From: Escherichia phage CJ20
Strand: one strand, 5' to 3'
DNA length: 64,000 bases
Sequence record: MT533174.1
Shown here: positions 1-64,000 of the stretch, in pieces
How positions within the stretch are numbered: position 1 is the stretch's first letter
How the letters are laid out: every line of letters begins with the position of its first letter
Notes under the pieces: model-generated
Database searches by the model: none
Seen by the model: the letters and a program-made list of their open reading frames with translations, nothing else
Told to the model about the DNA's origin: nothing
Made by a program: the position numbers and the translations under genes

Positions 1-995
1 TTTTCTCCGATAACAACATGAACACCTGTCATGTCATCACGCAACGTTTTTAGACGACCATTAATGGAAGTCGGTTTGGCATCAGTACCAATATCTGTTT
101 CAACTTTCGACAATCTTGTATTCATACCAGAAGTGGTATTTTCTAAATTTGTTGCCTTGGTTTCCAGAGTCCCGACACGGTTTGCGATACTTTGACCTTG
201 GCCAAAACCAATTGCGGTTTTGATATTCCCTATATCAGTTTCATTAGTTCCGGCTTTAGCTTCGACTGCAGTTAAACGAGTATAAACAGGAGATTTACCA
301 ATACCTTCAGTGCGAGGACCAAGTTCTTCGCGCATCTCATTTAATTTAATCGCGAGGCCACCAACATCCGAATCATTATAATTATCTTCGAGAATAGTAA
401 GACGACGTTGCGTGGTTGCAATTGCCGTACTATTATCGATGATAATACGTTTCATCCCGGTGGCATCATTGGTTTCGCCTTCAGGCAACGGGTCGCCATT
501 GATATCTTGGTTTGCATAATGACCCATTTCACGCTTAATACGGTTAATATTGGCACGAACGGTCAAATATGGTCCATCTTCCAGTGGGTTATAATAACCA
601 ACATCTTCCTGTAATTCACCGAGATTTGTGCTGGTATCAAGTAAAGCAATATCAGTTTCGGCTAAACCAGTCTGGAGGCTTACAATATTAATACGGTTAG
701 TTTCAATCTGTTGAATAACGCTTGCATCTGTAGAAATATCCAGAGCTTCTTTAATCTGGTTAACGCTATCGACAATTTCGTTTACTTTGTCTTTAGTGGT
801 CGCGTCATTCTTTTCCAGAGTTTCAACGTTGGTCTGTACACCCAAAGCTGCAGCATTAAGGGCACCATCGTGCCCATATTTGGTAGTGGCTGCAGTTAAG
901 CAATCACCATTGCGAATCCATTCAATTCGTTTTTGGTTAGCTTCTGGCACACCATCGACAAACGGAAGATTCACTAATTCTAATTTGTTAATCAT
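1..995 (-). CDS. wac: fibritin (whisker/neck protein), 3' end of gene lies outside window
   Basis: Minus-strand ORF open to the window edge, ATG at 995 immediately after gp12 stop; translation begins MINKLELVNLPFVDG and has fibritin-like repetitive segments; synteny 12-wac as in T4. Not in the ORF track because no stop lies inside the window. Confidence 0.75.
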   Translation of the reverse strand, partial: MINKLELVNLPFVDGVPEANQKRIEWIRNGDCLTAATTKYGHDGALNAAALGVQTNVETLEKNDATTKDKVNEIVDSVNQIKEALDISTDASVIQQIETNRINIVSLQTGLAETDIALLDTSTNLGELQEDVGYYNPLEDGPYLTVRANINRIKREMGHYANQDINGDPLPEGETNDATGMKRIIIDNSTAIATTQRRLTILEDNYNDSDVGGLAIKLNEMREELGPRTEGIGKSPVYTRLTAVEAKAGTNETDIGNIKTAIGFGQGQSIANRVGTLETKATNLENTTSGMNTRLSKVETDIGTDAKPTSINGRLKTLRDDMTGVHVVIGE

Positions 996-1004
996 TTTTA
1001 TTCC

Positions 1005-2540
1005 TTATCTGACCTTAATAATAAAAAGAATAGACATGGACCATGGGCGGCTTTCATTACCTATCAGACCTTCGCTGTTTAATGTAGTTCGAGAATCACG
1101 ACTGCCATCGCCATCGACTTCATAACCTTCGTTCGTAAAATAAGAACGGTTATCCCAGTCCAAACCTTTACGAGTGCCTGCATAGTTTGAACGAGCTGTG
1201 TTACCAAATGCACCAGCATTATCATGTTCACCAAAACCACCGGCGTGCTTGTGGAAACGGAGTTGTTGTGCCTGTACTGTACCGTGACCATATGAACCAA
1301 CACCTTGACCCAATTTAGGTTTTTGTTTGGAATCATTTCCTTTGGCGTTTCTTATATTAATGTTTGTTTCCCATTCCTTCATAGCACCATCGTTAGAGCT
1401 GTTGGAACCACGAGGAAACAATCCACGAAAATCTGGCTTATTACCAGTTGCGCCCCATTTACCACCAACGACATTTCGGAAACCAGCATCACCGACATTA
1501 CCGCCGTCACAAATTTCCCAACCAGAAGGAATATTACCAGTTTGACCGCCCCACATAATAATAGTTCCGATTGGCACACTATCTTTTAGTTCGTTACGGG
1601 TTACAACATCCTGACCATTTCTGCGTAAAGTTCCATTAACGTTAAGAGTTCCATTAATTGTACCGCCCCCAGTCGAAATGACGTTTGCATTATATGCAAG
1701 AGCTGTATTACCATCACCTGAGCCAACGGTAGTTGTTAATTTAACAACACCAAGGCGACCAGTTGTGCCAGTTCTGGATAAAAGAGTGGACGGAGATAAT
1801 GCAATATTCGAGTTACTTCCCGCAGCTGCCTCGGACGGAGTTGCCAGACGAATAAGACCATTTTGGCTTTGCGTAGAAACGAGTTGTTTCAAGCCAAGCG
1901 GAGAAACTGCAACGCCATCATTCATTGTCCCCTGCTGAACTTCCGCCGGAGTTGCAATTTTAACAATCCCTTGAACAGTGGTTGTTGCGGTGCTATAAGT
2001 TGGAAGTGCAGCCGTGGCTTTACCGATTGCTAATGAAACCTTCAGAGGAGTCATAGCTGTTGTATCATCAGTTCCGGCTAGCGCAGCCGGTTGGGTTGAA
2101 ATCTTAATTACACCATTGCGGTCTTCAGTAGAAGTGCGAGTATTAAATGTATTATCAATGGATGCTTTAAGACTTGACGGGACAATAGCTGCATCGGTTA
2201 CTGTACCATCAATAGCTTCTGCATTGGTTGCGTAACGGGTAATACCAACATATGTTTCGGTAGCTTGTGTCGGGATAGTCAGTCGAGCTTTAAGAGTTTC
2301 TGGAGTTACTGCTGTATTATTACCGAGACCATCAATAACTTCTTGTTCAGTTGCCAGTCGAATAATACCTGGGACTGCAACAGTTGCTTCTGGGATAAAT
2401 CCATCAATAGCAATAGGAGCCAAAGCCCCTAATGCATCTTGAACGTTTGTTACTGTCGGCGAGAATGAAGTTCCCGCCGGGTCAAATGTTTTATATTCGG
2501 ATTTATCGCTAATATGTTTTAGCGTGTTAGTCGTTGTCAT
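1005..2540 (-). CDS. 12: short tail fibre protein gp12
   Basis: 511-aa ORF; C-terminal region closely matches T4 gp12 as I recall it (HKHAGGFGE, NTRRSN-VGTRKGLDWDNRSYFTN, IIKV C-terminus); position between gp11 and wac. Confidence 0.9.
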   Translation of the reverse strand: MTTTNTLKHISDKSEYKTFDPAGTSFSPTVTNVQDALGALAPIAIDGFIPEATVAVPGIIRLATEQEVIDGLGNNTAVTPETLKARLTIPTQATETYVGITRYATNAEAIDGTVTDAAIVPSSLKASIDNTFNTRTSTEDRNGVIKISTQPAALAGTDDTTAMTPLKVSLAIGKATAALPTYSTATTTVQGIVKIATPAEVQQGTMNDGVAVSPLGLKQLVSTQSQNGLIRLATPSEAAAGSNSNIALSPSTLLSRTGTTGRLGVVKLTTTVGSGDGNTALAYNANVISTGGGTINGTLNVNGTLRRNGQDVVTRNELKDSVPIGTIIMWGGQTGNIPSGWEICDGGNVGDAGFRNVVGGKWGATGNKPDFRGLFPRGSNSSNDGAMKEWETNINIRNAKGNDSKQKPKLGQGVGSYGHGTVQAQQLRFHKHAGGFGEHDNAGAFGNTARSNYAGTRKGLDWDNRSYFTNEGYEVDGDGSRDSRTTLNSEGLIGNESRPWSMSILFIIKVR

Positions 2541-3205
2541 TAGTAGACTCGCTTATAGTGATAAAGAGATGTTGGACCATTAACCGAACCACCTTGCAAT
2601 ACTACATCTTGTGCGCCAAGATATTCCCATTGGCCATAACCAGAGCGGGGTTGCTGAACAATAGTCTGTTCCATAACACATCCATATTGGGTCGTAGGAG
2701 CAAAGATGTGATTCTGATAGTCGTTATATGTAATATTTAATATAGACTGGTCCAGTGCATCGATAGCAGTCGCAGAAATAATCATTCCCTGGGAAATTGC
2801 AGTCAAAAGAACGTCATTGACTTTCGATGCAACCAGCACGCTCGAGTCGCCGACAATAACTTCTACCGGGAAACCGAATACTTTAATAAGAACCGTTTCG
2901 CCAAGGTTTTCGCCAGAAATAGACCCAGTGAACTTAATTTTATCAGACTGACTAATAAATCCAGGGGCGGTATTCTCATGACGAGTAATTATCGAACCAA
3001 CAGGAAGTTCTGCACGAAATGCAATATCATCAATTGCACTTTGGACTGTTGGATAGAATACACCATCATTTGTCTGGTTAGCAGACGGGCCACCGATATA
3101 GCGGTTACCCGCTACAGCAGTGGAATCAGTAGTTGTATAATCAAACTGGAGGTAACCAGCATGGCGGGATATTACACCCGCCTTTTTATTTGTCAACGTA
3201 GTCAT
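2540..3205 (-). CDS. 11: baseplate wedge protein gp11 (short tail fibre attachment)
   Basis: About 221 aa from the ATG at 3205 (1-nt TAATG overlap with gp10 stop); NKKAGVISR N-terminal motif resembles T4 gp11; synteny 10-11-12. Confidence 0.8.
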   Translation of the reverse strand: MTTLTNKKAGVISRHAGYLQFDYTTTDSTAVAGNRYIGGPSANQTNDGVFYPTVQSAIDDIAFRAELPVGSIITRHENTAPGFISQSDKIKFTGSISGENLGETVLIKVFGFPVEVIVGDSSVLVASKVNDVLLTAISQGMIISATAIDALDQSILNITYNDYQNHIFAPTTQYGCVMEQTIVQQPRSGYGQWEYLGAQDVVLQGGSVNGPTSLYHYKRVY

Positions 3206-5016
3206 TATGCAATCCTTACCCAACGGTAAACAATCAAATATGGAGGAAGCGTATCTATTGGCTGTGCCAGCGGGTCAAGAGCTTCGTTAATAGTCGCATA
3301 ATCTTCACGATAGTTTGTATAAGCAGGACCTTGCGCATCTGGGTCAACCTGGCAACCACCAACAATAATTGGACCAGTTGCATCAGCTACCAATACTTTT
3401 TCATCGGTCTGAATTTTAGGAATATTGTTTGATTTAATATGAATCTGTACATTACCACCAGTTCCGCCCGCAGTTGCCTGAGGAGCACCAGAAGAATCAA
3501 GGTCGTTATTGTTCGTATGGAAGTTCGAGGCTGGGTCAGCAGACCAACCAATCAAAACACGTTCTTCAAGGCGCTTCCATGTTCCCATACCCATATATGT
3601 TGCAGGGTTATTCGGGTTAGTCGTGTTCTCGTAAATTGTGCCAATTGGATGGAACATATTAAAGAGAATCGAAACAGCAGATGGTTTAATTTCGCTTGGG
3701 TCAACCGGTTCCAGGTTAGGAGCAAACGGATTATCGTAATCCGTAATTCTTATATCGCCGGTGATTGAAACTTCTGGACCCTGGGAAACATAGATGTTAT
3801 TTGTTTCATCTGTAATTTCATCAAGAGTCATTGTGGTGCCGATATCGTTATTATACCAAACGATAGACAGAATATCGCCATCTTCAAATGTGCGAGCAAA
3901 CTCAAAAGATTCAATACGGTTGTCTTCATCAAAGGTTGTTATATAGTCTTCTTTTGATTTAGCCCATTGACCACCATTATCTGTACACTCTTCTGCAGTG
4001 TCACCATCAGCACCTTCGCATGTATAAGCTGGATAGTTTGCAGTTCCTGCTTCGTGTTGTAATATGCTGTTGATATAAACTTCACATGCGTTCGGGTTAA
4101 TTGGACTGCTAGGAGATACCGCTAGTTCAGTAACCATAAATGTGTGTTTAGTAGATAAATCAGCTACAACCAAAGAGCCTTCGACAGGGGTTTCAAGAGT
4201 AAATTTCGAATCACGGATTTGAACATCTCGACGGTTATAAGAACTACGATACTGAGCAATACCATCGTTGAATGTTCTGACAATAACTGTGTCACCAGCT
4301 GCACAAGGCATACGTAAACGAATATTGCGACCGTCAAGGGTTACAATTTCACCAGGCGCAGCACCAGGCGAACCGAATTCAGCATTAACCGGGTCGAAAA
4401 TATCATCTTTGCCATAAAACAGGTCGTTACCACGATGTTTAACTTCGAGGCTTGCAATGTTATAAGGACGACCATTAAACACATCCAGGAAGTCCGTTTG
4501 ACCTTCTGTTGCGATGAATTGCTGGGTCTCAACAGTTGCCACGTCGTTATTTGAAATCTTGTCAATCTGTTTGTTGTCAATGTATTCCCAACGACCTGGA
4601 GAGCAATAAACCAGTTCGATATCTGCCAGGTTACGACGGATAACAACAGGGTCAGGAGAGCCTTTCATTGTGTCACCGACAGCCGGAACAATCGTCACCG
4701 GGGAGACTTGCCATGTTGCAAACACATCACGCAAACGAATAACGTAATTATATTCGGCTGGTGTCCCTTTAGGTAGTTTAACAGTAATCATACCATTTGA
4801 AGTATTCACTGCATAGCTACGACCCATAACGGCTTCCAGAGTTGTACCGTCGGCTACTGACCATGTTTTCCATGCACCAGCAGCATGAGGATTTTCTCCA
4901 TCGCCGAGCTGGTAGTAAAGGTCATCAAAGTTATTATTAATTTTTTGGCCGCCGAGACGAAGATAATCGCCGGTACCATCATCGACCATCACGCCTATTT
5001 TTAAATTTTGTTTCAT
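3205..5016 (-). CDS. 10: baseplate wedge protein gp10
   Basis: 603 aa (T4 gp10 is about 602 aa); N-terminus MKQNLKIGVMVDDGTGDYLR matches the T4 gp10 N-terminus. Confidence 0.9.
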   Translation of the reverse strand: MKQNLKIGVMVDDGTGDYLRLGGQKINNNFDDLYYQLGDGENPHAAGAWKTWSVADGTTLEAVMGRSYAVNTSNGMITVKLPKGTPAEYNYVIRLRDVFATWQVSPVTIVPAVGDTMKGSPDPVVIRRNLADIELVYCSPGRWEYIDNKQIDKISNNDVATVETQQFIATEGQTDFLDVFNGRPYNIASLEVKHRGNDLFYGKDDIFDPVNAEFGSPGAAPGEIVTLDGRNIRLRMPCAAGDTVIVRTFNDGIAQYRSSYNRRDVQIRDSKFTLETPVEGSLVVADLSTKHTFMVTELAVSPSSPINPNACEVYINSILQHEAGTANYPAYTCEGADGDTAEECTDNGGQWAKSKEDYITTFDEDNRIESFEFARTFEDGDILSIVWYNNDIGTTMTLDEITDETNNIYVSQGPEVSITGDIRITDYDNPFAPNLEPVDPSEIKPSAVSILFNMFHPIGTIYENTTNPNNPATYMGMGTWKRLEERVLIGWSADPASNFHTNNNDLDSSGAPQATAGGTGGNVQIHIKSNNIPKIQTDEKVLVADATGPIIVGGCQVDPDAQGPAYTNYREDYATINEALDPLAQPIDTLPPYLIVYRWVRIA

Positions 5017-5885
5017 TAGATTGCTACCCCAATGGTTTGTGTCTCGGCTACCTTAATGGCGAGCTTCATGGAGACTGGTGCGCTTACGGTCGCCGTAACG
5101 AAGTTGTCAGCGCCTATTTTAAAGTTAATGGTATATAACTCATCATCGTCATCCACGTGACCACGACGCAATACACCGTATTCTGTGCTATACACTTGGT
5201 TAGCTTGAGTGTCTACAAAGAGCATGACCTCTGATGCTTTGTATTTAGTTTCATCAGTAGATATAGCGGTTAACAAAAGTTTCATTGTTTTGAAATCACT
5301 GCGCAATGCAATCGGAATATCTCTTGCGTTCAGGCCAATATTATAAGTTCGGTCCAAAGGAATGTGTTTTACACCAAACATATTTTCGATTGAATAATCC
5401 CAGGTACCGACGCCGTTTGCATCATCGATACACCAAAGAGTAATCTTTGTATAAGGGCTGGTGAAGCGAATTTTGTTAGTCGGTGCCGAAACGAAAGTAT
5501 CTGTGCCTTGTAGTTCGATTTCCAGAGATTGAGTCGGTGATAAAGTCCCGTTAGAGTTAATGAAGATAATACCTTCACCCATTTTACCGCGGGCAATCCT
5601 GGCAGTAACAACACCCTTGGAGGTATCAACGTCACGGAGAGAACCGAGCGCAACAGGAGTGTTCCATTCGATTATGTTTGTTGCTTTTTGATAATAACCA
5701 GTAGCATGCAAGACTTGGGATTTCTGACCGTTATCGATTGAATAAAGACGTTGGTCACCGAAGGTATTATAGACGTTATCAAAATCTTCGTTAATTTTAC
5801 GACCACCATCATATAAGATATCGCCGGTGCTGGCGTTACCAATTTCGCCGACATCTATTAGAAGTTTTGGGGTTTGATTAATCAT
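5016..5885 (-). CDS. 9: baseplate wedge protein gp9 (long tail fibre socket)
   Basis: 289 aa (T4 gp9 about 288 aa); N-terminus PKLLIDVGEIGNASTGDILYDGG matches T4 gp9. Confidence 0.9.
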   Translation of the reverse strand: MINQTPKLLIDVGEIGNASTGDILYDGGRKINEDFDNVYNTFGDQRLYSIDNGQKSQVLHATGYYQKATNIIEWNTPVALGSLRDVDTSKGVVTARIARGKMGEGIIFINSNGTLSPTQSLEIELQGTDTFVSAPTNKIRFTSPYTKITLWCIDDANGVGTWDYSIENMFGVKHIPLDRTYNIGLNARDIPIALRSDFKTMKLLLTAISTDETKYKASEVMLFVDTQANQVYSTEYGVLRRGHVDDDDELYTINFKIGADNFVTATVSAPVSMKLAIKVAETQTIGVAI

Positions 5886-5912
5886 AGGTAAGCCTCATTA
5901 TTGATATAGCTA

Positions 5913-5920
5913 TATTTATA
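5913..5920 (-). promoter_or_regulatory. T4-type late promoter (TATAAATA) upstream of gene 9
   Basis: Plus-strand TATTTATA is TATAAATA on the minus strand, about 28 nt upstream of the gp9 ATG, directly after a terminator hairpin. Confidence 0.55.
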
Positions 5921-5946
5921 AAATAAAAAAGGGACCCGAAGGTCCC
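5921..5946 (-). terminator. rho-independent terminator-like hairpin after gene 8
   Basis: Minus-strand reading: GGGACC-UUCG-GGUCCC stem-loop followed by a U-run, between gp8 stop and the gp9 late promoter. Confidence 0.55.
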
Positions 5947-5949
5947 TAG

Positions 5950-6954
5950 TTAGAATTCAAAAATAATATTTACTTCTTCGGTTTGGTCCATTGCACGATA
6001 AACAGGTGGCCTGTTTTCCATGTAAATCATTTCACCAGAATGTCGACTCAAATCAATAGCATCATAATATTCCTTTGTTGCTTTGATGTTTGGGTCATTA
6101 GGAGCAGCTTTAATTTCCAGAGGGTTAGCGACAATTGAAATCTGTCTAAAACCTTTGTTACCTGGAAGACTGAACTGAGGAAAATAAATCGAATCCATGA
6201 AAGCCTTGAAACGAATTGTATTACCCTTGATACGATAGATTAAACCATAATCATTTTGCTGCCATGTCAGGTTATCTTTGTACCCCCAACGTTCTGGGTC
6301 TTCTGCAATTTCTTCTGGCCATGGAACAACGATATATTCGTTTGTGCAGCGGTTAATGGATACGTCAGGTGGAATCTCATAGAGATATTCCCAGAGATAG
6401 CCATCACCCATATCAACACGTCCTTCAGTATCGCCAGTCCCTGATGGAGCCCGGCTGGAAGCATAGTCTGAAGTCCATTTACCACCAAGCTTAAGACATT
6501 CTTGCTTATTAGTGATGGAATAAATCGAACAAGTACCAGATTCAGGAACATCCACACAACGATAAACCATCCAACCTTTACCAACATCAGTTCGGTTATA
6601 TGGTGCGGTATTACTTACGACAATTTCGCCAATCTGGAAGTTCAGCGGGTTAGGATAACGAACATCACCCCAATCCTTACGAGGAACCACGCAGTCAAGC
6701 ATGGATTTATACACCTTGACTGCTCCCATCATATTAGTCCAAACATCTTCAACACCTTGAGCATCATCAACCGGATAAGGTGGAGCAAACCCCGGGTCGT
6801 TCTCGTTTGCAGCCCATGGTTCTGCACGACCGAACGTGACATACATTGTATTTTCAGTGGCGCTATCCCCGATAGCGCCGTAAAAGTTATACATTTTTTC
6901 CGTTCTGAATTTTGATGTAACAATCGAACGGTAAACTACGGTAGAGTTATTCAT
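5950..6954 (-). CDS. 8: baseplate wedge protein gp8
   Basis: 334 aa, identical in length to T4 gp8; position between gp7 and gp9. Confidence 0.85.
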   Translation of the reverse strand: MNNSTVVYRSIVTSKFRTEKMYNFYGAIGDSATENTMYVTFGRAEPWAANENDPGFAPPYPVDDAQGVEDVWTNMMGAVKVYKSMLDCVVPRKDWGDVRYPNPLNFQIGEIVVSNTAPYNRTDVGKGWMVYRCVDVPESGTCSIYSITNKQECLKLGGKWTSDYASSRAPSGTGDTEGRVDMGDGYLWEYLYEIPPDVSINRCTNEYIVVPWPEEIAEDPERWGYKDNLTWQQNDYGLIYRIKGNTIRFKAFMDSIYFPQFSLPGNKGFRQISIVANPLEIKAAPNDPNIKATKEYYDAIDLSRHSGEMIYMENRPPVYRAMDQTEEVNIIFEF

Positions 6955-9900
6955 TTACATTTACCTGTGTAGGATTAACCGGGTCTCTTGGATTACCAAT
7001 ATCATCTTTAAGACGTTGGTCAACTAATGCTCTCCAATTCGAGAATGTAACAGCAGACTGGTCAAACAGTGGACTATATTTTCCACGACGTTGTGACGGT
7101 AACAACCCATAGAACATAGAGAAATCATTCTCGGCATCATAATCCGCAGGTAACGGGAAAGGTTGACCAGCATTAGGAGCGATGTTATATATTGCTTCGC
7201 CTGTGGTAGGGTTTTTCTCAATAGCACCATCAACACCAATCACCGCAACTCGGTCATTCCATTCGGACGGAATACCAGAAGACCATCTATAGTTACTTAA
7301 TTTATTAATGATTGTCTCGGTGTGTTTAAGAGTCAAACCAACGTTAACAAACATTGTCAGCAACGTAATACCGATGAATCCAAATCCAACCGGGTGAACG
7401 AATCTTAAAACGTCATTACGATAACGGGAGGTCGGAAGGTTTGACTTAATTGTCATTACGTAATAAGAGCGATTACGGTTAATATAATCGATGTTGTTAC
7501 TCAACAACTCTTTACCACGAACACCTTGTACAATCATCCCCTCGAATGAGGTTCTTTCTGATTTAATTTCTTGTCCAGCAATAAAACGACCCAGGAGATT
7601 ATGAATCGTGATGCGCCATCTTAATTTACCATCTTTATAATCGCGCTCCATATAAGTCACATTACTGCGCCCGGTAGCGGTATAAATGGTTTGGCCTACA
7701 ATGTCTTCACTGATATTATCAGATTCAACTACGATATCATACTCGGTTCCGTTCTTGGATTCGATGTCAATTTCAACATCTTCATTATATAACAATTTGA
7801 ACAGGAATTTATAAGATGCTTCTGTGCCTTTTGTTGCCCAAAAATCAGACTGTCTGGCTTGGAAGAATCGAACAGCTTCGTCACGTTTTTCCTTGGAAAG
7901 ATAAATGTTGCGTTTGTACATTTCGCTCCAGAGATATTCCCATGCATCTTCCTCTCGCGGATATTGGTTGCGAATAAGATTCAAAAGGTTATTATAGTAT
8001 GTACCGGAACCATCACTGATGAACTGCAAATAGTATTCACAGAATTTTTCAAATTTGCTATCCTGTAAAAGATAACTATCCGGGACCATTTTCGTTAACA
8101 GTGGCTGCAAGTCAGGGTCTTTTTCCTTGTTCTCATTTTCCGGAGTCCATGGAATATCGTGTTCCTGGTTTTGCAGTTCAGCCATAAGCATAATTTCTTT
8201 TGGCTTCCAGATGATGCGCACTTCATCACGCACGCGATAGTCAAACTCAAAATAGCCAATTAATTCCCCGGTATTTTTATGAAGCATAATCCCGGAGGCA
8301 TATTTTTTAAAGCTATTGAATTCGATGTTAGGTGCAGTAATCGTTACTTGACCTTTGTTCCAATATTCATGCACGATACGTTCCGGGGAAGTTCCACCAA
8401 ATGTATCGATGATATATTGATAAAGAACATCATTATAGACGACCATTGCTCGGTCTGAAGTCGTAATCCAACAACGAGTATCGTCACGTCTTGACCAGTT
8501 AAAGAACGGCTCTGCATAGTAAGTCATACGACCTGGTTTGAACTCTTCGAAATCAGAATCTTCACCAGCTCTGAAGCTCATCATCAGGTAATGCTTATCA
8601 TGTATCCATTGCTCATCGTAAACGTATTTGACTGCTTCATTAACTTCATCAGGATATTTAAGAGGTAGTTCAGTATCAGGCTCAACCGAATATTTGAAGT
8701 TACTGGAGCTAAAGAACACTTCGATGCCATCAGTTGACATGCTCGCATAACCGTGTTCGATTCGACGACGTTCTTCTTCTGTATTACCAAAAACTCTCGT
8801 CCATGTATCAGTAGCGGGGTCTAATTTATAAACACCTTTATCCAGAGAGTCAACAACGTTTTCAGGTTTAGTTGGGTCTTGTCTTTCTTCTTTAACTTCA
8901 CCCGTAATTAATGCAAATGTATGACCTTGAACCGAATCCATTTTATAGCAAACTGCTTTAGGGTTCGCCGTAATTGTACTGTAACCAGTTTCAAATAGTT
9001 TTTCACCGAAGGTTGGAGACCCTGGAGTTGTATCAATCGGGGCATCGGAGGTTTTTGCTTTATACACACGACCGCGCGCCGCAACATAAATGAACTCATC
9101 CGAAACCGTAATAGCTTCTGCTATTTGCGAAATATAGGCCGGAAGTCTTGCATAGTTACCGAAGATTTCAATATCAAATCCAAGGTTAATATCCGAACCG
9201 ACTTTAGCAAATGTAATATCTTCAGAACTGAATCGAACATCATCTGCAGACCATCTTATGTCACTTGACTGACGACCATAGAATATGCGGTCATACCCAA
9301 GAACATAAGTTGTGGTATCAGTCTGGTAATACACAGTTCTTGACACAGGGTTACCGATACGCTCATTAAAGAGTCTTATGTAATACCAGTTCTGACCTTT
9401 GTCATTGGAGACTTTAACCATCGGCTGAAAGCGTTCGAACAGATAAAGCACGCCACCAAGTTCAGCAAGCATCGTACGGTTTTGGTCAACACAAACTGCT
9501 TGAATCGGTCCCTGGATTTCGTGATATTGGTCTTCTTGTAAAACATAGTTCGAGATTGAAGACAAATGAGAATATGCAGAGGTCCATGTAAAGTCTTCGG
9601 ACATCAATGAGGCCATAATAGCATCATTGTTAAAGTTGATATATCTCTGATTGTTATTGGTGAATTTTTCTTCAATGAACTTATTGGCCAAGCTAAATTC
9701 GCGCATATGTTCAAAAGTATATGCGTTCGTGGCGAAGGTTTCAAATTCCTCGGTGTATTCCCAATCAGACCGTTCGAAGCCCATTGCCGCAACAGACACG
9801 CGCATCTGATAACTTGTTAACGGACGAATATATTCCTGCTCAAACCATTCATTGTCTGCGGTATAACCAAGGTCACGCCAAATTAAATCTCTAGTTGGGA

Positions 9901-10042
9901 TGTGTACTCCATTTTCTGTGATTTGTGCAATCTCCACAAAATAGTAAAAGTTGGAGCCTACATCATCCCATTTAATACTAACCTGGTTGGCAGATAGTTT
10001 ATCAATCCGCAAGCTAGTAACAGAAGGGGCTTTAACAGTCAT
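6947..10042 (-). CDS. 7: baseplate wedge protein gp7
   Basis: 1031 aa (T4 gp7 about 1032 aa); position between gp6 and gp8; 8-nt overlap with gp8 start. Confidence 0.9.
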   Translation of the reverse strand: MTVKAPSVTSLRIDKLSANQVSIKWDDVGSNFYYFVEIAQITENGVHIPTRDLIWRDLGYTADNEWFEQEYIRPLTSYQMRVSVAAMGFERSDWEYTEEFETFATNAYTFEHMREFSLANKFIEEKFTNNNQRYINFNNDAIMASLMSEDFTWTSAYSHLSSISNYVLQEDQYHEIQGPIQAVCVDQNRTMLAELGGVLYLFERFQPMVKVSNDKGQNWYYIRLFNERIGNPVSRTVYYQTDTTTYVLGYDRIFYGRQSSDIRWSADDVRFSSEDITFAKVGSDINLGFDIEIFGNYARLPAYISQIAEAITVSDEFIYVAARGRVYKAKTSDAPIDTTPGSPTFGEKLFETGYSTITANPKAVCYKMDSVQGHTFALITGEVKEERQDPTKPENVVDSLDKGVYKLDPATDTWTRVFGNTEEERRRIEHGYASMSTDGIEVFFSSSNFKYSVEPDTELPLKYPDEVNEAVKYVYDEQWIHDKHYLMMSFRAGEDSDFEEFKPGRMTYYAEPFFNWSRRDDTRCWITTSDRAMVVYNDVLYQYIIDTFGGTSPERIVHEYWNKGQVTITAPNIEFNSFKKYASGIMLHKNTGELIGYFEFDYRVRDEVRIIWKPKEIMLMAELQNQEHDIPWTPENENKEKDPDLQPLLTKMVPDSYLLQDSKFEKFCEYYLQFISDGSGTYYNNLLNLIRNQYPREEDAWEYLWSEMYKRNIYLSKEKRDEAVRFFQARQSDFWATKGTEASYKFLFKLLYNEDVEIDIESKNGTEYDIVVESDNISEDIVGQTIYTATGRSNVTYMERDYKDGKLRWRITIHNLLGRFIAGQEIKSERTSFEGMIVQGVRGKELLSNNIDYINRNRSYYVMTIKSNLPTSRYRNDVLRFVHPVGFGFIGITLLTMFVNVGLTLKHTETIINKLSNYRWSSGIPSEWNDRVAVIGVDGAIEKNPTTGEAIYNIAPNAGQPFPLPADYDAENDFSMFYGLLPSQRRGKYSPLFDQSAVTFSNWRALVDQRLKDDIGNPRDPVNPTQVNVNE

Positions 10043-10054
10043 TAAGATTCCTTA

Positions 10055-10072
10055 AAGCCTCCGAAGAGGCTT
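10055..10072 (-). other. intercistronic UUCG-tetraloop hairpin at the gp6/gp7 junction
   Basis: Minus strand AAGCCUC-UUCG-GAGGCUU; the stem includes the gp6 stop codon and lies just upstream of the gp7 ribosome-binding site. Confidence 0.5.
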
Positions 10073-12029
10073 ATAATGTAATTGGTTCTAAATTAATAGT
10101 CGTATAATGTGGACGAAGGTCATTTTCGAATACGATAAGCGAACCGTCTTTTGTGTAGATGTTGTCCTGGTCTGGACCCGCATACAGTTCGATTGATTGC
10201 ACTTCAAAACGGTCCGAAGTCAAACCAATCGCGGCAATGTCCCAGAAGATATAATCAGACCAATAATCGATTTCACCGATTACAAAGTATTGAGTCTGGT
10301 CAGCTGGTGCAACCATCTTATTAAAGTCATTACCTGTATAAGGTTGAATATTCGCATTAAGCTGAACATCACCTGGACGGAACGGACCAATGACCATTTT
10401 ACCATCGCCAGAAGAGTTGCGGTCAGTCGCTACAATACGGACGTTATATGAGGTAATGGTATCGCTTTGGTTTGTTGGAACGAATTCGAATTCGCTTGAT
10501 TCCACCGACCTATTAGTATATTGATTATAATATTTAATGCCGGATTCTGGAGTCTTAAAGAAGTTCAAGACCTCGCGAACCATTGTCACCGTTGCAGACG
10601 AACCCAAAATACTATGGTCAGTATTATCCACATAAGTGAGCATTTTCGATTTAGCAAAACTGTGGTTAAACAATTCAACTTCATCAATATAATAGCGGTC
10701 AATCTGGTTAATGATTTGTGCTTGCAACCACTGTTCAGATTCCTGTAATTTATTCAGCGCATAAGACACTTTGATATTGTGTTTAAGGAACAAATAATCA
10801 GGAGAAATAACTGATGGTGTAATTGTCGATACGTTGAACTCACTAAGGTAGTTTTTGATGTCCTCACGCTGCACTGCGGTGAGATACAAGCCCGATTTAG
10901 GTTTAACTGATATAAACGCATACCCAGGTTTATTTGCGTCCGTAAACGTCTGTACGGCTTGTACGATTGAGCCGAATCTTTCTGATACGAAGGTATCATA
11001 ATCGGTCCCGGTGACAGCACGCATCTGCGCTTCACGTTTAACTACAGCCAGTTCACGGATTCGTTCAATATCTTCCGGGTCACCGCCACCATCAGCTCCA
11101 ACGTAATCTTTATCGTTATTGTAGTTTTCGGTAATCTTGTCAACAGTGATATAAGTCAAGGAGTCTGCATAGCTGAAATCAACTGCACCATTTGCATCAG
11201 CCCCTGATGTGCGAAGATATTCGATAACAATTGTCGAATCCTGCACAGGTTTCAATCCACCAATATAGTTGGCTTCCAATACGCCACCGGCAACCGATTT
11301 GGTCGATTCCCCTTCACCAAAGAAGAATTCAGTATTACCATCAACAGTTTCACGCATATAGAAAATGGTGGATGTTGAGCCAGCATGAACCATTGATTTG
11401 TTTGTCCAGTCAGTCCACTCGATACCGTTCACAAAAAGCTTAACTTCTTTTCGGTCAATATCCGGGTCACGAATAAGAATAGGTTGTTTCGGGTCATACA
11501 AAAGTTCGGTACGAATAATGCGGCCTTGTGCAAGGGATACAATCGGCAGATATTGGTTGTTAATGTCTTTTACCGCGATTACATTATCCGTTGTGACAAA
11601 CATATAAGGGTCAGCTGATGTATCACGAGCATAAGCCAGGAACTTAGTCCCGCGCGGGATTTCAATATTCGATGGTTGGAGAGCGTGAGAACATGTCAGC
11701 ATAACCGAAGTCTTTGCGGCTGAACGTGAAGATGGAAGATAACCATTATCCTGTGCAGCTTGAACAACCGAAGACCTTAGGTTTGCAGTTCCGATAAATG
11801 ATTCATAAACTGCCGTATTAGCAAACTGCTGCATATACAATGTATTATATGCAAGCATATCAATCAGGATATTCATTCGCGAACCTACGAAATCATAATC
11901 CTTAAATTCATCCTGGCTTGATAACCAGTCAATGATGTTCTTTTTAATTTCTTCAAACGTAGCTCCCACAAATACTTTTGGGATAGCGTTAACGGTTCTT
12001 GTTAATTGGTAATTCGTAGGAGTAGCCAT
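10071..12029 (-). CDS. 6: baseplate wedge protein gp6
   Basis: 652 aa; high identity over the whole length to the T4 gp6 sequence as I recall it (for example YQLTRT-NAIP, VYESF, ANLRSSVVQ, GADGGGDPEDIERIREL, C-terminal SLIVFENDLRP). Confidence 0.92.
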   Translation of the reverse strand: MATPTNYQLTRTVNAIPKVFVGATFEEIKKNIIDWLSSQDEFKDYDFVGSRMNILIDMLAYNTLYMQQFANTAVYESFIGTANLRSSVVQAAQDNGYLPSSRSAAKTSVMLTCSHALQPSNIEIPRGTKFLAYARDTSADPYMFVTTDNVIAVKDINNQYLPIVSLAQGRIIRTELLYDPKQPILIRDPDIDRKEVKLFVNGIEWTDWTNKSMVHAGSTSTIFYMRETVDGNTEFFFGEGESTKSVAGGVLEANYIGGLKPVQDSTIVIEYLRTSGADANGAVDFSYADSLTYITVDKITENYNNDKDYVGADGGGDPEDIERIRELAVVKREAQMRAVTGTDYDTFVSERFGSIVQAVQTFTDANKPGYAFISVKPKSGLYLTAVQREDIKNYLSEFNVSTITPSVISPDYLFLKHNIKVSYALNKLQESEQWLQAQIINQIDRYYIDEVELFNHSFAKSKMLTYVDNTDHSILGSSATVTMVREVLNFFKTPESGIKYYNQYTNRSVESSEFEFVPTNQSDTITSYNVRIVATDRNSSGDGKMVIGPFRPGDVQLNANIQPYTGNDFNKMVAPADQTQYFVIGEIDYWSDYIFWDIAAIGLTSDRFEVQSIELYAGPDQDNIYTKDGSLIVFENDLRPHYTTINLEPITL

Positions 12030-12030
12030 T

Positions 12031-14094
12031 TTATTTCCTAGTAGGAGATTCTAAACAAGGTATGCAAATGGAAAGGGATGGAAATGCAATCGTTAAACCG
12101 AATATTCCCAGCATCTTATTAATCCATTGTACCACCTTACTTAATGATAATGTTGATATTTGGTTATACATTGATTTGCACAAGTCTTTCATTGACCTGG
12201 AACCATCAGTAAATTCGTGATATAAAGATTTTGCTTTAGTTACTGAGTTCTCGTATATAACCATGATATCATCTACAGTAGCTCCGAGCATACCGAGAAG
12301 TTCTTCCATTTGAGTCACAATAGGAAGCTTTTTGAATTCTTCTAAAGCCATATCTAATACATCAGAAACGGAGGTTTGACTTTCGGTAATAGAGTTCTTA
12401 ATCTGATTATATTTATTCTTTAAAAGTTCAAGTGCAGCTTCAGCTTGTGCTAATGCGGCTTCCTTCTGAGCAGTTAGCTCGTCTGTAACTTTTTCGTACA
12501 TTCCTGAAAGATATTGTTTAAATTCAATAGCTTGTTTTTGTACTTCTTGCTTTTTGAGCTTAATCTCATTCCACAGATTGAGTGCCTGGGTTTTAAGAGC
12601 CTCAATCATTGCATAAGCTTCGTCTATTTTCTGGTCTACCTTTTCCATAACCATTTGATAAACATCTGATGCTGTGAATCCTGGAAAGTTACCGCTCATT
12701 ATCATGTCCAGTGGTTTAACTTGCTTCATCATTTCCTTGACCGCAGTAATAACGCTCCAAACTGGGTTCGGAACTATAGGAGGCATACTCCATATTTGAG
12801 CGAGGTCTACACACAGTTTTGATAATGCAACACCAGCCATAAGCAATTGAGACCAGGCCCAGTCATACAAGTCTGTAATTGCATCAATAAGGTCACGCGA
12901 ATACATCTTGACGCGTTCAACCGAATAATCGTATGCCGACCCAATGGCAGAATAAATCGATTGGATGGTTTCTTCTAAATTAAAGTTTTTCCATGCTTCT
13001 TTTAATTTCTGTACACCATCACCTGAAGTGCAGAGGTCTTCCAGGTCAATAGTCATGCCCATAATAGTAATCGAGGGTAAAAAGCTTTTAAGTAAGTCCC
13101 ACCCACCGCCAACAATATTCAAGACCTGTGATATGGCATCTTTAAATGCAAGAAAAGCCATTTGCTGAACATATTGACACATAGCAACAGCTGAGTTGCC
13201 TAGCTCTTCCATTGCGACCGATAGCTTACTATAACCAGAATCGAAGAATTTTTCCCAATCGGTTCCACCAGATGATGGCCATCCAGGGAGCATATCCCAA
13301 TATAATTTGAATGAATTCCTAGATGTATTCCATGAAGCCATAATCGCATTGGTCAATCCGTTGTAAGGGAATTCCGCTGTAAAAGGAACACAGCTTATTG
13401 CCCTGGCTCGCCCGGTTATTTCTGGCGGTAAAGACCCGATGGATACCGGTCCCGGAATCGGAGTTCCTGGGATACTCATATCAACATCTAGATTTAATAT
13501 CAGTCCAACATAAGTACAAGGTTTTGTCTCATAGTACTTCAAATAAGCCCTGCGGGAGTCACCAAGGCCGTTAAAGTTGACATACATATGATAATCAGCC
13601 GTAACTGCAATCATCGTCCTGGGGTCCATTCTGGGGCCTTGTGACGTCCATACACCGCCACAGTTTTCGATGCGATACATATCATATTCAATAGATGTTT
13701 TATACAATACAGATTTTGATAAATCGGCGCCGTACCAATCATTACCGGACAAAAGAGTTGCACCAATCGATTCTACATAATTTTCTAAATCCAATTGCGT
13801 AATAAAGAATATTCCGAGTTTAGCACACCAGATACCTTGACTTGTTCCATCTTCCGGCGGGGGAGGTGCAGGAAAAGTTTCGGACTTATTACCAAATGGA
13901 TTTTGTGTGTATAAATGTGTAGCTAGTGGAATAATCTCGGTATCCCATTCAACGCCATTCCCAGGTTGAATAAAAGCACCTGTTGGGTTATATAATTCCC
14001 ATTTAACCCGGCGATATTCACCGGGTCCTACTGCGTCATCACAGGGACTTGTTACAGTCCCTACCACTTCATCAACTTTATTGTAGTAATTCAT
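12031..14094 (-). CDS. hypothetical 687-aa protein embedded in the baseplate operon (central coiled coil, hydrophobic Cys-containing C-terminus)
   Basis: Long uninterrupted ORF; ATG at 14094 lies 1 nt after the gp5 stop and its own stop lies 1 nt before the gp6 ATG; I recognise no homolog; occupies the slot where T4 has genes 5.1 to 5.4. Confidence 0.7.
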   Translation of the reverse strand: MNYYNKVDEVVGTVTSPCDDAVGPGEYRRVKWELYNPTGAFIQPGNGVEWDTEIIPLATHLYTQNPFGNKSETFPAPPPPEDGTSQGIWCAKLGIFFITQLDLENYVESIGATLLSGNDWYGADLSKSVLYKTSIEYDMYRIENCGGVWTSQGPRMDPRTMIAVTADYHMYVNFNGLGDSRRAYLKYYETKPCTYVGLILNLDVDMSIPGTPIPGPVSIGSLPPEITGRARAISCVPFTAEFPYNGLTNAIMASWNTSRNSFKLYWDMLPGWPSSGGTDWEKFFDSGYSKLSVAMEELGNSAVAMCQYVQQMAFLAFKDAISQVLNIVGGGWDLLKSFLPSITIMGMTIDLEDLCTSGDGVQKLKEAWKNFNLEETIQSIYSAIGSAYDYSVERVKMYSRDLIDAITDLYDWAWSQLLMAGVALSKLCVDLAQIWSMPPIVPNPVWSVITAVKEMMKQVKPLDMIMSGNFPGFTASDVYQMVMEKVDQKIDEAYAMIEALKTQALNLWNEIKLKKQEVQKQAIEFKQYLSGMYEKVTDELTAQKEAALAQAEAALELLKNKYNQIKNSITESQTSVSDVLDMALEEFKKLPIVTQMEELLGMLGATVDDIMVIYENSVTKAKSLYHEFTDGSRSMKDLCKSMYNQISTLSLSKVVQWINKMLGIFGLTIAFPSLSICIPCLESPTRK

Positions 14095-14095
14095 A

Positions 14096-15883
14096 TTAAC
14101 CGACCTGTACGTTGCCACCAGATACTTTAGCTAATGAACCGCCATCCATATGCACAGTATTTGATGCGTTTAAATTAATGTTCGTCGCTGCAAAATTTAA
14201 ATCTTGTTCGACATTTACATCCATATTTTGAGCATTGATTGTGGCCTTTTGTTTAACGCTTATATCTGCATTCTGGTTGACATTAACTGTTGTATCTTTT
14301 TCAACCGTAATATATGCTTCTTGTTCAACAGTTATATCAGCAGTACCCATAATAACTATTTTAACATTTCCTTTAACAAGCAGAGTTCCATTACCTTCTA
14401 CAGTTTTGGTTTCATTCCCTCTGATATGAATACTTTCGTTTCCATCGGTCTGACGACGAACGTTAGCCATATTATAATAGGTTTCATCACCACCAACGTT
14501 GACTTTATTATTACCGCCAACGTAAGTACTCGAATCGCCCTGGGTCATATAATAACCATCAGCCACTGTCTTCGAAGTCTTACGACCATCTGGCGCAACT
14601 TCCTCATAGGAACCGGTCGGATGAATCAGTCGATAACGTTCTTGACCTGGGGTGTTATCGAATTCCTGTACATGCCCGCCTTCGGTTTGCATTGTCTGCA
14701 CATAAGGATATTCGCCCTTGTAACTTGATTCTGGCTCTTTAAATAGAATCCTTGTATCTTCTGGAGTCCACGGGTCGGCTGGGTCAGAATTTGTAGGGGC
14801 CACAAAGGTTTGAATCATCCTATACGAACGCCCTTTAAATTCTATTTCTTTTGGGGCCATAATACCGTATGATTCCATATTACCTGTAAGGATAATCATT
14901 GATACCCTTGATGCACGCCCTTTAGTTTGGTTAAACCATACTGAATTACGAGCTTCCTCAAATGCCTTTTTATAATCACCTACTAACATTGCGCTAAGCA
15001 TTCCACGGAATTTAGTTAATCCGCCTAATCCCATTTGGAAAGCCATGTTTTCAAGAGCCATTTGTCTCGAACGGTTTTCTTTATTATAAACCGGACCAAC
15101 AACACTGTGTTTGCCTATATCATTTTGAACTTTTTTAAGGTCTTCTTGGAATAACTTAGAAGCCTCGTCCATTGATATTGCACCAGGGTTACCTTTAACT
15201 TCACGGCCTATTTGATTAGATAATATTTTGTTTATCTGATTCATATCTCTAATAGGTTGTGGTGCAATTAAGTGGCCTATACCTATAGTTGGATATCCTT
15301 CGGTGTCCCAATATACCTTCAGTCGAAGACCTTCATCACGGTGAAGCATATTTTCAATTGTGAAATTAGGGTTATCATCTGGTTTAACCTGACTCAAATC
15401 AAGACCATCAGGGTTAATACCAAGGTCAAGGTTTGCATCCTGAATTACGTTCGAAGTTGCATCATAACCGACTTCACCGCCACGGTTAAGCGCCGCCGCA
15501 TCATTACCAACATAAAGTGGGTATTGCCCTGTGGGGTCAGAGAAACCTTCGTTAGGATTTGCTTTTTGTCTTGAGGCTGAACCATACGTACCAATAACAA
15601 GACCGTTGAGCTTCCACTTGTCTAAAAAGTGACCATATACTTGAGTACCTGGGACCATACCAGTCATGGCAGTTTGAATCCCAGAAACTGATGCAGATGA
15701 TGTTGGCATCAATACAGACATCCAAGGAAGGTCTTCGGTTCTGATACCTTTAACAGGCCCTTGTGCTTTCTCATATGGATGCATACCCCATACACGAACA
15801 CGAACACGACCTTGCTGAAGTGGGTCCATTCGGTCTTCGACAACCCCGACGAACCAACTTACATTATCTGACATGTTAATCAT
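14096..15883 (-). CDS. 5: baseplate hub and tail lysozyme gp5
   Basis: 595 aa; N-terminus WFVGVVED-MDP...GRVRVRV and internal T4-lysozyme-like motif DEGLRLKVYWDTEGYPTIGIGHL. Confidence 0.92.
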   Translation of the reverse strand: MINMSDNVSWFVGVVEDRMDPLQQGRVRVRVWGMHPYEKAQGPVKGIRTEDLPWMSVLMPTSSASVSGIQTAMTGMVPGTQVYGHFLDKWKLNGLVIGTYGSASRQKANPNEGFSDPTGQYPLYVGNDAAALNRGGEVGYDATSNVIQDANLDLGINPDGLDLSQVKPDDNPNFTIENMLHRDEGLRLKVYWDTEGYPTIGIGHLIAPQPIRDMNQINKILSNQIGREVKGNPGAISMDEASKLFQEDLKKVQNDIGKHSVVGPVYNKENRSRQMALENMAFQMGLGGLTKFRGMLSAMLVGDYKKAFEEARNSVWFNQTKGRASRVSMIILTGNMESYGIMAPKEIEFKGRSYRMIQTFVAPTNSDPADPWTPEDTRILFKEPESSYKGEYPYVQTMQTEGGHVQEFDNTPGQERYRLIHPTGSYEEVAPDGRKTSKTVADGYYMTQGDSSTYVGGNNKVNVGGDETYYNMANVRRQTDGNESIHIRGNETKTVEGNGTLLVKGNVKIVIMGTADITVEQEAYITVEKDTTVNVNQNADISVKQKATINAQNMDVNVEQDLNFAATNINLNASNTVHMDGGSLAKVSGGNVQVG

Positions 15884-16482
15884 AGAGCCTTCTCCATTTC
15901 ACGGATAAGCGCAGAAATAAATGACTCAATATCTTCTGGGTCAATTATTTTTATTTCGCGTTTGTATTCATTTTTACGAATAGCATCTTCATAGATATCC
16001 ACTGCAGCCAATGGGCCTTCGTATTGTGGATATAATTTGTTCTTATCACCTTTATCGTACCAGGTGTATGGATTATCAGGATAAGAAACAAGATTCCAGA
16101 ATTTTTCACCATCTTCATTCACATGATAAAGGACCTGGTTACCACCTATATTCGAATAGCGTTGAATTGATGCCTGATACGATGATTCTTGTGAACATAT
16201 CCAACCATAATAAGGGTCATAGATATTATTAAGCATAAGGAGAACCCAATAGAGTTGCGTGTTTCCATAGAGCTGGTATGCAAGTTCTTCAGGTCTCGGA
16301 GCTCCGGCGATGTAATATGTTTTTGGTGTATAATTAACCGCAACCTTATCAAAATAGGCACGATAGTTTCTGAAGATGTCAGTCATTGGGATGCTTAAGA
16401 CATCTTCTTTCGTTAATGATGCCGAGTTTTTTCTGATTGTTTTAGCATCATAATCAATTGGGTTAAAAAATGAAAAAAGCAT
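15880..16482 (-). CDS. 53: baseplate wedge protein gp53
   Basis: About 200 aa from the ATG at 16482 with GGAGG 5 nt upstream; the track's start at 16512 is a non-ATG codon; position between gp5 and the divergent gp4. Confidence 0.75.
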   Translation of the reverse strand: MLFSFFNPIDYDAKTIRKNSASLTKEDVLSIPMTDIFRNYRAYFDKVAVNYTPKTYYIAGAPRPEELAYQLYGNTQLYWVLLMLNNIYDPYYGWICSQESSYQASIQRYSNIGGNQVLYHVNEDGEKFWNLVSYPDNPYTWYDKGDKNKLYPQYEGPLAAVDIYEDAIRKNEYKREIKIIDPEDIESFISALIREMEKAL

Positions 16483-16494
16483 AAAGCCTCCATT

Positions 16495-16502
16495 TATAAA
16501 TA
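16495..16502 (+). promoter_or_regulatory. T4-type late promoter (TATAAATA) for gene 4, in the divergent 53/4 intergenic region
   Basis: Exact TATAAATA about 29 nt upstream of the gp4 ATG; the same palindromic TTTATAAA core reads TATAAATG on the minus strand toward gp53. Confidence 0.5.
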
Positions 16503-16530
16503 AGTATATCAATATTTATTAGGAGGCTAT

Positions 16531-16980
16531 ATGGCATACTCCGGGAAATTTAAGCCCACCAATATAGAAAAATATAAGGGCGACTGGAAGAAAATACAAT
16601 ACCGGTCAAGCTGGGAGGCGTGGTTGATGAGATGGCTCGACAACCATCCGAACGTTGTTCAATGGGGCTCTGAGACTGTCATTATCCCCTACTTTAGCAA
16701 TGCCGATGGTAAAAAGCGCAGATATTATATGGATTTCTGGGTTAAGTTTGATACGGGACAACAGTTCTTTTTCGAAGTTAAGCCATTAAAAGAAACAAGA
16801 CCTCCAACCAAACCGGCCAATAATACCACTGCGAGTAAAAAGAGATTTATTAATGAGATGTACACCTGGAGCGTTAACTCTGACAAATGGAAAGCTGCGC
16901 AAGCTACCGCTGATAAGATGGGTATAACGTTCAGGATAATCACTGAAAACTCACTGAAAAAATTAGGATGGAAAGGATGA
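16531..16980 (+). CDS. 4: head completion protein gp4
   Basis: 149 aa; synteny 53 / 4-2-3-1 as in T4; GGAGG ribosome-binding site. Confidence 0.8.
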
Positions 16981-17801
16981 GTATTTTTACATTTATCAAT
17001 GAATCTGCAGATAAACCAGGTCCGAAACCCAGTAAATCCGAACAACAATGGGTTGAAATAGGGGTTGAATTTTATACAGCAAAAGAAAAGGGAATGACCT
17101 CGAAGAAGTTTGCTGAAGAGAAAGGAATCAATTATTCGACCTTTACCAAAAGCATGTCAAGATACCATTCGAGAATTCAGACTGCTTATAAAGTATCCAA
17201 GCTCAAAAAGAAACCTGCTGGTAAACTTACGAAGGCTGAACGCCAGCTGATAATGGTGAATAGTTTTAGGAAGAGCATAAGAGATAAGATTGCTAACGAA
17301 GGTGCAGCAAGCAACACCAAATCTGCCAGATGGTTTGCTGAGACAATTAAGAAATCAGTTCGCGGTCACGTAACGGCTAAACCTCAACCAGGTAAGATTT
17401 ATGCTTATATCTATGATGCAAAGCATAAGGATACTCTTCCGTACTGGGACAAATACCCGTTAATCATTTATCTTGGGCTAGGTAAGCATAATTTGATGTA
17501 TGGTTTGAACTTGCACTATATTCCACCGAAGGCACGCCAAGAGTTCCTTGAGGAACTTCTTAAGCAATATGCTAATACTCCTACGATTACGAACAAGACT
17601 CATCTGAAGATTGATTGGTCAAAGGTGAAGGGATTTAAAGGGGCTGACCAGATGATTAAAGCATATATACCTGGCAATATAAAAGGTACTATCACTGAAA
17701 TCAAGCCCAGCGACTGGGCAAACGTTGTTATGCTTCCGTTGCAAGCTTTTTACAGCAAAGGCAAAAAATTCTCTGCACAAAAAGTTTGGAGAAATTCATA
17801 A
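16977..17801 (+). CDS. 2: DNA end protector protein gp2
   Basis: 274 aa from the ATG at 16977 (ATGA overlap with gp4 stop), the same length as T4 gp2; synteny. Confidence 0.8.
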
Positions 17802-17886
17802 TCTATTATCGGTCAGTGTTATTGGTAAGGACAAAAGGTCTAGAACCATTATAACACTGATTGGTTTAAAGCAAACAAGGTGCACT

Positions 17887-18486
17887 ATGTCAGGTTTATA
17901 TAATCAAACTAACACGACTAACTTTATATTAGAGGTAAGCGATTCAAACCTCACACAGACTTTTAAACTCAACGTTCAAGACGTTACCCTCCCAGGGGTT
18001 CACATTCCTGTGACGGATGTCCCCGGCGGAACGCAAGGTATAAATCGCTCCAGTCTTCCTGGTAGTACAATAGAATTCGACCCGCTGATTGTTAACTTTC
18101 TGTGTGACAAAGACCTAAGAGCATGGCTTGACATCTATAAATGGATGCTCTCGCTCAACAACTACATCACACACGAATCAAAAGCATGGCATCCAAAGGG
18201 TCGTCCTGAAGCGGTCACGCTTCATATCTTAGATAACAACAAGGACAAAATTGTCATGTCAATCCATTACTATGGAGCATGGCCGTCCGACCTGTCAGAG
18301 ATTCAGTATTCATATAAAGAAGATTCTGACCCGGCTATCAACGCAACAGCAACTTTTAACTTTAAGTCTTTTGCTGTAGAAATTGATGGTATAATAATAG
18401 AAGGTAGACCACAGATTGATAGTAATGCAGCAATGCAACAGGAAATCAGGTCTAAGTCAATGCATCCATCTATGAGAAACGTATGA
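17887..18486 (+). CDS. 3: putative tail completion / sheath stabiliser gp3
   Basis: 199-aa ORF from the internal ATG at 17887, between gp2 and gp1; assigned by synteny only, and longer than T4 gp3. Confidence 0.55.
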   Translation: MSGLYNQTNTTNFILEVSDSNLTQTFKLNVQDVTLPGVHIPVTDVPGGTQGINRSSLPGSTIEFDPLIVNFLCDKDLRAWLDIYKWMLSLNNYITHESKAWHPKGRPEAVTLHILDNNKDKIVMSIHYYGAWPSDLSEIQYSYKEDSDPAINATATFNFKSFAVEIDGIIIEGRPQIDSNAAMQQEIRSKSMHPSMRNV

Positions 18487-19159
18487 AATTAATTGCGATT
18501 GTGGGTAAAAAACGCAGTGGTAAAGATACGACTGCTGATTATGTTATTAGTCAAAACGGAACAAAGTGGCAGCTTGCAGGTCCGATTAAAGAAGCGCTTT
18601 ATAAAGCGTGGATTCGTCAAGACCTGCCACACAATTTGACCCTGGAAAATTTTGATGGGCAAGGTTATGACCGTGAAAAAACCTTGATAATGAACAACAC
18701 CGAAGCTTATATTCTTCTGGTTGATGCTCTTGAATGGTTAAAACAACAATATAATCTTGACCTTCCGAATCCAGATATGGTTCGTAAAATTATTGAATTT
18801 CACACACTAAATAATGTTGAGCCCTGGACGGTTAGACGTTTCATGCAGACCCTTGGAACTGACATCGTTTGTACAGAGTTCGACAGCATGTTTTGGATTA
18901 AAACTTTTGCATGCGATTATCTTGACAACCTCTATTCTGGATATAAATATTACGTTGTCCCGGATGTTCGCCAAAAGAACGAACTTGATTCGCTTCGGGC
19001 GATGGGTGCTACAATAATCTTTGTAGAACGCGATGAAGCAAATCATTCTACTGATACACACATTACGGAAGCTGGACTTCCACCACTAGCTAGTGACATT
19101 GTTATTAAAAACGATGGCACACTCGATGAACTTTTTGATAAAATTAATAAGGTAATATA

Positions 19160-19160
<1 letters not shown>
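18483..19160 (+). CDS. 1: deoxynucleoside monophosphate kinase gp1
   Basis: 225 aa; N-terminal P-loop MKLIAIVGKKRSGKDTTADYV resembles T4 gp1. Confidence 0.88.
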
Positions 19161-19844
<684 letters not shown>

Positions 19845-19845
<1 letters not shown>

Positions 19846-19874
19846 TGTACAAATGAGTGTAGGTGCAGTATTAT
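19845..19874 (+). promoter_or_regulatory. early-promoter-like element (GTGTAC -35, TATTAT -10) inside an inverted repeat
   Basis: AGTAGTGTAC followed 18 bp later by TATTAT; the -10 sits in the palindrome GTGTAGG...CCTACAC. Confidence 0.4.
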
Positions 19875-19905
19875 GCTCCTACACCAACGAACAAACGGAG
19901 TTAAA

Positions 19906-20238
19906 ATGAACATAAAGACTTACAACGAGTTTTTAGCCGAATCCGCCATCAATGAGACCAAATCAATTGATGATAGTGAAGGCTCTCTGAAATTTGGTTT
20001 AACCAAAAATGCAGATGGTGTTTTCTTTCAGATTGGTAATGAACGTTTTCAAACGTCCAAATATTCCAAAGCTGCAGTTGAAGCTGTCCTGAAATCTGGT
20101 GGCAAGTGGAAAGGCAAAGAAGGTACTAAAGAAATTGGCATCGCTGTTGACGGTGGTATGGCTTATTTTAAAATTGGCGATGAACAATTTATTATGTCTG
20201 CTCGCGGACGTAAAGAACTGGCAAAACTTTATAAATAA
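19906..20238 (+). CDS. internal-protein-like small protein with capsid-targeting-type N-terminus (MNIKTYNEFLAES)
   Basis: N-terminus resembles the T4 internal protein targeting sequence MKTYQEFIAEA with Glu at the protease-site position; located at the T4 ipI locus next to 57B. Confidence 0.6.
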   Translation: MNIKTYNEFLAESAINETKSIDDSEGSLKFGLTKNADGVFFQIGNERFQTSKYSKAAVEAVLKSGGKWKGKEGTKEIGIAVDGGMAYFKIGDEQFIMSARGRKELAKLYK

Positions 20239-20246
20239 GGTTTCTT

Positions 20247-20519
20247 ATGAAAACTTTCAATGAATTTTTCAACGAGTCCCAACTGAATGAAGAAGTAAAA
20301 ATTAGTAAAGCAGTCAAAGCTATGATTGACAATATCAATCACCTGTACAGCATTGACTTGACTGACCATATAACAATTGGTAACAAACGCAACTTTTTCG
20401 CGTTTGACATCTCTGAACTTGACCAGAACCAAATTAATAACATTGAGCGTTTTGCCAATGACAAGGGTCTCCGCCATGAGACAGCTGGTTATAAAAAATA
20501 TGCAATTTATCTAAAATAG
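20247..20519 (+). CDS. internal-protein-like small protein (MKTFNEFFNES)
   Basis: Capsid-targeting-like N-terminus; tandem with neighbours. Confidence 0.6.
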   Translation: MKTFNEFFNESQLNEEVKISKAVKAMIDNINHLYSIDLTDHITIGNKRNFFAFDISELDQNQINNIERFANDKGLRHETAGYKKYAIYLK

Positions 20520-20527
20520 GATTTCAA

Positions 20528-20827
20528 ATGCAAACTTTTCATGAATTTTTGGTAGAAAACAATTACCTGGCGGAAGCAAAAACCTGGCCTCTGGGTCTTC
20601 AGAAGAAAAACACCTATAAATGGGTTGACTTCAAAGGTAAAGGCGACGCTGAAGACTTTGACCAGCTGCGTAAAAATGGTTATACCTTCCTTGACTCTAA
20701 CTATAACAAAATTACCTCTTTTAGTCAGAAGTCAAGCATTGCCTTCATTGAAACTGGTAAGAACTCTCCTAAAGATATTTCTGACGACTTCGCCGCTTAT
20801 GGTGTAATTCGTGGTTCAAAAATGTAA
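20528..20827 (+). CDS. internal-protein-like small protein (MQTFHEFLVEN)
   Basis: Capsid-targeting-like N-terminus; GDAEDF...NGY-F motif shared with the ORF at 34591. Confidence 0.55.
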   Translation: MQTFHEFLVENNYLAEAKTWPLGLQKKNTYKWVDFKGKGDAEDFDQLRKNGYTFLDSNYNKITSFSQKSSIAFIETGKNSPKDISDDFAAYGVIRGSKM

Positions 20828-20856
20828 TGTACATGATGGGATAGTTGCAGTATAAT
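20828..20856 (+). promoter_or_regulatory. early-promoter-like element with -10 inside the palindrome GGGATAGTTGCAGTATAATTATCCC
   Basis: TGTACA then 17 bp then TATAAT; palindromic -10 region; followed by the leader CCATCAACTACTGGAG. Confidence 0.45.
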
Positions 20857-20882
20857 TATCCCATCAACTACTGGAGCTACTA

Positions 20883-21161
20883 ATGAAAACTTATCAAGAA
20901 TTTATTAACGAATCAATTAGTCACCCGGATATGCTGGAAGACCTGAAAGGACATCTGATGGTTAAGGCCAAACCGGTTGATGGTGGCGCATTTGAGTTGT
21001 TTCTTGTTAAAGGCGAAAACGGTCCTGATAACAAGAAAGTTTCAGCAATGATGTTGACTAAAGGTTACAAAGTCAGTTCTTCCTGGAATGCTCCATTCAC
21101 TTACGCGGTAAGCCCTCGTGAACTGAAAAAAGTTAAAGCTGGACAATATACAAAAATTTAG
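20883..21161 (+). CDS. internal-protein-like small protein (MKTYQEFINES)
   Basis: Capsid-targeting-like N-terminus. Confidence 0.6.
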   Translation: MKTYQEFINESISHPDMLEDLKGHLMVKAKPVDGGAFELFLVKGENGPDNKKVSAMMLTKGYKVSSSWNAPFTYAVSPRELKKVKAGQYTKI

Positions 21162-21190
21162 TGTACGTGATGGGATAGTTGTAGTATGAT
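21161..21190 (+). promoter_or_regulatory. early-promoter-like element (GTGTAC, 18 bp, TATGAT)
   Basis: Same architecture as the 20828 element; followed by the leader CATCAACTACTGAGGAGAATAAAATG. Confidence 0.45.
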
Positions 21191-21218
21191 TATCTCATCA
21201 ACTACTGAGGAGAATAAA

Positions 21219-21404
21219 ATGAAACGTTGCGAATTAATTAGAAATGTTACTGCCCTTGTTGCTGTTACCACTTTTGGTTTTAGCATGTTTGCTGGCTTTA
21301 TGTTGAATATGCTTTCAACTTCTGAGAATATAATCTCTTTAGTAGTTGCATTTTTAATTGGTTCAATCTCTTTCGTTATGGATAAAATCTCTAAAGGTGA
21401 GTAA
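21219..21404 (+). CDS. small hydrophobic membrane protein
   Basis: 61 aa from the ATG after GAGGAGA; two hydrophobic segments. Confidence 0.5.
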   Translation: MKRCELIRNVTALVAVTTFGFSMFAGFMLNMLSTSENIISLVVAFLIGSISFVMDKISKGE

Positions 21405-21405
21405 A

Positions 21406-21786
21406 ATGTATAAAGTGTATGCGGATTATCAGGCAAATCCATCTGAAAAACCAGATTGCCAAATTGGGTGGGCGCATGACACCCTGCTTGAAGCGGTAGA
21501 TGAAGCTCAAAAATTAGGGTATAGTTATGTGGATATTGTTCAACCTGGTGGAACAGTTATTACTCTTGAAGAATTCAAGAATATCAAAACAAACTTTTTA
21601 CTCTTTGCTGGCGATAACTATTATCCTCGTGGCGGTTATGCTGACTTAATTGCAAAAGCGGCGACTGAAGATGAACTGCGTGATATCATTAAAGAAAACG
21701 AGAAGAAGCCTTGTTATGGTTCCAACCGTTTTGACTGGTGGCAGATTGTTAATGCCAATACACATACTATTGTTGATGAGGGCTGA
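21406..21786 (+). CDS. hypothetical protein
   Basis: 126-aa ORF starting MYKVYADY; no recognised domain. Confidence 0.55.
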   Translation: MYKVYADYQANPSEKPDCQIGWAHDTLLEAVDEAQKLGYSYVDIVQPGGTVITLEEFKNIKTNFLLFAGDNYYPRGGYADLIAKAATEDELRDIIKENEKKPCYGSNRFDWWQIVNANTHTIVDEG

Positions 21787-21788
21787 TT

Positions 21789-22265
21789 ATGAATATTAAA
21801 TTTGGTCAGACCATCCCTAAAGGTTATGTGATTGAAATTGAAACCTGGGAAAATGATGGTGACAACTATAAAACCCAAACGGTATTTGGCGTAGAAGAAC
21901 AAGAAATCCAACAGTACAAATATATCCTGGAACTTTTCCATGGTTCACATTGTAACAACCGCAATAAATGTGGTAATTCAGAATGGGATGTGGTTAAACA
22001 CTTGGTTATCGCCCACATTGCATCTGGTGTAAAATCTGGGCAGTTGACTTATGAATTTTTGGATAAAGTTCTTGGTATTGCAGATTTGGAAGCCTTGTTG
22101 AATGACGATGATGAAGAATACTACCTGAATGAAGCTCTGACTGAACTTTTAGGTATGGCTTGCGAATATGATGGCGATTTCATGCGTGTAATTTCTTATG
22201 TTAAGCTATATATAATCGAAGAAGAAATCCGAATCCCATCTGTTAAAGCGCTTGACATGCTTTAA
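21789..22265 (+). CDS. hypothetical protein
   Basis: 158-aa ORF; acidic; no recognised domain. Confidence 0.55.
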   Translation: MNIKFGQTIPKGYVIEIETWENDGDNYKTQTVFGVEEQEIQQYKYILELFHGSHCNNRNKCGNSEWDVVKHLVIAHIASGVKSGQLTYEFLDKVLGIADLEALLNDDDEEYYLNEALTELLGMACEYDGDFMRVISYVKLYIIEEEIRIPSVKALDML

Positions 22266-22303
22266 CAAAAACGCGTTATTATTAATAAGTACCCTCTATT
22301 ACC

Positions 22304-22330
22304 AAAGGTTCTTCCCTCAAAGAACCTTTC
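22304..22330 (+). other. inverted repeat / RNA stem-loop (AAAGGTTCTT...AAGAACCTTT)
   Basis: 10-bp perfect inverted repeat in the intergenic region after the 21789 gene; no U-run follows. Confidence 0.4.
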
Positions 22331-22386
22331 ATAATAGCATGTGCTATTAATCAAACTTACTTTACTTAATTTTATTTGAGGTGTTT

Positions 22387-22656
22387 ATGTTAGTATTAAA
22401 ATTAGCTTTTTATGACCCTAAAACAAAGACAACCACTACCAAACGTTGCTCTATTTCGTATGAGTGTCAATTTGGCGAAATTCAGCATCCAACAGGCGAA
22501 ACTTTTATGTCAATTGGTTGTTCAACATTCAATAAAGTCAAATTAATCCCGTTGGTTAATACGGCGGCTTATCTGGTTGCACCAGAAGAAATGACTTATC
22601 ATACAATTCAGCATATGGTTAAAGATGATAATGCTCCCGCTGGATTTGTAATTTAA
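22387..22656 (+). CDS. hypothetical protein
   Basis: ORF immediately upstream of the tRNA genes. Confidence 0.5.
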   Translation: MLVLKLAFYDPKTKTTTTKRCSISYECQFGEIQHPTGETFMSIGCSTFNKVKLIPLVNTAAYLVAPEEMTYHTIQHMVKDDNAPAGFVI

Positions 22657-22661
22657 TTTTA

Positions 22662-22735
22662 GGCCCTGTAGCTCAATTGGTTAGAGCATCCGGCTCATAA
22701 CTGGCAGGTTTCCGGTTCAAGTCCGGATGGGGCCA
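22662..22735 (+). tRNA. tRNA with CAT anticodon (Met or Ile2-type)
   Basis: Manual fold: D-arm GCTC/GAGC, anticodon loop CTCATAA, T-arm TCCGG-TTCAAGT-CCGGA, 7-bp acceptor stem with two G-U pairs; T4 encodes a CAU-anticodon tRNA-Ile. Confidence 0.7.
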
Positions 22736-22737
22736 CC

Positions 22738-22814
22738 CGGGGTGTAGCTTAATTGTATAGAGCAACGGTCTTCTAAACCGTAGGTTGTGGGTTAGAATCC
22801 CGCCACCCCGACCA
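22738..22814 (+). tRNA. tRNA-Arg (TCT anticodon)
   Basis: Manual fold: acceptor CGGGGTG/CACCCCG, anticodon stem ACGGT/ACCGT with loop CTTCTAA, T-arm GTGGG-TTAGAAT-CCCGC, encoded CCA; T4 also encodes tRNA-Arg(UCU). Confidence 0.8.
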
Positions 22815-22829
22815 ATTACTGAGGATATT

Positions 22830-23069
22830 ATGGTTATTAGTGAATCATATGCAGTTATGGATATAACCAGCAACGAGCTGGTTTATAGCTTTGATGAGTT
22901 TGATGAAAATGATAAACAAGTCCCATGGTTTGCATTAACTGCTCCACCTGAGCATAATAAATATCTAAGTTTCCCGACACGTAGATTAGCAGCAAATTTT
23001 ATGGAATTCAATGACCTTGATTCCAATTATAAGGTTGTTAAAGTCAAATTAGCTATTACAATTGAATGA
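22830..23069 (+). CDS. hypothetical protein
   Basis: 79 aa from the ATG at 22830 after GAGGA; the upstream part of the track ORF overlaps the tRNA. Confidence 0.5.
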   Translation: MVISESYAVMDITSNELVYSFDEFDENDKQVPWFALTAPPEHNKYLSFPTRRLAANFMEFNDLDSNYKVVKVKLAITIE

Positions 23070-23368
23070 GAAACCGGGTCGCTACCGGTAAGTCGTCGGA
23101 CTGATGTTCCCTGCGTAAGGACTGGTCTTAATAAATCTTTACGATTTGTTAATATCCCCTTACATCACAGCAGAAACGGCGCACAGAATTATCGATTCGA
23201 GGAAATATCTTTGCCGTAAGCCGAGTAGCGTTTTTGACGGAACGTTCGGATATGGTCGAGATATGGCCTTTTAAAAATATTGAGTAGCGTCAACTGCTTA
23301 ATAACCGGGTTCGAATCCCGGCGTTTCGTACAAACACTTGCCTTGCAGGTGGAACCCCGACAAGGTAT
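23070..23368 (+). ncRNA. possible stable small RNA(s) downstream of the tRNAs (position of T4 RNA C / RNA D)
   Basis: About 300 bp without a convincing ORF start; contains a tRNA T-arm-like CCGGGTTCGAATCCCGG; ends at a terminator hairpin; T4 has stable RNAs in the equivalent place. Confidence 0.3.
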
Positions 23369-23397
23369 AGCCCCTTCCGAAAGGTTGGGGCTTTTTT
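23369..23397 (+). terminator. rho-independent terminator
   Basis: GCCCC...GGGGC stem followed by TTTTTT. Confidence 0.6.
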
Positions 23398-23420
23398 ATA
23401 AATCAACTAAAGAGAAACGT

Positions 23421-23975
23421 ATGAAACTGTTAAAATATTTGAGTTGGATTCTGTTAGTTCCGCTGGATTTTATCTCCATGATTCTGGCCGTTATCCTGGC
23501 TCCATTTGTAGTTCCGTTCCATAATAAAAAGACTGGTAAACTTCCGTTTGGGTTTGATTGGATGATGACTTATGATAATCCGATTGATGGTGACCGGGGT
23601 CATGTCAAACGTTGGTCAAAAATCCGAAAATGGCCATTAGGTGTTTACTTCCAACGAGTAGCCTGGCTCTGGCGAAACAAAGCATACAATTTTGCTTACC
23701 ACAAGCTCGGCCGTGATTGCAATTCAGAATTCCATTATAAAGGTAATCCTGATGTCGAATCTGGTTCCCCGGATAAAGCTCATCACGGTTGGCTCTTTAT
23801 GTGGACGGACAATGCCTGGGGTGTTTTTGCTTCTGTTCCTTATCTTAAGGTCGGTGGAATCACCTTTTATCTGCGTGTTTATTGTGGCTGGAAGCTCAAG
23901 AGTCTTCTGTCCCGACCTATCCCTAAGGCTATGCTCGCCTTCCATATAAATCCGTTCCGCTTTTATAAGAACTAA
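23421..23975 (+). CDS. hypothetical membrane-anchored protein
   Basis: 184 aa from the ATG after AAAGAGAAA; N-terminal hydrophobic helix; the track ORF's 5' extension overlaps the RNA region and is rejected. Confidence 0.6.
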   Translation: MKLLKYLSWILLVPLDFISMILAVILAPFVVPFHNKKTGKLPFGFDWMMTYDNPIDGDRGHVKRWSKIRKWPLGVYFQRVAWLWRNKAYNFAYHKLGRDCNSEFHYKGNPDVESGSPDKAHHGWLFMWTDNAWGVFASVPYLKVGGITFYLRVYCGWKLKSLLSRPIPKAMLAFHINPFRFYKN

Positions 23976-23976
23976 C

Positions 23977-23999
23977 AGCCCGCATTGCGGGCTTTTTTA
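23977..23999 (+). terminator. rho-independent terminator
   Basis: AGCCCGC-ATT-GCGGGCT hairpin followed by TTTTTT. Confidence 0.7.
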
Positions 24000-24035
24000 T
24001 ACCCTGAATAAATTTGAAATTTTCTTCAAAAAGTA

Positions 24036-24065
24036 GTGTACATCCGAATTGACCGGGTGCATAAT
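24036..24065 (+). promoter_or_regulatory. early-promoter-like element (GTGTAC, 18 bp, CATAAT) with conserved leader
   Basis: Followed by the leader GATTCCATACTGAGTTA...GGAGAAATAAAATG that recurs at 24573, 24945, 25478, 44478 and 45061. Confidence 0.45.
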
Positions 24066-24116
24066 GATTCCATACTGAGTTACACACTGAATCAAACAAA
24101 ACTTTGGAGAAATAAA

Positions 24117-24542
24117 ATGAACTTTCTGACCCTGACCTCTGCATTCTCTGTTACCCGCATCACTAACAAAATGGTTGCTGACGAAGTATGTGAAATCTGC
24201 ATTCGTGAAGATGCACTTATTCATCTGACTTCAACCCAGATTGTTGCCATCGCCAAGTCCCTTAATTCTGAACTGAAGGTAAACACCAAACAGTCAAAAG
24301 AATCTATCATTGAATTAATCCAAGCTGAAATGATTGAATTTCCAATTGAAGAAGTTAAAGAAGAAAAAATCCAGTCCAAATCTGGTAACGCTCGTGACAT
24401 TTGCTTCCAGGCATTTGCAGAAATTGATATGAATGATAATGCAGCTCGCCGCGCTCTGATTGATGTTCTGGTTACCACCCATGATATCAAAAAGACTGTT
24501 GTTCAGTCATATGCATCCAACTTCCGCAAAGCTCAAAAATAA
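24117..24542 (+). CDS. hypothetical protein, paralog family A (shared C-terminal module ending SYASNFRK)
   Basis: 141 aa; C-terminal 50 residues are paralogous to the C-terminus of the 24995 ORF. Confidence 0.6.
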   Translation: MNFLTLTSAFSVTRITNKMVADEVCEICIREDALIHLTSTQIVAIAKSLNSELKVNTKQSKESIIELIQAEMIEFPIEEVKEEKIQSKSGNARDICFQAFAEIDMNDNAARRALIDVLVTTHDIKKTVVQSYASNFRKAQK

Positions 24543-24553
24543 TTGAGAAAAGT

Positions 24554-24583
24554 GTTTTACTTCCAGGTGGGATAGTGTATAAT
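24554..24583 (+). promoter_or_regulatory. early promoter-like (GTTTTAC, 17 bp, TATAAT within palindrome GGGATAGTGTATAATTATCCC)
   Basis: T4-early-type -35/-10 spacing; the palindrome occurs in reverse-complement orientation at 34868. Confidence 0.5.
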
Positions 24584-24624
24584 TATCCCATACTGAGTTA
24601 ACAAATAAAACACTGGAGAATAAA

Positions 24625-24921
24625 ATGTTCAACGCACCTGCATGGCACGCTACCCAAGCTCAAGAAGAAAACAAAGCAATCATTTCTGCTAAAATTGAAG
24701 CTCAACTGAATGAATTGTGTGAAACTGCTTCTGAAGAAGTTGTTGCAATCATCAAACAGTATCCTGCATCCAACTACTCCCTGGCATGCATCAAAACAGA
24801 AATGGTTAACTTGTGGCGTAAGAACAAGAAAACTTTCTTGGGTATGCAGTACCAAGCAATCGCGTCTGCAGTAGTAAACATGTATGACTTTGAAGTTTAT
24901 TTCCCAACTTCTGAAAATTAA
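24625..24921 (+). CDS. hypothetical protein
   Basis: 98-aa ORF behind the conserved leader. Confidence 0.55.
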   Translation: MFNAPAWHATQAQEENKAIISAKIEAQLNELCETASEEVVAIIKQYPASNYSLACIKTEMVNLWRKNKKTFLGMQYQAIASAVVNMYDFEVYFPTSEN

Positions 24922-24994
24922 TGTGTACTTTGGAATTTAACTAAGACATAATGATTCCATACTGAGTTAACAAATAAACAAACGGGATAATAAA

Positions 24995-25438
24995 ATGAAA
25001 ACTTCAAAACTGGTTAAGTATGTTAAACTGGCATTAAACAACTCTTCTGAAGCTGAAGCACAATCCGCAGCACGTATGTTCTTCAAACGTCTGACAGCTG
25101 AAGGTATTTCATTTAACCCGGCAGTATTTGGTATCACTCGTGGCGAAGCTGCTAAACTGGCAACACTGGCAGGTAAAATTTTTAAAGGTCTGAATGATGG
25201 ACAGGTTAAACCAGAAGTTAAACCTACTCCTAAGACTGAACCAAAAGCTGAACGTAAGGCACCTAAACGCTCCGGTATGAGCAACAAAGATTTATGCTAT
25301 GATATGTTCAAAACTGTTAATATGTCTAATGGTGCTGCTCGCAGAGCTGTTATTGATATGATTGTGCGTGAGTTTGGATTCAACAAAGCATCAGTTCAGT
25401 CTTATGCTTCCAACTTCCGCAAAGAATTTGAAATTTAA
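24995..25438 (+). CDS. hypothetical protein, paralog family A
   Basis: 147 aa; C-terminal module GAARRAVIDMIVREFGFNKASVQSYASNFRKEF parallels the 24117 ORF. Confidence 0.6.
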   Translation: MKTSKLVKYVKLALNNSSEAEAQSAARMFFKRLTAEGISFNPAVFGITRGEAAKLATLAGKIFKGLNDGQVKPEVKPTPKTEPKAERKAPKRSGMSNKDLCYDMFKTVNMSNGAARRAVIDMIVREFGFNKASVQSYASNFRKEFEI

Positions 25439-25522
25439 TTCAAAAAGGGGGGTATACAAGCCCCCTGCTTTAAGGCATAATGATTCCATACTGAGTTACA
25501 CAATAAAACACTGGAGAATAAA

Positions 25523-25828
25523 ATGAAATTCATCATCAACCTGGCGCTTGTTGACTTTGATAAAACTGGTAATTTCGCATCTGCTGAAAATATGATTCGT
25601 AACACCAAGTTTAAAGTGCAAGTTCAACAGGCGGTAGCAAAAGAGTTCTTTACTGATAAATTAACTAACGTTGTCAATCACCTGAATGTGCAAGTTAAAT
25701 TTACTCGTGAAGCAGAAACTACTGTTGCATTTGATTTTGACTGCCAATACCATGATGAATATGTTCGCCGTATCCTGGATATTGTGTCTGATGAACTGTA
25801 TTATGGTGTGCAGGAAAACAAAATCTAA
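25523..25828 (+). CDS. hypothetical protein
   Basis: 101-aa ORF behind the conserved leader. Confidence 0.55.
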   Translation: MKFIINLALVDFDKTGNFASAENMIRNTKFKVQVQQAVAKEFFTDKLTNVVNHLNVQVKFTREAETTVAFDFDCQYHDEYVRRILDIVSDELYYGVQENKI

Positions 25829-25904
25829 ATCAGTGTACGCTTTAATGGGAACATGATAGTATGTTCCCTGGATAATAAAACATTAACCAACTGAAGGAAA
25901 TACC

Positions 25905-26498
25905 ATGAATACTTTAAAGAAAATTGTTGAATTCATCCGCTCCAAACTGGGTACTGCAATGGCAAAAAACCTGTCTATTGAAGACCAATATACTCAAGCG
26001 GCTTCTACCCTGATTGACAAGATTACTGAGCTCCAGACTGCCCACGTTAAGTCTATTAATGAAGAAAAACGCATCCGCGAGTTGGCGAATGAAAAAGACC
26101 AACTGGCAGCTTCAAAAGAGCGTGAAATCCGCAAACTGATTGCTGATGGTGCGGATGTCCAGGTCCATGCTAAACTGGGTCTCCTGTATCGCCGCACCGC
26201 TAAACAACTTCGTAAGAAGGCAGATGATTATGTTGAAATGCGTAATGAAATTAAATTGAAAGTTAAAGAGCTGGATGACTCTCGTCAGGAACTAGCTGTT
26301 AAACTGGAATACATCCGCGAAACCCGTAAAGTATCTGCTCTGGGTATTGCGACCGCAGATGATGTTGTTGAAATCGCTGCATTGACTAAGATTGATATTG
26401 AAGACACTCTGATGCGTGTTGAAACCTTCAAAGGTCCACAGGTTGGTGTGGATACCACGTCCGCTGACATTGAAGAATACATCAATTCACTTAAGTAA
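25905..26498 (+). CDS. hypothetical coiled-coil protein
   Basis: 197 aa; heptad-like charged helices. Confidence 0.55.
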
Positions 26499-26502
26499 GA
26501 TA

Positions 26503-26520
26503 AAGGGGGCTTTGCCCCCT
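26503..26520 (+). other. GC-rich hairpin (AAGGGGGC-TTT-GCCCCCT)
   Basis: Perfect stem directly after the stop of the 25905 ORF; no clear U-run. Confidence 0.4.
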
Positions 26521-26540
26521 AATTGGGAGAGGAGAAAATT

Positions 26541-27095
26541 ATGAGCTTATATACTGACCTTATATCAAATGTAGACTGGTTTGGCGGTAGTGGTCTTGCT
26601 ACTGAAACTAATACAGTTCTTTATAGAATCCGCGGTGATTTGGGTTATTCCAATGATTTCTTAAGAAGAACGACAAGTCGCGGTGATACTACAAAATTGC
26701 CTTTTATTTTTGCTTTAGCTGAAGACCTTTCTTTTGCAGATGCCTTGGAAATTATTGATGTAAATCTGGGTATTCAACGAGTGGAATTCGCTGGACTACG
26801 TTATTCAGTATATGCTTTAAACGAGAGCGATGATTGTATACTTCTTAATATGGCAGATGATGATTACCATTTAGTATGTTATGTGACGCTAGAAAATGGT
26901 GATGTATTTGGAATGGTTGACCGCCGGCCAGCTTATACTGATATTAAAAATTATGATAAAGATGAGCTTACTATTTTGGCTAATGAGTACACATTAGAGA
27001 GTCGTAAACGGAAACGTAAGCTTAATCGTTTTATTGCTGAATGTCGTGAATATGCTAAAGGGGTTCATAATGCGAACGTTATATCTGCCAAGTAA
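26541..27095 (+). CDS. hypothetical protein with C-terminal FIAECR tail
   Basis: 184 aa from the ATG after GGGAGAGGAG. Confidence 0.55.
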   Translation: MSLYTDLISNVDWFGGSGLATETNTVLYRIRGDLGYSNDFLRRTTSRGDTTKLPFIFALAEDLSFADALEIIDVNLGIQRVEFAGLRYSVYALNESDDCILLNMADDDYHLVCYVTLENGDVFGMVDRRPAYTDIKNYDKDELTILANEYTLESRKRKRKLNRFIAECREYAKGVHNANVISAK

Positions 27096-27429
27096 ACCAG
27101 AAAAATTTGTATACGCAGACAAGATTGATAAAGACCTTATGCCTCCATTTGGAGCTTTGTCCATGTGCATCGTTGGGGTTATAATGATGGTGCTTTGTGG
27201 GGATATGAATATCATTAGTGTTGGAGTCGCCTGGACGCTAGTAATTGCAGCTCCTTTTATTACAGTCCTGTGTATGGTATTGATAAATGTGTGGCATCAA
27301 AATCATATGAATAAAGGTTATCGTGGGCGAGTTAAAGCGTGGGAACAAAAATGTGTTTCCCTGCAAGAAGAGCACAAAATTAAATGTGCCGAAGAATTTA
27401 TTAAGGAGGTTCGTAATGGAACGGCCTAG
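27070..27429 (+). CDS. small membrane protein (C-terminal FIKEVR)
   Basis: 119 aa from the ATG at 27070; two hydrophobic helices. Confidence 0.5.
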   Translation: MRTLYLPSKPEKFVYADKIDKDLMPPFGALSMCIVGVIMMVLCGDMNIISVGVAWTLVIAAPFITVLCMVLINVWHQNHMNKGYRGRVKAWEQKCVSLQEEHKIKCAEEFIKEVRNGTA

Positions 27430-27769
27430 TCTTGCATCACATGTTTATCAATTGGTTGAATATGATATTGGTGCCAATTTATTATTAGGGATTGTCACTG
27501 CCATGCTTGGTGGTTTGGTTGGTCTGGTAATGACCACGGTTATGGCTGCAATCGAGGGAGTCATGCCCATTGAGATGGGTTTCTTTATGATAATCGCTCC
27601 GGCTGTTGTGTCTTATTTTATCCCTGTTGTGTATGATATCTGTCACACAAATGCCGTGAATGCTCCTAGTCGGAAGAGATACGCTTCAGCAATGGCTGAG
27701 TATAATAAGTTCCTAGACAAAACAAAACGTAATGACCTTGAAACCTTTATTAAGGAATGTAAATCATGA
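27416..27769 (+). CDS. small membrane protein (C-terminal FIKECKS)
   Basis: 117 aa from the ATG after AAGGAGG; two or three hydrophobic helices. Confidence 0.55.
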   Translation: MERPSLASHVYQLVEYDIGANLLLGIVTAMLGGLVGLVMTTVMAAIEGVMPIEMGFFMIIAPAVVSYFIPVVYDICHTNAVNAPSRKRYASAMAEYNKFLDKTKRNDLETFIKECKS

Positions 27770-28056
27770 ATAAAATTGAAATTGCTATCCCCAAGTATTA
27801 TGATGAGAAATCTGCAGAAAAAGCCATCTATTCTCTTCTAAATAAGACCTCTGAAATTGAAAAACACTGTGAAGAAATCGCAGATGAATATGGTATCCAA
27901 TTCGGTACCGGTGATTATGGTTCAGGCCGCACATATTATCCTGTCGGTTATGAATGCTCCCAGTGGTTTAAAAATGAAATTGAAAACAACGGTGGTGAAG
28001 TTGAAAACGGTGTCGTTACAGTTGGTGCTTGGGTCTCCTCTTCGGCAATGTGCTAA
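27766..28056 (+). CDS. small protein, tandem paralog family B (C-terminal W-x-SS-x-x-C)
   Basis: 96 aa; ends WVSSSAMC. Confidence 0.55.
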   Translation: MNKIEIAIPKYYDEKSAEKAIYSLLNKTSEIEKHCEEIADEYGIQFGTGDYGSGRTYYPVGYECSQWFKNEIENNGGEVENGVVTVGAWVSSSAMC

Positions 28057-28065
28057 GGAAACGCT

Positions 28066-28347
28066 ATGATGAATGATTACCGTAAAAATAAAGAACTGGC
28101 TAACGCAGTAAATGACATCCATAAAGCTATTCGTCGTGCCGAGGAAATTGCAGACAAATATGAGACTCATTTTAATATATACCCTGCTCGCGGTATGGGC
28201 GGTGACTATTATTCTCCTGGCGCCTTGAAAGCTGACCTTGCCCATTGGGAAGAACATGGTCATCCTGAATGGGCTATTGTTAATACTCATGACTATACAA
28301 CTGACCTGGAAAATGGTGGTTGGGTGTCCTCCTCTTACGAATGCTAA
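28066..28347 (+). CDS. small protein, tandem paralog family B
   Basis: 93 aa; ends WVSSSYEC; EEIADKYE helix shared with the neighbour. Confidence 0.55.
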   Translation: MMNDYRKNKELANAVNDIHKAIRRAEEIADKYETHFNIYPARGMGGDYYSPGALKADLAHWEEHGHPEWAIVNTHDYTTDLENGGWVSSSYEC

Positions 28348-28356
28348 GGAAATAAA

Positions 28357-28584
28357 ATGACTGCTAAAACTGTTAAAGAAATTGAAAACCAAATCCGTGC
28401 ACTAATCTGTGAAGGTGAGCAGCTGGCCGATAAAACTGGTGAATACTTTCATGTGTATGCTGATAGTCTTCAACGATATATTCCCGCAGGTTGTCCAGAA
28501 TATGAAGAATATGACTGGATTCGCGGTGATTACGGTATCCCAGATGGTAAAGGCTTCTGGTTTAACTCCTCTATGACTTGTTAA
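28357..28584 (+). CDS. small protein, tandem paralog family B
   Basis: 75 aa; ends WFNSSMTC. Confidence 0.55.
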   Translation: MTAKTVKEIENQIRALICEGEQLADKTGEYFHVYADSLQRYIPAGCPEYEEYDWIRGDYGIPDGKGFWFNSSMTC

Positions 28585-28593
28585 GGTGATAAA

Positions 28594-28827
28594 ATGACTA
28601 CTGCTGTTGAACATGCTGAATTAGAAAAAGCTGCCCTTGAACTGGCTGCGCTGTATAAGAAAGTAAAAGATATGGCTTCTGCCCAAGATTTCGGTGTTGA
28701 GCTTGACGATTATGATGGCGAAGTCCGTCTTGAAGATTGGTTGAATAGCTCTTGTTACGGTGAAGAAGCTGGTCGTACCTTCGTTGCTCGTGCCGATGGT
28801 AAAATCTGGTACCCGAGCTCATGCTAA
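28594..28827 (+). CDS. small protein, tandem paralog family B
   Basis: 77 aa; ends WYPSSC. Confidence 0.55.
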   Translation: MTTAVEHAELEKAALELAALYKKVKDMASAQDFGVELDDYDGEVRLEDWLNSSCYGEEAGRTFVARADGKIWYPSSC

Positions 28828-29048
28828 AATTAAAGAAAAGATATATTCGTAAAATAAATGGTCTTCGTGATTATGCCAAAGGTTGGCCATTAAGTATTAT
28901 TATGGCTGATAGACATCCACGTTATAATAACGAGTTGACTTATTACAAAAAGTATGATTCGTATTGTCGGTCTAAAGCGGGTCGTTTAGATGGTTCCTAT
29001 GAAGAATATTTCGGTAAAAAACCTACTCGTATTTCGTTAGGAAAATAA
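28821..29048 (+). CDS. hypothetical basic protein
   Basis: 75-aa ORF rich in Lys/Arg/Tyr. Confidence 0.5.
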   Translation: MLKLKKRYIRKINGLRDYAKGWPLSIIMADRHPRYNNELTYYKKYDSYCRSKAGRLDGSYEEYFGKKPTRISLGK

Positions 29049-29078
29049 TTTAATCACAAGGATGTGGTAGGAGGAATT

Positions 29079-29408
29079 ATGCATAAAGATTCGGTATTCA
29101 AATATCTTTTGAAAACAGATAAAGAATTCTATATGAATGGGCAAGCCTTCTTGTTCGTTCGTGGTAAACGTGAGATGTTTTACAAATGCGACCTCTCAAT
29201 GCATCATCATATGTATCATACCCACGGTGAGCATATACTGGGGTTCTCCGGTGACGAGACTAGACATATAGCTATGTACTATGACCATTTTAAGCTTAAT
29301 GATTGTGGTGACAATGCTTTAGTCTGGAACTCATCTTGGCGCCGATGGGACGTAGTAGACAACAATAAATTATTTTTAGAATATTGTCGAAGCAGTATAC
29401 AAGTCTAA
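29079..29408 (+). CDS. hypothetical His-rich protein
   Basis: 109 aa from the ATG after GGAGGA; HHHMYHTHGEH segment suggests metal binding. Confidence 0.5.
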   Translation: MHKDSVFKYLLKTDKEFYMNGQAFLFVRGKREMFYKCDLSMHHHMYHTHGEHILGFSGDETRHIAMYYDHFKLNDCGDNALVWNSSWRRWDVVDNNKLFLEYCRSSIQV

Positions 29409-29472
29409 AAAACTGTGTTACTATACTCCTATCAACTGATGACAATCACGTTATCAGAACAGGAGAATAAAA

Positions 29473-29673
29473 ATGTCTATCGCAAACGAATTAATCAAAG
29501 TTCTGAACGAAGCCAAAGTCAACCAACTGGAGGTTAATCTCCAGGAAGTTTCTGATGGCATTAAAGTAACCATCAGTGGTGATTACGCAGGCGTCACAGA
29601 ACGTGTTTGTGATTCTCTGGAAGAAGTAGTTTCCTGCATTAAAAGAGATATTTACGCATACGGTATTATTTGA
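29473..29673 (+). CDS. hypothetical protein
   Basis: 66-aa ORF after CAGGAGAATAAAAATG. Confidence 0.5.
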   Translation: MSIANELIKVLNEAKVNQLEVNLQEVSDGIKVTISGDYAGVTERVCDSLEEVVSCIKRDIYAYGII

Positions 29674-29683
29674 GGAAAATATT

Positions 29684-29914
29684 ATGTGGTATTACGCCCC
29701 AATGGCTGATGAGCCCGTAAAAATTAGTCGTGCTAAGTTTACAAAGATTTACGGTCTCGTTTATAAGAAGTCTGATTACGGTGTTCGTTTTGAAGATGCG
29801 CACTGTATCAACGACCCTTATAATGAAGACCTCTATGGCAAATTGGTTCCTATCGTTAAGGGGTCCGCTTCTGAGATGATAGATGAATCTAATATCTCTG
29901 CTGCTGAAATTTAA
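29684..29914 (+). CDS. hypothetical protein
   Basis: 76-aa ORF. Confidence 0.5.
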   Translation: MWYYAPMADEPVKISRAKFTKIYGLVYKKSDYGVRFEDAHCINDPYNEDLYGKLVPIVKGSASEMIDESNISAAEI

Positions 29915-29932
29915 GTTACTGAGGAAAATATT

Positions 29933-30892
29933 ATGATGTTAGTTATTGGCTCTCGCGCATTGCATAACGCCGGTCTGATTGAAAGTAAGAAAATTGAAAA
30001 CTCTGATTGGGACTTTATAGCAGACCAAGGTTCCTGGAACAACTTTAAAACCCAGATGATGGGGCAGCATGTTCCTGTGGATAACCCAGATGTGCAAGCT
30101 TTTAAGTGTATGCACAACGGTAAAGAAACCTATTTTGAAGCATACATCGTCCGAGCCCTGACAAGTGTTCGTGAGCTGACTGATGAGCTACAAGAGGAAG
30201 ATTTTACTTCCAGTTATCGTCTGCTCAAATATGCGAAGGCAAATATTCAGAAAGACCGTCTATCTGGTTTTTACTGGGCGACCCCTGATATTTGTCTGGC
30301 AATTAAATTGTCTCATCGTTACCTGAAGAACAATCCATTCTTCCTGAAGACAATGAGCCATATTAATTACCTTCGTAATAAGGGTGTTGTTCTTAATGAT
30401 GAACTACAAAAAATCATGCAACAACGACAGGCAGAAACACTGTCATATAGCCACCCTAAACTAGACGTGGGCAAGAAAACTTTCTTTAATGATACAATCT
30501 ATACCCTTGACCATGACTCCATCCACGAGGCCGTGGCGCTTGCTGATAAGCCTGCATATAAGTTCTATATGAAGGATGATTCAGAAGTTATGACCTCGCG
30601 TGAAAAATTTGAAGCACTCCCTGAGATTATTAAACTGGCAGGGGTTTATGAAGAAGCATGTGTGCTCGCTCTGGAGCGTTCGCAGGTTCCTAATGAGTTC
30701 AATATTTCTCCATCCGTGAGCTTCCATATTGCACTGGAAAAAGTCTGTACCTCCATTACTTCTGGATGGTTCCGTGAGTATGCCTGGGAACATTACCAGG
30801 AAGTGGTTAATATGTACAACACCCTGGGTCACGAAGACTATGTTAAACGTTTCAAGGCTAACCAACATTTAATTCGTCCTTTCGAAAAATAA
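29933..30892 (+). CDS. hypothetical 319-aa protein
   Basis: Long ORF; N-terminal IGSRAL...SDWDFIAD is weakly reminiscent of nucleotidyltransferase-fold motifs. Confidence 0.6.
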   Translation: MMLVIGSRALHNAGLIESKKIENSDWDFIADQGSWNNFKTQMMGQHVPVDNPDVQAFKCMHNGKETYFEAYIVRALTSVRELTDELQEEDFTSSYRLLKYAKANIQKDRLSGFYWATPDICLAIKLSHRYLKNNPFFLKTMSHINYLRNKGVVLNDELQKIMQQRQAETLSYSHPKLDVGKKTFFNDTIYTLDHDSIHEAVALADKPAYKFYMKDDSEVMTSREKFEALPEIIKLAGVYEEACVLALERSQVPNEFNISPSVSFHIALEKVCTSITSGWFREYAWEHYQEVVNMYNTLGHEDYVKRFKANQHLIRPFEK

Positions 30893-30951
30893 TTGTGTAC
30901 ATCCAAGTGGGGCTATGACACAATGGTCCCACAATCAATGAGGAAAATATT

Positions 30952-31644
30952 ATGAACAGTCCAAAAACTTTTAATAGTCAAATGCGTGAAGTTGGTCAAT
31001 TTGCTCAATATGTCAGTAATGACGAAATCAAAAATGAACCGATGTTCTTTAACTGCTATCCAGAATTTGCGCATAAGCATGGTGGCCCAATCACGCGCAG
31101 TTTTCTTGATAACCTACCAAAAGAATGGACTGATGGTCCTGATAATTTGGTGTTTGACTCTCGCGTCCATATGTTGATGCCTGGTTGGTATCCTGCTATC
31201 CCTGGGTATCACCATGATGATGTACCACGTCCAGATATTCCAGCAGGACAACATTTTATTACAGCAGGACAACCTGATTATGATAACCCTCGTTACCATT
31301 CTGAACACATCCTGGGTCTGGTTAACGCTTCTGTTTGCCCTACTAATTTTGCTCTGGGAACTTCAGAATTCAGTCAGATTCCTGATGGCGAACTTATCTA
31401 TCGCCAGTGGCACCAGGAAGTTCTGGAAAAAATCAAGGCGGGTGAACTTTTAGTTCAAGAAGCTCCTGACCGCACATTATGTGAATTCAACTGGCAGACC
31501 TGGCATACTGGAACAAAAACAGTTAGTAACGGTTGGCGCTGGTTTGGTCGCGTATCTCGTAAAACAGACCGTGTTAATAAAGTTACCAATGAAATCCGCG
31601 TTAATGCTCAAGTATATCTGGAATTCCCCATGGAGGGCTGGTAA
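30952..31644 (+). CDS. hypothetical 230-aa protein
   Basis: Long ORF with GAGGAAA ribosome-binding site; His/Asp-rich segment PGYHHDDVP. Confidence 0.6.
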   Translation: MNSPKTFNSQMREVGQFAQYVSNDEIKNEPMFFNCYPEFAHKHGGPITRSFLDNLPKEWTDGPDNLVFDSRVHMLMPGWYPAIPGYHHDDVPRPDIPAGQHFITAGQPDYDNPRYHSEHILGLVNASVCPTNFALGTSEFSQIPDGELIYRQWHQEVLEKIKAGELLVQEAPDRTLCEFNWQTWHTGTKTVSNGWRWFGRVSRKTDRVNKVTNEIRVNAQVYLEFPMEGW

Positions 31645-32231
31645 TGGCCCTTTATGAACCTGGGTGTATGGGTGTTGATGTAAACTTCATCCGTCGCCCA
31701 GAAAATGCAGGAATTATTGTCTCAAGAGACGAATTTATGATTACCAAAAGATATTGGGCGGACCTTGATGATGGTGATGAAGGAATCAAGGTTGAAAACG
31801 TTGATTGGTCGCGATGCAATCGTCATGTGAAAGAGCTTTTAATTAAGGAATATAAAATGGGATATATTGTTAATGGGTATCAACCGGAACCACTCAAAGA
31901 ACAGACACCCGACCCATTAATTTCTTATAGCAAGAAATATGGATTTCGTACCTGGAAAGATGAATTTGATAAGTTAATTTGTTCCAGGTTTTATGTGTGG
32001 GCTGGAATCTTATTTTTACCAATCCTGTTGTTTTTCTTGACAGGTAAAAATGAAGCACCTGTGGCTGTAATGGGTGCGTGCATTTCTTCTGCTGCTGTTG
32101 GACTTATTGCATCATTTTTATGGACTATGGCTATTGAAGTACCTTTTCGTATTTCTAAAGTTAAAAAGGTATACGACGATATCGCTAAGAAAAATACATT
32201 AAATTCTTTTATTGAGGAATGCCGTAAATGA
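31644..32231 (+). CDS. membrane protein (C-terminal FIEECRK)
   Basis: 195 aa; two hydrophobic helices; C-terminal tail matches the family at 26541-27769. Confidence 0.55.
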   Translation: MALYEPGCMGVDVNFIRRPENAGIIVSRDEFMITKRYWADLDDGDEGIKVENVDWSRCNRHVKELLIKEYKMGYIVNGYQPEPLKEQTPDPLISYSKKYGFRTWKDEFDKLICSRFYVWAGILFLPILLFFLTGKNEAPVAVMGACISSAAVGLIASFLWTMAIEVPFRISKVKKVYDDIAKKNTLNSFIEECRK

Positions 32232-32464
32232 GTATTGCAATTTATATTAAATCTGAGTCGTGTGATTCTTATCTGTATTCCTATGACACCGGAACATCAG
32301 AAGAGAAAATCAAAGAAGATTTGGAAAGTGACTTGGATATGTTCCGGCCTATTTCCGATTATATGGTCCAAATATCTGATAGTGAAAGCCCATCAACAGA
32401 AACATGCGTTGAAATTATTATGGCCGAAATCTTTAAAAAATCTTGGGAACGTGATGATGAGTAA
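32228..32464 (+). CDS. hypothetical acidic protein
   Basis: 78-aa ORF, ATGA-coupled to the previous gene. Confidence 0.5.
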   Translation: MSIAIYIKSESCDSYLYSYDTGTSEEKIKEDLESDLDMFRPISDYMVQISDSESPSTETCVEIIMAEIFKKSWERDDE

Positions 32465-32909
32465 GAAAGTGAAGGAATTATCTGCTGGCATTATTTTCAT
32501 GACTGAAGATAAAGAGTTATTTATGGGGCGTGTGACTGGTTCTCGTAAACCAGGTATGCCTGCGCACAAATGGGACATCCCTAAGGGTCATGTTGAAGCT
32601 GGTGAATCCCCGATTGAAGCTGCTATCCGTGAAACCGAAGAAGAAACCGGGTTTACCCAATATGACCCGGCATTCTTAAAAGACCTGGGTGAGTTCCGTT
32701 ATTCAGATAACAAAAACCTTCACCTGTTTTTGTATACGGTTCCTGTCGAGCATGAACAATTCAGACATAGTAAATGCTCTGCCTATCATACCTTCCCGGA
32801 TGGCAGTTCGGTCCCAGAGTTTGATGCGTTTGCTCTGATTAAACCGAGCCAATGGCAGTACGTGATGGGCAAATCGATGTACAAGGTACTGACTCAAATT
32901 TTCGGATAA
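32454..32909 (+). CDS. nudE: Nudix hydrolase NudE
   Basis: 151 aa, the same as T4 NudE; Nudix box GHVEAGESPIEAAIRETEEETG; adjacent to gene e as in T4. Confidence 0.88.
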   Translation: MMSKKVKELSAGIIFMTEDKELFMGRVTGSRKPGMPAHKWDIPKGHVEAGESPIEAAIRETEEETGFTQYDPAFLKDLGEFRYSDNKNLHLFLYTVPVEHEQFRHSKCSAYHTFPDGSSVPEFDAFALIKPSQWQYVMGKSMYKVLTQIFG

Positions 32910-32935
32910 TAAATACCCCTATATAAGGGGGTATT

Positions 32936-33427
32936 ATGAATATATTCGAAATGTTACGCATAGATGAAGGTTGTAAGTTGGATTTGTATAAAGATACTGA
33001 AGGCTATTGGACCATTGGTATCGGGCAACTGATAACTAAGAACCCATCAAAAGATGTTGCTCGTGCCGAGCTCGACAAGCTCATGGGTCGCGTCTGTAAT
33101 GGTCGCATAACCCAGCACGAAGCTGAAACATTGTTTAACCGTTCGGTCGAAAAAGCTAAAGCCGGAATCTTGAGACACCCTGTCTTAAAACCTGTTTATG
33201 ATGTGCTAGATGAAGTTCGTCGTTGTGCACTCATTAATATGGTATTCCAGATGGGTGTTGCTGGTGTTGCTGGTTTTCCTAAGGGTATGCGATTGTTGAA
33301 GGCCAAATCGTGGGAAGCCGCCGCCAAGGAACTGGCCGACTCGAGATGGTATAAAGTCCAGACTCCGAACCGAGCCAAACGAGTTATAGAAACGTTCCGT
33401 ACCGGAACTTTTAGCGCATACAAATAA
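32936..33427 (+). CDS. e: endolysin (T4 lysozyme e)
   Basis: 163 aa; [12 protein letters not shown]...[13 protein letters not shown]...[12 protein letters not shown]...[14 protein letters not shown] closely matches T4 lysozyme with Glu11, Asp20 and Thr26 conserved. Confidence 0.95.
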
Positions 33428-33435
33428 GGTAAAAT

Positions 33436-33738
33436 ATGAAAACGTATAAAGAATTTATCACCGAAGCGCGCGTAAGTGCAGGTAAATTAGAAGCCGCTGT
33501 AAATAAAAAGGCCCATTCATTTCATGATTTACCAGATAAAGACCGTAAGAAACTTGTAAGCCTTTATATTGACAAAGAGCGTATTCTAGCTCTCCCTGGC
33601 GCTAACGAAGGTAAACAGGCCAAGCCTTTGAATTCTGTCGAAAAGAAAATTGATAACTTTGCTTCTAAGTTCGGCATGTCTATGGATGACCTTCAGCAAG
33701 CGGCTATCGAAGCAGCTAAAGCAATTAAAGGTAAATAA
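33436..33738 (+). CDS. internal protein (ipII/ipIII-like) with capsid targeting sequence [11 protein letters not shown]
   Basis: 100 aa; targeting-type N-terminus; located between e and denV, where T4 has ipIII and ipII. Confidence 0.7.
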
Positions 33739-33740
33739 CA

Positions 33741-33769
33741 GTTTACTTCCACGATACGTGTGATATAAT
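33741..33769 (+). promoter_or_regulatory. early promoter (GTTTAC, 17 bp, TATAAT) upstream of denV
   Basis: Canonical -35/-10 spacing, followed by the hairpin GTTCTCCTAC...GGAGAAC and the denV ribosome-binding site. Confidence 0.5.
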
Positions 33770-33797
33770 GTTCTCCTACAAACATAGGAGAACAAAC

Positions 33798-34214
33798 ATG
33801 ACTCGCATTAATTTAACCCTGGTATCTGAACTCGCTGACCAACATCTTATGGCTGAATATCGTGAACTTCCTCGCGTGTTTGGTGCTGTTCGTAAGCATG
33901 TGCAAAATGGTAAAAAGGTGTCTGACTTTAAAATCCCATCATCTTTTCTTTTAGGGACTGGTCATGTCACCTTCTTTTATGATAAGCTTTTGTTCCTTAA
34001 AAACCGGCATCAAGAACTTATTGCGGAATGTTTAAAGCGAGGGTTTAACATAAAAGATATTTCTACCCAAGATTTAAATGATATTCCTGATGAATGGAAG
34101 AATGATTATCAACCATCAATCTGGTCAATTGAAATCAGTCAAGCCAGACTGAATGAGAAAATTTCTCAAAAGCCTACCTGGTACAAATACTATGGGAAAG
34201 CTGTGTACGCTTAA
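33798..34214 (+). CDS. denV: endonuclease V (pyrimidine dimer DNA glycosylase)
   Basis: 138 aa; near-identical to T4 DenV over most of its length ([35 protein letters not shown]..., [12 protein letters not shown]). Confidence 0.95.
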
Positions 34215-34262
34215 CTAAAAAGGTTGTATAATGATTTTATCAACCAAACAATGGAATATAAA

Positions 34263-34577
34263 ATGAAAACTTATCAAGAATTTATTACTGAATCTACCCA
34301 AAAACGTGTTGAAGGCGGTTATGTCTGGATTGAACAATTAACCCCACCAAGTGAAACGAGCACGGGTTCGTGGAAAATTACTGTTGATGGCCCTGGTGGA
34401 AAACGTAAGACTATTAAAGAAATTAAAGGCTATTATGATGAAGCCAAATCATGGGCTGGTAGTCATGTAATGCAGATTAAAATTGCAAACCCGGATAACG
34501 TTCATGCGGCAAAAGCATTCCGTCGCATTGGTAATAAACTTTATGATGCGTTTTTGCGTGATTTCCCTAAAGAGTAA
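34263..34577 (+). CDS. internal-protein-like protein (MKTYQEFITES)
   Basis: 104 aa from the ATG at 34263; targeting-type N-terminus. Confidence 0.6.
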   Translation: MKTYQEFITESTQKRVEGGYVWIEQLTPPSETSTGSWKITVDGPGGKRKTIKEIKGYYDEAKSWAGSHVMQIKIANPDNVHAAKAFRRIGNKLYDAFLRDFPKE

Positions 34578-34590
34578 TTAAAGAGACATT

Positions 34591-34854
34591 ATGAAAACTT
34601 ATCAAGAATTTATTACTGAATCTGCTAAAGCTCCTACCGGTGCTTTTAAAGTCCGCGCCTTCGCTGGTGATGCTGAAGACTTTGGCACCATGAAGCGCAA
34701 TGGTTATTCTTTCTTTGGTGGCGATGGTAAAGAAATTGTTACCTATGCAAAACGCCGCGAAATCGCATTCGTGGTTGCTGGTAAGAAAGTTGATGTTGAC
34801 GATATTGAATGGGATTTTGATACCTTTGGTATTGTTTCTGGCGGTAAAGCATAA
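34591..34854 (+). CDS. internal-protein-like protein (MKTYQEFITES)
   Basis: 87 aa; targeting-type N-terminus; paralogous to the ORF at 20528. Confidence 0.6.
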   Translation: MKTYQEFITESAKAPTGAFKVRAFAGDAEDFGTMKRNGYSFFGGDGKEIVTYAKRREIAFVVAGKKVDVDDIEWDFDTFGIVSGGKA

Positions 34855-34857
34855 CTG

Positions 34858-34888
34858 TTTACTTTATGATGGGATAATTATACACTAT
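34858..34888 (+). promoter_or_regulatory. early promoter-like (GTTTAC) with palindrome GGGATAATTATACACTATCCC
   Basis: Reverse-complement copy of the 24573 palindrome; followed by the leader CCATCAACTTGGAGCGAATAAATG. Confidence 0.45.
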
Positions 34889-34910
34889 CCCATCAACTTG
34901 GAGCGAATAA

Positions 34911-35210
34911 ATGAAAACTTATCAAGAATTTATTACTGAAGCCAAAGCTCCTAAAGCATTTCAAATTGGGGTTCAGGGTAATTTAGACCAACAATATGTT
35001 GATGCTATTGTAGCAAGCCTCGGCAAGCAGGGTGTACAAGTGGATTTGGTTGATTTTACTAAAGGTAATACTTTTAATATTGTTACATCTAAAGGTTCTT
35101 TAGCTAAAGTTAAAAAGGCCTTTGGTGTAGCACAAGCATACGAAATCGACCATTCTGAATTAGAAAATAAAGGTCGCCAGAACACAATTAAAGGCTCTGG
35201 TTCTTTTTAA
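34911..35210 (+). CDS. internal-protein-like protein (MKTYQEFITEA)
   Basis: 99 aa; targeting-type N-terminus. Confidence 0.6.
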   Translation: MKTYQEFITEAKAPKAFQIGVQGNLDQQYVDAIVASLGKQGVQVDLVDFTKGNTFNIVTSKGSLAKVKKAFGVAQAYEIDHSELENKGRQNTIKGSGSF

Positions 35211-35372
35211 TAAAGGCAAACCGACCCTCTCCTCATGAACGTCGCGTCCTCTGAGTGATGGACCTTTCCCTACCTGTAATAAGGTCGAGCCCGAGTGCGG
35301 TAAGGGGTTTACATTCGGATACATGGATGAATTATGTGCCAAGGAACGGCCCCAACTTAAAAAGAGACAATT
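35211..35372 (+). other. atypically GC-rich intergenic segment, possible structured RNA or regulatory region
   Basis: About 160 bp with no convincing ORF, markedly higher GC than its surroundings, and a GTTTAC -35-like hexamer near its 3' end. Confidence 0.3.
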
Positions 35373-35918
35373 ATGAAAACGTTTTTAACCGGTAGTTATC
35401 TATCCCTGATGAATGCTTTTGCAAACCATTCTGATGCTAGAGTAGAGCACATTTGTAATAGTGGGTTTTATGTACCTGATTCACAAACCCTGTTTAAAGA
35501 ATGCTGCACCCTAAAACTTGATGGTGGACGCCAATCTGGTAAAACAAGGGCAGTATCCATTTTTGCGTCTGATTGGCTCGCAGGTGGTGGGACTGTAATT
35601 ATTTTGTCTAATTGCGCCGCGTATGCTAATGTTTCGGCTACTGCAATCCGAAAGGAATATTTTAATAACCATACAGAAAGTATTAAGCACCGTTTGTACA
35701 CTGATTCTGTTCGTAGTTTTATTGGTAACACTGCATGCAAATTCCGTGGATTATCACTTTCACGGGTTCTGTATATAATTGATGAGCCTGTTAAAACACC
35801 TGATATGGATAAGATTTATGATGCCCACATAAAGGTTGTGCATTATTGCTGTCGTGCATCATGTGAAGAAACCAATCAAACCACACGTCCTCTGTTCTTT
35901 GTGATAGGAATGCAATGA
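35373..35918 (+). CDS. putative small P-loop NTPase
   Basis: 181 aa; Walker A GGRQSGKT and Walker B-like VLYIIDEP. Confidence 0.55.
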   Translation: MKTFLTGSYLSLMNAFANHSDARVEHICNSGFYVPDSQTLFKECCTLKLDGGRQSGKTRAVSIFASDWLAGGGTVIILSNCAAYANVSATAIRKEYFNNHTESIKHRLYTDSVRSFIGNTACKFRGLSLSRVLYIIDEPVKTPDMDKIYDAHIKVVHYCCRASCEETNQTTRPLFFVIGMQ

Positions 35919-36211
35919 TGACTGATGAAGAACTTTTTGAGTTCTGTTATTTCTCACGTAAGGTCCGAAGAGAGGACCTTACTACAAATTTCGAATATGC
36001 TTATTTCTATCCGTTAGAATATGTATTCATGACAGGGCCCTTTAAGGGCTCTCGTTTTAGATGTCATGCACCAAGCATCCGATTAATGAAACAGGTTCCT
36101 TACTTTACTCTGGAATTTATTTCTGGGCCGTGTAAGGGTATTATCACTCGCAGTCTCTTAACTTATGACCAAGAGATTCATATGATTTCTGACTGGAAAA
36201 AATATGTCTAA
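35915..36211 (+). CDS. hypothetical protein
   Basis: 98-aa ORF, ATGA-coupled. Confidence 0.5.
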   Translation: MMTDEELFEFCYFSRKVRREDLTTNFEYAYFYPLEYVFMTGPFKGSRFRCHAPSIRLMKQVPYFTLEFISGPCKGIITRSLLTYDQEIHMISDWKKYV

Positions 36212-36418
36212 ATTGACAATTGAAGGCTCTGATGAAGCTCTGAAGATGTTTGTTGACTGGTTCCACGAACAGGGCGAACAAGGCTTTATGGAATGTTGGG
36301 ATGGTGGGCAATGGAACGGTAAAGAAATTGTTTATCCGAGCACATATATCTCTGTTCGTGGTGGATATGATGGCCTTCGTTTGGTAGAATATGATACTGC
36401 ATCTGATGAGGAAGTAAA

Positions 36419-36422
<4 letters not shown>
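36204..36422 (+). CDS. hypothetical protein
   Basis: 72-aa ORF. Confidence 0.5.
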
Positions 36423-37002
<580 letters not shown>

Positions 37003-37031
37003 TGTACAAGCAGGTTGAAATGAGTTATGAT
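37003..37031 (+). promoter_or_regulatory. early-promoter-like element (GTGTAC, 17 bp, TATGAT) upstream of regB
   Basis: Same architecture as the other repeated elements. Confidence 0.45.
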
Positions 37032-37058
37032 TATCCCATCAAACAAAAGGAGATAATC

Positions 37059-37517
37059 ATGACTACTATCGATTCAAGTGTTTACATTCGCCGCAATAAA
37101 CTTCGTCGTATTTTTGAAACGGAGTTCCTCAAAATTAATAATGCTATCAACAAGGCTTGTAAAGAAGCAGGTCTTGAAGCATTCTTCATTAAGTACAGTC
37201 CGCACCTGTTGGACCGTGCAATCCAACGTGAAATTGACGAACAATATGTTTTTGACTTGTTTGGAAAAATCACACCACATGTAAAAGAAATCGTTGAATT
37301 CCTGGAGATGAAACCACTCCCGGAAGTTGAAGCACAAATTGACCCGAGTGTGAACTACCGTCCACTTCGTCTGGAAATCACAGACAAGAACCTATGGTTA
37401 GGAATGACAGTTAACCCAGCTCTTCCTGGGAAGTCTCCAACCATGTGTTGTCGTATGGCGTTTGTTAACTCTAATCGTCTTGAAGGAAAAATTAGCACAA
37501 AAGTGATTTATATCTAA
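37059..37517 (+). CDS. regB: RegB site-specific endoribonuclease
   Basis: 152 aa; strong match to T4 RegB (FIRRNKLRR, YSPHLLDRAIQREIDE, RPLRLEITDKNLWLG, CRMA-NS-RL-GK). Confidence 0.9.
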   Translation: MTTIDSSVYIRRNKLRRIFETEFLKINNAINKACKEAGLEAFFIKYSPHLLDRAIQREIDEQYVFDLFGKITPHVKEIVEFLEMKPLPEVEAQIDPSVNYRPLRLEITDKNLWLGMTVNPALPGKSPTMCCRMAFVNSNRLEGKISTKVIYI

Positions 37518-37527
37518 TGGGGAATTC

Positions 37528-38070
37528 ATGAAAAAAGTAATAGCCACTTTACTATTGACAGTTAGTATGTCTGCCCATAGCGTAGAGCCTACTTTCAGTA
37601 ATGAACAAATGGAAAATCTTCAATATGCTTATGCGTTTGGAGAACAGTTCCAGAAAAATGGTAAGTACAAAGAAAATCCGCACCAACATAATGGTTTGGG
37701 ATATATCATGGCTGGTTTAACCTGGCAGGAATCATCTGCTGGTGTTAATACAGGATTAAATAAAGATAAGCATCATGCATATGGTATATTCCAAAATTAT
37801 CTTCCAACCGTGCGTGAGCGCGTAAAACAGGTTGGGTGGACAATGACAGATAAAGAAATAATCAAGATGATAAGCAAGAGAGAGAACAGTGCACGCTGGG
37901 CTTATATTGAGCTTTCATACTGGTTGAACATTCACAAGGGGGACATAAGAAAAACACTATCATCATATAACGCAGGGTGGAATGTGAAAGCTGGAAACAC
38001 GTATGCTTCGCAAGTCCTAGAAAAAGCTAACTACTTAAAATCACGAGGCCTATTAAAAACGGTGGATTAA
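37528..38070 (+). CDS. secreted lytic-transglycosylase-like protein (T4 vs.1 position)
   Basis: 180 aa; N-terminal signal peptide; position after regB. Confidence 0.55.
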   Translation: MKKVIATLLLTVSMSAHSVEPTFSNEQMENLQYAYAFGEQFQKNGKYKENPHQHNGLGYIMAGLTWQESSAGVNTGLNKDKHHAYGIFQNYLPTVRERVKQVGWTMTDKEIIKMISKRENSARWAYIELSYWLNIHKGDIRKTLSSYNAGWNVKAGNTYASQVLEKANYLKSRGLLKTVD

Positions 38071-38430
38071 ATGGTAAGAGTCATAACTTTAGCCATAGGG
38101 TTAGTATTTAGCACGGGAGGAATAGCTTCAGTACAGAGCGATGATAATAATAGCATCATAGAATATGCAACGAGGACGGCCAAAGATTATTGCGCATCAA
38201 GCAATGTGGATTGTGTAATCCAGTTCAGTGCCAAACTCACTGCTGCCTATAAAGACGGTCAAAATGATGTTGAACACACTCTTATGAAAAAGAGTATTTT
38301 ATCCAACAAATATGAAAAGAAACTATTTGAAATGGATTGTATTCTGTCGAGTGCCAAATATAAAGCGGCCTGTACCAGTATGGTTGACAGGTTAGTCGAT
38401 TCCTATAACAGAGGATTGAACTCTAAATGA
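38071..38430 (+). CDS. hypothetical secreted protein (T4 vs position)
   Basis: 119 aa; signal-peptide-like N-terminus; several Cys. Confidence 0.5.
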   Translation: MVRVITLAIGLVFSTGGIASVQSDDNNSIIEYATRTAKDYCASSNVDCVIQFSAKLTAAYKDGQNDVEHTLMKKSILSNKYEKKLFEMDCILSSAKYKAACTSMVDRLVDSYNRGLNSK

Positions 38431-38906
38431 TTGTTAACTATATTAAGGGCGATATAGTCGCCCTCTTTCTCGAAGGAAACATCATAGCTCATGGCTGTAA
38501 TTGTTTCCATACAATGGGTTCAGGTGTCGCTGGCCAACTGACAAAGGCTTACCCAAAAATTTTAGAAATGGATAAGACATCAACTGAATACGGTTCCCGA
38601 GAAAAACTCGGTGATATGTCTATCGTTTTTAAACATAAGCCAACTGGATTTGGTATGTGCTATAACCTTTATACCCAGTATGAACCGGGTCCAAATCTGG
38701 ATTATGGCGCTTTAGTAAATTGCATGATAGAATTAAATCTACAAGCAGAATCACTTTTGTTCAAGCCTGTGATTTATATTCCCAGGATTGGATGTGGTAT
38801 TGCAGGTGGTGATTGGGATAAGGTTTCCCGGTTAATTGATATGTTTACTCCTGATATTGATTTGGTGGTAGTTGATTATGAAAGCACATTATCCACATCC
38901 GTTTGA
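38427..38906 (+). CDS. putative macro-domain (ADP-ribose binding/processing) protein
   Basis: 159 aa; N-terminal IKGDIVAL...IIAHGCNCFHTMGSGVAGQL fits the macro-domain GDIT...AIVNAAN...GGGVxGAI pattern. Confidence 0.5.
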   Translation: MIVNYIKGDIVALFLEGNIIAHGCNCFHTMGSGVAGQLTKAYPKILEMDKTSTEYGSREKLGDMSIVFKHKPTGFGMCYNLYTQYEPGPNLDYGALVNCMIELNLQAESLLFKPVIYIPRIGCGIAGGDWDKVSRLIDMFTPDIDLVVVDYESTLSTSV

Positions 38907-39090
38907 CCCTAAAAACAAAGCTACAATTATTCGACACTGGTCCGAAACACGGGTAACCAAGTGTCCTATAAAAAGTCCTCACAATGTAGATAAGTGGTAT
39001 ATCGGCGAGTATGTTGAATATACTTTTATTGACAAAAACAAACGTAAACAGTATGTAGAAGAATACTGCTTAAAGGTACAATGGTTATGA
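38878..39090 (+). CDS. hypothetical protein
   Basis: 70 aa from the ATG at 38878. Confidence 0.45.
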   Translation: MKAHYPHPFDPKNKATIIRHWSETRVTKCPIKSPHNVDKWYIGEYVEYTFIDKNKRKQYVEEYCLKVQWL

Positions 39091-39293
39091 GCCAAGCCCG
39101 AATTCTTAAAACGGCCAAATGTGAAAAATGTGAATGGCCAGTAATCGCAGCTTTATGCAACGATGAAATGAATTGCGAATTTGATTACCGGTGGTACTGT
39201 TCTAATAAAGGATGTTCTAATCATAAGGGTGAAGGTTTTCATTCTGGCGATTGCGAACATCCTAAATTTGTGCGATATGGGGAACCGAAATGA
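39081..39293 (+). CDS. Cys-rich small protein (possible zinc binding)
   Basis: 70 aa with 9 Cys including C-x2-C pairs. Confidence 0.5.
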   Translation: MVMSQARILKTAKCEKCEWPVIAALCNDEMNCEFDYRWYCSNKGCSNHKGEGFHSGDCEHPKFVRYGEPK

Positions 39294-39475
39294 GTTTAAG
39301 CATTAGTCAGAAAAGTAGATTATTTGAGCTTATCCATGAGCTTTTGGATGAGCATACAGAAGCAAACGCTTTTTATGATGAATACGGTCCAATAGATGCC
39401 GAACATCAGGAAGAATTTGCCAATCGATTTGATGCGAAAGAAAACGAATTAATAGCTTATGTGAATACGCTTTAA
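39290..39475 (+). CDS. hypothetical protein
   Basis: 61-aa ORF. Confidence 0.45.
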   Translation: MSLSISQKSRLFELIHELLDEHTEANAFYDEYGPIDAEHQEEFANRFDAKENELIAYVNTL

Positions 39476-39484
39476 GAAGGTGAT

Positions 39485-40057
39485 ATGGCGAGTTTAATTT
39501 ATCATTACGCAGCAATGAATGCAGGCAAAACAGCTTCATTGCTGACTGCAGCTTATTCCTATAAAGAGCGTGGAATGAGTGTGCTTTTGCTAAAACCTGT
39601 TATTGATAATCGGGACTCGGAAGGCGAAATTAAATCACGCATCGGTATTAGCCAGGAAGCAAACCTGGTAACGGCCGACATGAACCTGTTTGAATTCTAT
39701 AAATGGGCCGAGTCTCAAAAGGATATCCATTGTGTCCTGGTCGATGAAGCTCAATTTTTGTTACCAGAGCAAATTGACCAGTTAGCTCAAGTGGTTGATA
39801 ATTACAATATCCCCGTTATGTGTTACGGGTTAAGAACAGATTTTCGGGGTCAATTATTTCCCGGTTCGGCCAGACTTCTGGCTATTTCGGATAAACTGGT
39901 TGAATTAAAGGGCGTCTGTCATTGCGGCCGGAAAGCAACCATGACCGCTCGAGTAATCGACGGTGCTGCTGTAAAGGACGGCGAGCAAGTGTTAGTCGGT
40001 GGGAATGAATCGTACGTATCTTTATGCAGGAAACATTGGCTCGAATTGACAAGCTGA
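39485..40057 (+). CDS. tk: thymidine kinase
   Basis: 190 aa; close match to T4 Tk (MASLIYHYAAMNAGKTASLL, KERGMSVLLLKP, DIHCVLVDEAQF, YGLRTDF, CHCGRKATMTAR, YVSLCRKHW). Confidence 0.95.
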   Translation: MASLIYHYAAMNAGKTASLLTAAYSYKERGMSVLLLKPVIDNRDSEGEIKSRIGISQEANLVTADMNLFEFYKWAESQKDIHCVLVDEAQFLLPEQIDQLAQVVDNYNIPVMCYGLRTDFRGQLFPGSARLLAISDKLVELKGVCHCGRKATMTARVIDGAAVKDGEQVLVGGNESYVSLCRKHWLELTS

Positions 40058-40064
40058 GGTTCGC

Positions 40065-40340
40065 ATGGTATACAAGGTTTGGACGTATATCTCTATTTTT
40101 GTTATTGCTGGAATTGCATTTATCCCCACACAAACAGATAGCGAGAGATATGAAAGGGAAATTGAAATAGTAGCAAGCACGTACCATTCTGTTAATAAAG
40201 AATGCCCGAATAAAAATGGAATAAATTTACAAAAATCACATTATATGCTGACTGTTACTAGTCCAGTGCAAAGAATATGGGTTGATAGACATTTTTCTGA
40301 TTTATTTGCAATGTATTGTTTCAAATTTAAAAGATTATAA
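40065..40340 (+). CDS. small membrane protein (rI.1 position)
   Basis: 91 aa; N-terminal transmembrane helix. Confidence 0.5.
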   Translation: MVYKVWTYISIFVIAGIAFIPTQTDSERYEREIEIVASTYHSVNKECPNKNGINLQKSHYMLTVTSPVQRIWVDRHFSDLFAMYCFKFKRL

Positions 40341-40414
40341 ATACAGTTACTAACTAGTATTCCGCTATGTTAAGGCTGCAAAGCGTAATCATGACCAACA
40401 ATAAGGAGTCCTTT

Positions 40415-40711
40415 ATGGACCTTATTCGAGGACTTTCTCTAAGTCTATTACTAATGGGCTGTTTGGGCCCAAACATGTCCTCTGCTACAGATGGTAAATT
40501 TACCCAGTATGCAGATAGTGCGATGCAAATCTATTCGCAATTCAAAGAACCTAGCGTCGCGCAGTCCGAACAATTTTGGGCTTTTATTAAAACTGAATGG
40601 AACAATAAGAGTCAATGTGTAAATGAAATCACATGTCAAATTGATGGCCGGGCTGCTGCAGTCGAATACGCTAAATTAATGAAGGTAAAATTGGAAGATG
40701 AAATTCGATGA
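40415..40711 (+). CDS. rI: lysis inhibition regulator RI (antiholin)
   Basis: 98 aa from the ATG after AAGGAG; signal-anchor N-terminus; SEQFWAFIKTEW and AKLMKVKLEDE match T4 RI motifs SEQFYSFMRTTY and ARIMNIKLETE; adjacent to tk as in T4. Confidence 0.75.
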   Translation: MDLIRGLSLSLLLMGCLGPNMSSATDGKFTQYADSAMQIYSQFKEPSVAQSEQFWAFIKTEWNNKSQCVNEITCQIDGRAAAVEYAKLMKVKLEDEIR

Positions 40712-41081
40712 TTTCGTAACAGGTCGTGGGTCTGAGGTGGATTCATACATTGGGTGGCTATTAGTCTCTTTGGCTTATTTTAAATCCGCCCATCTTGAAA
40801 CCAAAAGTTACGCCCGCCATAAAGCTTATGATTTCTACTTCACAGAAATCCAAGGTCCACTCGACCAGTTCAGTGAGCAATGGTTAGGTTACAGCGGGAA
40901 ACAATACAAAGCTGCATTACCGTCCGCCTCGGACTTGCCGAAAGATACAATTTTGTTTTTAGATGAAATGATTAAAAGCTCGGAAAGAGTCTATAAAGTT
41001 GTACCCAAGGCTATTCAATCGACTCTGGACGATATCGTTGGAGTTTTCTTTCAGACTAAGTATCTGTTAACATTAGAGTAA
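40698..41081 (+). CDS. hypothetical protein (rI.-1 position)
   Basis: 127-aa ORF. Confidence 0.5.
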   Translation: MKFDDFVTGRGSEVDSYIGWLLVSLAYFKSAHLETKSYARHKAYDFYFTEIQGPLDQFSEQWLGYSGKQYKAALPSASDLPKDTILFLDEMIKSSERVYKVVPKAIQSTLDDIVGVFFQTKYLLTLE

Positions 41082-41086
41082 TTCAA

Positions 41087-41114
41087 AAGGTCTGCCTTCG
41101 GGTGGACCTTTTTT
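41087..41114 (+). terminator. rho-independent terminator with UUCG loop
   Basis: GGTCTGCC-TTCG-GGTGGACC followed by TTTTTT. Confidence 0.65.
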
Positions 41115-41181
41115 CATTTAGGGGTTTACATCCTCATCAAAAGGGTGTACTATTATCCCATCAACTACTGAGGAGAACACA

Positions 41182-41385
41182 ATGAGAATTAAAAATATCA
41201 AGATTGATGCAGTTAATACTGGTGATGAGGTTGTTATCTATCTTAATGATTATGCAATCTTTATGGACAGTGCCACTGATGAAGAAGTGGTTGAACTCTT
41301 ACAGAAAGCTCCATTTGAACTGTGTGAAGAAGATGCTACCCATCTTTCATCAGCAATTTTCTCATTATCATATGTGGTGGAATAA
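41182..41385 (+). CDS. hypothetical acidic protein
   Basis: 67-aa ORF after the leader ACTACTGAGGAGAACACAATG. Confidence 0.5.
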   Translation: MRIKNIKIDAVNTGDEVVIYLNDYAIFMDSATDEEVVELLQKAPFELCEEDATHLSSAIFSLSYVVE

Positions 41386-41621
41386 TGAAACTTACAAATA
41401 CCATGGTTTCATTGGAATATGAAACCAATAATCATATTCTTGAAATTAAGATATTTGATGACAGAAGTATATTTGCTGATTACAGGGGATACAGAATCCG
41501 CCTGGAAAAGGAACAGCTTAAAGATGTTGAGCTTTTTAAAGAAACATTAAAAAGTTGTGGGTGTAAACTGAAAAATACTCAAGTCCAAGAATTAATTTCT
41601 ACCATCAACAAATACTGGTGA
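41385..41621 (+). CDS. hypothetical protein
   Basis: 78-aa ORF. Confidence 0.5.
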   Translation: MKLTNTMVSLEYETNNHILEIKIFDDRSIFADYRGYRIRLEKEQLKDVELFKETLKSCGCKLKNTQVQELISTINKYW

Positions 41622-41625
41622 TATT

Positions 41626-41808
41626 ATGTTAACTACTGAACAAATTGAAAAAATTATTAAACTCGCCTGGCATATTGAAAATGCATCTAATGACCTGGCA
41701 GTGGAATTATGTGAAGGCTATTCATATTCTGGAATAGAACAGTGTAAGCGTGATTTGAATAGTTCTAAAGCTAATTTGGTTGAGTATCTGAATGAGTTGA
41801 AAGAATAA
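41626..41808 (+). CDS. hypothetical protein
   Basis: 60-aa ORF. Confidence 0.45.
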   Translation: MLTTEQIEKIIKLAWHIENASNDLAVELCEGYSYSGIEQCKRDLNSSKANLVEYLNELKE

Positions 41809-42065
41809 TGGCTGTTGGATTTGCAAAAGATGGTGCTGAACAGTTAGAGATGGAAGCGGTTGTCCAAGCCGCTATCACCCATGCGAGAGCACAAGTTGCA
41901 GTTGAAAGGGAGTCTGCTGAATTCTGTTTTGACTGCGACGAAAAAATTCCTGAAGCGCGGAGACAAGCGATTAAAGGTGTGATATATTGTGTTGGTTGTC
42001 AATCAATGCATGATGAAATTTTTAAACGTGAGCCACGAAACTGTTGGCACAGGAGCATGAGATGA
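41808..42065 (+). CDS. DksA/TraR-type C4 zinc-finger protein
   Basis: 85 aa; CFDC then 17 residues then CVGC, matching the TraR/DksA zinc-finger spacing, preceded by a helical N-terminus. Confidence 0.55.
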   Translation: MAVGFAKDGAEQLEMEAVVQAAITHARAQVAVERESAEFCFDCDEKIPEARRQAIKGVIYCVGCQSMHDEIFKREPRNCWHRSMR

Positions 42066-42156
42066 TTTACTATCTTGAACCTTGGGCTTGGTTAACAATG
42101 GCTATAGGGCCTGTTTTAATTGGTTTATTCTTTTCATGGTTAGCGAGGAAACTGTA

Positions 42157-42372
42157 ATGTTGTATGACCCAAGTGGTAATTCTGAAAATGGTGTGATTGT
42201 TCTGGAACCTGAGCATCCAGTTGGTGACGTATACCGCCCAGTTGAAGTGTGCGAATGTAATTTTGTTAAAGGTAATACTGGTGGGATTTCCATTGAGCAA
42301 GATGATGATGTTATTTACCTGGATGCAAGCCAAGTAGAAGCGCTTTATAGTATTTTAAAACATAACCGTTGA
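42157..42372 (+). CDS. hypothetical protein
   Basis: 71 aa from the ATG after GAGGAA. Confidence 0.45.
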   Translation: MLYDPSGNSENGVIVLEPEHPVGDVYRPVEVCECNFVKGNTGGISIEQDDDVIYLDASQVEALYSILKHNR

Positions 42373-42382
42373 GGAACAGAAA

Positions 42383-42943
42383 ATGATTATTGAAACAACT
42401 GAATTGTTTGGCGAACTGACCGCTGAAGTAGTTAATAACGCAATTGAGCTTTGTCAAGAAGACGATAAAATCGTACTGACTATCGCTGATATTAAACCGC
42501 TTTATGATTTAATGGTTTTGGATAAAGATGAATATCTTAACGGTAGTTTTAGTGGTGTATTTGATATTAACGATGATGTATGCGCTCGCATTTATAAGCA
42601 CGACGCTGGGTTTAATATTGAAACAGATGAAAAATGTCTGAGCATCAGCGATTCTGATAAATTCTTTGATTGTATTTTCAAACTGTTCCAGGAAGAATGC
42701 AAGCCAGAAGTTGAATGGAAAGTCCCTGGTCAAGACGCACTGATTCGCTCTAGCGAAACGTTTGAAGGCGATGAAGAGGAATTAGATTATAATACTGAAC
42801 TGACTGTGCATCAACATAACGGCCGTGACTTGTTGTCCATTGTCCAAAGACATGACGGTGAAAGTGAAGTGGTATTTACTAAGGACGAGCTAAAAGTTTT
42901 AGTCTCTTATCTGAACTCTGTTATCCCAACTATGAACTCTTAA
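42383..42943 (+). CDS. hypothetical acidic protein
   Basis: 186-aa ORF. Confidence 0.55.
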   Translation: MIIETTELFGELTAEVVNNAIELCQEDDKIVLTIADIKPLYDLMVLDKDEYLNGSFSGVFDINDDVCARIYKHDAGFNIETDEKCLSISDSDKFFDCIFKLFQEECKPEVEWKVPGQDALIRSSETFEGDEEELDYNTELTVHQHNGRDLLSIVQRHDGESEVVFTKDELKVLVSYLNSVIPTMNS

Positions 42944-42953
42944 GGAAAATATT

Positions 42954-43406
42954 ATGATTATCAATTCAAACTCTTGGCACGTTAAATTACATGACCGTTT
43001 TTATGACCGTCATTCTCGACCACACTCTCTGTGCGCTTATTTCTGGAAAATGGTTTGGGCTTGTTTCGTTTGTGCTATTGTTGCAGGTGGTACGCTTTTT
43101 GGATTAACTGTTGCAGGAGCTAGTGTATTAGAGCATTTCTTTGTATTAAGTACTCCTGTTCTGTTGAGTCTCGGGTTTGTTTTAGGGTTGGTTGCAATAG
43201 CTCTTATTATTGCGATATCCATTGGTTTGGCCTTCGGTGCGATGAATTTACACGCGTGGTATGATTTACATAAAGAAGAAAAGGAATGGCAACGTATTAA
43301 AGCCAAACGTGAAGGAAAGGAAATTAAAGAAAACATCGTTATCCAATACATTAAAGCTCGTAAATCTAAGATGTGTCCGGTAATCCATTTTGAGGCGAAG
43401 AAATGA
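42954..43406 (+). CDS. integral membrane protein
   Basis: 150 aa; three or four hydrophobic helices; 4-nt overlap with the downstream ORF. Confidence 0.55.
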   Translation: MIINSNSWHVKLHDRFYDRHSRPHSLCAYFWKMVWACFVCAIVAGGTLFGLTVAGASVLEHFFVLSTPVLLSLGFVLGLVAIALIIAISIGLAFGAMNLHAWYDLHKEEKEWQRIKAKREGKEIKENIVIQYIKARKSKMCPVIHFEAKK

Positions 43407-44413
43407 GAACAGTTATGAAAGGCTACTTCGGTAGCCATCTTTATGGAACAAGTACTCCGGAATCTGATGTCGATTTTAAAGAAATCTTTGTTCCTCATCC
43501 GCGAGATATCCTGCTCGGGACCGCGATGAACCATACCAACCTGAACACGAATAACACGGCTACCAAAAATACAAAAGATGATGTTGACCATGAACTTTAT
43601 AGTCTGAAATATTTCTTTAAACTGGCAGCCGAAGGCGAAACCGTTGCTCTGGACATGATTCACACACCGGCTGACCTGGTTGTCAAATCCGATTTACCAG
43701 ATGTATGGAAGTTTATCCAGGATAACCGTTCACGGTTCTATACAACTAACATGAAAGCCTATTTGGGGTATGTCCGTAAGCAAGCTTCTAAGTATGGTGT
43801 TAAAGGTTCTCGATTGGCTGCACTGCGTGGTGTACTGGCAATTGTTAACCAGATTCCTGAACAGTGGGTCGATTATCAAGAAGATGGTTCTACTAAGCAA
43901 CGACGTACTAAGGTAGAAGATATCAAACACCGGCTCCCTGAAAACGAGTTCTGTGAATGGGTATTTCATAACCATGAGAAAACAGGTCCTCAAACATTCT
44001 ATACTGTTCTCGGTCGTAAATACCAAACTACCCTGTCTTTAATCGAGCTCAAGCAGTCTCTGAATAAACTTGATGCCGAATATGGTGAACGTGCTCGTAA
44101 GGCTGAAGCCAATGAAGGTATTGACTGGAAAGCTCTGAGTCATGCTTATCGTGCCGGATACCAGTTGAAGGAAATCTATCAAACTGGTGACCTCCAATAT
44201 CCTTTACGTACAGCACCGTTTATCCTTGAAATCAAACAAGGGCTTCATGCTTTTAAAGATGTACAGGCCGAACTTGAAGCTATCGTTGATGAAGTCGAAA
44301 CTAATGCCATCTGGGCCGCTAAGAATGGTATGCCTGAGAAGGTAGACATGAAGTTCTGGGACAAGTTCGTTGAAGAGGTATACCTTGACAACCACAATTC
44401 CTATTATCGTTAA
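43403..44413 (+). CDS. putative nucleotidyltransferase-fold protein
   Basis: 336 aa; N-terminal GSHLYGTSTPESDVDF matches the Pol-beta-superfamily G[GS]...D-x-D motif. Confidence 0.55.
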   Translation: MRTVMKGYFGSHLYGTSTPESDVDFKEIFVPHPRDILLGTAMNHTNLNTNNTATKNTKDDVDHELYSLKYFFKLAAEGETVALDMIHTPADLVVKSDLPDVWKFIQDNRSRFYTTNMKAYLGYVRKQASKYGVKGSRLAALRGVLAIVNQIPEQWVDYQEDGSTKQRRTKVEDIKHRLPENEFCEWVFHNHEKTGPQTFYTVLGRKYQTTLSLIELKQSLNKLDAEYGERARKAEANEGIDWKALSHAYRAGYQLKEIYQTGDLQYPLRTAPFILEIKQGLHAFKDVQAELEAIVDEVETNAIWAAKNGMPEKVDMKFWDKFVEEVYLDNHNSYYR

Positions 44414-44418
44414 ATTCT

Positions 44419-44445
44419 AAGGACCCTTCGGGGTCCTTTTTTATT
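44419..44445 (+). terminator. rho-independent terminator with UUCG loop
   Basis: GGACCC-TTCG-GGGTCC followed by TTTTTT. Confidence 0.7.
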
Positions 44446-44457
44446 TTAAAAAAAGTA

Positions 44458-44487
44458 GTGTACAACCAGATGGTCATGAGGCATAAT
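44458..44487 (+). promoter_or_regulatory. early-promoter-like element (GTGTAC, 18 bp, CATAAT) with conserved leader
   Basis: AAAGTAGTGTACA...GCATAATGATTCCATACTGAGTTA, the same cassette as at 24036. Confidence 0.45.
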
Positions 44488-44526
44488 GATTCCATACTGA
44501 GTTACCAAATAAAAACGGAGAATAAA

Positions 44527-44733
44527 ATGTTAGAATTAATCAAAGCTGCTGGTGAAAAAGGTCTGATGGTTAACACTCGTGACCCTGAACAACGTCAAGC
44601 ATTTGGCGAGTTAAAAGCCAAAGGTCTGGTTAAAGCATCCCTTGGTATTGGTAATGCTTTGCGTGTGACTTTGACCCCTGCAGGTAAAGCAATGTTCTTC
44701 CCTAAACCATTACCAAAACGTCGTCGCAAGTGA
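44527..44733 (+). CDS. hypothetical basic protein
   Basis: 68 aa from the ATG after the conserved leader. Confidence 0.5.
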   Translation: MLELIKAAGEKGLMVNTRDPEQRQAFGELKAKGLVKASLGIGNALRVTLTPAGKAMFFPKPLPKRRRK

Positions 44734-44739
44734 GGAATT

Positions 44740-45042
44740 ATGAAAAAGTATGAACTTGACATGATTGAGGCATGTCTGAAATCTGCTGACCATTTTAAGT
44801 TGAAAATGCACAAGTTAAGAGGAATGGTCAAAACTCCAGAAGAGAAGAAGCGATACGCTCTAAAGGAGAAATGTAAAGCTCTTATCATGATGGATAAGCT
44901 GCAAATGGTCGCCGCAGAAGCCCACAGGACGCGTAAAGCTGAGGCCCTTGGTGTTTATATGGCAGAGCAGCTCCATCGCGCACAGCAAGCCGTTAAGAGC
45001 GTCTGGTTCAGCGGTGAAAATACTGAAAGAACTTTTAATTAA
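44740..45042 (+). CDS. hypothetical protein
   Basis: 100-aa ORF. Confidence 0.5.
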   Translation: MKKYELDMIEACLKSADHFKLKMHKLRGMVKTPEEKKRYALKEKCKALIMMDKLQMVAAEAHRTRKAEALGVYMAEQLHRAQQAVKSVWFSGENTERTFN

Positions 45043-45045
45043 ATG

Positions 45046-45075
45046 TTGTACATAGTATGGGGATAGACGTATAAT
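45046..45075 (+). promoter_or_regulatory. early-promoter-like element (TTGTAC, 18 bp, TATAAT) with conserved leader
   Basis: Followed by GTTCCCATACTGAGTTACC...GGAGAATAAAATG. Confidence 0.45.
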
Positions 45076-45111
45076 GTTCCCATACTGAGTTACCAAATAC
45101 TGGAGAATAAA

Positions 45112-45636
45112 ATGGACGCAAAATCAATCTTTAATCTGATTAATTACAATAATGGTAATTTTAAATCAGAAGCACAAAGTAAGTTCTTTAATGATGTTGC
45201 TTGTGCGGGTGAGATTACAGTATCAGGTGGTCAAACTTATAAAAACGCCTGGAACTGGATTGTGACTGTTGATTCAGTTGGTATTGTTGATGTGTATAAA
45301 AACACCAACAAAAACCGCTCTTTGTTCTGGTCAAGAGAGACTAATGCAGAATATCAAGCGGCAAGAGCGAAGAAAAATATGCCTACTGAATCTGATGTAC
45401 AAAACATCAAATCAGATATCCAATATTATGATGGTCTGATTGCTGAACAACAAGCGGTGCTTGATAAGTTCAATGAAATCAAGGCGTGTAAAGAGATTCC
45501 TGAATTCATGAGGGAATCAGTTAATGAACAATACAATCTCACTTCAGAGCGTATTGAAACCTATACCAAACAAAGAGCAGAGCGCCAGGTACTCCTTCAG
45601 AAGTTTGAAGAGCGTTTAAAGACGGTTCTCGCATAA
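45112..45636 (+). CDS. hypothetical protein
   Basis: 174-aa ORF. Confidence 0.55.
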   Translation: MDAKSIFNLINYNNGNFKSEAQSKFFNDVACAGEITVSGGQTYKNAWNWIVTVDSVGIVDVYKNTNKNRSLFWSRETNAEYQAARAKKNMPTESDVQNIKSDIQYYDGLIAEQQAVLDKFNEIKACKEIPEFMRESVNEQYNLTSERIETYTKQRAERQVLLQKFEERLKTVLA

Positions 45637-45637
45637 A

Positions 45638-45662
45638 CGCTTTATACCAAGGATGGTATAAT
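45638..45662 (+). promoter_or_regulatory. middle-promoter-like element (MotA-box variant CGCTTTA, 12 bp, TATAAT)
   Basis: Spacing fits T4 MotA-dependent middle promoters. Confidence 0.4.
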
Positions 45663-45699
45663 GGTTCTGACCTTTGATTAATCTATTGAGGAAATTATT

Positions 45700-46545
45700 A
45701 TGTCGCAAGCAATTAATGAAATTCGTTCTGAAGTTAAAAAAGTTGTTAAATTTAACAGCATTCCAAGCACTAAAGATGTGGTTTTAAAGGTTCTATATAT
45801 GATGTGGGATAAGTTCAATGTTTGTACTAATTCTGCTGAATTCACTAAAATCTTTGAAAAGACCAAAGGCCTTCTTACATTAGAAGACCGAGTCATGAAA
45901 TCTCTTCATCGTTCAGGTATGTTGTCTCGTGCTAATGCTAAAATTCTACTTAAAAATTATAACAAAGGCTATGACCTTTATGGTCGTGCGATTAGCACCA
46001 TGACGTTTGATGAAGTGGTTAAAGACCTTTGGAAGAACCAACGACGTTTACTGGCTCTTGGTGCTCGTTTGGCAAGCGGTCAAGATAAACAAATGACCTT
46101 TAAAACCAATAATTCTTTAGATTATAAACTATTTAATGTTATTAAAGGTCAAAATGAAGGCGAATACAGTATTTCTTCTTTTAGTGGATGTCAATACGAA
46201 AACTGGAAATTCCACCTCCGTTTGGCTTTGTCTGAACTCGAACATCATGGGGTTCTTACCTTTTATGATGTTAAAACTGGAGGCGTCCAGCGTATTAAAC
46301 TATGTCAAATTAAAGACCGAGTTGAAGTCAGTCCTTCAGAACAAGCTCCTAAAATGGAACAGGTTCCAGTGCGAAGCAATGAAAAATATTCAGAGCAAAT
46401 TGAGCTTTTCACTAAACAGATTGAAGAACTTAACATCACCATCCAGCAGCAAGATGATGAAATTTTCCGCCTGACAGGATTGAACAGTGCAGCGAAAGCT
46501 GAACGTCAGAAACTGATGAACGTTATTGAATTGCTTAAGGATTAA
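45700..46545 (+). CDS. hypothetical 281-aa protein with C-terminal coiled coil
   Basis: Long ORF; no recognised domain. Confidence 0.6.
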   Translation: MSQAINEIRSEVKKVVKFNSIPSTKDVVLKVLYMMWDKFNVCTNSAEFTKIFEKTKGLLTLEDRVMKSLHRSGMLSRANAKILLKNYNKGYDLYGRAISTMTFDEVVKDLWKNQRRLLALGARLASGQDKQMTFKTNNSLDYKLFNVIKGQNEGEYSISSFSGCQYENWKFHLRLALSELEHHGVLTFYDVKTGGVQRIKLCQIKDRVEVSPSEQAPKMEQVPVRSNEKYSEQIELFTKQIEELNITIQQQDDEIFRLTGLNSAAKAERQKLMNVIELLKD

Positions 46546-46546
46546 T

Positions 46547-46762
46547 ATGACCATTTTTATTATCAGTATTATTTTTGGTTATCTTTTGACGGGATTTATT
46601 ACTACCCTATTGCTCCACAAGTTTGATAGTCCCTACGAAAGTGGGGACGAGTATGATGCAGTGTTCACTACATTTGCATGGCCTTTGTTTTGGATAATCG
46701 CTGTTATAATGTTTGTGACCTGGCCTTTTGCTAAACTCTATGAAAAATTATTTGGATTATGA
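46547..46762 (+). CDS. small membrane protein
   Basis: 71 aa; two hydrophobic helices; start overlaps the upstream stop. Confidence 0.5.
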   Translation: MTIFIISIIFGYLLTGFITTLLLHKFDSPYESGDEYDAVFTTFAWPLFWIIAVIMFVTWPFAKLYEKLFGL

Positions 46763-46763
46763 T

Positions 46764-47663
46764 ATGAAAATTAAAACTCGTGCTGAATATGCTAGTAGTT
46801 ATGAACCACATGACGGTCGTGTGACTCGTCTTATCGCAATGAATTCTTTGGTTAACTTTGGCAAAATTAAATCAGGTTCTGCCACCCAGGGGTATGGACA
46901 ACGTATTGTAAAGATTGATTCTTTGAATGATTACTGCCGCCGCCCGGCGTTTTTGTTTGGTGCCACGGTTCGTAAGAGTATCAAGGAAATTCTGGCCGGT
47001 GGATTTCGTATTCGCAAAGCTCCGGTTAACATCAAGAACTATAATTTTAACTCTGACAACTTGATTATCAATATCAAGAATGATGGTATACAGATTAAGT
47101 TCAAACCAACCACCAAGGGCGATGTTGCTCTTTGCCATAACTTTAAAGAGGTTATGGGTATTGCACTGTTTTATATGCGTCATGCTGTTGAATCTTACAC
47201 GTTTGATGAAGATACAAATTATATCCACCAAACGGAAAAATTCCTCAAAACTATAGTCATTGATATTAAATTAACTAAAGAATATCTTTTGTCTTATGCT
47301 CCTTATCAAGAGAAAAATGAACCAGAAGAGGAAAAGGAACCAGAAATGGAACGTATCCCTACCGCATCATATGGCCCAGCATTTGCAGGTCAATTTAAAT
47401 CTTATGACCAGACTAAAATTTCACCACATGACGTTAAAAATATGTACAAATGGAACGTCCAGCCAAACAGCTCTCTTGAAATCTTTAACCCACCAATGAA
47501 GCCTATTGAGAGCTATCATGCTGATGCTATCCGGGAATCAGTTAACCGCTTAAATGGTCTGATTGAAGATGAGAAAAAGGGTATCCAGGATGTTCTGAAT
47601 CGCATCAAGAATATGGAAAAACAACGCAATAAATTGCAAGCTGCAATCAAAGCATTAAAATAA
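46764..47663 (+). CDS. hypothetical 299-aa protein with C-terminal coiled coil
   Basis: Long ORF from the ATG at 46764. Confidence 0.6.
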   Translation: MKIKTRAEYASSYEPHDGRVTRLIAMNSLVNFGKIKSGSATQGYGQRIVKIDSLNDYCRRPAFLFGATVRKSIKEILAGGFRIRKAPVNIKNYNFNSDNLIINIKNDGIQIKFKPTTKGDVALCHNFKEVMGIALFYMRHAVESYTFDEDTNYIHQTEKFLKTIVIDIKLTKEYLLSYAPYQEKNEPEEEKEPEMERIPTASYGPAFAGQFKSYDQTKISPHDVKNMYKWNVQPNSSLEIFNPPMKPIESYHADAIRESVNRLNGLIEDEKKGIQDVLNRIKNMEKQRNKLQAAIKALK

Positions 47664-47664
47664 T

Positions 47665-47694
47665 GTTTACTTCCAAGGATGGAGGGAGTATAAT
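47665..47694 (+). promoter_or_regulatory. early promoter (GTTTAC, 18 bp, TATAAT)
   Basis: Followed by the leader ...TTTATGAGGAGAACACTATG. Confidence 0.5.
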
Positions 47695-47721
47695 GAATTC
47701 CTACTTTATGAGGAGAACACT

Positions 47722-48711
47722 ATGACACGTAATGAATATATCCAGGCCTTTAACACCACTATCGATGCAAAAGTAAAACCATTAACAGGTGAATCGGCTA
47801 TCCTTTCAATTATCAATTCCTGGTTAAATCAGATTGATTCGACTATTGTTGCATCTTGTCGCTTTGAAAAAGACATCGCAACTATTGCGAGTCGCGCCGG
47901 TAATGATGATATCAAGAAAACTTTTAAAGGTTCCCGAGTCCTGGCATACCTGGTTAATAAAGACCTTCTTAACAAGTTTGGTGTTGAATCCAGACGCGGT
48001 AAAGGTACAATTGGCTATCATTGGTTTGGTGATGTTGAAAAATACTATCTTGATAAACAAGGCTATACTGTTTCTGAATTCGCAAATTGCTGGGCGCGTG
48101 AATTCAGAGATAACAAAATGTCTATCATCAAATCAGCGACAAAATTGATGGATGGTGATTATCGCACTATCTCCCATTTGGCTGAGCACATGGTCAAGGT
48201 TAAAGAGTCTGGGGAAAACCAGGTAATTATTACAGTTAAGCATGAGTTCTTTACTCCAGTAGCTACCCCAGAAAATGTCAAAAAGTATTTGGATGCTGCG
48301 AGCATGCTTACTTCACAACTGCAGTGTGCCCTTAACTATATGCGTACTGTTGAAAAAATTAAAGTAGACCCTATTACCAGTACTCATGGTTGGAAAGGTT
48401 GGAAATTTGTGGTGACATTACGCGAAGTTAAATGTGCAAAGCAACCAACTGTTGCAGAAATCCATAAAAAGAAAAGTGAGGAAATTATGAATGCACCACA
48501 AGAAACCACCCTTGAAGACCTGATTGATAATCTGAATAATGAGCCAGTGGAACAAAAAGCGCCTGAAATTGTTGCTCTGGAAATGGCGTATAATAAAGCT
48601 CTTGCTGTTAATAAAAAGGCAACTGAAGACTATACCAAAGCCAAGCGACTTTGGGAAGAATCAACTAATCGTCTGGATAAACTGGAACAGGCTCTGGAGC
48701 TGCTGAAATGA
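47722..48711 (+). CDS. hypothetical 329-aa protein with C-terminal coiled coil
   Basis: Long ORF. Confidence 0.6.
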   Translation: MTRNEYIQAFNTTIDAKVKPLTGESAILSIINSWLNQIDSTIVASCRFEKDIATIASRAGNDDIKKTFKGSRVLAYLVNKDLLNKFGVESRRGKGTIGYHWFGDVEKYYLDKQGYTVSEFANCWAREFRDNKMSIIKSATKLMDGDYRTISHLAEHMVKVKESGENQVIITVKHEFFTPVATPENVKKYLDAASMLTSQLQCALNYMRTVEKIKVDPITSTHGWKGWKFVVTLREVKCAKQPTVAEIHKKKSEEIMNAPQETTLEDLIDNLNNEPVEQKAPEIVALEMAYNKALAVNKKATEDYTKAKRLWEESTNRLDKLEQALELLK

Positions 48712-49010
48712 AACAACGTTTAAGAGAAGACATTGCTTCAGCATCTAATACAGGTTTATTGAACTTTATTAAAGGAGCCGAATTGATTGGTAAGATTCAC
48801 GGTTGTGATGATTATAGCCAAGATATTCCTGATTGGAATGCGATTATTAAAATTGTCGAACGTCGTGAAAAAGCTTCTAAGAACGTTCCGAACTGTCCTG
48901 AATGCGGAACTGAACAGGTCCAATTGACTTATTGGCGTAGCTCTCCGCTTCAATATAAATGCAGACATTGTAAACACAAATTTGAGCGAGATGAAAATGG
49001 CAAAGCGTAA
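48708..49010 (+). CDS. zinc-ribbon protein
   Basis: 100 aa; C-terminal CPECG...CRHCKHKF. Confidence 0.55.
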
Positions 49011-49239
49011 AGAATATGTTGAGACCGCCGAAAGGGTGGTCCGTGAATTAACTCTGGCTTATTATAAAGAACACGGTAAACTTCCGGATAGTTATTCAGT
49101 ATTGAAATCTGCTTTAACTCGTTCATATAATAATATGCGTTCAGAAGTTTATGGTATTATGGTCAAACATAAAGAACAAACCGGTCAATACTCCGATTAT
49201 ACTGAGACCTTCAAACAAGTATTAGGAATTAAGGAATAA
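48991..49239 (+). CDS. hypothetical protein
   Basis: About 82 aa; start uncertain (TTG at 48982, ATG at 48991 or 48997). Confidence 0.45.
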
Positions 49240-49240
49240 T

Positions 49241-49504
49241 ATGTTTAAAGTATATGGTTATGATTCATCTATCCATCGCTGTGTTTTCTGTGATAATGCA
49301 AAACGTTTACTTGACGTTAAAAAACAACCTTACGAATTCATTAACGTTATGCCGGAAAAAGGTGTGTTTGATGATGAGAAGATTGCTCAACTCCTGGTTG
49401 CACTTGGTCGTGAATCCCAAATTGGTTTGACCATGCCGCAAGTATTTGCCCCTGATGGAAGTCATATTGGTGGCTTCGACCAACTGCGAGCTTATTTTAA
49501 ATGA
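49241..49504 (+). CDS. nrdC: thioredoxin/glutaredoxin NrdC
   Basis: 87 aa; near-identical to T4 NrdC (MFKVYGYDS-IH-CV-CDNAKRLL, GLTMPQVFAPDGSHIGGFDQLR-YFK). Confidence 0.95.
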   Translation: MFKVYGYDSSIHRCVFCDNAKRLLDVKKQPYEFINVMPEKGVFDDEKIAQLLVALGRESQIGLTMPQVFAPDGSHIGGFDQLRAYFK

Positions 49505-49668
49505 TTGAATTATCGTTGGGTGTTTTGTATCTTATCATCGGTATTGGTTATGCTAAGACCCTAGCTAAATTAGATGATTTCGGTGCAGGTGACTTTTGTT
49601 GGTGGCTGACGTCTATGATTTGTTGGCCTTTATTTCTGGTTGGTGCTTCATTCTGGAACTTTAAATGA
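49501..49668 (+). CDS. small membrane protein (MIELS...)
   Basis: 55 aa; ATGA overlaps on both sides; not in the track because it is under 60 aa. Confidence 0.4.
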   Translation: MIELSLGVLYLIIGIGYAKTLAKLDDFGAGDFCWWLTSMICWPLFLVGASFWNFK

Positions 49669-49973
49669 TTGAATTAAGCGGACAAACAATTTATCTGGGC
49701 GATGGCAACGAAGACGACCTGGAATATAAACTCTACGAATACATGGTCGCCCTGGCGAAAGCAGAAGGTATTGACTTTGCTGTGGCTAACCCGTATGGTG
49801 AGAACACTGTTGTAATCGGCGGCACTGCTTATGAAGTCCAATGGCAATACGTTGGGCTTGAATCTGAAGAATATGAAGAAGATAAGCATGGCGATTGGCA
49901 TCCGGTTGGTCCTTGGTACTGGGACGACGGTGAGCCTGATTTTGAAGTATCAAGCTATTGGAGTGACCAATGA
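49665..49973 (+). CDS. hypothetical acidic protein (MIELS...)
   Basis: 102-aa ORF. Confidence 0.5.
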   Translation: MIELSGQTIYLGDGNEDDLEYKLYEYMVALAKAEGIDFAVANPYGENTVVIGGTAYEVQWQYVGLESEEYEEDKHGDWHPVGPWYWDDGEPDFEVSSYWSDQ

Positions 49974-50290
49974 CTATTGAAAATGAATTAGATGTTGATG
50001 CTGTTTTAAGCGAAATCATTGAAGACCATGATGCGTTTACTGAATCATACGAGTTTGAATTTTCGGACTATCTGGTTCCGGTTGAATTAGGCGAATGGAC
50101 ACAAACCGGCAAATACCAATATCGCCAGGCAATTTATTTCAGCAAAAAACATAATGTGCATGTGGCTGTAAACGAAACTCGTACCGGCTCTTATCATACC
50201 GACTGGGACCATATGGTCCCGACTGTTGAACTGGTTAAGCCCCAAGAACGCGTCGTAACCCAAACTATCAGAGAATGGATTACGCTATAA
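49970..50290 (+). CDS. hypothetical protein
   Basis: 106-aa ORF. Confidence 0.5.
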   Translation: MTIENELDVDAVLSEIIEDHDAFTESYEFEFSDYLVPVELGEWTQTGKYQYRQAIYFSKKHNVHVAVNETRTGSYHTDWDHMVPTVELVKPQERVVTQTIREWITL

Positions 50291-50401
50291 AACCATGGTA
50301 TACCGCTCGATGGGAAACTGTCGAGCCAGAGGAACCTGTTTACATCGGTTCCGAAACAGAGTATAATGAACCTTCAAACAATGATTTAATTGATATGGAA
50401 T

Positions 50402-50581
50402 ATGGCTATGAGTACCAAAATTGAAATTGGTCGTCATAAAGGCCGTCTGATTGAACATTCGCTTTACGAGTTATCGGATTCGGGTTCTTTACCTGACCTA
50501 GAATCCGATTTGATTAAAGCTGCAGCCGATTATATTCATTGGCTTGAAGCTCAACTCCGCTTTTCCGATGAGGTCTTCTGA
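50402..50581 (+). CDS. hypothetical protein
   Basis: ORF from an internal ATG; start uncertain. Confidence 0.4.
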   Translation: MAMSTKIEIGRHKGRLIEHSLYELSDSGSLPDLESDLIKAAADYIHWLEAQLRFSDEVF

Positions 50582-50757
50582 TGAAAACTGTATTAGTCTA
50601 TACCGAAAAGTTAAACGGTGACAAGGTCTGGAAACTTCTTATCAAAGGAAGTCCTACCGACCAGTTTATGGCCACCTGTGTGGGATTGTATACTCGTCCT
50701 ACCAAAAAGATGATTCGTCAATTTAAACGGTTACATCGCTCGTTCTACGGGGTCTGA
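50581..50757 (+). CDS. hypothetical small protein
   Basis: 58 aa; ATGA overlap with the upstream stop. Confidence 0.4.
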   Translation: MKTVLVYTEKLNGDKVWKLLIKGSPTDQFMATCVGLYTRPTKKMIRQFKRLHRSFYGV

Positions 50758-50886
50758 TATGGATGCTCTTATTACGGTATTTTGGGTCGGAGTCGTTTTA
50801 TTCGGATTGTTGTTAGTGCTAAGTTGCACTGCTAAACTATTGGGATATTAATAAATACCCTTATCTAATAATGGTAAGGGTTTATT

Positions 50887-51360
50887 ATGTTGTTGACTGG
50901 CAAATTATACAAAGAAGAAAAACAAAAACTTTATGATGCACAAGCTGGTAAGTGTCCAATTTGCCACCGTGATTTGGACTCTGATGTTCAGGCCAACCAT
51001 CTTGATCATGACCACGAATTGAACGGACCAAAAGCCGGTAAGGTTCGCGGGTTACTATGCAATCTGTGCAATGGAACAGAAGGACAAATGAAGCATAAGT
51101 TCAGCCGTTCGGGTCTAAAAAGTCGCGATGTTGACTACCTGGAATGGTTAGAGAGTTTGCTTGTCTATCTGAAATCTGATTATACCGAAAACAATATTCA
51201 CCCCAATTTTGTAACAGACAAAGCCAAAGAGTTTGGCCGCCTGGGGAAAGAAGAAATGATTCGGGAAATGCTTTTGAATGGTATGACTTATAATGAATCT
51301 GACACCAAAACACAATTAATGGCTTCATTTAAGAAGCAGCTTAGAAAGAGTTTAAAATGA
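50887..51360 (+). CDS. 49: endonuclease VII (Holliday junction resolvase) gp49
   Basis: 157 aa; near-identical to T4 endo VII (MLLTGKLYKEEKQK-YDAQ, HLDHDHELNGPKAGKVRGLLCNLCN, KKQLRKSLK). Confidence 0.95.
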   Translation: MLLTGKLYKEEKQKLYDAQAGKCPICHRDLDSDVQANHLDHDHELNGPKAGKVRGLLCNLCNGTEGQMKHKFSRSGLKSRDVDYLEWLESLLVYLKSDYTENNIHPNFVTDKAKEFGRLGKEEMIREMLLNGMTYNESDTKTQLMASFKKQLRKSLK

Positions 51361-53174
51361 CAATTGAAAACGAAATTGAAGGATTGATTCATAAAACTAA
51401 TAAAGACCTTTTAAACGAGAATGCTAATAAAGATTCTCGTGTTTTTCCAACTCAACGTGACCTTATGGCTGGTATTGTATCTAAACACATTGCCAAAAAT
51501 ATGGTCGCGTCTTTTATTATGAAAGCACATGAAAGCGGAATTATTCATTTCCATGATATTGATTATTCCCCTGCTCTTCCATTTACTAATTGTTGTTTAG
51601 TAGATTTAAAAGGAATGCTTGAGAATGGATTTAAGCTCGGTAATGCGCAGATTGAAACTCCTAAATCAATTGGCGTTGCTACTGCAATTATGGCGCAAAT
51701 TACTGCACAGGTTGCTTCTCACCAATATGGCGGAACGACTTTTGCTAATGTAGACAAAGTATTTTCTCCTTATGTTAAACGCACCTATGCAAAACATATT
51801 GAGGATGCAGAAAAATGGCAAATCACTGATGCGTTGAATTATGCCCAATCTAAAACAGAAAAAGATGTATACGATGCATTCCAAGCTTATGAATATGAAG
51901 TAAACACTCTCTTTAGTTCAAACGGACAGACCCCTTTTGTGACAATTACATTTGGTACTGGAACTGATTGGACTGAACGAATGATTCAGAAAGCAATTCT
52001 GAAAAATCGTATTAAAGGTCTTGGTCGTGATGGGATAACTCCTATTTTCCCTAAGCTTGTTATGTTTGTTGAAGAAGGTGTTAATCTTTATAAAGACGAC
52101 CCGAACTATGATATTAAGCAGCTTGCTCTAGAGTGTGCAAGCAAAAGGATGTATCCTGATATTATTTCAGCTAAGAACAATAAAGCTATCACTGGTTCAT
52201 CTGTTCCTGTTTCTCCAATGGGTTGCCGTAGTTTCTTGAGCGTATGGAAAGATTCGACTGGCAATGAAATTCTTGATGGACGTAATAATCTTGGTGTTGT
52301 AACACTGAATCTTCCTCGTATTGCATTAGATTCTTATATTGGAACACAGTTCAATGAACAGAAATTTGTTGAGCTATTTAATGAACGAATGGATTTATGT
52401 TTTGAAGCTTTAATGTGTAGAATTAGTTCCTTAAAAGGAGTTAAAGCGACTGTTGCTCCTATTCTTTATCAAGAAGGTGCATTCGGGGTTCGTCTTAAAC
52501 CTGATGACGATATAATTGAGTTATTTAAAAACGGTAGAAGTTCAGTGTCTTTAGGATACATTGGTATTCACGAATTGAATATTCTTGTCGGTCGTGATAT
52601 TGGACAAGAAATTTTGACTAAAATGAATGCTCGTCTTAAGCAGTGGACTGAAAGAACCGGATTTGCTTTTAGTTTGTATTCTACTCCTGCTGAAAACCTG
52701 TGCTATCGCTTCTGTAAACTTGATACCGAAAAATATGGAAGTGTAAAAGATGTTACTGATAAAGGCTGGTACACTAATAGTTTCCACGTTTCAGTAGAAG
52801 AAAATATTACTCCGTTTGAAAAGATTTCTCGCGAAGCCCCATATCATTTCATTGCAACAGGTGGTCACATTTCTTATGTTGAACTTCCTGATATGAAAAA
52901 TAACTTAAAAGGTCTTGAGGCTGTATGGGATTATGCTGCACAACATTTAGATTATTTTGGTGTTAATATGCCAGTAGATAAATGTTTTACGTGTGGAAGT
53001 ACCCATGAAATGACTCCTACTGAAAACGGATTTGTTTGTTCTATTTGTGGAGAAACTGACCCTAAAAAGATGAACACAATAAGAAGAACATGCGGCTATT
53101 TGGGGAATCCGAACGAACGTGGATTTAATCTCGGCAAAAATAAAGAAATCATGCATAGGGTTAAACACCAATGA
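51357..53174 (+). CDS. nrdD: anaerobic ribonucleoside-triphosphate reductase NrdD
   Basis: 605 aa, the same length as the T4 NrdD protein; C-terminal glycyl-radical motif RTCGYLG and Cys cluster CFTCG...CSICG. Confidence 0.92.
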   Translation: MTIENEIEGLIHKTNKDLLNENANKDSRVFPTQRDLMAGIVSKHIAKNMVASFIMKAHESGIIHFHDIDYSPALPFTNCCLVDLKGMLENGFKLGNAQIETPKSIGVATAIMAQITAQVASHQYGGTTFANVDKVFSPYVKRTYAKHIEDAEKWQITDALNYAQSKTEKDVYDAFQAYEYEVNTLFSSNGQTPFVTITFGTGTDWTERMIQKAILKNRIKGLGRDGITPIFPKLVMFVEEGVNLYKDDPNYDIKQLALECASKRMYPDIISAKNNKAITGSSVPVSPMGCRSFLSVWKDSTGNEILDGRNNLGVVTLNLPRIALDSYIGTQFNEQKFVELFNERMDLCFEALMCRISSLKGVKATVAPILYQEGAFGVRLKPDDDIIELFKNGRSSVSLGYIGIHELNILVGRDIGQEILTKMNARLKQWTERTGFAFSLYSTPAENLCYRFCKLDTEKYGSVKDVTDKGWYTNSFHVSVEENITPFEKISREAPYHFIATGGHISYVELPDMKNNLKGLEAVWDYAAQHLDYFGVNMPVDKCFTCGSTHEMTPTENGFVCSICGETDPKKMNTIRRTCGYLGNPNERGFNLGKNKEIMHRVKHQ

Positions 53175-53641
53175 ATTATGATAGATTTTATCCTTGCGAT
53201 TTTGTGAATGGCCCTGGATGCAGGGTCGTTCTTTTCGTTACAGGTTGTTTGCATAAATGCGAAGGGTGTTATAATAAATCAACATGGAATGCTAGAAATG
53301 GTGTTCCATTTACTGGTGAAACACTAGAACAATTAATTGAATGTTTGAATAATGATTATATAGAAGGATTAACTATAACCGGAGGAGACCCTCTCTATCC
53401 TGATAACCGAGATGTTATTCACTCTGTGGTTCAAACTATTAAAAATCTTTATCCCAATAAAAGCATTTGGATGTGGACGGGATATAAGTTTGAAGATATT
53501 AAACAACTAGAAATGCTTAAATATGTTGATGTTATTATTGATGGGAAGTATGAGAAAAATCTTCCGACCAAAAAACTGTGGCGAGGGTCAGATAATCAGC
53601 GACTTTGGTCAAATACCGATGGGGTGTGGAAACATGATTAA
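53171..53641 (+). CDS. nrdG: anaerobic RNR activating protein NrdG (radical SAM)
   Basis: 156 aa; radical-SAM Cys motif CLHKCEGC; ATGA-coupled to nrdD. Confidence 0.9.
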   Translation: MNYDRFYPCDFVNGPGCRVVLFVTGCLHKCEGCYNKSTWNARNGVPFTGETLEQLIECLNNDYIEGLTITGGDPLYPDNRDVIHSVVQTIKNLYPNKSIWMWTGYKFEDIKQLEMLKYVDVIIDGKYEKNLPTKKLWRGSDNQRLWSNTDGVWKHD

Positions 53642-53755
53642 ATTGAATTACATTATGGATACTATAAATGATATGATTTTTCGTTTTGGTCCAGAATTTT
53701 ATTCGCAGTATAGTTTAGTGTTTATCAATGCTTGGTTAATCAATTAAGGGTAAAT

Positions 53756-53971
53756 ATGAATAAATTTCGTAATGCTACAGCAGATATTCTGGCAAACATA
53801 ACGCTTGTGTTGTTCATCGTTTGTCTGCTTATTCTGGCTATCCCGTTTGGTTTGCTGTTTGTTATTATCGGTTGGTTAAGCACCAATCCTGGCCTCGAAA
53901 GCTCTGAATTCAACAAAAGAATCCAGACTATTCATAGTACCATTGCAAAAATGCTGAAGGTGAAAGAATGA
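53756..53971 (+). CDS. small membrane protein
   Basis: 71 aa from the ATG after AAGGG; one long hydrophobic segment. Confidence 0.5.
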   Translation: MNKFRNATADILANITLVLFIVCLLILAIPFGLLFVIIGWLSTNPGLESSEFNKRIQTIHSTIAKMLKVKE

Positions 53972-54267
53972 AACGTTTTGAAGAATATGTAGCTACTAAT
54001 TGGACCGCATGGGACAAGTTCGGTGATGAATGGTACTTCCACGACTGTGACCTGGACCCGGAATTCTTTGTCGGTAAGGAAGAAGACCTTAAAGACATCT
54101 ATGCATTGTCTGAGATTCATGGAATCAAACCGACGGTTTATTTCTCTTTCGATGACACGGGTTTCCTTATTCAGGTTTATGTCCCGTACGCAACTGCCAG
54201 CGATGAAGAAGTTATTAAAACCTGGAACTACCAAGGAGTGATTTCCTGTGGACCAAAACTCGACTAA
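53968..54267 (+). CDS. hypothetical acidic protein
   Basis: 99-aa ORF. Confidence 0.5.
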   Translation: MKRFEEYVATNWTAWDKFGDEWYFHDCDLDPEFFVGKEEDLKDIYALSEIHGIKPTVYFSFDDTGFLIQVYVPYATASDEEVIKTWNYQGVISCGPKLD

Positions 54268-54565
54268 GATTGAAATCTATGGTATCCCCGAAGAAGTCGG
54301 TCGATGCCCAGGTTGTATGCACGTCAGGAGCCTTCTGGGCTCCTTAAACCTTCCTTATACATTCTATTCAGTCCTTAACAAACAAGGCTCTGAAATCGCT
54401 TATGACAGGCCATTAATCGTGTCTTTGGCTAAGCGTGCTGGATATCCTACCCTTAACATTCGTTACCCAGTGATTTTTGTCAATGATGAAAAAATGACAA
54501 ATATTCCTGCCTTTAAAACAAAACTGATATCCCTGGGGTATGACCAGGACTTAATTGAAGATTAA
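54248..54565 (+). CDS. nrdH: glutaredoxin-like protein (NrdH-like)
   Basis: About 105 aa with redox motif CPGC near the N-terminus; the start appears to be GTG, so the start is uncertain. Confidence 0.6.
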   Translation: MDQNSTKIEIYGIPEEVGRCPGCMHVRSLLGSLNLPYTFYSVLNKQGSEIAYDRPLIVSLAKRAGYPTLNIRYPVIFVNDEKMTNIPAFKTKLISLGYDQDLIED

Positions 54566-54571
54566 AAAGGG

Positions 54572-54601
54572 GTGTACAAGCCCCTTTGAACGGTGTATCA
54601 T
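54572..54601 (+). promoter_or_regulatory. early-promoter-like element with -35 GTGTAC inside a GGGG/CCCC stem-loop
   Basis: AAAGGGGTGTACAAGCCCCTTT stem-loop, 18 bp, TATCAT, then the leader CCATCAACTACTGATGAGGAAAAC. Confidence 0.45.
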
Positions 54602-54632
54602 TATCCCATCAACTACTGATGAGGAAAACAAA

Positions 54633-54815
54633 ATGGTTATTGAAGATAAAGAAATTAAAGCCGACCAGTATTATTCAGTAAATGGCTATCCTGTGCAAGT
54701 AACCAAAGTGACGGACCAAGATGTATGGTATCGTCCTTTGAAATGGCCTGATGCTCCGTTGATGGTGTGTGACCGTAGCTTGTTCAATACAGTTGCAAAA
54801 GGACCTAAATTATGA
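54633..54815 (+). CDS. hypothetical small protein
   Basis: 60 aa from the ATG after the conserved leader. Confidence 0.45.
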   Translation: MVIEDKEIKADQYYSVNGYPVQVTKVTDQDVWYRPLKWPDAPLMVCDRSLFNTVAKGPKL

Positions 54816-55066
54816 GCCTGAAATTACATTCAATGAAAAATGTCGCCACCCTTAATCTTGATGATGAACGTTTGATTTTTATCACCGTCACAGATAAAAA
54901 TATTGAAATTGCAAATGGTCCTAAGACTTATTGTTGCCCAGTGAAGAATTGGAAACATGTAACCTTTTTGACCCTGGGTGACCGTCTGAAAGACCTTAAG
55001 TTGGATTTAGATGTCAAAGATATTCAGTACATTAAAAATCTTATTGGATACAAACTGCTGAGGTAA
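54812..55066 (+). CDS. hypothetical protein
   Basis: 84-aa ORF. Confidence 0.5.
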   Translation: MSLKLHSMKNVATLNLDDERLIFITVTDKNIEIANGPKTYCCPVKNWKHVTFLTLGDRLKDLKLDLDVKDIQYIKNLIGYKLLR

Positions 55067-55068
55067 TT

Positions 55069-55362
55069 ATGGGTAAAACTATTCGTCGCAAAGAATTGTC
55101 TGTAAAAGATTTTTATTATTCAGGGCGTCGTCAGGCGCCTGATGGTGTAAGTCAGGAACAAGTTGAAGAAAATATCTTCCGTTCAGACAAATGGAAGCGT
55201 ATGCGTGGCGTTGATTCAGAAGTCAAGAATGAGATGAATCGTCAACTGCGTAAAGAAGTTCGTCAGTTGAAAAAAGATGTATACGTTGAGGATGATTTTG
55301 ATTATAATACTTCTCACTGTGTTGCAAAACGTAAATCAAACGAGTGCTATCGTTACAGCTGA
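55069..55362 (+). CDS. hypothetical basic protein
   Basis: 97-aa ORF. Confidence 0.5.
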   Translation: MGKTIRRKELSVKDFYYSGRRQAPDGVSQEQVEENIFRSDKWKRMRGVDSEVKNEMNRQLRKEVRQLKKDVYVEDDFDYNTSHCVAKRKSNECYRYS

Positions 55363-55369
55363 GGAAAAC

Positions 55370-55501
55370 ATGAATATCAAACGAATGCTTTTTAAACAAG
55401 GATTATACGCTTTAAATTCTGCTCCAAAAGGCGATACAACCAAGTGGTCAGTAAATGACTGGATTGAATTTATTGATGAAAACGGTAACTGGAAAATTTA
55501 A
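55370..55501 (+). CDS. hypothetical small protein
   Basis: 43 aa from the ATG after GAGGAAAAC. Confidence 0.35.
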   Translation: MNIKRMLFKQGLYALNSAPKGDTTKWSVNDWIEFIDENGNWKI

Positions 55502-55502
55502 A

Positions 55503-55700
55503 ATGAATCCACAATCTAAATTGTCACAACGTATTGCAGAAGAACGTGCCAAATTTTTCCAGAACATGAAACACTCTGGCATTGAGGATGAAGTTTTTCT
55601 GAACTGGTTTTGGAATAATAAGTATGCAGCATGTGAAGGCGCACTGCTTTTGTCCGTTGCAATGATGTATGAAGGCTGGAAAGCGGCTAAAGCGCAATAA
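55503..55700 (+). CDS. hypothetical small protein
   Basis: 65 aa from the ATG at 55503. Confidence 0.45.
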   Translation: MNPQSKLSQRIAEERAKFFQNMKHSGIEDEVFLNWFWNNKYAACEGALLLSVAMMYEGWKAAKAQ

Positions 55701-55772
55701 AAACCAACGGGGTCATGGTATAATGACCCCAGGATAATAAAATTTTAATTTAATGAGACTGAGGAATATATC

Positions 55773-56099
55773 ATGACTGCATCTATCACTAACATCATCG
55801 CTAATTTCGCATTTGCTAAAGTTAACACTCTGATGAAATCTGGTTTTGTTACTCCTGAGATTCTGGACCAGTGGGAAGGCGATGTACAGAAACTGATTAT
55901 TGCGGAAGGTCAGACAATGGGTAAAGCGCGTATTCGTGAAAGCCTTGTCCAGTATATTCTGAATGAATTTGATGTAGTAGCGTTTGGTTTACCGCTTCTG
56001 CGCGAAAACAAAGAAGTTTCTGATAAAGCTATCAAGCGTATGAAGTCCCAGCGCAAGAAAGGTTTTGTTGACCTGAAAATTATTAAGGGTGCGAAATGA
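55773..56099 (+). CDS. hypothetical protein
   Basis: 108-aa ORF. Confidence 0.55.
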   Translation: MTASITNIIANFAFAKVNTLMKSGFVTPEILDQWEGDVQKLIIAEGQTMGKARIRESLVQYILNEFDVVAFGLPLLRENKEVSDKAIKRMKSQRKKGFVDLKIIKGAK

Positions 56100-56341
56100 A
56101 TAATTTACCAGAAGGTGTATCAGCCATAATCGTCCTTAAAGCTTTATCTGGCTTCCAACGTACATCTATGATGGTTAATAGTGAAACTATTATAAAAGAG
56201 GCTAAGATGCTAAGTGGAAGTCATCGTGATTTCAGGATACTTCCTATAAGCTCTAAGACCACTTATATGCAAATGCCTGACCCTAAAATAGCCTGGGACG
56301 AAGGCATGACATTAAATGAATTTGAGGATTATCTTAAATGA
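56096..56341 (+). CDS. hypothetical protein
   Basis: 81-aa ORF. Confidence 0.5.
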   Translation: MNNLPEGVSAIIVLKALSGFQRTSMMVNSETIIKEAKMLSGSHRDFRILPISSKTTYMQMPDPKIAWDEGMTLNEFEDYLK

Positions 56342-56604
56342 TTAAAATAAAACTCTCTAATTACGATAAAAACTTGGAAATGATTACTATGAAAGAAGAA
56401 CTCCTGAATGATGTTCGCTTTACGGGTTATGCAGTTCAATTTAATGGTGATGGGGTTCTCCAGATTGAAGGTGACCACTTTATTATTGAATACGAATTCC
56501 ACCAGTATTGGTTGTATGCTAAAGATGAAGTTGGTGGGATTGATTATATTGACCAGTTTGATAAGCTTGATGATGTTTTAGAAGCTGCTCAATTGGTGTA
56601 CTGA
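56338..56604 (+). CDS. hypothetical acidic protein
   Basis: 88-aa ORF. Confidence 0.5.
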   Translation: MIKIKLSNYDKNLEMITMKEELLNDVRFTGYAVQFNGDGVLQIEGDHFIIEYEFHQYWLYAKDEVGGIDYIDQFDKLDDVLEAAQLVY

Positions 56605-56870
56605 TGCACATCAATCATACAATGATATCCATCCAGGACCTGGGAACGTTTTGGGTGGATGAATTCATGAAAATAACATTCTTCCCACACGTAGAAGGGT
56701 ATGGCTCGTGGGAGTCCCATATCGGCATGTTGAATGAAGGACAATACCGCAACGAGCATGACCGTTTGATGGAATTCATTAGTGATGCTGAGGTTATCCC
56801 TTATATTGACATCCACGAATTTAAGGCAATTATGGAGAAGGTCTTCCAGGCTTACTGTTTACTTCGCTAA
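56604..56870 (+). CDS. hypothetical protein
   Basis: 88-aa ORF. Confidence 0.5.
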   Translation: MHINHTMISIQDLGTFWVDEFMKITFFPHVEGYGSWESHIGMLNEGQYRNEHDRLMEFISDAEVIPYIDIHEFKAIMEKVFQAYCLLR

Positions 56871-56895
56871 TGCTTTGTATAAAGGATGATATAAT
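56871..56895 (+). promoter_or_regulatory. middle-promoter-like element (MotA box TGCTTTG, 12 bp, TATAAT) upstream of gene 55
   Basis: Spacing fits T4 middle promoters; a GTTTAC hexamer lies just upstream. Confidence 0.45.
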
Positions 56896-56918
56896 ATTCA
56901 TATACTAAGTGAGGCGAT

Positions 56919-57476
56919 ATGAACGAAATTAAATTAACCAAGAATAACTATGTAAATAATAAAGAGCTTTTGAAAGCTATTTCGGAGTGGAAACAGAAGC
57001 TGAATGCGAACACTGACCCGAACAAAATTATTCGCCAGAACGATGTTATTGGTCTGGCGATTATGCTTATAGCCGAAGGTCTTAGCAAACGTTTCAACTT
57101 CTCCGGATATACCCAATCCTGGAAGCAAGAAATGATTGCAGACGGAATTGAGGCCGCAATAAAAGGTCTTCACAACTTCGACGAAACAAAATACGATAAT
57201 CCACATGCTTACATAACAATGGCTTGCTTCAATGCTTTCGTTCAACGTATCAAAAAAGAACGTAAAGAAATGGCAAAGAAATATAGCTACTTCGTCCATA
57301 ACGTATACGATTCACGTGATGACGATATGGTGGCTCTGGCTGATGAAACATTTATCCAGGACATCTATGACAAAATGACACAGTACGAATCCTCCTTAGT
57401 TAAAGTGCCAGGGTCTGATAAGAGCGCCAAAGATAAAGAGGGTGATTTGGATTTTTTATATGGAACATCAATTTGA
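56919..57476 (+). CDS. 55: late sigma factor gp55
   Basis: 185 aa; near-identical to T4 gp55 through the centre ([58 protein letters not shown]). Confidence 0.95.
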
Positions 57477-57693
57477 TATTACCGATTTTTTAGATAAAAT
57501 CGAGGAAGACTTTACGGCTCTCCCATATTTCATTAAACTTTATCTGCGAGACATAAAAGGTCTTCCAATTGATATCGACCCTTTAAACGTCCGGAATCTG
57601 GAATTTACTTCACCGGATAATAACGTTGATTATCGTTATCATGTGGATAATGCTAATCTATATTTTACAATTGAGTTAACTCCCAAGGATTAA
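57460..57693 (+). CDS. hypothetical protein
   Basis: 77 aa from the ATG at 57460. Confidence 0.45.
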
Positions 57694-57694
57694 T

Positions 57695-58006
57695 ATGCAA
57701 GCTCCAGATATTTCTCAACTGACCGATAAGCAGATTGAAGAAGCACAGGAACGTCTCGAAGAAGCGAACGCACTCGAAGCAACCAGTCAAGCAGCGAAGA
57801 TTCTGAAAAAGAATGCTCGTGAAATTGCACGACTGAATAAGCATGCTCAAGGCGCAGTGCTGGAAAACAATTTTGAAGCATACAAATATGCTCTTGTTAA
57901 ACTGCGTGGGATTTACCGCCAACCCGTTACGGAAGACCTGATTAAGTTGATGTGGGATTCTACTCGCAAACAAATTTGGGAAATCGTAAATGGCATTAGT
58001 AAATAA
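57695..58006 (+). CDS. hypothetical helical protein
   Basis: 103-aa ORF. Confidence 0.5.
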   Translation: MQAPDISQLTDKQIEEAQERLEEANALEATSQAAKILKKNAREIARLNKHAQGAVLENNFEAYKYALVKLRGIYRQPVTEDLIKLMWDSTRKQIWEIVNGISK

Positions 58007-58190
58007 ACCTTTTAAACGGCTTCTTGTTGGAGCCGCTTTCAGACTTCGCTCATACGGTAATATCTGTATCAAGCAGACCGAAACCGAATACAAAATGATG
58101 GGCCAATATTCTGATGGTATTTTTAAGATTGAGCCTGTAGCCAAGGTTTGGGTCGATTCTCATCAACTTAAGAAATGGTGGCAGCGATGA
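57990..58190 (+). CDS. hypothetical protein
   Basis: 66-aa ORF. Confidence 0.45.
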   Translation: MALVNKPFKRLLVGAAFRLRSYGNICIKQTETEYKMMGQYSDGIFKIEPVAKVWVDSHQLKKWWQR

Positions 58191-58271
58191 ATATCATTTG
58201 CTTTGAAGACGAACACCCGGATTTTTAAGCTTATGAATGACGAATATGAAAAAGTTTAAGAGGCTATATGA

Positions 58272-58445
58272 ATGACGAATTCGACGGATTTTGATAAGAT
58301 TAAATCTGACAAAAATGAGATGATACTTCAATTTGAAGCCGCTCGCATTAAAGCAGAAAATGAAGGTACTATTACCTATAAGCCTATCAAGTTCAGGTCT
58401 TCTCACGAACCTCTGTACGGTGTATTAATTGGAAAGGAAGCCTAG
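58272..58445 (+). CDS. hypothetical small protein
   Basis: 57 aa; AAGAGG ribosome-binding site; followed by a terminator; not in the track because it is under 60 aa. Confidence 0.4.
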   Translation: MTNSTDFDKIKSDKNEMILQFEAARIKAENEGTITYKPIKFRSSHEPLYGVLIGKEA

Positions 58446-58458
58446 TGCTTCCTTTTTT
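58436..58458 (+). terminator. rho-independent terminator
   Basis: GGAAGC-CTAGT-GCTTCC followed by TTTTTT. Confidence 0.65.
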
Positions 58459-58502
58459 GCTTTATATTCGGGATGATAAAATGAACCAACTGAGGAGAAC
58501 AT

Positions 58503-58646
58503 ATGGAATTATTTTTAGGATATGTCGTGTTATTCATGGCATTCTACACATTCACACGAGCTTGTTGGATAGGATTCTTTTCCACTCCTGACGGGTTCAT
58601 TTCAATAATTTTATTTTGCACTGCGATAACGGCGCTTGGCTTATGA
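58503..58646 (+). CDS. small hydrophobic peptide upstream of gene 47
   Basis: 47 aa; GAGGAGA ribosome-binding site; stop overlaps the gp47 ATG. Confidence 0.35.
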   Translation: MELFLGYVVLFMAFYTFTRACWIGFFSTPDGFISIILFCTAITALGL

Positions 58647-59662
58647 AAATTTTAAATTTAGGTGATTGGCACTTAGGTGTCAAAGCTGACGACCCATGGG
58701 CTCAAAACATTCAACGCGATGGTATTTTACAGGCGATTGCATATTCCAAAGCGAATGGGATTAAAGTCTGGATTCAATATGGCGATATTTTTGACGTCCG
58801 TAAGGCCGTAACACATAAGACGATGGAATTCAGCCGTGAGATTATGGAACTCCTTCGTGAAGCAGGAATTACTATGCACACGATAGTCGGGAACCATGAC
58901 ATGAATCTGAAGAATAAGATTCATCCTAATGCTATCACTGAACTCCTGAATAAGTATGACCATGTTAAAATCTACGATAAGCCAACGACTGTTGATTTTG
59001 ACGGTTGTCAGATTGATATGATTCCATGGATGTGCGACGAGAACGCAACTGACATTCATCAACACATCAAAACTTCTGGGGCTGAATATTGCATCGGTCA
59101 CTGGGAATTAACCGGGTTTTATTTCTATAAAGGATTGAAATCCCATGGACTTGAGCCTGATTTCCTTAAGAAGTACAAGCAAGTTTGGTCTGGACACTTC
59201 CATACCATTTCAGAAGCTGCAAACGTTAAGTACATAGGAACACCATGGACATTAACAGCAGGTGATGAGAACGACCCACGCGGGTTCTGGGAATTTGATA
59301 CCGAAACCGAAGAGATGAAATTTATTCCGAATGAAACCACCTGGCATCGGAAGATTTTCTATCCAAACGAAACTATTAACTACGACGACTTCAAAGACTT
59401 ATCAGTCCGTGTTATTGTAGAAAAAGTCGATAAAGACCTGACCAAGTTCGAATCTGAATTAGAAAAGCGTGTACATGAATTGCGTGTTGTCAATAAGGTT
59501 GATAACAGTGTTGATACGACTGACTCCGAAGAAGAGTTAGACATAAAACGCTTAACTGATATGATGGCAGAATATATTGATGCATTACCTGACACCAATG
59601 AGAAAGAATCAAAAGCTCTTAAAGCATTGGCCAACAAATTATATCTTGAGGTGCAACCGTGA
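58643..59662 (+). CDS. 47: recombination endonuclease subunit gp47 (Mre11/SbcD-like)
   Basis: 339 aa from the ATG at 58643, the same as T4 gp47; metallophosphatase motifs LGDWHLG, GDIFD, GNHD. Confidence 0.9.
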   Translation: MKILNLGDWHLGVKADDPWAQNIQRDGILQAIAYSKANGIKVWIQYGDIFDVRKAVTHKTMEFSREIMELLREAGITMHTIVGNHDMNLKNKIHPNAITELLNKYDHVKIYDKPTTVDFDGCQIDMIPWMCDENATDIHQHIKTSGAEYCIGHWELTGFYFYKGLKSHGLEPDFLKKYKQVWSGHFHTISEAANVKYIGTPWTLTAGDENDPRGFWEFDTETEEMKFIPNETTWHRKIFYPNETINYDDFKDLSVRVIVEKVDKDLTKFESELEKRVHELRVVNKVDNSVDTTDSEEELDIKRLTDMMAEYIDALPDTNEKESKALKALANKLYLEVQP

Positions 59663-59922
59663 GACTTTATGATTTTAATGAAGCGGGGCTTGAGCATATC
59701 CGCGAATGTGATGTGGTTGACGACGATAATCAACCGAATATTATTAAGTATTGGTTTGAAGCTATCACTGACCGGGAAACCGGTCAACTTATCAAAGTCT
59801 ATGTAGTCACCGATTGGGTCGTAGAATTTAGTTTTAATGTAATGGAAGATGATACTCCAGAAACATTAATCCATATGGCTGAATCATGCATCAAGGATGC
59901 TTATAATGATGAAAATGTATAA
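59659..59922 (+). CDS. hypothetical protein (46.1 position)
   Basis: 87-aa ORF. Confidence 0.5.
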   Translation: MRLYDFNEAGLEHIRECDVVDDDNQPNIIKYWFEAITDRETGQLIKVYVVTDWVVEFSFNVMEDDTPETLIHMAESCIKDAYNDENV

Positions 59923-60121
59923 ACATGATTTTCATATTGGCGATGGCTGGTTCGGTAATGTAGAATGGGACGTGGATGGTTCTTGGTATACCGGAACTAT
60001 GTATGTCACTTCTGAATATTCTGAAGGTGTTTCATGGGCCATGGAACTTGACGACGTGTTTGCTTCTTCCGAAGAAATGCTAGAATATGTTGAACAAACA
60101 ATTCGTGAGAACAATACATGA
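59906..60121 (+). CDS. hypothetical protein (46.2 position)
   Basis: 71 aa from the ATG at 59906. Confidence 0.45.
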   Translation: MMKMYKHDFHIGDGWFGNVEWDVDGSWYTGTMYVTSEYSEGVSWAMELDDVFASSEEMLEYVEQTIRENNT

Positions 60122-61800
60122 AAACGTTTAAGTTAAAGAAAGTAACGTATAAAAATATTATGTCTGTAGGCCAGCAACCTATTACAATCCAACTTGATAA
60201 GGTCCAAAAGACCTTAGTCACTGGTAAAAATGGCGCTGGTAAATCGACATTCCTTGAAGCTGTTACTTTTGCTTTATTTGGTAAGCCTTTTCGTGATGTT
60301 AAGAAAGGGCAATTAATTAACTCAAGTAACAAGAAAGACCTTTTGGTCGAACTGTGGATGGAATATGATGGAAAAGAATACTATATCAAACGCGGGCAAA
60401 AACCCAATGTTTTTGAAATCTCTTGTGGCGGTAAACGTCTTGATGAATCTGCCAGCAGTAAAGACTTCCAAGCGGAATTTGAACAGCTCATCGGAATGTC
60501 CTATGCGAGCTTCAAACAGATTGTCGTACTCGGCACAGCTGGATATACCCCTTTTATGGGCCTATCCACTCCTGCAAGAAGAAAACTTGTCGAAGACCTT
60601 TTAGAGGTTTCTGTACTGGCCGATATGGATAAGCTGAACAAATCTCTTATCCGCGAAGTCAATAGCCAAATCCAGGTGATGGATGTGCAGCATGATGGTA
60701 TTGTTCAACAGATTAAAATCTATCAGGACAACGAAGACCGTCAAAGAAAATTATCAGGTGATAATCTGTTGCGGCTGCAAACGATGTATGATGAACTTGC
60801 CACAGAAGCACGTGGAATCAAGACGACTATCGAAGAAGCAACGACAAGACTGACCGAGATAATCTTGGGAGAAGACCCTGAGCATGAACTCACGAAGTTA
60901 AAGCAGGAATCATTCCTGATTAAGTCGAAGATAGACGATTACCGAAAGGTTGTTGGTCTGTACGAGAAAGGTGGTTGCTGTCAGACTTGTGCCAGTCAGT
61001 TGCATCCAGGAGACCCTATTGTCGCCAGGATTGAGTCAAAGATTGAAGAATGTAATGTATCAGCTGATAACCATAAAGCTCGCCAGAATGCTGTTCAGGA
61101 GCAATTTGATGCGTATTCTGCGGCAAGACAAAAACAACGTACAATAGCTCAAGACATTCAAACTAAGAAACAAACATTAGTCCAGACTGTTGAAAAGGCT
61201 AAAAAGGTTAAAGCATTAATCGAGCAAGCTAAGTCAGAATTCATTGACCATGCAGCAGACATTAAAATGCTTCAAGACCAGCTTGATAAAATAGTCAAAC
61301 AGAAATCCGACCTTGTGATGGAAAAATATCAGCGTGGTATCCTAACGGATATGTTGAAAGATTCTGGAATCAAGGGTGCGATTATTAAGAAATATATTCC
61401 TATCTTTAATAAGCAGATAAACGCTTACCTTAAAGTTATGGAAGCTGATTATAGCTTTACGTTAGATGAAGAGTTCAACGAAACGATTAAATCTCGTGGA
61501 CGTGAAGACTTTAGCTATGCATCATTTAGCCAGGGTGAAAAAGCTCGTATCGATATTGCATTGCTGTTTACATGGCGCGATATTGCTGCGAAAGTATCTG
61601 GTGTTAATATTAATACCTTGATTCTGGATGAAGTTTTTGACTCGGCCACTGATGTAGAGGGTGTTAAAGCAATTGCTACCATCCTGAACAAATTGGAAGA
61701 CACCAACATCTTTATTATCAGTCACCGAGACCATGACCCGGAAGCCTACGGGCAACATCTCCAGATGAAAAAAGTTGGTCGATTCACTGTTATGGAATAA
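60118..61800 (+). CDS. 46: recombination endonuclease ATPase subunit gp46 (Rad50/SbcC-like)
   Basis: 560 aa, the same as T4 gp46; Walker A GKNGAGKST, central coiled coil, zinc hook CCQTC, Walker B LILDEVFD. Confidence 0.92.
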   Translation: MKTFKLKKVTYKNIMSVGQQPITIQLDKVQKTLVTGKNGAGKSTFLEAVTFALFGKPFRDVKKGQLINSSNKKDLLVELWMEYDGKEYYIKRGQKPNVFEISCGGKRLDESASSKDFQAEFEQLIGMSYASFKQIVVLGTAGYTPFMGLSTPARRKLVEDLLEVSVLADMDKLNKSLIREVNSQIQVMDVQHDGIVQQIKIYQDNEDRQRKLSGDNLLRLQTMYDELATEARGIKTTIEEATTRLTEIILGEDPEHELTKLKQESFLIKSKIDDYRKVVGLYEKGGCCQTCASQLHPGDPIVARIESKIEECNVSADNHKARQNAVQEQFDAYSAARQKQRTIAQDIQTKKQTLVQTVEKAKKVKALIEQAKSEFIDHAADIKMLQDQLDKIVKQKSDLVMEKYQRGILTDMLKDSGIKGAIIKKYIPIFNKQINAYLKVMEADYSFTLDEEFNETIKSRGREDFSYASFSQGEKARIDIALLFTWRDIAAKVSGVNINTLILDEVFDSATDVEGVKAIATILNKLEDTNIFIISHRDHDPEAYGQHLQMKKVGRFTVME

Positions 61801-61824
61801 TGCTTTAAACAAGGATGTTATAAT
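61801..61824 (+). promoter_or_regulatory. middle promoter (MotA box TGCTTTA, 11 bp, TATAAT)
   Basis: Close match to the T4 MotA-dependent middle promoter consensus. Confidence 0.5.
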
Positions 61825-61834
61825 AGAGGCTATT

Positions 61835-62026
61835 ATGGCTGACTTCTTAACCGGGCAGCATTTACTGGCTGTCCCTGAAATTAAACGGTATGTGTTAGTT
61901 AATACCTTTTCGAAAGATGAACACCTTGTTACTGAACGTGACTTACAAAACGCTTTCGGTGAAGAATATGTTAAAATAATCGCGAACAGACACAATGCCT
62001 GGTTCGCATATGAATACTTTGATTAA
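61835..62026 (+). CDS. hypothetical protein (45.2 position)
   Basis: 63 aa from the ATG at 61835. Confidence 0.5.
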   Translation: MADFLTGQHLLAVPEIKRYVLVNTFSKDEHLVTERDLQNAFGEEYVKIIANRHNAWFAYEYFD

Positions 62027-62050
62027 TTGATAATGAATAGAGAGAATATT

Positions 62051-62458
62051 ATGAACAACGTAACTGCTAAAGATATCCAAGTTAAAACCATCCGCACCGA
62101 CGCCAACCCACATAACCAAAACCGCATCCGCAAATCCTGGGTCCTGGCATGTGATGAAGCATCTGCTACCCGTCTGCAGTCTCTGCCGCAAGAAATTAAA
62201 TTCATGCTGTACGGTGTGATTGATACTGATGTATCTGATAAGTGGATTGAACTGATGCGTAATCACTACAACGATTCACTGGCTGCTGGTGCTAAACTGG
62301 TTATCGACCGTGACGGTTCCGAACGTCTTGAAGATGATTATTGTGTTAACTCTGACGACCATCTGGTGCAAGCTGGTTCTATTATTGCTGCACAACTTCC
62401 AGAGTATATTGAATCTCTTCCAGAAGCTATCCGCAAACAAATGGCAGTTGTTGCTTAA
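62051..62458 (+). CDS. rpbA: RNA polymerase binding protein RpbA
   Basis: 135 aa from the ATG at 62051; assigned by size and synteny immediately upstream of gene 45. Confidence 0.6.
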   Translation: MNNVTAKDIQVKTIRTDANPHNQNRIRKSWVLACDEASATRLQSLPQEIKFMLYGVIDTDVSDKWIELMRNHYNDSLAAGAKLVIDRDGSERLEDDYCVNSDDHLVQAGSIIAAQLPEYIESLPEAIRKQMAVVA

Positions 62459-62488
62459 TTAATTTTGATTTGAATAAAAGGTAATTAA

Positions 62489-63184
62489 ATGAAATTCTCT
62501 AAAGACACTATCGCAGTTCTGAAAAACTTCACTTCCATTTACTCTGGCATTATGCTTAAGCCGGGTAATACCATCCTGACTCGTTCTGTAACTGGAGCGT
62601 CATATGGTGAATCTGAAATCAATGATACAATCGACTTTGAAGCTGCAATTTATGACCTGAACGGCTTCTTAAGTATCCTGGGCCTGGTAACTGACCAAGC
62701 TGAAGTATCTCTGGCTGAAGATGCATCGAATATCATTATCAAAGACCAACGTTCAACGATTCACTGGCCTGCGGCTGACCCGAGCACTATCGTGTTCCCT
62801 GCTAAGAAGATTCCTTTCCCGGTAGCTAAGGTTATCTTCGACCTGAAAGGCAGTGACCTGCAGCAGCTTCTGCGTGTGGCTGGTGGTTTGTCTCTGGATA
62901 CTTTTGCAATCACCAACAAAGACGGTAAGATTGTTATCCATGGTTATAACCAGCTCGAAGATAAAGAATTAGCACGTCCATTGTATTCCCTGGTGTGTGG
63001 TGATTATGAAGGCGATGCAGCGTTTAAATTTATCATTAACAAACTGAACATGAAAATGATTCCGGCTGATTACCGTGTTATGCTTTGGGCGAAAGACGAT
63101 AAATTTGCTACGAAGTTTGAAGGTACACAAGCAAGCTATGTGATTGCAATGGAACAAGGCTCTAGCCACGAATTCCAAGATTAA
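62489..63184 (+). CDS. 45: sliding clamp gp45
   Basis: 231 aa; close match to T4 gp45 (VIDF-AAIYDLNGFL, STI-WPAADPSTIV, DLQQLLRV, KFIIN, MLWAK). Confidence 0.93.
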   Translation: MKFSKDTIAVLKNFTSIYSGIMLKPGNTILTRSVTGASYGESEINDTIDFEAAIYDLNGFLSILGLVTDQAEVSLAEDASNIIIKDQRSTIHWPAADPSTIVFPAKKIPFPVAKVIFDLKGSDLQQLLRVAGGLSLDTFAITNKDGKIVIHGYNQLEDKELARPLYSLVCGDYEGDAAFKFIINKLNMKMIPADYRVMLWAKDDKFATKFEGTQASYVIAMEQGSSHEFQD

Positions 63185-63186
63185 TA

Positions 63187-63204
63187 AATGGGGCTTCGGC
63201 CCCA
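63187..63204 (+). other. intercistronic GGGGC-UUCG-GCCCC hairpin between genes 45 and 44
   Basis: Perfect ATGGGGCTTCGGCCCCAT palindrome; C(UUCG)G hairpins are known as exceptionally stable RNA structures. Confidence 0.65.
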
Positions 63205-63240
63205 TGGAGTACAAAGTAGAAACTAATATGAGGAAAATAT

Positions 63241-64000
63241 ATGTTAACGGTTAATGACAAAGAATTCATGTGGGAACAAAAATACCGCCCAGGTACATTA
63301 TCAGAGTGTATTCTCCCGGCTCATGATAAAGAAACATTAGAGGCGATTGTTAAAAAAGGTTTGATTCCTAACTTGATTCTGGTCAGTAGTTCCCCTGGTA
63401 CTGGTAAAACAACAGTTGCAAAAGCTATGTGCGCAGATACGAATTCTGATATGCTGTTTGTTAACGGCTCCGATTGCCGAATTGACTTTGTGCGTAATGA
63501 ATTGACTCGCTTTGCATCATCCAAATCAATCGAAGGTCGCCGCAAGGTAATCGTTATCGATGAGTTCGACCGGGCAGGTCTGGCTGAATCACAACGGCAC
63601 CTCCGTAGCTTTATGGAAGCTTATTCGAGTAACTGTTCAATCATTATGACCGCGAACAATATTGATGGCATCATTACTCCGTTGCAGTCTCGTTGTCGCG
63701 TCATTAAGTTCGGTGAAGCAACTCCGGCTGACCAGACTACCATGATGAAAGAGATGATTCATCGTGCAGTTGCGGTATGTAAAAACGAAGGCGTTGAAAT
63801 CGAAGACCTGAAAGTTGTTGCTGCTCTGGTTAAGCATAACTTCCCGGACCTGCGTAAGACAATTAACGAGCTTGACCGTTACTCTGCAAAGGGTGTTATC
63901 GATTCTGGTATTCTGAGTATCGTGACAAACAATCGCACGCCAATTGATGATGTGATTGATGCCCTTAAGGACCGTAACTTTAAAGTTCTCCGTGGTCTGG
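63241..64000 (+). CDS. 44: clamp loader large subunit gp44 (AAA+), 3' end outside window
   Basis: ORF open to the window end; EQKYRP, Walker A SPGTGKTT, VIVIDEFDRAGLAESQRHLRSFMEAYSSNCSII, QSRCRVI closely match T4 gp44; not in the track because no stop lies inside the window. Confidence 0.92.
   Translation, partial: MLTVNDKEFMWEQKYRPGTLSECILPAHDKETLEAIVKKGLIPNLILVSSSPGTGKTTVAKAMCADTNSDMLFVNGSDCRIDFVRNELTRFASSKSIEGRRKVIVIDEFDRAGLAESQRHLRSFMEAYSSNCSIIMTANNIDGIITPLQSRCRVIKFGEATPADQTTMMKEMIHRAVAVCKNEGVEIEDLKVVAALVKHNFPDLRKTINELDRYSAKGVIDSGILSIVTNNRTPIDDVIDALKDRNFKVLRGL

What the first reader, a model, noticed from the sequence alone, without database searches (positions are those of the whole stretch)
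12031..14094. Unrecognised 687-aa gene translationally coupled between gp5 and gp6
In T4 the interval between gene 5 and gene 6 holds only small genes (5.1 to 5.4, the last being the spike-tip protein). Here the same slot is one 2.06 kb ORF with no similarity I can recognise. Its ATG lies 1 nt after the gp5 stop and its stop lies 1 nt before the gp6 ATG, so it is expressed as part of the late baseplate operon. The protein has a long charged coiled-coil segment and a hydrophobic, Cys-containing C-terminus (SLSICIPCLESP). That placement and architecture suggest a virion-associated component, such as an enlarged spike-tip or baseplate accessory protein or an ejected effector, rather than a moron with its own promoter.
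Basis: partly seen in the sequence, partly recalled or inferred. Interest (0 to 1): 0.8.

Follow-up and report, generated by a model that had tools for sequence, protein, structure and literature searches.

The report
Large non-PAAR phage spike-tip gene
This 687-residue gene, wedged between the tail-spike gene 5 and baseplate gene 6 of a JS98/Bp7-type T-even phage, is most likely an oversized cap for the cell-puncturing spike. It replaces T4's small gp5.4 tip, and a 2025 preprint already proposed this role for its RB43 homologue, so it is interesting but not new.

Summary
It is a 687-codon ORF (ATG 14094, TAA 12031-12033). It starts 1 nt after the gp5 stop and ends 1 nt before the gp6 ATG.

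The window is a Dhakavirus, 99.3% identical to Bp7, WG01 and SP18. The protein belongs to PHROG 5296 ("unknown function"). It is a full-length homologue (43% identity) of RB43 orf205w. Mattenberger et al. (2025 preprint) proposed orf205w as an unusually large spike tip, based on a 17.7 Å cryo-EM map.

New support found here:
- No gp5.4/PAAR gene exists in the window or in the whole Bp7 genome.
- The gene follows gp5 within -1 to +10 nt in all 15 loci examined, even where gp6 is not downstream.
- gp5 carries a family-specific C-terminus (…K[IV][TS]GG[TN]VQVG) wherever this gene occurs.
- The window's gp5 is T4-like for residues 1-520 and RB43-like for the last ~75, so the gp5 end and the tip gene travel as one module.

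AlphaFold gives a confident model (pLDDT 87). It has an N-terminal α/β domain with no PDB relative and a ~370-residue helical body. The C-terminal strand is probably tied back to the body through Cys235-Cys677. No virion proteomics exists for any member.

Verdict: a new member of a recently proposed kind, of moderate interest.

The parts
12031..14094 (-). Complete CDS (687 aa plus TAA) of the putative large spike-tip protein; PHROG 5296; orthologue of RB43 orf205w
13495..14094 (-). N-terminal alpha/beta domain, residues 1-200. It holds most of the family's invariant residues, including C18, Y27, R28, the NDWYGADLSK motif at 118-127, E143, N144 and C193.
13219..13494 (-). Residues 201-292: Pro-rich wrap or linker containing strand 235-241 with Cys235. 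It folds confidently only in the presence of the helical body.
   Evidence: pLDDT 64-91 in the full model against 34-67 in the isolated N-terminal model. Cys235 is present in 51 of 53 sequences.
12103..13218 (-). All-helical body, residues 293-664. Long helices at 294-328, 398-435, 475-529, 538-575 and 631-664. Conserved loops PPxVPNPxW (438-446) and SGNFPGFTA (466-474).
12370..12672 (-).
   Evidence: Amino-acid identity 0.38-0.66 in 475-600 against 0.48-0.86 in 293-474.
12034..12102 (-). C-terminal hydrophobic segment, residues 665-687, predicted as beta-strand 673-682 and carrying Cys677 (codon 12064-12066)
   Evidence: KD19 1.87; strand in the AF2 model; Cys677 is lost only in the two sequences that also lack Cys235
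14096..15883 (-). Gene 5 (baseplate hub / tail lysozyme, central spike), 595 aa
   Evidence: Pfam Gp5_OB, Phage_lysozyme, Gp5_C; PHROG 430
14099..14323 (-). gp5 C-terminal module, residues 521-595, ending …LAKVSGGNVQVG. It is RB43-type with one extra beta-strand and is co-inherited with the tip gene.
   Evidence: Residues 1-520 are 66% identical to T4 and 48% to RB43. The last ~75 residues are about 21% identical to T4 and 42% to RB43. The motif is present in all 15 loci. 199 records carry it, with the same organism distribution as the tip gene.
10071..12029 (-). Gene 6 (baseplate wedge), whose ATG lies 1 nt after the tip gene's stop
12034..12039 (-). Shine-Dalgarno-like AGGAAA for gene 6, formed by the last two codons (Arg-Lys) of the tip gene
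   Evidence: Sequence …CCTACTAGGAAATAAaATG
14103..14106 (-). Shine-Dalgarno-like AGGT for the tip gene, inside the conserved gp5 codons for …VQVG
   Evidence: Sequence …GTACAGGTCGGTTAAtATG
16491..16520 (-). Near-consensus T4-type late-promoter motifs (TATAAATG at 16498-16491, AATAAATA at 16520-16513) upstream of gene 53. They are the likely start of the 53-5-tip-6-7 late transcript.
   Evidence: No exact TATAAATA on the minus strand between 12031 and 16490. The one-mismatch matches inside gp5 and gene 53 (14967-14974, 15946-15953) are at chance frequency.

Best explanation
The gene encodes the tip of the central tail spike of this phage. It is a 77-kDa, probably monomeric, non-PAAR protein. 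It caps the blunt C-terminal end of the gp5 beta-helix trimer and takes the place of T4 gp5.4.

Expression (shown from sequence): it is made late, as part of the 53-5-tip-6-7 baseplate operon, by translational coupling.

Docking (inferred): it attaches to the family-specific last beta-strand of gp5 (…TGGxVQVG). I expect the highly conserved N-terminal alpha/beta domain to be the docking part. The C-terminal strand is probably tied back to the body through the Cys235/Cys677 pair.

Action (inferred): on sheath contraction the spike and its tip are driven through the outer membrane into the periplasm. This has been shown for P2 gpV and is assumed for T4.

Beyond capping (speculative): the roughly 370-residue amphipathic helical body resembles tape-measure and apolipoprotein-type helices. 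It may do more than sharpen the spike, for example by opening against or inserting into a membrane, or by engaging a periplasmic partner.
For: 1. Full-length homology (43% identity, E about 1e-173) to RB43 orf205w in the same locus. RB43 lacks gene 5.4 and shows extra density at the spike tip in a 17.7 Å cryo-EM map (PMC12407873).
2. No gp5.4/PAAR gene in the window or the whole Bp7 genome. tblastn best E is 0.18 and a five-sequence HMM gives best E 2.9, against T4 controls of 5e-63 and 7e-53. Yet gp5.4 is otherwise widespread, in 1471 phage records.
3. In 15 of 15 loci the gene starts -1 to +10 nt from the gp5 stop. In LPCS28 it stays attached to gp5 although gp6 is not downstream.
4. Co-variation with gp5. 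Every gp5 next to this gene ends …K[IV][TS]G[GA][TN]VQVG with an extra strand. This includes the 31%-identical outlier (…FTGGTVSVG), and Mm5 deviates slightly (…ITGGTVVVR). gp5.4-type phages end …GSRI[DN][IL]G.
5. The window's gp5 is a chimera: T4-like up to about residue 520 and RB43-like after that.
6. A tblastn search with this gp5 C-terminus finds 199 records whose organism counts match those of the tip gene: Escherichia 26/26, Enterobacter 20/20, Cronobacter 18/18, Citrobacter 13/13.
7. Operon context, no own promoter and Shine-Dalgarno motifs inside the upstream codons.
8. Strong purifying selection and native base composition.
9. A confident single-chain AF2 model (pLDDT 87, pTM 0.78) fits a self-contained monomer, like gp5.4 or PAAR sitting on a trimer.
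Against: - No member of the family has been detected in virions by mass spectrometry. None of the phage proteomics papers checked covers it. In the Morganella MP1 proteome none of gp142-146, which should include gp5, was detected. I did not verify that MP1 carries the gene.
- The RB43 authors could not produce a complex of the protein with their gp5 beta-helix fragment. Their map is 17.7 Å with C6 symmetry imposed, so the extra density is not identified.
- The N-terminal domain has no PAAR-like fold. No pseudo-threefold repeat could be shown, although that test had no power.
- A 77-kDa acidic helical protein is an odd shape for a membrane-piercing point.
- Which end binds gp5, and the stoichiometry, are pure inference.
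Confidence: 0.7

Rival explanations
1. It is an ejected, membrane-active accessory protein, acting like a pilot or tape-measure protein. It is carried in the baseplate or tube lumen rather than capping gp5. After penetration it inserts into the inner membrane to help DNA passage.
For: The helical body gives weak but repeated matches to tape-measure proteins. PHROG TMP families score E 5e-4 to 0.08. The exhaustive profile search finds TMPs at E 1e-6 to 4e-4. hhalign gives 92-94% probability. The body contains apolipoprotein-like amphipathic helices and hydrophobic segments at 417-435 and 662-680.
Against: The similarity lies in low-complexity helical sequence and may be compositional. The regular tape measure gp29 is present in the genome. 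Co-variation with the extreme C-terminus of gp5 and the loss of gp5.4 are explained better by direct capping. This rival overlaps the main explanation, because a tip protein could also be membrane-active.
Confidence: 0.13
2. It is a non-structural assembly factor, a chaperone or scaffold for gp5 trimerisation or hub assembly. It is absent from the mature virion, like T4 gp51 or gp57A.
For: It is co-expressed with gp5 and co-varies with the gp5 C-terminus. No proteomic detection has been reported.
Against: This would leave these phages with an uncapped spike despite the loss of gp5.4. RB43 shows additional density at the tip, not less. At 687 aa with strong conservation throughout, it is large for a dedicated chaperone. 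T4 gp5 needs no such factor.
Confidence: 0.1
3. It is a moron, host-takeover or superinfection-exclusion gene that merely sits in a permissive slot, the one occupied in T4 by segC and small ORFs.
For: The 5-6 interval is a known variable region that holds a homing endonuclease in T4. PADLOC gives coiled-coil-level hits only, E 0.002-0.04.
Against: It has no own promoter or terminator and its base composition is native. It is conserved full length across at least six genera and stays fixed next to gp5. It co-varies with gp5. It has no endonuclease or defence domains.
Confidence: 0.04
4. It is an artefact: several small ORFs merged by an assembly or sequencing error.
For: None. One related record (phT4A) looked truncated.
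Against: 213 of 215 independent records are full length. The phT4A truncation is a run of 100 N's in a partial genome. A single confident AF2 fold spans the whole chain. Purifying selection acts along the whole length.
Confidence: 0.01

Closest known systems
RB43 orf205w (AAX78727), the putative large spike tip of Pseudotevenvirus; Mattenberger et al., bioRxiv 2025 (PMC12407873)
   Same: Same family (PHROG 5296) with full-length alignment at 43% identity. Same position immediately after gp5. Same architecture of an N-terminal alpha/beta part followed by an all-helical part. The genome lacks gene 5.4, and gp5 has the extra C-terminal strand.
   Different: The host phage here is a Dhakavirus (Tevenvirinae) whose gp5 is otherwise T4-like (66% identity), so the tip and the gp5 end look like a transplanted module. 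With a 53-sequence alignment AF2 is confident (pLDDT 87), whereas the authors report low confidence for RB43. The role is unproven even for RB43.
T4 gp5.4 and the PAAR-repeat spike tips (PDB 4KU0; Pfam PAAR_motif)
   Same: Same genomic slot between genes 5 and 6. The presumed job is the same: capping the blunt end of the gp5/VgrG beta-helix. Stoichiometry is probably one cap per trimer. The two are mutually exclusive in genomes.
   Different: 687 aa against 97 aa. No sequence or profile similarity (hhalign probability 0.1%; no Pfam hit). No fold similarity for the N-terminal domain. No conserved 3-His plus Cys metal site: only three His residues, and none of them falls in a His-conserved column. 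It pairs with a different gp5 C-terminus.
PAAR proteins with C-terminal extension or effector domains in type VI secretion
   Same: The concept of a spike tip that carries a large extra domain delivered into the target envelope.
   Different: Here there is no PAAR core at all, no recognisable toxin domain, and the family is confined to T4-like phages of Enterobacterales.
Phage tail tape-measure proteins (Pfam PhageMin_Tail and many PHROG TMP families; T4 gp29)
   Same: A long amphipathic helical body with hydrophobic segments and weak profile similarity over residues ~370-670. TMPs are ejected and thought to act at the membrane.
   Different: It has an N-terminal globular domain and a different genomic position. 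gp29 is present separately as the real length determinant. The similarity may be compositional.
Fused apex domains of P2 gpV and phi92 gp138 spikes (iron-loaded HxH tips)
   Same: An alternative, non-PAAR way of finishing a spike. Conserved Cys residues here (C18, C193, C235, C677) could play an analogous stabilising role.
   Different: It is a separate gene rather than a fused domain. It has no HxH motif and is far larger.

Membership tests
RB43 orf205w-type large spike tip (PHROG 5296) | Full-length sequence homology to orf205w / PHROG 5296 | tested here: met
   PHROG 5296 E = 0, residues 1-682 matching profile positions 1-684 of 685. tblastn to RB43 gives 42.9% identity over residues 1-682. 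The matched feature is RB43ORF205w.
RB43 orf205w-type large spike tip (PHROG 5296) | Gene lies immediately downstream of gene 5, in place of 5.1-5.4 | tested here: met
   1-nt gap to the gp5 stop. The same holds in 15 of 15 loci, with gaps of -1 to +10 nt.
RB43 orf205w-type large spike tip (PHROG 5296) | Genome lacks a gene 5.4 orthologue | tested here: met
   Window: tblastn best E 1.0. Whole Bp7 genome: tblastn best E 0.18 and HMM best E 2.9, with T4 controls at 5e-63 and 7e-53.
RB43 orf205w-type large spike tip (PHROG 5296) | gp5 beta-helix one strand longer with a divergent last ~60 residues | tested here: met
   An 8-residue extension and the …GGNVQVG end, aligned with RB43, KP15, Pm5461, LPCS28 and Mm5.
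RB43 orf205w-type large spike tip (PHROG 5296) | Protein physically located at the spike tip of the virion | not testable with these tools
   Only a 17.7 Å RB43 map exists. No proteomics was found.
PAAR / gp5.4 spike tip | PAAR-repeat sequence signature (Pfam PAAR_motif) or homology to gp5.4 | tested here: not met
   No PAAR hit at E up to 1. hhalign against T4 gp5.4 gives probability 0.1%.
PAAR / gp5.4 spike tip | Small conical beta fold of about 100 residues | tested here: not met
PAAR / gp5.4 spike tip | Apical metal site made of 3 His plus 1 Cys | tested here: not met
   The window protein has only three His (60, 169, 626), and none lies in a His-conserved column. Four Cys are conserved instead.
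PAAR / gp5.4 spike tip | Binds the blunt C-terminal end of the gp5/VgrG beta-helix | not testable with these tools
   Supported only indirectly, by co-variation with the gp5 C-terminus.
Tail tape-measure protein | Significant match to TMP families | tested here: inconclusive
   PHROG TMP hits at E 5e-4 to 0.08. Reciprocal weak hits at E 1e-6 to 4e-4. hhalign gives 92-94% over helical regions only. Coiled-coil bias is likely.
Tail tape-measure protein | Acts as the sole tail-length determinant encoded with the hub genes | tested here: not met
   A gp29 orthologue (baseplate hub and tail length determinator) is present elsewhere in the Bp7 genome.
   No such Pfam or NCBIfam hit.
   blastp E at least 0.35. 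hhalign against gp5.1 gives probability 0.4%.

The most novel reading that the evidence does not exclude
The family is a new class of contractile-injection spike tip. It would be not just a sharpening cap but a deployable device. A novel-fold N-terminal domain clamps onto a dedicated gp5 end-strand. A stapled, amphipathic helical bundle resembling tape-measure or apolipoprotein helices is carried through the outer membrane. The bundle then opens to insert into, or remodel, the inner membrane or periplasmic targets and so prepare DNA entry. The gp5 end and the tip would form an exchangeable penetration cassette that T4-like phages swap between lineages.
Probability: 0.2. Interest if true: 0.8.

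Novelty: new member of a known kind. Interest (0 to 1): 0.5.

Why it matters
How contractile tails get their DNA across the periplasm and inner membrane after the spike pierces the outer membrane is still unresolved. T4 gp5.4 was shown only in 2025 to matter for injection into deep-rough LPS hosts.

A sizeable group of phages has discarded the PAAR-type tip for a 77-kDa helical protein with no known fold. These are at least 215 genomes infecting Klebsiella, Enterobacter, Cronobacter, Citrobacter, Proteus and E. coli, and some of the papers describing them were motivated by phage therapy.

Two points raise its importance if the role is confirmed:
- The same tip occurs in a true Tevenvirinae member (Dhakavirus).
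- It travels with a matching gp5 end-piece, which suggests a modular penetration cassette.

Together these would give a natural system for comparing two tip solutions on nearly the same baseplate. They also give a concrete handle, the gp5 …TGGxVQVG strand, for engineering or structural work.

Tried and rejected
- Pfam, NCBIfam, PADLOC and PDB-sequence searches gave only coiled-coil noise.
- A search for pseudo-threefold repeats by hhalign self-comparison found none. The gp5.4 control also shows none at sequence level, so the test has no power.
- phT4A seemed to offer a natural N-terminal truncation, but it is an assembly gap of 100 N's.
- Virion proteomics was sought without success. In Morganella MP1 none of gp142-146 (expected to include gp5) was detected, so the result is uninformative. 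The ValerieMcCarty phages are Jiaodavirus, which I take to be gp5.4-type, not checked here. vB_EcRAM-01 and KlebPhaCol have no virion mass spectrometry. Searches on KP15/KP27 and JS98 found nothing usable.
- Model coordinates are not exposed to the sandbox. The Cys-Cys distances, the partner of the C-terminal strand and the overall shape therefore could not be measured.
- Cluster look-ups of the divergent members gave no organism names.
Full report
**Observation**

The ORF exists as described, but on the minus strand. Its ATG is at 14094 and its TAA at 12033-12031, giving 687 codons.

The gp5 stop (14098-14096) lies 1 nt upstream of the ATG. The gp6 ATG (12029) lies 1 nt downstream of the stop. 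Pfam confirms the neighbours as gp5 (Gp5_OB 1.6e-60, lysozyme, Gp5_C repeats) and gp6 (five gp6 domains).

T4's equivalent interval holds 5.1, segC, 5.3 and 5.4.

The junction sequences are …GTACAGGTCGGTTAAtATG and …ACTAGGAAATAAaATG. Each places a Shine-Dalgarno-like motif inside the last codons of the upstream gene. Gene 53 overlaps gene 5 by ATGA.

No exact late promoter (TATAAATA) lies on the minus strand between the ORF and gene 53. Near-consensus motifs sit only upstream of gene 53, at 16491-16520. No convincing terminator interrupts the operon. The gene is therefore expressed as part of the late 53-5-X-6-7 unit.

**Is it a real gene?**

- The window is a Dhakavirus, 99.2-99.4% nucleotide identity to E33, Bp7, WG01, PSD2002 and SP18.
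- tblastn finds the protein in 215 phage records, 213 of them full length. The one short match examined, phT4A, is an assembly gap.
- Against phage G8, pN is 0.19 while pS is saturated at 0.76.
- GC content equals that of the flanking genes.
- Neither chance nor assembly error is tenable.

**What it is not**

- Nothing significant appears in Pfam, NCBIfam, PADLOC or PDB sequences.
- Profile comparison with T4 gp5.4 and gp5.1 gives probabilities of 0.1% and 0.4%.
- It is not the tape measure, because a gp29 orthologue is present elsewhere in Bp7.

**What it is**

The only family match is PHROG 5296, of unknown function (E = 0, end to end). The family spans Dhakavirus, Pseudotevenvirus (RB16, RB43, Lw1), Slopekvirus (KP15, Miro), Bragavirus (Pm5461), Nanhuvirus (LPCS28) and Morganella, Yersinia, Pectobacterium, Pantoea and Buttiauxella phages.

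The family is narrow. About eight full-length 50%-identity clusters appear among 1.84 billion representatives.

RB43ORF205w is the RB43 member. Mattenberger et al. (bioRxiv 2025, PMC12407873) make these points about it:
- RB43, RB16 and Lw1 have no 5.4 orthologue.
- orf205w (~690 aa, alpha/beta N-terminus, otherwise helical) occupies the 5.1-5.4 locus.
- A complex with their gp5 beta-helix fragment could not be produced.
- A 17.7 Å map of the RB43 baseplate shows a larger body at the spike tip.

**New evidence bearing on that hypothesis**

(a) *Absence of the alternative.* gp5.4 homologues are found in 1471 phage records, down to 25% identity. Neither tblastn nor a five-sequence HMM finds one in the window or in the complete Bp7 genome. 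The best E-values are 0.18 and 2.9, against 5e-63 and 7e-53 for the T4 controls.

(b) *Linkage is to gp5.* In 15 of 15 loci the gene starts -1 to +10 nt from the gp5 stop. In LPCS28 it remains fused to gp5 although gp6 is not downstream.

(c) *Co-variation with gp5.*
- All gp5 proteins next to this gene end …L[TA]K[IV][TS]G[GA][TN]VQVG with an eight-residue extension. Mm5 deviates slightly (…ITGGTVVVR).
- The partial gp5 upstream of the 31%-identical outlier P0062 ends …FTGGTVSVG.
- gp5.4-type phages (T4, Karamvirus AS6, Aeromonas B614) end …GSRI[DN][IL]G. The fourth comparator, Acinetobacter AbaSI_3, also has a short, different end (…APRYNMV).

(d) *Chimerism.*
- The window's gp5 is 66% identical to T4 and 48% to RB43 over residues 1-520.
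- Over the last ~75 residues the order reverses, to about 21% against 42%.
- The gp5 end-piece and the tip gene thus behave as one transferable module.

(e) *Database-wide match.* tblastn with the last 58 residues of gp5 finds 199 records. Their organism tallies mirror those of the tip gene: Escherichia 26/26, Enterobacter 20/20, Cronobacter 18/18, Citrobacter 13/13, Klebsiella 103/113. None of the sampled records is from a T4-type genus.

**Structure**

With a 53-sequence alignment, AlphaFold2 gives pLDDT 87 and pTM 0.78.

- Residues 201-292 fold only in the presence of the rest of the protein.
- The last 15 residues form a beta-strand.

Cys18 and Cys193 are invariant. Cys235 and Cys677 are each present in 51 of 53 sequences and are missing from exactly the same two. 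If the losses were independent this would happen about once in 1378. It argues that the C-terminal strand pairs with strand 235-241, through a disulfide or a shared metal site. The "hydrophobic Cys-containing C-terminus" is therefore more likely an internal staple than a membrane anchor.

**Tape-measure resemblance**

The helical body gives weak matches to tape-measure families. PHROG E-values run from 5e-4 to 0.08. The exhaustive search gives 1e-6 to 4e-4, and those hits are confirmed as TMPs or apolipoprotein-like proteins. hhalign gives 92-94% probability.

This may be compositional. It does suggest an amphipathic, possibly lipid-active, helical body. I treat it as a lead for mechanism, not as membership.

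**Mechanism, with status of each step**

| Step | Status |
|---|---|
| Late operon expression with translational coupling | Shown |
| Replacement of gp5.4 | Shown |
| Co-inheritance with a dedicated gp5 end | Shown |
| A folded 77-kDa chain with a novel N-terminal domain | Shown (by prediction) |
| The protein caps the gp5 trimer, probably as a monomer | Inferred |
| Docking is through the conserved N-terminal domain | Inferred |
| The tip is carried into the periplasm on contraction | Inferred |
| The helical body acts on membranes or periplasmic partners | Speculative |

**Gaps**

No member has been seen in virions by mass spectrometry, and no paper in the searchable library covers it. Multimer prediction, model coordinates and the AlphaFold-database fold library were not available.

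**Verdict**

- Novelty: a new member, and the first in Tevenvirinae proper, of a kind proposed in 2025.
- Interest is moderate (0.5). The biology is unusual and unresolved, but the central idea is already in the literature.

Noticed in passing
window 13390-13392 (Cys235) and 12064-12066 (Cys677); alignment A1: Cys235 and Cys677 both sit in C-[IV]-P motifs. They are lost together in exactly the same two divergent family members (P0042, P0062) and kept in the other 51. Cys18 and Cys193 are invariant. This suggests a disulfide or metal staple joining the C-terminal strand to strand 235-241.
   Followed up: partly
window 14099-14323 (gp5 residues 521-595) versus 14324-15883: The window's gp5 is a mosaic. 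It is T4-like (66% identity) up to about residue 520 and RB43/Pm5461-like for the last ~75 residues. This implies recombinational exchange of a 'gp5 end plus tip' cassette between Tevenvirinae and pseudo-T-even lineages.
   Followed up: partly
L010 (Cronobacter phage LPCS28, OM638103) 708-4555: In this Nanhuvirus the gp5 and tip-gene pair is followed by a block of small opposite-strand ORFs instead of gp6. The baseplate cluster is therefore rearranged while the gp5-tip pair stays intact.
   Followed up: no
window 16491-16502: The sequence CATTTATAAATA contains an exact late promoter (TATAAATA) on the plus strand, facing gene 4. It overlaps a near-consensus one (TATAAATG) on the minus strand, facing gene 53. 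The two divergent late-promoter motifs share their core in the 4/53 intergenic region.
   Followed up: partly
L029 (Escherichia phage phT4A, NC_055712) 3402-3500: The RefSeq record has a run of about 100 N's inside the tip gene. As a result the annotated CDS (KNT56_gp148) is an N-terminally truncated artefact of a partial genome.
   Followed up: yes
phage records PP889464, PP889462, PQ657805, PQ657798, PP889466, MT341500: Automated pipelines label family members inconsistently as 'tail length tape measure protein', 'SbcC-like subunit of palindrome specific endonuclease' or 'baseplate hub structural protein'. None of these labels is supported. gp5.4 itself is often mislabelled 'phospholipase'.
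   Followed up: partly
window 60118-61800 (+) compared with Bp7 30909-32409: The gp46-like SbcC/SMC-type recombination nuclease subunit is a single 560-aa ORF in the window. In Bp7 it is annotated as two pieces (30909-32147 and 32227-32409), with an opposite-strand homing endonuclease just downstream (32592-33308). So the window's phage differs from Bp7 at this locus.
   Followed up: no
window 22662-22814 (+): Two adjacent tRNA genes, tRNA-Met (CAT) and tRNA-Arg (TCT).
   Followed up: no
P0074 (1254 aa, metagenomic) residues 457-744: An unrelated-length protein of unknown origin aligns with family residues 374-670, including the conserved C-terminal YNQIxTLxLSKVTQWVNKLL region (hhalign 93.6%). 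It is a possible evolutionary bridge between this family's helical body and tape-measure-like proteins.
   Followed up: partly

Follow-up and report, generated by a model that had tools for sequence, protein, structure and literature searches.

In bacteriophage T4, internal proteins (IPs) are loaded into the prohead core by an N-terminal capsid targeting sequence (CTS), for which the first 10 residues of IPIII are enough (PMC9026906). Positions 4 and 7 of the T4 CTS (Tyr4 and Phe7 in IPIII) control targeting, and positions 8 and 10 control processing by gp21, a protease that cleaves on the C-terminal side of the Glu in L/I-x-E (PMC9026906). The IPs have been described as diverse defence proteins with the CTS as their sole common part (PMC3012670). 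IPI* inhibits GmrS/GmrD (PMC3012670), and each of T4 Ip1-3 acts against its own GmrSD-type enzyme of the type IV restriction class, with no cross-protection by Ip2 and Ip3 (PMC12373910). When ip4-10, including Ip9, were set against 15 GmrSD groups, no reproducible inhibition was observed (PMC12373910). T-even phages have two IP loci, one from 57B to trna.4 and the other in the e/denV region, in which variable sets of unrelated bodies follow a conserved leader (Repoila 1994, cited by PMC3012670, PMC2839356 and PMC12373910). The papers that summarise this work also describe PeSL-like early promoters with a stem-loop that flank these loci, and more than 30 IP variants by 2007 (Comeau 2007).

The DNA analysed here is a 64,000-nucleotide stretch of the Escherichia phage CJ20 record MT533174.1, hereafter the window. 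An original prediction, made from the letters of this DNA, had placed four tandem small genes with capsid-targeting N-termini at the ipI locus. The four ORFs, designated A to D, were confirmed with their coordinates and + strand orientation, within 19906-21161 (Table 1). They are flanked by 57B and a trna.4 homologue, the borders of one of the two known IP loci, with homologues of the dNMP kinase gene (gene 1), 57A and 57B upstream and of trna.4/trna.3 downstream. T4 does have just one ipI gene in the interval from 57B to trna.4, as the prediction had assumed, and the product of that gene does inhibit a host restriction system, IPI* being the GmrS/GmrD inhibitor described above. Two tRNA genes were found at 22662-22814. 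Comparison of the window with its relatives by megablast revealed one collinear piece each in P896 (98.4% identity) and phage 212 (98.2%), followed by the Shigella phage SP18 (97.1%) and vB_EcoM-VR7 (95.9%). On this nucleotide identity, the window is that of a VR7/SP18-like Gaprivervirus.

Table 1. Positions of the genes and promoter elements of the two IP loci in the window
Feature	Position	Strand	Description
57B	19390-19845		Upstream flank of A-D
Early promoter with embedded hairpin, upstream of A	19846-19892	+	-35 TGTACA 19846-19851; -10 TATTAT 19869-19874; stem 19854-19886; promoter scan
ORF A	19906-20238	+	110 aa; VR7ORF156c family, phrog_3966; CTS MNIKTYNEFLAE, then S
ORF B	20247-20519	+	90 aa; Ip9; phrog_7673 'internal head protein'; CTS MKTFNEFFNE, then S; body from about residue 19
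ORF C	20528-20827	+	99 aa; VR7ORF154c / RB69 ORF125c family, phrog_2667 'internal head protein'; CTS MQTFHEFLVE, then N
Early promoter with hairpin, upstream of D	20828-20872	+	-35 TGTACA; spacer 17 nt; -10 TATAAT 20851-20856; stem 20834-20866; promoter scan
ORF D	20883-21161	+	92 aa; VR7ORF153c, phrog_15565; CTS MKTYQEFINE, then S; body ORFan
Third promoter-hairpin copy, ahead of trna.4 homologue	21162-21206	+	89% identical to 20817-20873; pattern/repeat search
trna.4 homologue	about 21220-21404		Downstream flank of A-D
IPII orthologue	33436-33738	+	Second locus; body 96% identical to T4 IPII
Ip10	34263-34577	+	Second locus; CTS gene, downstream of denV
ORF127c family	34591-34854	+	Second locus; CTS gene, downstream of denV; paralogue of C
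Ip7	34911-35210	+	Second locus; CTS gene, downstream of denV

Six-frame translation of the window (64 kb) gave eight occurrences of the motif [KQ]T[YF]xEF[ILFV]xE, compared with 0.0009 expected from amino-acid frequencies, and the motif was absent from all of 200 shuffles. Every one of the eight occurrences was the start of a + strand ORF of 87-110 aa, with four located in 19906-21161 and four in the second locus (33436-35210). The presence of a CTS at four neighbouring ORF starts was confirmed as being far beyond chance. Ip10, the ORF127c homologue and Ip7, all at the second locus, have identical CTS codons (30/30 nt).

The N-termini of A-D were correctly read by the prediction as MNIKTYNEFLAES, MKTFNEFFNES, MQTFHEFLVEN and MKTYQEFINES. 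Its further statement that Glu stands at position 10 held for B, C and D, in which the leader runs from Met1, but not for A, in which the leader runs from residue 3 and the Glu is residue 12. This 2-residue N-terminal extension of A reflects a change of the ancestral ATG to ATA, with the start at an ATG two codons upstream that has a GGAG Shine-Dalgarno sequence. Aromatic residues were found in register at CTS positions 4 and 7 in all four proteins (Y/F in A and D, F/F in B and C), and T4 IPI also has Phe4. Matches to a gp21-type L/I-x-E sequence at CTS positions 8-10 were present in A (LAE), C (LVE) and D (INE), while B has FNE there and a canonical LNE at 13-15. The gp21-type sites of A are LAE12 and INE17, and C has a second one, LAE16. 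B carries Phe at CTS position 8 rather than Ile/Leu, and Ip9 elsewhere starts with the canonical MKTYQEFIxEA. Thus, targeting or cleavage is less certain for A, with its two extra residues, and for B, with its Phe8. The mature bodies are predicted to be about 8-10.7 kDa, or 9.0-10.7 kDa with cleavage at the first site.

The prediction had also named MKTYQEFIAE as the T4 sequence that directs internal proteins into the prohead and is removed by gp21. Its account of targeting and processing was correct for T4, but this is the tag of IPII and IPIII and not of IPI, which starts with MKTFKEFTSTTTPVSTITE, a 19-residue variant; residue 20 is the first in the solved structure of IPI* (2JUB). Alignment with T4 IPI, IPII, IPIII and Alt, which the prediction had proposed as a check, demonstrated a tag shared with the IPII/IPIII type, but the N-terminus of Alt (MELITELFDE) has no similarity to the CTS.

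The divergence of the bodies was borne out. Beyond the tag, they are unrelated to one another and to T4 IPI, IPII and IPIII, the exceptions being C, whose paralogue in the second locus (34591-34854) has 38% identity to it, and the IPII orthologue at 33436. Searches of A-D against Pfam, NCBIfam and PDB sequences yielded nothing meaningful. No match to IPI was found for the bodies of A-D; PDB sequence searches with A-D did not recover 2JUB, which the T4 IPI control retrieved, and the matches listed in fold searches with the models of A and B did not include 2JUB. The possibility that A is a diverged IPI was rejected, as BLASTP against IPI aligned the tag alone. The second check proposed by the prediction, a search of the bodies against known anti-restriction proteins, had a negative outcome, with no A-D body resembling one in these searches.

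B is Ip9 as judged by protein identity: it has 79% identity, along 100% of its length, to Ip9 of RB15 (Q38376), the protein named in the original survey, and 98.9% identity to the VR7 gene annotated as ip9. The VR7 annotation describes C as an internal head protein that resembles RB69 ORF125c, and A (ORF156c) and D (ORF153c) as hypothetical. The PHROGs families of B and C are likewise designated 'internal head protein', and those of A and D are of unknown function. A and D have no Ip name and are 'hypothetical' in VR7, VR26, phage 212 and the tblastn matches; the sole exception seen was phage EAWsc9, in which A is labelled 'profilin'. The literature searched yielded neither virion proteomics of a Gaprivervirus nor usable studies of Ip7, Ip9 or Ip10 by name.

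Structure prediction was informative for A. Its body contains an internal duplication (E 5e-5), and the AlphaFold model (pLDDT 78.7, pTM 0.65, 11 sequences) has two modules of four strands plus a helix, which in tandem superpose on MRP1/2, Pur-alpha and Whirly proteins. A is predicted from this model to have a Whirly/PUR-like fold, and it might bind or mimic nucleic acid rather than cap an enzyme. The model of Ip9 is a generic alpha/beta sandwich with uninformative neighbours.

D forms a single 90% cluster among 5.8 billion proteins by word-indexed search. The phage records with D number 17, all of them Gaprivervirus-like, and identity among them is at least 97.8%. An exhaustive phmmer search of 1.84 billion representatives returned three extra matches, which were judged spurious as remote homologues: two were inspected and are long repetitive proteins with summed short stretches, and the third is weak (E 6e-4) and lies in a 2925-aa protein. 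Within these searches D is an ORFan. The exact sequence of the locus and its gene order are already in GenBank; A-B-C-D is the order in P896, phage 212, PSD2001 and fPSFA.

Three promoter elements of the form TGTAC(A/G), 17 nt, TA..AT were found at the locus (19846, 20828 and 21162), each with a hairpin spanning the spacer and the -10 box. The folding energies were -16.5, -19.5 and -16.7 kcal/mol in order, with z of -3.6 to -5.4. The second and third elements are copies of a 57-nt direct repeat. The stem bases of the hairpin at A (z -3.7) differ from those of the other two copies, with pairing kept. A, B and C are separated by 8-nt gaps and have the first promoter in common; the second belongs to D and the third to trna.4. 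The promoters evident at A-D are of the early type only. A candidate late promoter at 20230, an exact TATAAATA just upstream of B, was rejected, as there were five such sites in the window compared with 5.8 expected. The idea that the promoter-hairpin repeats are an IP-specific device was also discarded, since related elements were found at 34204, 37003, 41152, 45047 and 54595. Thus, the promoter-hairpin elements are a general early-promoter type of this phage.

The relatives revealed how the cassettes are exchanged. In VR7 and VR20, ip6 is added after D, and in VR26, ip5 and ip6 replace C and D. VR7 is collinear with the window through the third promoter-hairpin and then carries ip6, in a unit of 290 bp with a copy of the element on either side, where the window has one copy. 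VR26 is collinear to window position 20557, where the tenth CTS codon of C ends, and the ip5 body follows. The promoter and CTS of D are 89% identical to the promoter and CTS of ip6. Thus, the breakpoints in VR7 and VR26 identify the promoter-hairpin repeats and the CTS codons as the exchange joints.

The families of A and B extend beyond this locus. A homologues were found in five other Tevenvirinae genera, in either IP locus, and all start with MKTYxEF(L/I)xE(S/A); that of Edwardsiella phage PEi20 lies in the 57B-trna.4 locus, next to ipI, and that of Salmonella phage STP4-a in the e/denV locus. Untagged homologues of the Ip9 body (residue 19 or so onward), 50-51% identical, were found in Kagunavirus JSSK01 and Seuratvirus SHIN8, which are siphoviruses without a T4-type head core or IP system. 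In JSSK01 the homologue is the first gene of a small early operon. These sequence matches support the CTS being a separable module, in keeping with a tag plus effector, and suggest that the Ip9 body has a function independent of packaging.

Collectively, these data make it probable that A-D are the ipI-side polymorphic IP locus of a VR7/SP18-like phage, comprising four packaged and ejected CTS cassettes. Each consists of a CTS of about 10 residues fused to an unrelated body of 80-100 residues. By analogy with T4, the tag would bind the gp22 scaffolding core and thereby bring the proteins into the prohead; gp21 would then cut behind the Glu of L/I-x-E and free the mature bodies in the DNA-filled head, from which they would leave together with the DNA as infection begins. 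Relatives encode gp21, gp22, gp67, gp68 and inh; the protease and core genes fall outside the 64-kb window and are present in VR7, whose A-D locus is 96% identical. Packaging, processing and ejection of A-D are well-founded predictions from T4. More tentatively, as for T4 Ip1-3, each body may neutralise one specific host defence protein before phage genes are expressed, with the locus turning over by recombination as host defences change.

The known targets of such proteins may differ in this genus. Gapriverviruses are reported to be without hmC transferase (dCMP hydroxymethylase), with denA, denB, alc and dCTPase kept, and the two papers concerned (PMC8056088, PMC12115623) both suggest an unknown base in these phages. 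In the VR7 annotation, gene 42, b-gt and a-gt are absent from their T4 slots, and the window has no ORF of a-gt size from gene 55 to gene 47. Given the reported lack of hmC and the absence of glucosyltransferase genes from their T4 slots in VR7, the GmrSD targets may not apply: enzymes dependent on glucosyl-hmC may be irrelevant for this phage, and its host enzymes may differ from those of T4. Since eight CTS-tagged proteins are kept in a phage of a genus in which the hmC gene is reportedly absent, the targets may lie beyond GmrSD. It is possible, but in our estimate doubtful, that some tagged proteins, such as D or A, are aimed beyond the glucosyl-hmC-dependent GmrSD enzymes. The alternative targets may be restriction enzymes that recognise the base suggested for Gapriverviruses, or non-nuclease defences.

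A purely physical role for packaged A-D was considered, in which they serve as basic counter-ions or spacers for condensed DNA and aid packaging or ejection with no host target. The predicted pI of mature A, C and D is 9.1-9.6, about 1000 IP molecules are present in a T4 head, with lysines that contact the phosphates of the DNA (PMC3012670), and the predicted Whirly/PUR-like fold of A is typical of nucleic-acid binders. However, B is neutral (pI 6.8), and generic charge would not select unrelated, fast-swapping bodies. Further, all three T4 IPs have specific GmrSD targets, and siphoviruses, which lack an IP system, keep the Ip9 body as an early gene on its own. We therefore regard a physical role as unlikely. 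We assign the same low probability to the possibility that at least one of A-D, with A and B the likeliest, has lost its targeting or processing and acts as an ordinary early cytoplasmic accessory protein, with its CTS-like codons persisting mainly as recombination homology. The extension that A acquired after loss of its ancestral ATG, the FNE at positions 8-10 of B in place of the canonical start of Ip9 in other phages, the sighting of early promoters alone and the use of the CTS codons as a recombination joint are all in keeping with this reading. Nevertheless, the aromatic residues at positions 4 and 7 are kept in register in all four proteins, a canonical L/I-x-E lies among the first 17 residues of both A (LAE12, INE17) and B (LNE15), and the leader of T4 IPI is itself longer, at 19 residues.

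That A-D are chance frames or decaying pseudogenes is scarcely credible. This reading draws on D, which has no homologue outside its own cluster, but it is opposed by eight motif matches where about 0.001 were expected, by ORFs that are intact in 17-172 phage records, by correctly placed Shine-Dalgarno sequences and promoters, and by family alignments of A and B with conserved cores. A polymorphic locus of packaged, ejected IPs remains the preferred reading of A-D.

By the T4 analogy, injected IPs would act before phage gene expression and so form a first-line counter-defence that helps to set host range, a role that matters for choosing therapeutic T-even phages. The suggestion of the original prediction that A-D are an expanded set of ejected and possibly anti-defence proteins agrees with the published view of a variable set of injected, probably anti-defence proteins in T-even phages and is already known (Repoila 1994, as cited above; Rao and Black 2010; Silas 2025). 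The existence of such proteins, their tag, the variability of their loci and their anti-restriction role have all been published, and the window adds no new principle. The new elements are minor: A and D as candidate IPs, the mapped swap joints, the untagged Ip9 body in siphoviruses and the prediction of a Whirly/PUR-like fold for A. Together, A, C, D and the divergent Ip9 provide a candidate list for targets beyond GmrSD.

Among known systems, A-D resemble T4 IPI, IPII and IPIII in having an MKT(Y/F)xEF-type CTS that ends, except in B, in a gp21-type L/I-x-E, in their small, mostly basic bodies and in the two loci that both phages have in common. They differ in that their bodies have no sequence similarity to those of T4 and in the presence of four genes where T4 has one; moreover, the targets of the T4 Ips attack hmC-modified DNA, whereas the genus of this phage is reported to be without the hmC pathway. 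The polymorphic loci of Repoila, with Ip4-Ip10, represent the same phenomenon, B being Ip9 and the second locus holding Ip10 and Ip7, although A and D have no Ip name. The PeSL of RB49 and phi1 (Arbiol et al. 2010) are similar in placing a promoter with a hairpin at cassette borders, where it offers homology for insertion, deletion or replacement. However, the T-even IP elements are analogues and not homologues of PeSL by the statement of those authors, with T4-type early promoters and weaker, AT-richer stems, and at the locus of A-D the CTS codons are a joint as well. The ejection proteins of phiKZ and SPN3US are likewise head-internal, targeted by a propeptide and cut after Glu by a gp21-like protease, but their motif is S/A-x-E, they are much larger and they have no sequence in common with A-D. 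The ipI locus of VR7, SP18 and P896 is a further close counterpart, with 96-98% nucleotide identity.

The codon of ORF A, the first of the four tandem genes at the ipI locus, that aligns with the start methionine of all homologues is ATA. The start of ORF A was placed at the ATG two codons upstream of this ATA, at position 19906, which has GGAG 6 nt before it. The annotation of the close relative VR7 gives a longer ORF A, starting at the ATG that matches window position 19873. An mRNA started at the early promoter would not include the ATG at 19873, since this codon overlaps that promoter's -10 box.

Further early-promoter elements similar to those of the internal-protein cassettes were observed at 34204, 37003, 41152, 45047 and 54595. 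Three of these fit the pattern TGTAC(A/G)-17 nt-TA..AT, and several have the segment TATCCCATCAAC in common. This type of early-promoter element is genome-wide and not specific to internal-protein genes. An exact T4 late-promoter consensus, TATAAATA, was found at 20230-20237, overlapping the ORF A stop codon and 10 nt ahead of the start of ORF B (Ip9). Sites with the late-promoter consensus numbered 5 in the window, compared with 5.8 expected by chance.

In phage EAWsc9 (PQ341120.1, 145964-146882), the homologue of ORF A is named "profilin" and that of ORF C, a member of the "internal head protein" family, "homing endonuclease." The searches in this analysis gave no support for either name, and both look like misannotations. 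Stand-alone homologues of the Ip9 body (ORF B residues ~19-90), 50-51% identical and devoid of the N-terminal capsid targeting sequence (CTS), were detected in siphoviruses of two unrelated genera, Kagunavirus (JSSK01) and Seuratvirus (SHIN8). The JSSK01 homologue opens a small early operon, alongside an HTH gene and a helicase-primase. In the SHIN8 record the copy bears the name "internal head protein," probably through annotation transfer.

No ORF of alpha-glucosyltransferase size was found between genes 55 and 47 (window 56919-59662), and neither gene 42 nor b-gt was found in its T4 position in VR7 (record 24.3-35.7 kb). Gapriverviruses are reported to lack the hmC transferase but to have kept denA, denB, alc and dCTPase, and an unidentified DNA base has been suggested for them (PMC8056088, PMC12115623).

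Coordinates of genes at the second internal-protein locus and of untagged Ip9-body homologues
Feature	Genome	Coordinates	Position
IPII orthologue	CJ20 window	33436-33738	between e and denV
Ip10	CJ20 window	34263-34577	after denV
ORF C paralogue	CJ20 window	34591-34854	after Ip10
Ip7	CJ20 window	34911-35210	last of the set
Untagged Ip9-body homologue	Kagunavirus JSSK01	2507-2725	
Untagged Ip9-body homologue	Seuratvirus SHIN8	2492-2716	

A second internal-protein locus was observed on both sides of denV (window 33436-35210). The ten CTS codons of Ip10, the ORF C paralogue and Ip7 (34263-34292, 34591-34620 and 34911-34940) are the same at 30/30 nt, whereas those of ORFs A, B and C at the ipI locus have diverged. 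Such a pattern would fit recombination or gene conversion having occurred recently at the second locus. Since VR7 has no IPII gene at the site where the window has one, this locus is polymorphic as well.

Follow-up and report, generated by a model that had tools for sequence, protein, structure and literature searches.

Predicted early-promoter cassettes with stem-loops and shared leaders upstream of small genes in the T4-like Escherichia phage CJ20

The window analysed here comprises 64 000 nucleotides of Escherichia phage CJ20 (MT533174.1). By its sequence it is that of a T4-like myovirus, 94–97% identical to Gaprivervirus phages (∼ 95% to VR20 and SP18). Between 19.8 and 54.6 kb, on the early-gene (+) strand only, one intergenic module is present in 19 sharply defined copies and in one additional copy whose −10 is inverted (−35 at 34857; Table 1). 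It opens with A-rich sequence and a −35 of GTGTAC or GTTTAC; a spacer of 17–18 nt leads to the −10, behind which come a C-rich start site and a leader without structure, then the GGAG ribosome site and the ATG. A listing of the intergenic regions, read with the gene names of VR20 and SP18, places the modules in hyperplastic regions, with the ribosome site and start codon at their 3′ end and a small accessory ORF directly behind. The downstream genes belong to 19 different PHROG families, mostly of unknown function. One start in the list of open reading frames is wrong: the trna.4 orthologue begins at 21219, not at 21186. The initial annotation had reported at least 15 intergenic copies, which is correct, and the repetition itself was recovered by leader searches, by the palindrome, by a promoter regular expression and by a two-block position weight matrix (PWM).

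Table 1. Cassettes and the regB gene in the CJ20 window. RegB site denotes an exact copy of GGAGAATAAAA; LOO, leave-one-out PWM score.
Feature	Strand	Leader	−35	−10	ATG	Hairpin or terminator	Gene and remarks
19833–19908	+		GTGTAC 19845–19850	TATTAT 19869–19874	19906	19857–19884 around −10, −14.6 kcal/mol, z −4.5	IP-like gene (MNIKTYNEF); −35 overlaps upstream TAG stop
20815–20885	+	B	ATGTAC 20827–20832	TATAAT 20851–20856	20883	20829–20871, −16.9 kcal/mol, z −5.9	internal protein (start MKTYQEFI); −35 overlaps TAA stop
21149–21221	+	B	GTGTAC 21161–21166	TATGAT 21185–21190	21219	21168–21200, one G·T pair	trna.4 orthologue; RegB site 21209
23974–24119	+	A	GTGTAC 24036–24041	CATAAT 24060–24065	24117	upstream terminator 23974–23996 with T-run, then A-rich stretch	leader from 24066
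24543–24627	+	A	(G)TTTTAC 24555–24560	TATAAT 24578–24583	24625	24567–24591 (includes GGGATA/TATCCC)	RegB site 24615
24911–24997	+	A	GTGTAC 24923–24928	CATAAT 24947–24952	24995	24931–24959, weak	
25439–25525	+	A	GTATAC 25452–25457	CATAAT 25476–25481	25523	G-run/C-run within 25439–25473, −35 in loop	RegB site 25513
25829–25907	+		GTGTAC 25833–25838	TAGTAT 25857–25862	25905	25847–25868, arms GGGAACAT/ATGTTCCC	e.6 orthologue
29383–29475 (weaker)	+		GTATAC 29395–29400	TACTAT 29419–29424	29473		−35 within upstream gene; start region CTATCAAC; RegB site 29462; LOO 7.9 bits
30883–30954	+		GTGTAC 30895–30900	CACAAT 30919–30924	30952	30907–30932, two G·T pairs	
33729–33800	+		GTTTAC 33741–33746	TATAAT 33764–33769	33798	33769–33794, perfect, 10 bp	denV
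34191–34265	+		GTGTAC 34203–34208	TATAAT 34227–34232	34263		ip10-like internal protein; −35 inside end of denV
34845–34913 (inverted loop)	+		GTTTAC 34857–34862		34911	34867–34895	ip7
36990–37061	+	B-like	GTGTAC 37002–37007	TATGAT 37026–37031	37059	no stem	regB; −35 overlaps TAG stop; ribosome site GGAG
37059–37517 (gene)	+						regB; phrog_1323 endoribonuclease, E = 1e-71; annotated regB in VR20 and SP18
41085–41184	+	B	GTTTAC 41124–41129	TACTAT 41148–41153	41182	terminator 41085–41112 with T-run	mobD.5
44419–44529	+	A	GTGTAC 44458–44463	CATAAT 44482–44487	44527	terminator 44419–44438 with T-run	RegB site 44517
45034–45114	+	A	TTGTAC 45046–45051	TATAAT 45070–45075	45112	45053–45087, 13 pairs, −15.9 kcal/mol	nrdC.8; RegB site 45102
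47653–47724	+		GTTTAC 47665–47670	TATAAT 47689–47694	47722		nrdC.4
50326–50410 (weaker)	+		GTTTAC 50338–50343	TATAAT 50362–50367	50408	5-bp stem 50347–50372	inside small ORF 50275–50424, upstream of pin; LOO 14.7 bits
54560–54635	+	B	GTGTAC 54572–54577	TATCAT 54596–54601	54633	AAAGGGG/CCCCTTT 54566–54587, −35 in loop	55.6

A relaxed regular expression (−35/N16–18/−10) matched 28 times on the + strand and 5 times on the − strand, with an expectation of 5.7 per strand. The two-block PWM gave all 19 members ≥ 18 bits, whereas every other + strand site stayed below 10 bits; on the − strand one single site reached ≥ 15 bits. With leave-one-out scoring 16 of the 19 members retained ≥ 25 bits. The block that parts members from background includes A-runs such as AAAAAGTA 5′ of the −35, and the cassettes thus possess both the AT-rich upstream stretch of PeSL elements and their early promoter with −35 and −10 ∼ 17 nt apart (17–18 nt at 19 sites). 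A generic sigma-70 scan was uninformative (76 matches versus 59 expected). AGTAGT, said to stand often before the −35, does so in only three cassettes; the TAG or TAA found there is in many cases the stop codon of the upstream gene.

In T4, early promoters have GTTTAC at −36 to −31, an A-rich segment at −40 to −44, C at −3 to −1 and ‘additional regions of consensus’ (PMC1524935; PMC2988021), with A−11 and T−7 in the −10 (PMC1524935). Alignment of the CJ20 cassettes yields an invariant T.TAC, TA..AT and a C-rich segment before an A. No promoter features are annotated in the RefSeq and GenBank records of T4, and its sequence carries the module 5′ of trna.4, ipI, denV, e.6, e.7, e.8, regB and mobD.5, in the form GTTTAC, N17–18, TAnnAT and cYATCAACTACTGAGGAGAATAAAATG, with stems around the −10. 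Since the same module stands at orthologous genes in T4, the CJ20 modules are T-even early promoters of the PeSL kind (Arbiol et al., 2010; Comeau et al., 2014). We infer their promoter role from sequence and T4 orthology: the host sigma-70 RNA polymerase would use the A-rich stretch, the phage-type −35 (GTGTAC/GTTTAC), the 17–18 nt spacer and the −10, and the predicted first nucleotide of the transcript is the A directly behind the C-rich −3 to −1 segment (tatCCC-A, gattCC-A). MotA-dependent middle promoters were ruled out, as the cassettes have GT.TAC at −35 and no MotA box (TGCTTtA) centred at −30. Sites with a GCTT box occur apart from the cassettes: two intergenic regions, which begin at 45637 and 56871, contain one, and another lies just 5′ of the ATG at 58503.

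Two leaders recur behind these promoters. Leader A was searched for as the 13-mer CCATACTGAGTTA with at most one mismatch, a setting at which shuffled sequence yields 0.12 matches. Six exact copies, all on the + strand, were found at 24070, 24588, 24957, 25486, 44492 and 45080; the coordinates in the initial annotation were 2–14 nt too low. Leader A extends over ∼ 50 nt, is specific to Gaprivervirus with 9–13 copies per genome, and none is reported in T4. In the alignment it is invariant over a stretch with no known function that lies 3′ of the start and 5′ of the ribosome site. Leader B (CCATCAACTACTGAGGAGAA), searched with a limit of three mismatches (0.01 matches in shuffled sequence), lies at 21195, 41158 and 54606 with no more than two mismatches, and looser copies occur in the intergenic regions that begin at 20828 and 34855. 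Leader B is, to judge from its occurrence in T4 at orthologous genes, an ancient and constrained T-even early-promoter/start-site consensus.

The conserved leader has two parts. One is a start-site block that at the same time forms the 3′ arm of the hairpin; the other is a RegB/S1 site. Leaders are 20–45 nt long and unusually unstructured (folding z = +1.2), and the mean unpaired probability of ribosome site plus AUG is 0.70 in cassettes versus 0.51 in 70 control genes (p = 1e-9). In a search of the window against Rfam two tRNAs were the only matches, and the leaders matched none of its families. The sequence GGAGAATAAAA at the leader end of six cassettes, always on the + strand and adjoining the cassette ATG, is an exact match to the strong RegB/S1 site (consensus GG*AGRAYARAA; PMC3014915). 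It lies in the unstructured initiation region of early genes in a phage that encodes regB. The RegB endoribonuclease is predicted to cut the GGAG sites of the cassette leaders in trans; translation of the cassette genes would be efficient from the outset and would be shut down as the phage nuclease accumulates. At the 3′ end of the leader it is function (ribosome site plus RegB/S1 site) that explains the sequence, not common descent alone.

The palindrome GGGATAGTGTATAATTATCCC lies at 24569–24589 on the + strand and recurs as its exact reverse complement at 34871–34891 (previously placed at 34868). It had been proposed that the −10 sits inside such a palindrome. This applies to 13 of the 21 sites (stem score ≥ 5), compared with a rate of 28% among −10-like hexamers used as controls (p = 7.6e-4), but not to every cassette. 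In about half of the cassettes base pairing between spacer and start-site region gives a stable hairpin that encloses the −10; where this stem is lacking, a GC hairpin or a terminator is mostly present further upstream or around the −35 instead. In total ∼ 16 of 20 cassettes possess a hairpin: 10–11 around the −10, two around the −35, three as upstream terminators and one in the leader. No convincing hairpin was found in three to four cassettes (−35 at 37002, 29395, 47665 and 34203). Free energies range from −11 to −17 kcal/mol, with z from −4 to −6. In the ip7 cassette the 9-nt loop 34877–34885 is ATTATACAC, as opposed to GTGTATAAT or GTGCATAAT in relatives; the loop is inverted and the −10 thereby destroyed.

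The arms vary among cassettes yet stay complementary (GTGTAGG/CCTACAC, GGGAACAT/ATGTTCCC, GTGGGGCTAT/ATGGTCCCAC). In the cassette with its −35 at 30895 one pair reads C–G, T·G and T–A across orthologues, and in that at 45046 two double compensatory changes separate the window from PSD2001. Internal pairs are G·T in 17 cases and A·C in one, a count that includes orthologous copies and corresponds to ∼ 8 independent events versus 1. The compensatory changes and the excess of G·T suggest that selection acts on the sense strand of the stems. They also bear on the idea that the inverted repeats act in DNA, as an operator at which a dimeric repressor would turn off the early promoters or as a cruciform that modulates melting. 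The repeats do bracket the −10, the classic operator position, the shut-off of T4 early promoters is ‘not completely understood’ in the literature, and the inverted loop suggests that the palindrome is occasionally used in DNA, by template switching or recombination between the arms. However, the arms change from one cassette to the next and yet remain complementary, which argues against one sequence-specific protein, and we reject the operator; a cruciform, in which both strands fold, would not allow G·T to be tolerated and A·C to be nearly absent on the sense strand; and cassettes that lack a −10 stem carry their hairpin elsewhere. Action at the DNA level is accordingly very improbable.

The hairpin that encloses the −10 has the predicted start within its 3′ arm and can therefore form only in read-through RNA from upstream. 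In T4, translation of e, soc, 49 and I-TevI is insulated by hairpins that hide the ribosome site in read-through RNA, and the CJ20 hairpins could likewise be translational insulators that leave only own-promoter transcripts to be translated. The denV cassette fits exactly, with the ribosome site in the 3′ arm of its hairpin and the predicted start in the 5′ arm, and T4 denV (CTCCTGTAG/CTACAGGAG) has the same arrangement. Most 3′ arms, however, end 5–30 nt 5′ of the ribosome site, and its accessibility in read-through RNA (0.49 in cassettes versus 0.45 in controls, not significant) is no lower than in controls matched for transcript length. General occlusion of the ribosome site is therefore rejected, and insulation as the role of the hairpins seems quite improbable. 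Nor are the −10-spanning stems canonical intrinsic terminators: behind the 3′ arms come ACTACTGAGG, CAACGAAC, TGGATAAT and similar sequences in place of a U-tract, and T-runs stand only behind the upstream hairpins at 23974, 41085 and 44419.

With the stems read as elements of upstream RNA, they would probably attenuate or terminate transcripts that arrive from upstream, or protect the 3′ ends of these; hairpin or terminator would insulate each small gene as a unit of its own. We speculate that hairpin and RegB site may act as a pair, although we consider this unlikely. A cut at GGAG, 10–35 nt 3′ of the hairpin, would switch off the gene behind it, the message from upstream would keep a protective hairpin at its 3′ end, and the decay of neighbouring early messages would be uncoupled. 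If so, RNA processing, not termination, would explain sense-strand selection on stems that are missing from the cassette's own transcripts.

Comparison of flanking gene content among relatives, suggested in the initial annotation, was carried out as nine genome comparisons and revealed gene gain and loss with hybrid cassettes exactly at the indel junctions in close relatives. The gene 24625–24921 is absent from SP18, TH15, TH41 and P479, the partners of the indel being the cassettes with −35 elements at 24555 (left) and 24923 (right). VR20, TH57, TH15 and TH41 have an extra gene between two cassette copies at the 21149 locus, and in VR20 two copies of leader B flank ip6. An extra gene is inserted at 25830/25846 in VR20 and P479, an extra gene with a leader-A cassette at 30903/30939 in SP18 and PSD2001, and SP18 and TH22 have insertions at 44413–44446. 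These hybrid junctions show that recent cassette-mediated exchange is real. Because 25–70 nt of near-identical sequence recur between genes, the cassettes occasionally act as crossover points at which single genes are added, deleted or swapped.

The annotation had read recent exchange from the near-identical leaders themselves. This holds where hybrid cassettes mark the junctions but not for leader B, an ancient consensus common to T4. Its further suggestion of recombination hotspots is not demonstrated by these data: 11 of 19 cassette junctions are rearranged versus 39 of 85 other gene junctions (Fisher p = 0.24). The cassettes are, in these nine comparisons, used for exchange, yet not measurably hotter than other gene junctions. 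The lack of breakpoint enrichment, the age of leader B and the RegB plus ribosome site at the leader 3′ end would all suit a rival view, in which a strong promoter and an optimal ribosome site are the only shared constraint, the leaders are alike by convergence and the modules have no part in gene shuffling. Against it stand the hybrids at 24555/24923, the ip6 gene between two B copies and the leader-A insertion at 30903, and also leader A itself, which is lineage-specific, multicopy and invariant over a stretch without known function. We regard constraint as the sole explanation as rather improbable.

Taken together, each module is very probably a self-contained expression cassette for one T-even-type early gene, comprising promoter, leader and hairpin and open to recombination. 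On this reading each early transcription unit of CJ20 is delimited by its cassette, and the cassettes mark the small accessory genes (internal proteins, likely anti-defence genes) that would be expressed immediately after infection. They belong to a known kind of phage regulatory element.

The T4-type PeSL reading of the initial annotation is supported, as the three-part anatomy fits published PeSLs and the early-promoter regions of T4. In published PeSLs an early promoter with AT-rich sequence before it is combined with a stem-loop, whose position varies, and with a ribosome site and ATG; these elements lie in hyperplastic regions (PMC2839356; PMC4122927). The accounts of T-even PeSLs (the IP-locus elements of Repoila 1994 via Arbiol 2010; PST/T4, PMC4122927) describe the same components, namely AT-rich stretch, T4-type early promoter, variable AT-rich stem-loop, ribosome site and ATG, and the same setting in hyperplastic regions that include both internal-protein loci, with close-relative indels ending in the elements. 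The CJ20 promoter is G[T/G]TAC-N17/18-YAnnAT with mostly GTGTAC at −35, whereas that of T-even PeSLs was published as TTTACW-N17-TAYWAT (Comeau 2014; PMC4122927). The commonest CJ20 stem encloses the −10, whereas the legend of the PST figure places stems just upstream of the promoter (PMC4122927). CJ20 differs further in its lineage-specific 50-nt leader A and, in our data set, in showing no breakpoint excess over other gene junctions. With T4 early promoters and RegB-sensitive regions the cassettes share orthologous positions (trna.4, e.6, denV, regB, mobD.5), the start-site/leader consensus, a GGAG ribosome site that fits GGAGRAYARAA and a conserved regB; the terminator-then-promoter layout is found at T4 mobD.5 as well. 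They differ in the third base of the −35 (G in CJ20, T in T4) and in leader A, absent from T4. The PeSLs of RB49 and phi1 (Arbiol 2010; PMC2839356) are likewise composites of promoter and stem-loop, grouped by position into five subclasses, among them stems that overlap the −35 or −10, with an upstream stop codon at the element edge, tandem arrays flanking single small ORFs and exchange between neighbouring elements. RB49 has a near-perfect sigma-70 TTGACA and polyG/polyC stems, whereas G-run/C-run stems occur in only two CJ20 cassettes (25439 and 54566); promoter, terminator and mini-circle activities were measured for RB49/phi1 (PMC2839356), whereas the CJ20 cassettes are known from sequence. 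Arbiol et al. regard T-even elements as analogues, not homologues, of the RB49 PeSLs (PMC2839356).

The recurrent promoter/leader module proposed in the initial annotation was borne out by motif searches, a regular expression, a weight matrix and a listing of all plus-strand intergenic gaps, in which it recurs repeatedly. Each cassette comprises an A-rich stretch, a predicted −35, a 17–18 nt spacer, a −10, a C-rich start site, a leader (A and B being the two conserved types), a GGAG ribosome site and ATG, and is named here by the first nucleotide of its −35. The 13-mer CCATACTGAGTTA, found in leader A, has six exact copies (shuffle expectation 0.12 at ≤ 1 mismatch), all on the plus strand (24070, 24588, 24957, 25486, 44492 and 45080). 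Matches to leader B (CCATCAACTACTGAGGAGAA) with ≤ 2 mismatches lie at 21195, 41158 and 54606, and looser copies occur in the gaps that begin at 20828 and 34855. The palindrome GGGATAGTGTATAATTATCCC (24569–24589) does recur, as had been claimed, as an exact reverse complement (34871–34891). A relaxed expression ([GAT]T[GTA]TAC, N16-18, YAnnAT) gave 28 plus-strand and 5 minus-strand matches versus 5.7 expected per strand. A two-block weight matrix derived from 19 members was scanned on both strands; all 19 members scored ≥ 18 bits, all other plus-strand positions < 10 bits, and one minus-strand position reached 15 bits. With leave-one-out scoring, 16 of the 19 reached ≥ 25 bits (50338, 29395 and 25833 were weaker). 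Together with 34857, whose −10 is inverted, this gives 20 cassettes, all at 19.8–54.6 kb on the early-gene strand. The AGTAGT noted ahead of the −35 is mostly explained by upstream stop codons running into it (TAG/TAA + TGTAC); these overlap the −35 or lie within 4 nt of it in 11 of 20 cassettes.

The window has a GC content of ∼ 40%, with genes on the minus strand to ∼ 16.4 kb and on the plus strand beyond. Positions 23000–27000 match 768 phage records, the top ones being Gaprivervirus (VR20, SP18, the TH series, Yersinia P8; 94–97% identity), and 41000–64000 behaves similarly. In annotated relatives the genes run in the order gp5/53, 4, 2, 3, 1, 57A, 57B, internal proteins, trna.x, tRNAs, e.x, nudE, e, denV, internal proteins, vs.x, regB, tk, rI, mobD.x, nrdC.x, 49.x, pin, 49, nrdD/G, 55.x, 55, 47, 46, 45. 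From this order and the relatives' identity, the cassettes can be placed in the prereplicative, hyperplastic region of a T-even-type genome. Nearby, 23065–23396 is 90% identical to T4 70830–71172, where T4 encodes two stable RNAs, rnaD (species 2) and rnaC (species 1). Rfam, which has no family for either, reported nothing there. At 22662–22814, tRNA-Met (CAT) adjoins tRNA-Arg (TCT), and SP18 has an additional tRNA-Asn between them.

Leader B is, by alignment, the general T-even start-site/leader consensus, common to T4 at orthologous genes; its recurrence reflects old constraint rather than recent exchange. To judge from database matches, leader A is lineage-specific: its 52-nt consensus matched 47 phage records, with 9–13 copies in each of ∼ 35 Gaprivervirus genomes and 1–3 weaker copies in a few other genera, and T4 was not reported among these matches. 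Across the six copies there is little or no variation in the −10 to +17 block, ATAAT.(A/T)T(T/C)CCATACTGAGTTA, or in the final 13 nt (GGAGAATAAAATG or a close variant); the −35/−10 spacers are unrelated, as are the coding sequences, whose proteins fall into six different PHROG families (19 families for all 20 cassette genes). Two leader A genes, 24117–24542 and 24995–25438 (PHROG 9997 and 18416), lie two genes apart and are partial paralogues with a common ∼ 60-residue C-terminal domain ending SYASNFRK.

Part of the leader is a predicted site for the phage endoribonuclease RegB, whose strong RegB/S1 cleavage consensus is GG*AGRAYARAA (PMC3014915). The window holds six exact matches, all GGAGAATAAAA and all on the plus strand (see table), and two further cassettes match at 10 of 11 positions. 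RegB is inhibited by secondary structure; the leaders are unusually open (folding z-score +1.2). In the predicted own transcripts, the ribosome site and AUG have a mean unpaired probability of 0.70 versus 0.51 in controls (70 genes, same geometry; p = 1e-9).

Predicted hairpins, RegB/S1 sites and regB in the window
Feature	Position	Strand	Remarks
Canonical terminator	23974–23996		upstream of cassette
Canonical terminator	41085–41112		as above
Canonical terminator	44419–44438		as above
G-run/C-run hairpin	within 25439–25473		−35 in loop
G-run/C-run hairpin	54566–54587		−35 in loop
Leader hairpin	33769–33794		perfect, 10 bp; includes denV ribosome site
RegB/S1 site	21209	+	abuts cassette-gene ATG
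RegB/S1 site	24615	+	as above
RegB/S1 site	25513	+	as above
RegB/S1 site	29462	+	as above
RegB/S1 site	44517	+	as above
RegB/S1 site	45102	+	as above
regB	37059–37517	+	phrog_1323, E = 1e-71; own cassette upstream

The palindrome that the initial annotation placed around the −10 is present in only about half of the cassettes; the rest mostly have another hairpin. At 13 of 21 promoter sites the top-scoring helix around the −10 reaches ≥ 5, versus 28% of 777 −10-like hexamers elsewhere (Mann-Whitney p = 7.6e-4). Folded as RNA, these hairpins give −11 to −17 kcal/mol (z −4 to −6), and an independent repeat finder also recovers them. The conserved start-site block (TATCCCATCA, GATTCCATACTG) forms their 3′ arm, and their 5′ arm comes from the otherwise variable spacer. 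Since the predicted start falls within the 3′ arm, the cassette's own transcript would lack the hairpin. The arms vary among cassettes with complementarity kept (GTGTAGG/CCTACAC, GGGAACAT/ATGTTCCC, GTGGGGCTAT/ATGGTCCCAC; in T4, TGATGAGGTA/TACCTCATCA). One pair of the 30895 stem is C-G in VR20 and TH41, T·G in P8 and P479 and T-A in TH57, and the 45046 stem is two double compensatory changes from that of PSD2001. Internal G·T outnumbers A·C by 17 to 1 (∼ 8 to 1 as independent events) in a search that scored both mismatches alike. This excess points to sense-strand selection on the stems, most simply on RNA, and argues against a two-strand cruciform; a protein operator at the −10 repeats is disfavoured by arm sequences that are unconserved between cassettes. 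The −10-spanning stems lack a U-tract, which rules them out as canonical terminators, and hiding of the ribosome site in read-through RNA was rejected (0.49 versus 0.45 in controls). By analogy with promoter-early stem-loop (PeSL) elements, for which these roles were proposed, the hairpins most likely act in attenuation, or in 3′-end formation or protection of upstream transcripts.

At the ip7 cassette (34857), TH57 and P479 read GGGATA-GTGTATAAT-TATCCC (the VR20 loop is GTGCATAAT). The window has GGGATA-ATTATACAC-TATCCC (34877–34885), an exact inversion of the 9-nt loop between the arms that eliminates the −10. The change looks like a palindrome-templated inversion, though it may be an assembly artefact.

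Flanking gene content, a comparison suggested in the initial annotation, was compared with nine relatives and revealed gene gain and loss with hybrid cassettes. SP18, TH15, TH41 and P479 lack gene 24625–24921 and have instead one hybrid cassette, its left half from 24555 and its right half from 24923, with the crossover within the common CCATACTGAGTTA.CAAATAAA segment. In VR20, TH57, TH15 and TH41, two B-type cassettes enclose an additional gene (annotated in VR20 as the internal-protein gene ip6); the window has a single hybrid at this point (21161). Additional genes are also inserted at 25830/25846 (VR20 and P479) and, with its own leader A cassette, between the −35 and ribosome site of 30895 (SP18 and PSD2001). 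Some internal-protein-locus crossovers fall within the conserved MKTYQEFI codons (P8, 34292/34909). These alignments show that exchange through cassettes is real. The proposal of recent cassette-mediated exchange thus stands for the hybrids at indel junctions but not for leader B, an ancient consensus. Nor did the term hotspot find statistical support: 22 of 94 breakpoints (47 distinct events) lie at cassette junctions, and 11 of 19 cassette junctions are affected versus 39 of 85 others, an excess that is not significant among nine relatives (odds ratio 1.6, p = 0.24).

Other variable sites were seen. The internal-protein capsid-targeting motif (MKTYQEFI.E or variants) starts eight small genes (19906, 20247, 20528, 20883, 33436, 34263, 34591 and 34911), and several relatives' indel breakpoints lie in the first 30 nt of such genes, not in the promoter. 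Indels recur at 28320–28362, which has no promoter cassette: most relatives have a 165–175 bp insertion flanked by a 31–43 nt duplicated junction. Two insertions are absent from the window. One, after gene 2 (17798) in TH22 (658 bp) and likewise in P8 and P479, has the annotation of a homing or mobile endonuclease; the other, of 722 bp in TH15, separates nudE from e (32922–32936). The 184-aa gene 23421–23975 (within 23397–23989; 'holin' in the P8 record) is missing from SP18, TH57 and PSD2001, the deletion ending in two terminator hairpins with common sequence GGGCTTTTTTATA.

Distinct from the early cassettes, 45637–45699, 56871–56918 and ∼ 58450–58502 resemble MotA-dependent middle promoters. 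Each has a (T)GCTT box and, after ∼ 12 nt, TATAAT or TAAAAT, with TGn in two of three; the third follows a terminator. At 55701–55772, an extended −10 without a −35 (TGgTATAAT) lies inside an 8-bp hairpin (GGGGTCAT/ATGACCCC). The sequence after it, GGATAATAAAA, matches the leader start that follows the 25847–25868 hairpin, and the site may be an additional cassette type.

The same module is present in T4. Upstream of T4 trna.4, ipI, denV, e.6, e.7, e.8, regB and mobD.5 we find GTTTAC, 17–18 nt, TA(C/T)(T/A)AT, then c(C/T)ATCAACTACTGAGGAGAATAAAATG; the −10 is bracketed by inverted repeats, and the T4 regions align with the window copies. Cassettes 21161, 25833, 33741, 37002 and 41124 precede orthologues of these genes. 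T4 early promoters are of a UP/−35/TGn/−10 type with 'additional regions of consensus' (PMC2988021), and relatives have GTTTAC at −36 to −31, an A-rich −40 to −44 and C at −3 to −1 (PMC1524935); the cassette start regions, tatCCC-A and gattCC-A, agree with the latter. PeSLs are described as an AT-rich stretch, early promoter, stem-loop, ribosome site and ATG in hyperplastic regions, the stem-loop taking any of five positions, overlap of the −35 or −10 included, and T-even IP-locus elements as an analogue based on T4 early promoters (Arbiol 2010; Comeau 2014). Every one of these sequence-level features is found in the window cassettes. The PeSL-type identity put forward initially is therefore supported in substance, and the cassettes are best regarded as new members, in a Gaprivervirus-like phage, of a known T-even early-promoter/PeSL kind. 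Likeness to T4 extends to the mobD.5 cassette, where the upstream terminator is retained, and to the denV hairpin, the lone exception to non-occlusion, which has an analogue at T4 denV (CTCCTGTAG/CTACAGGAG).
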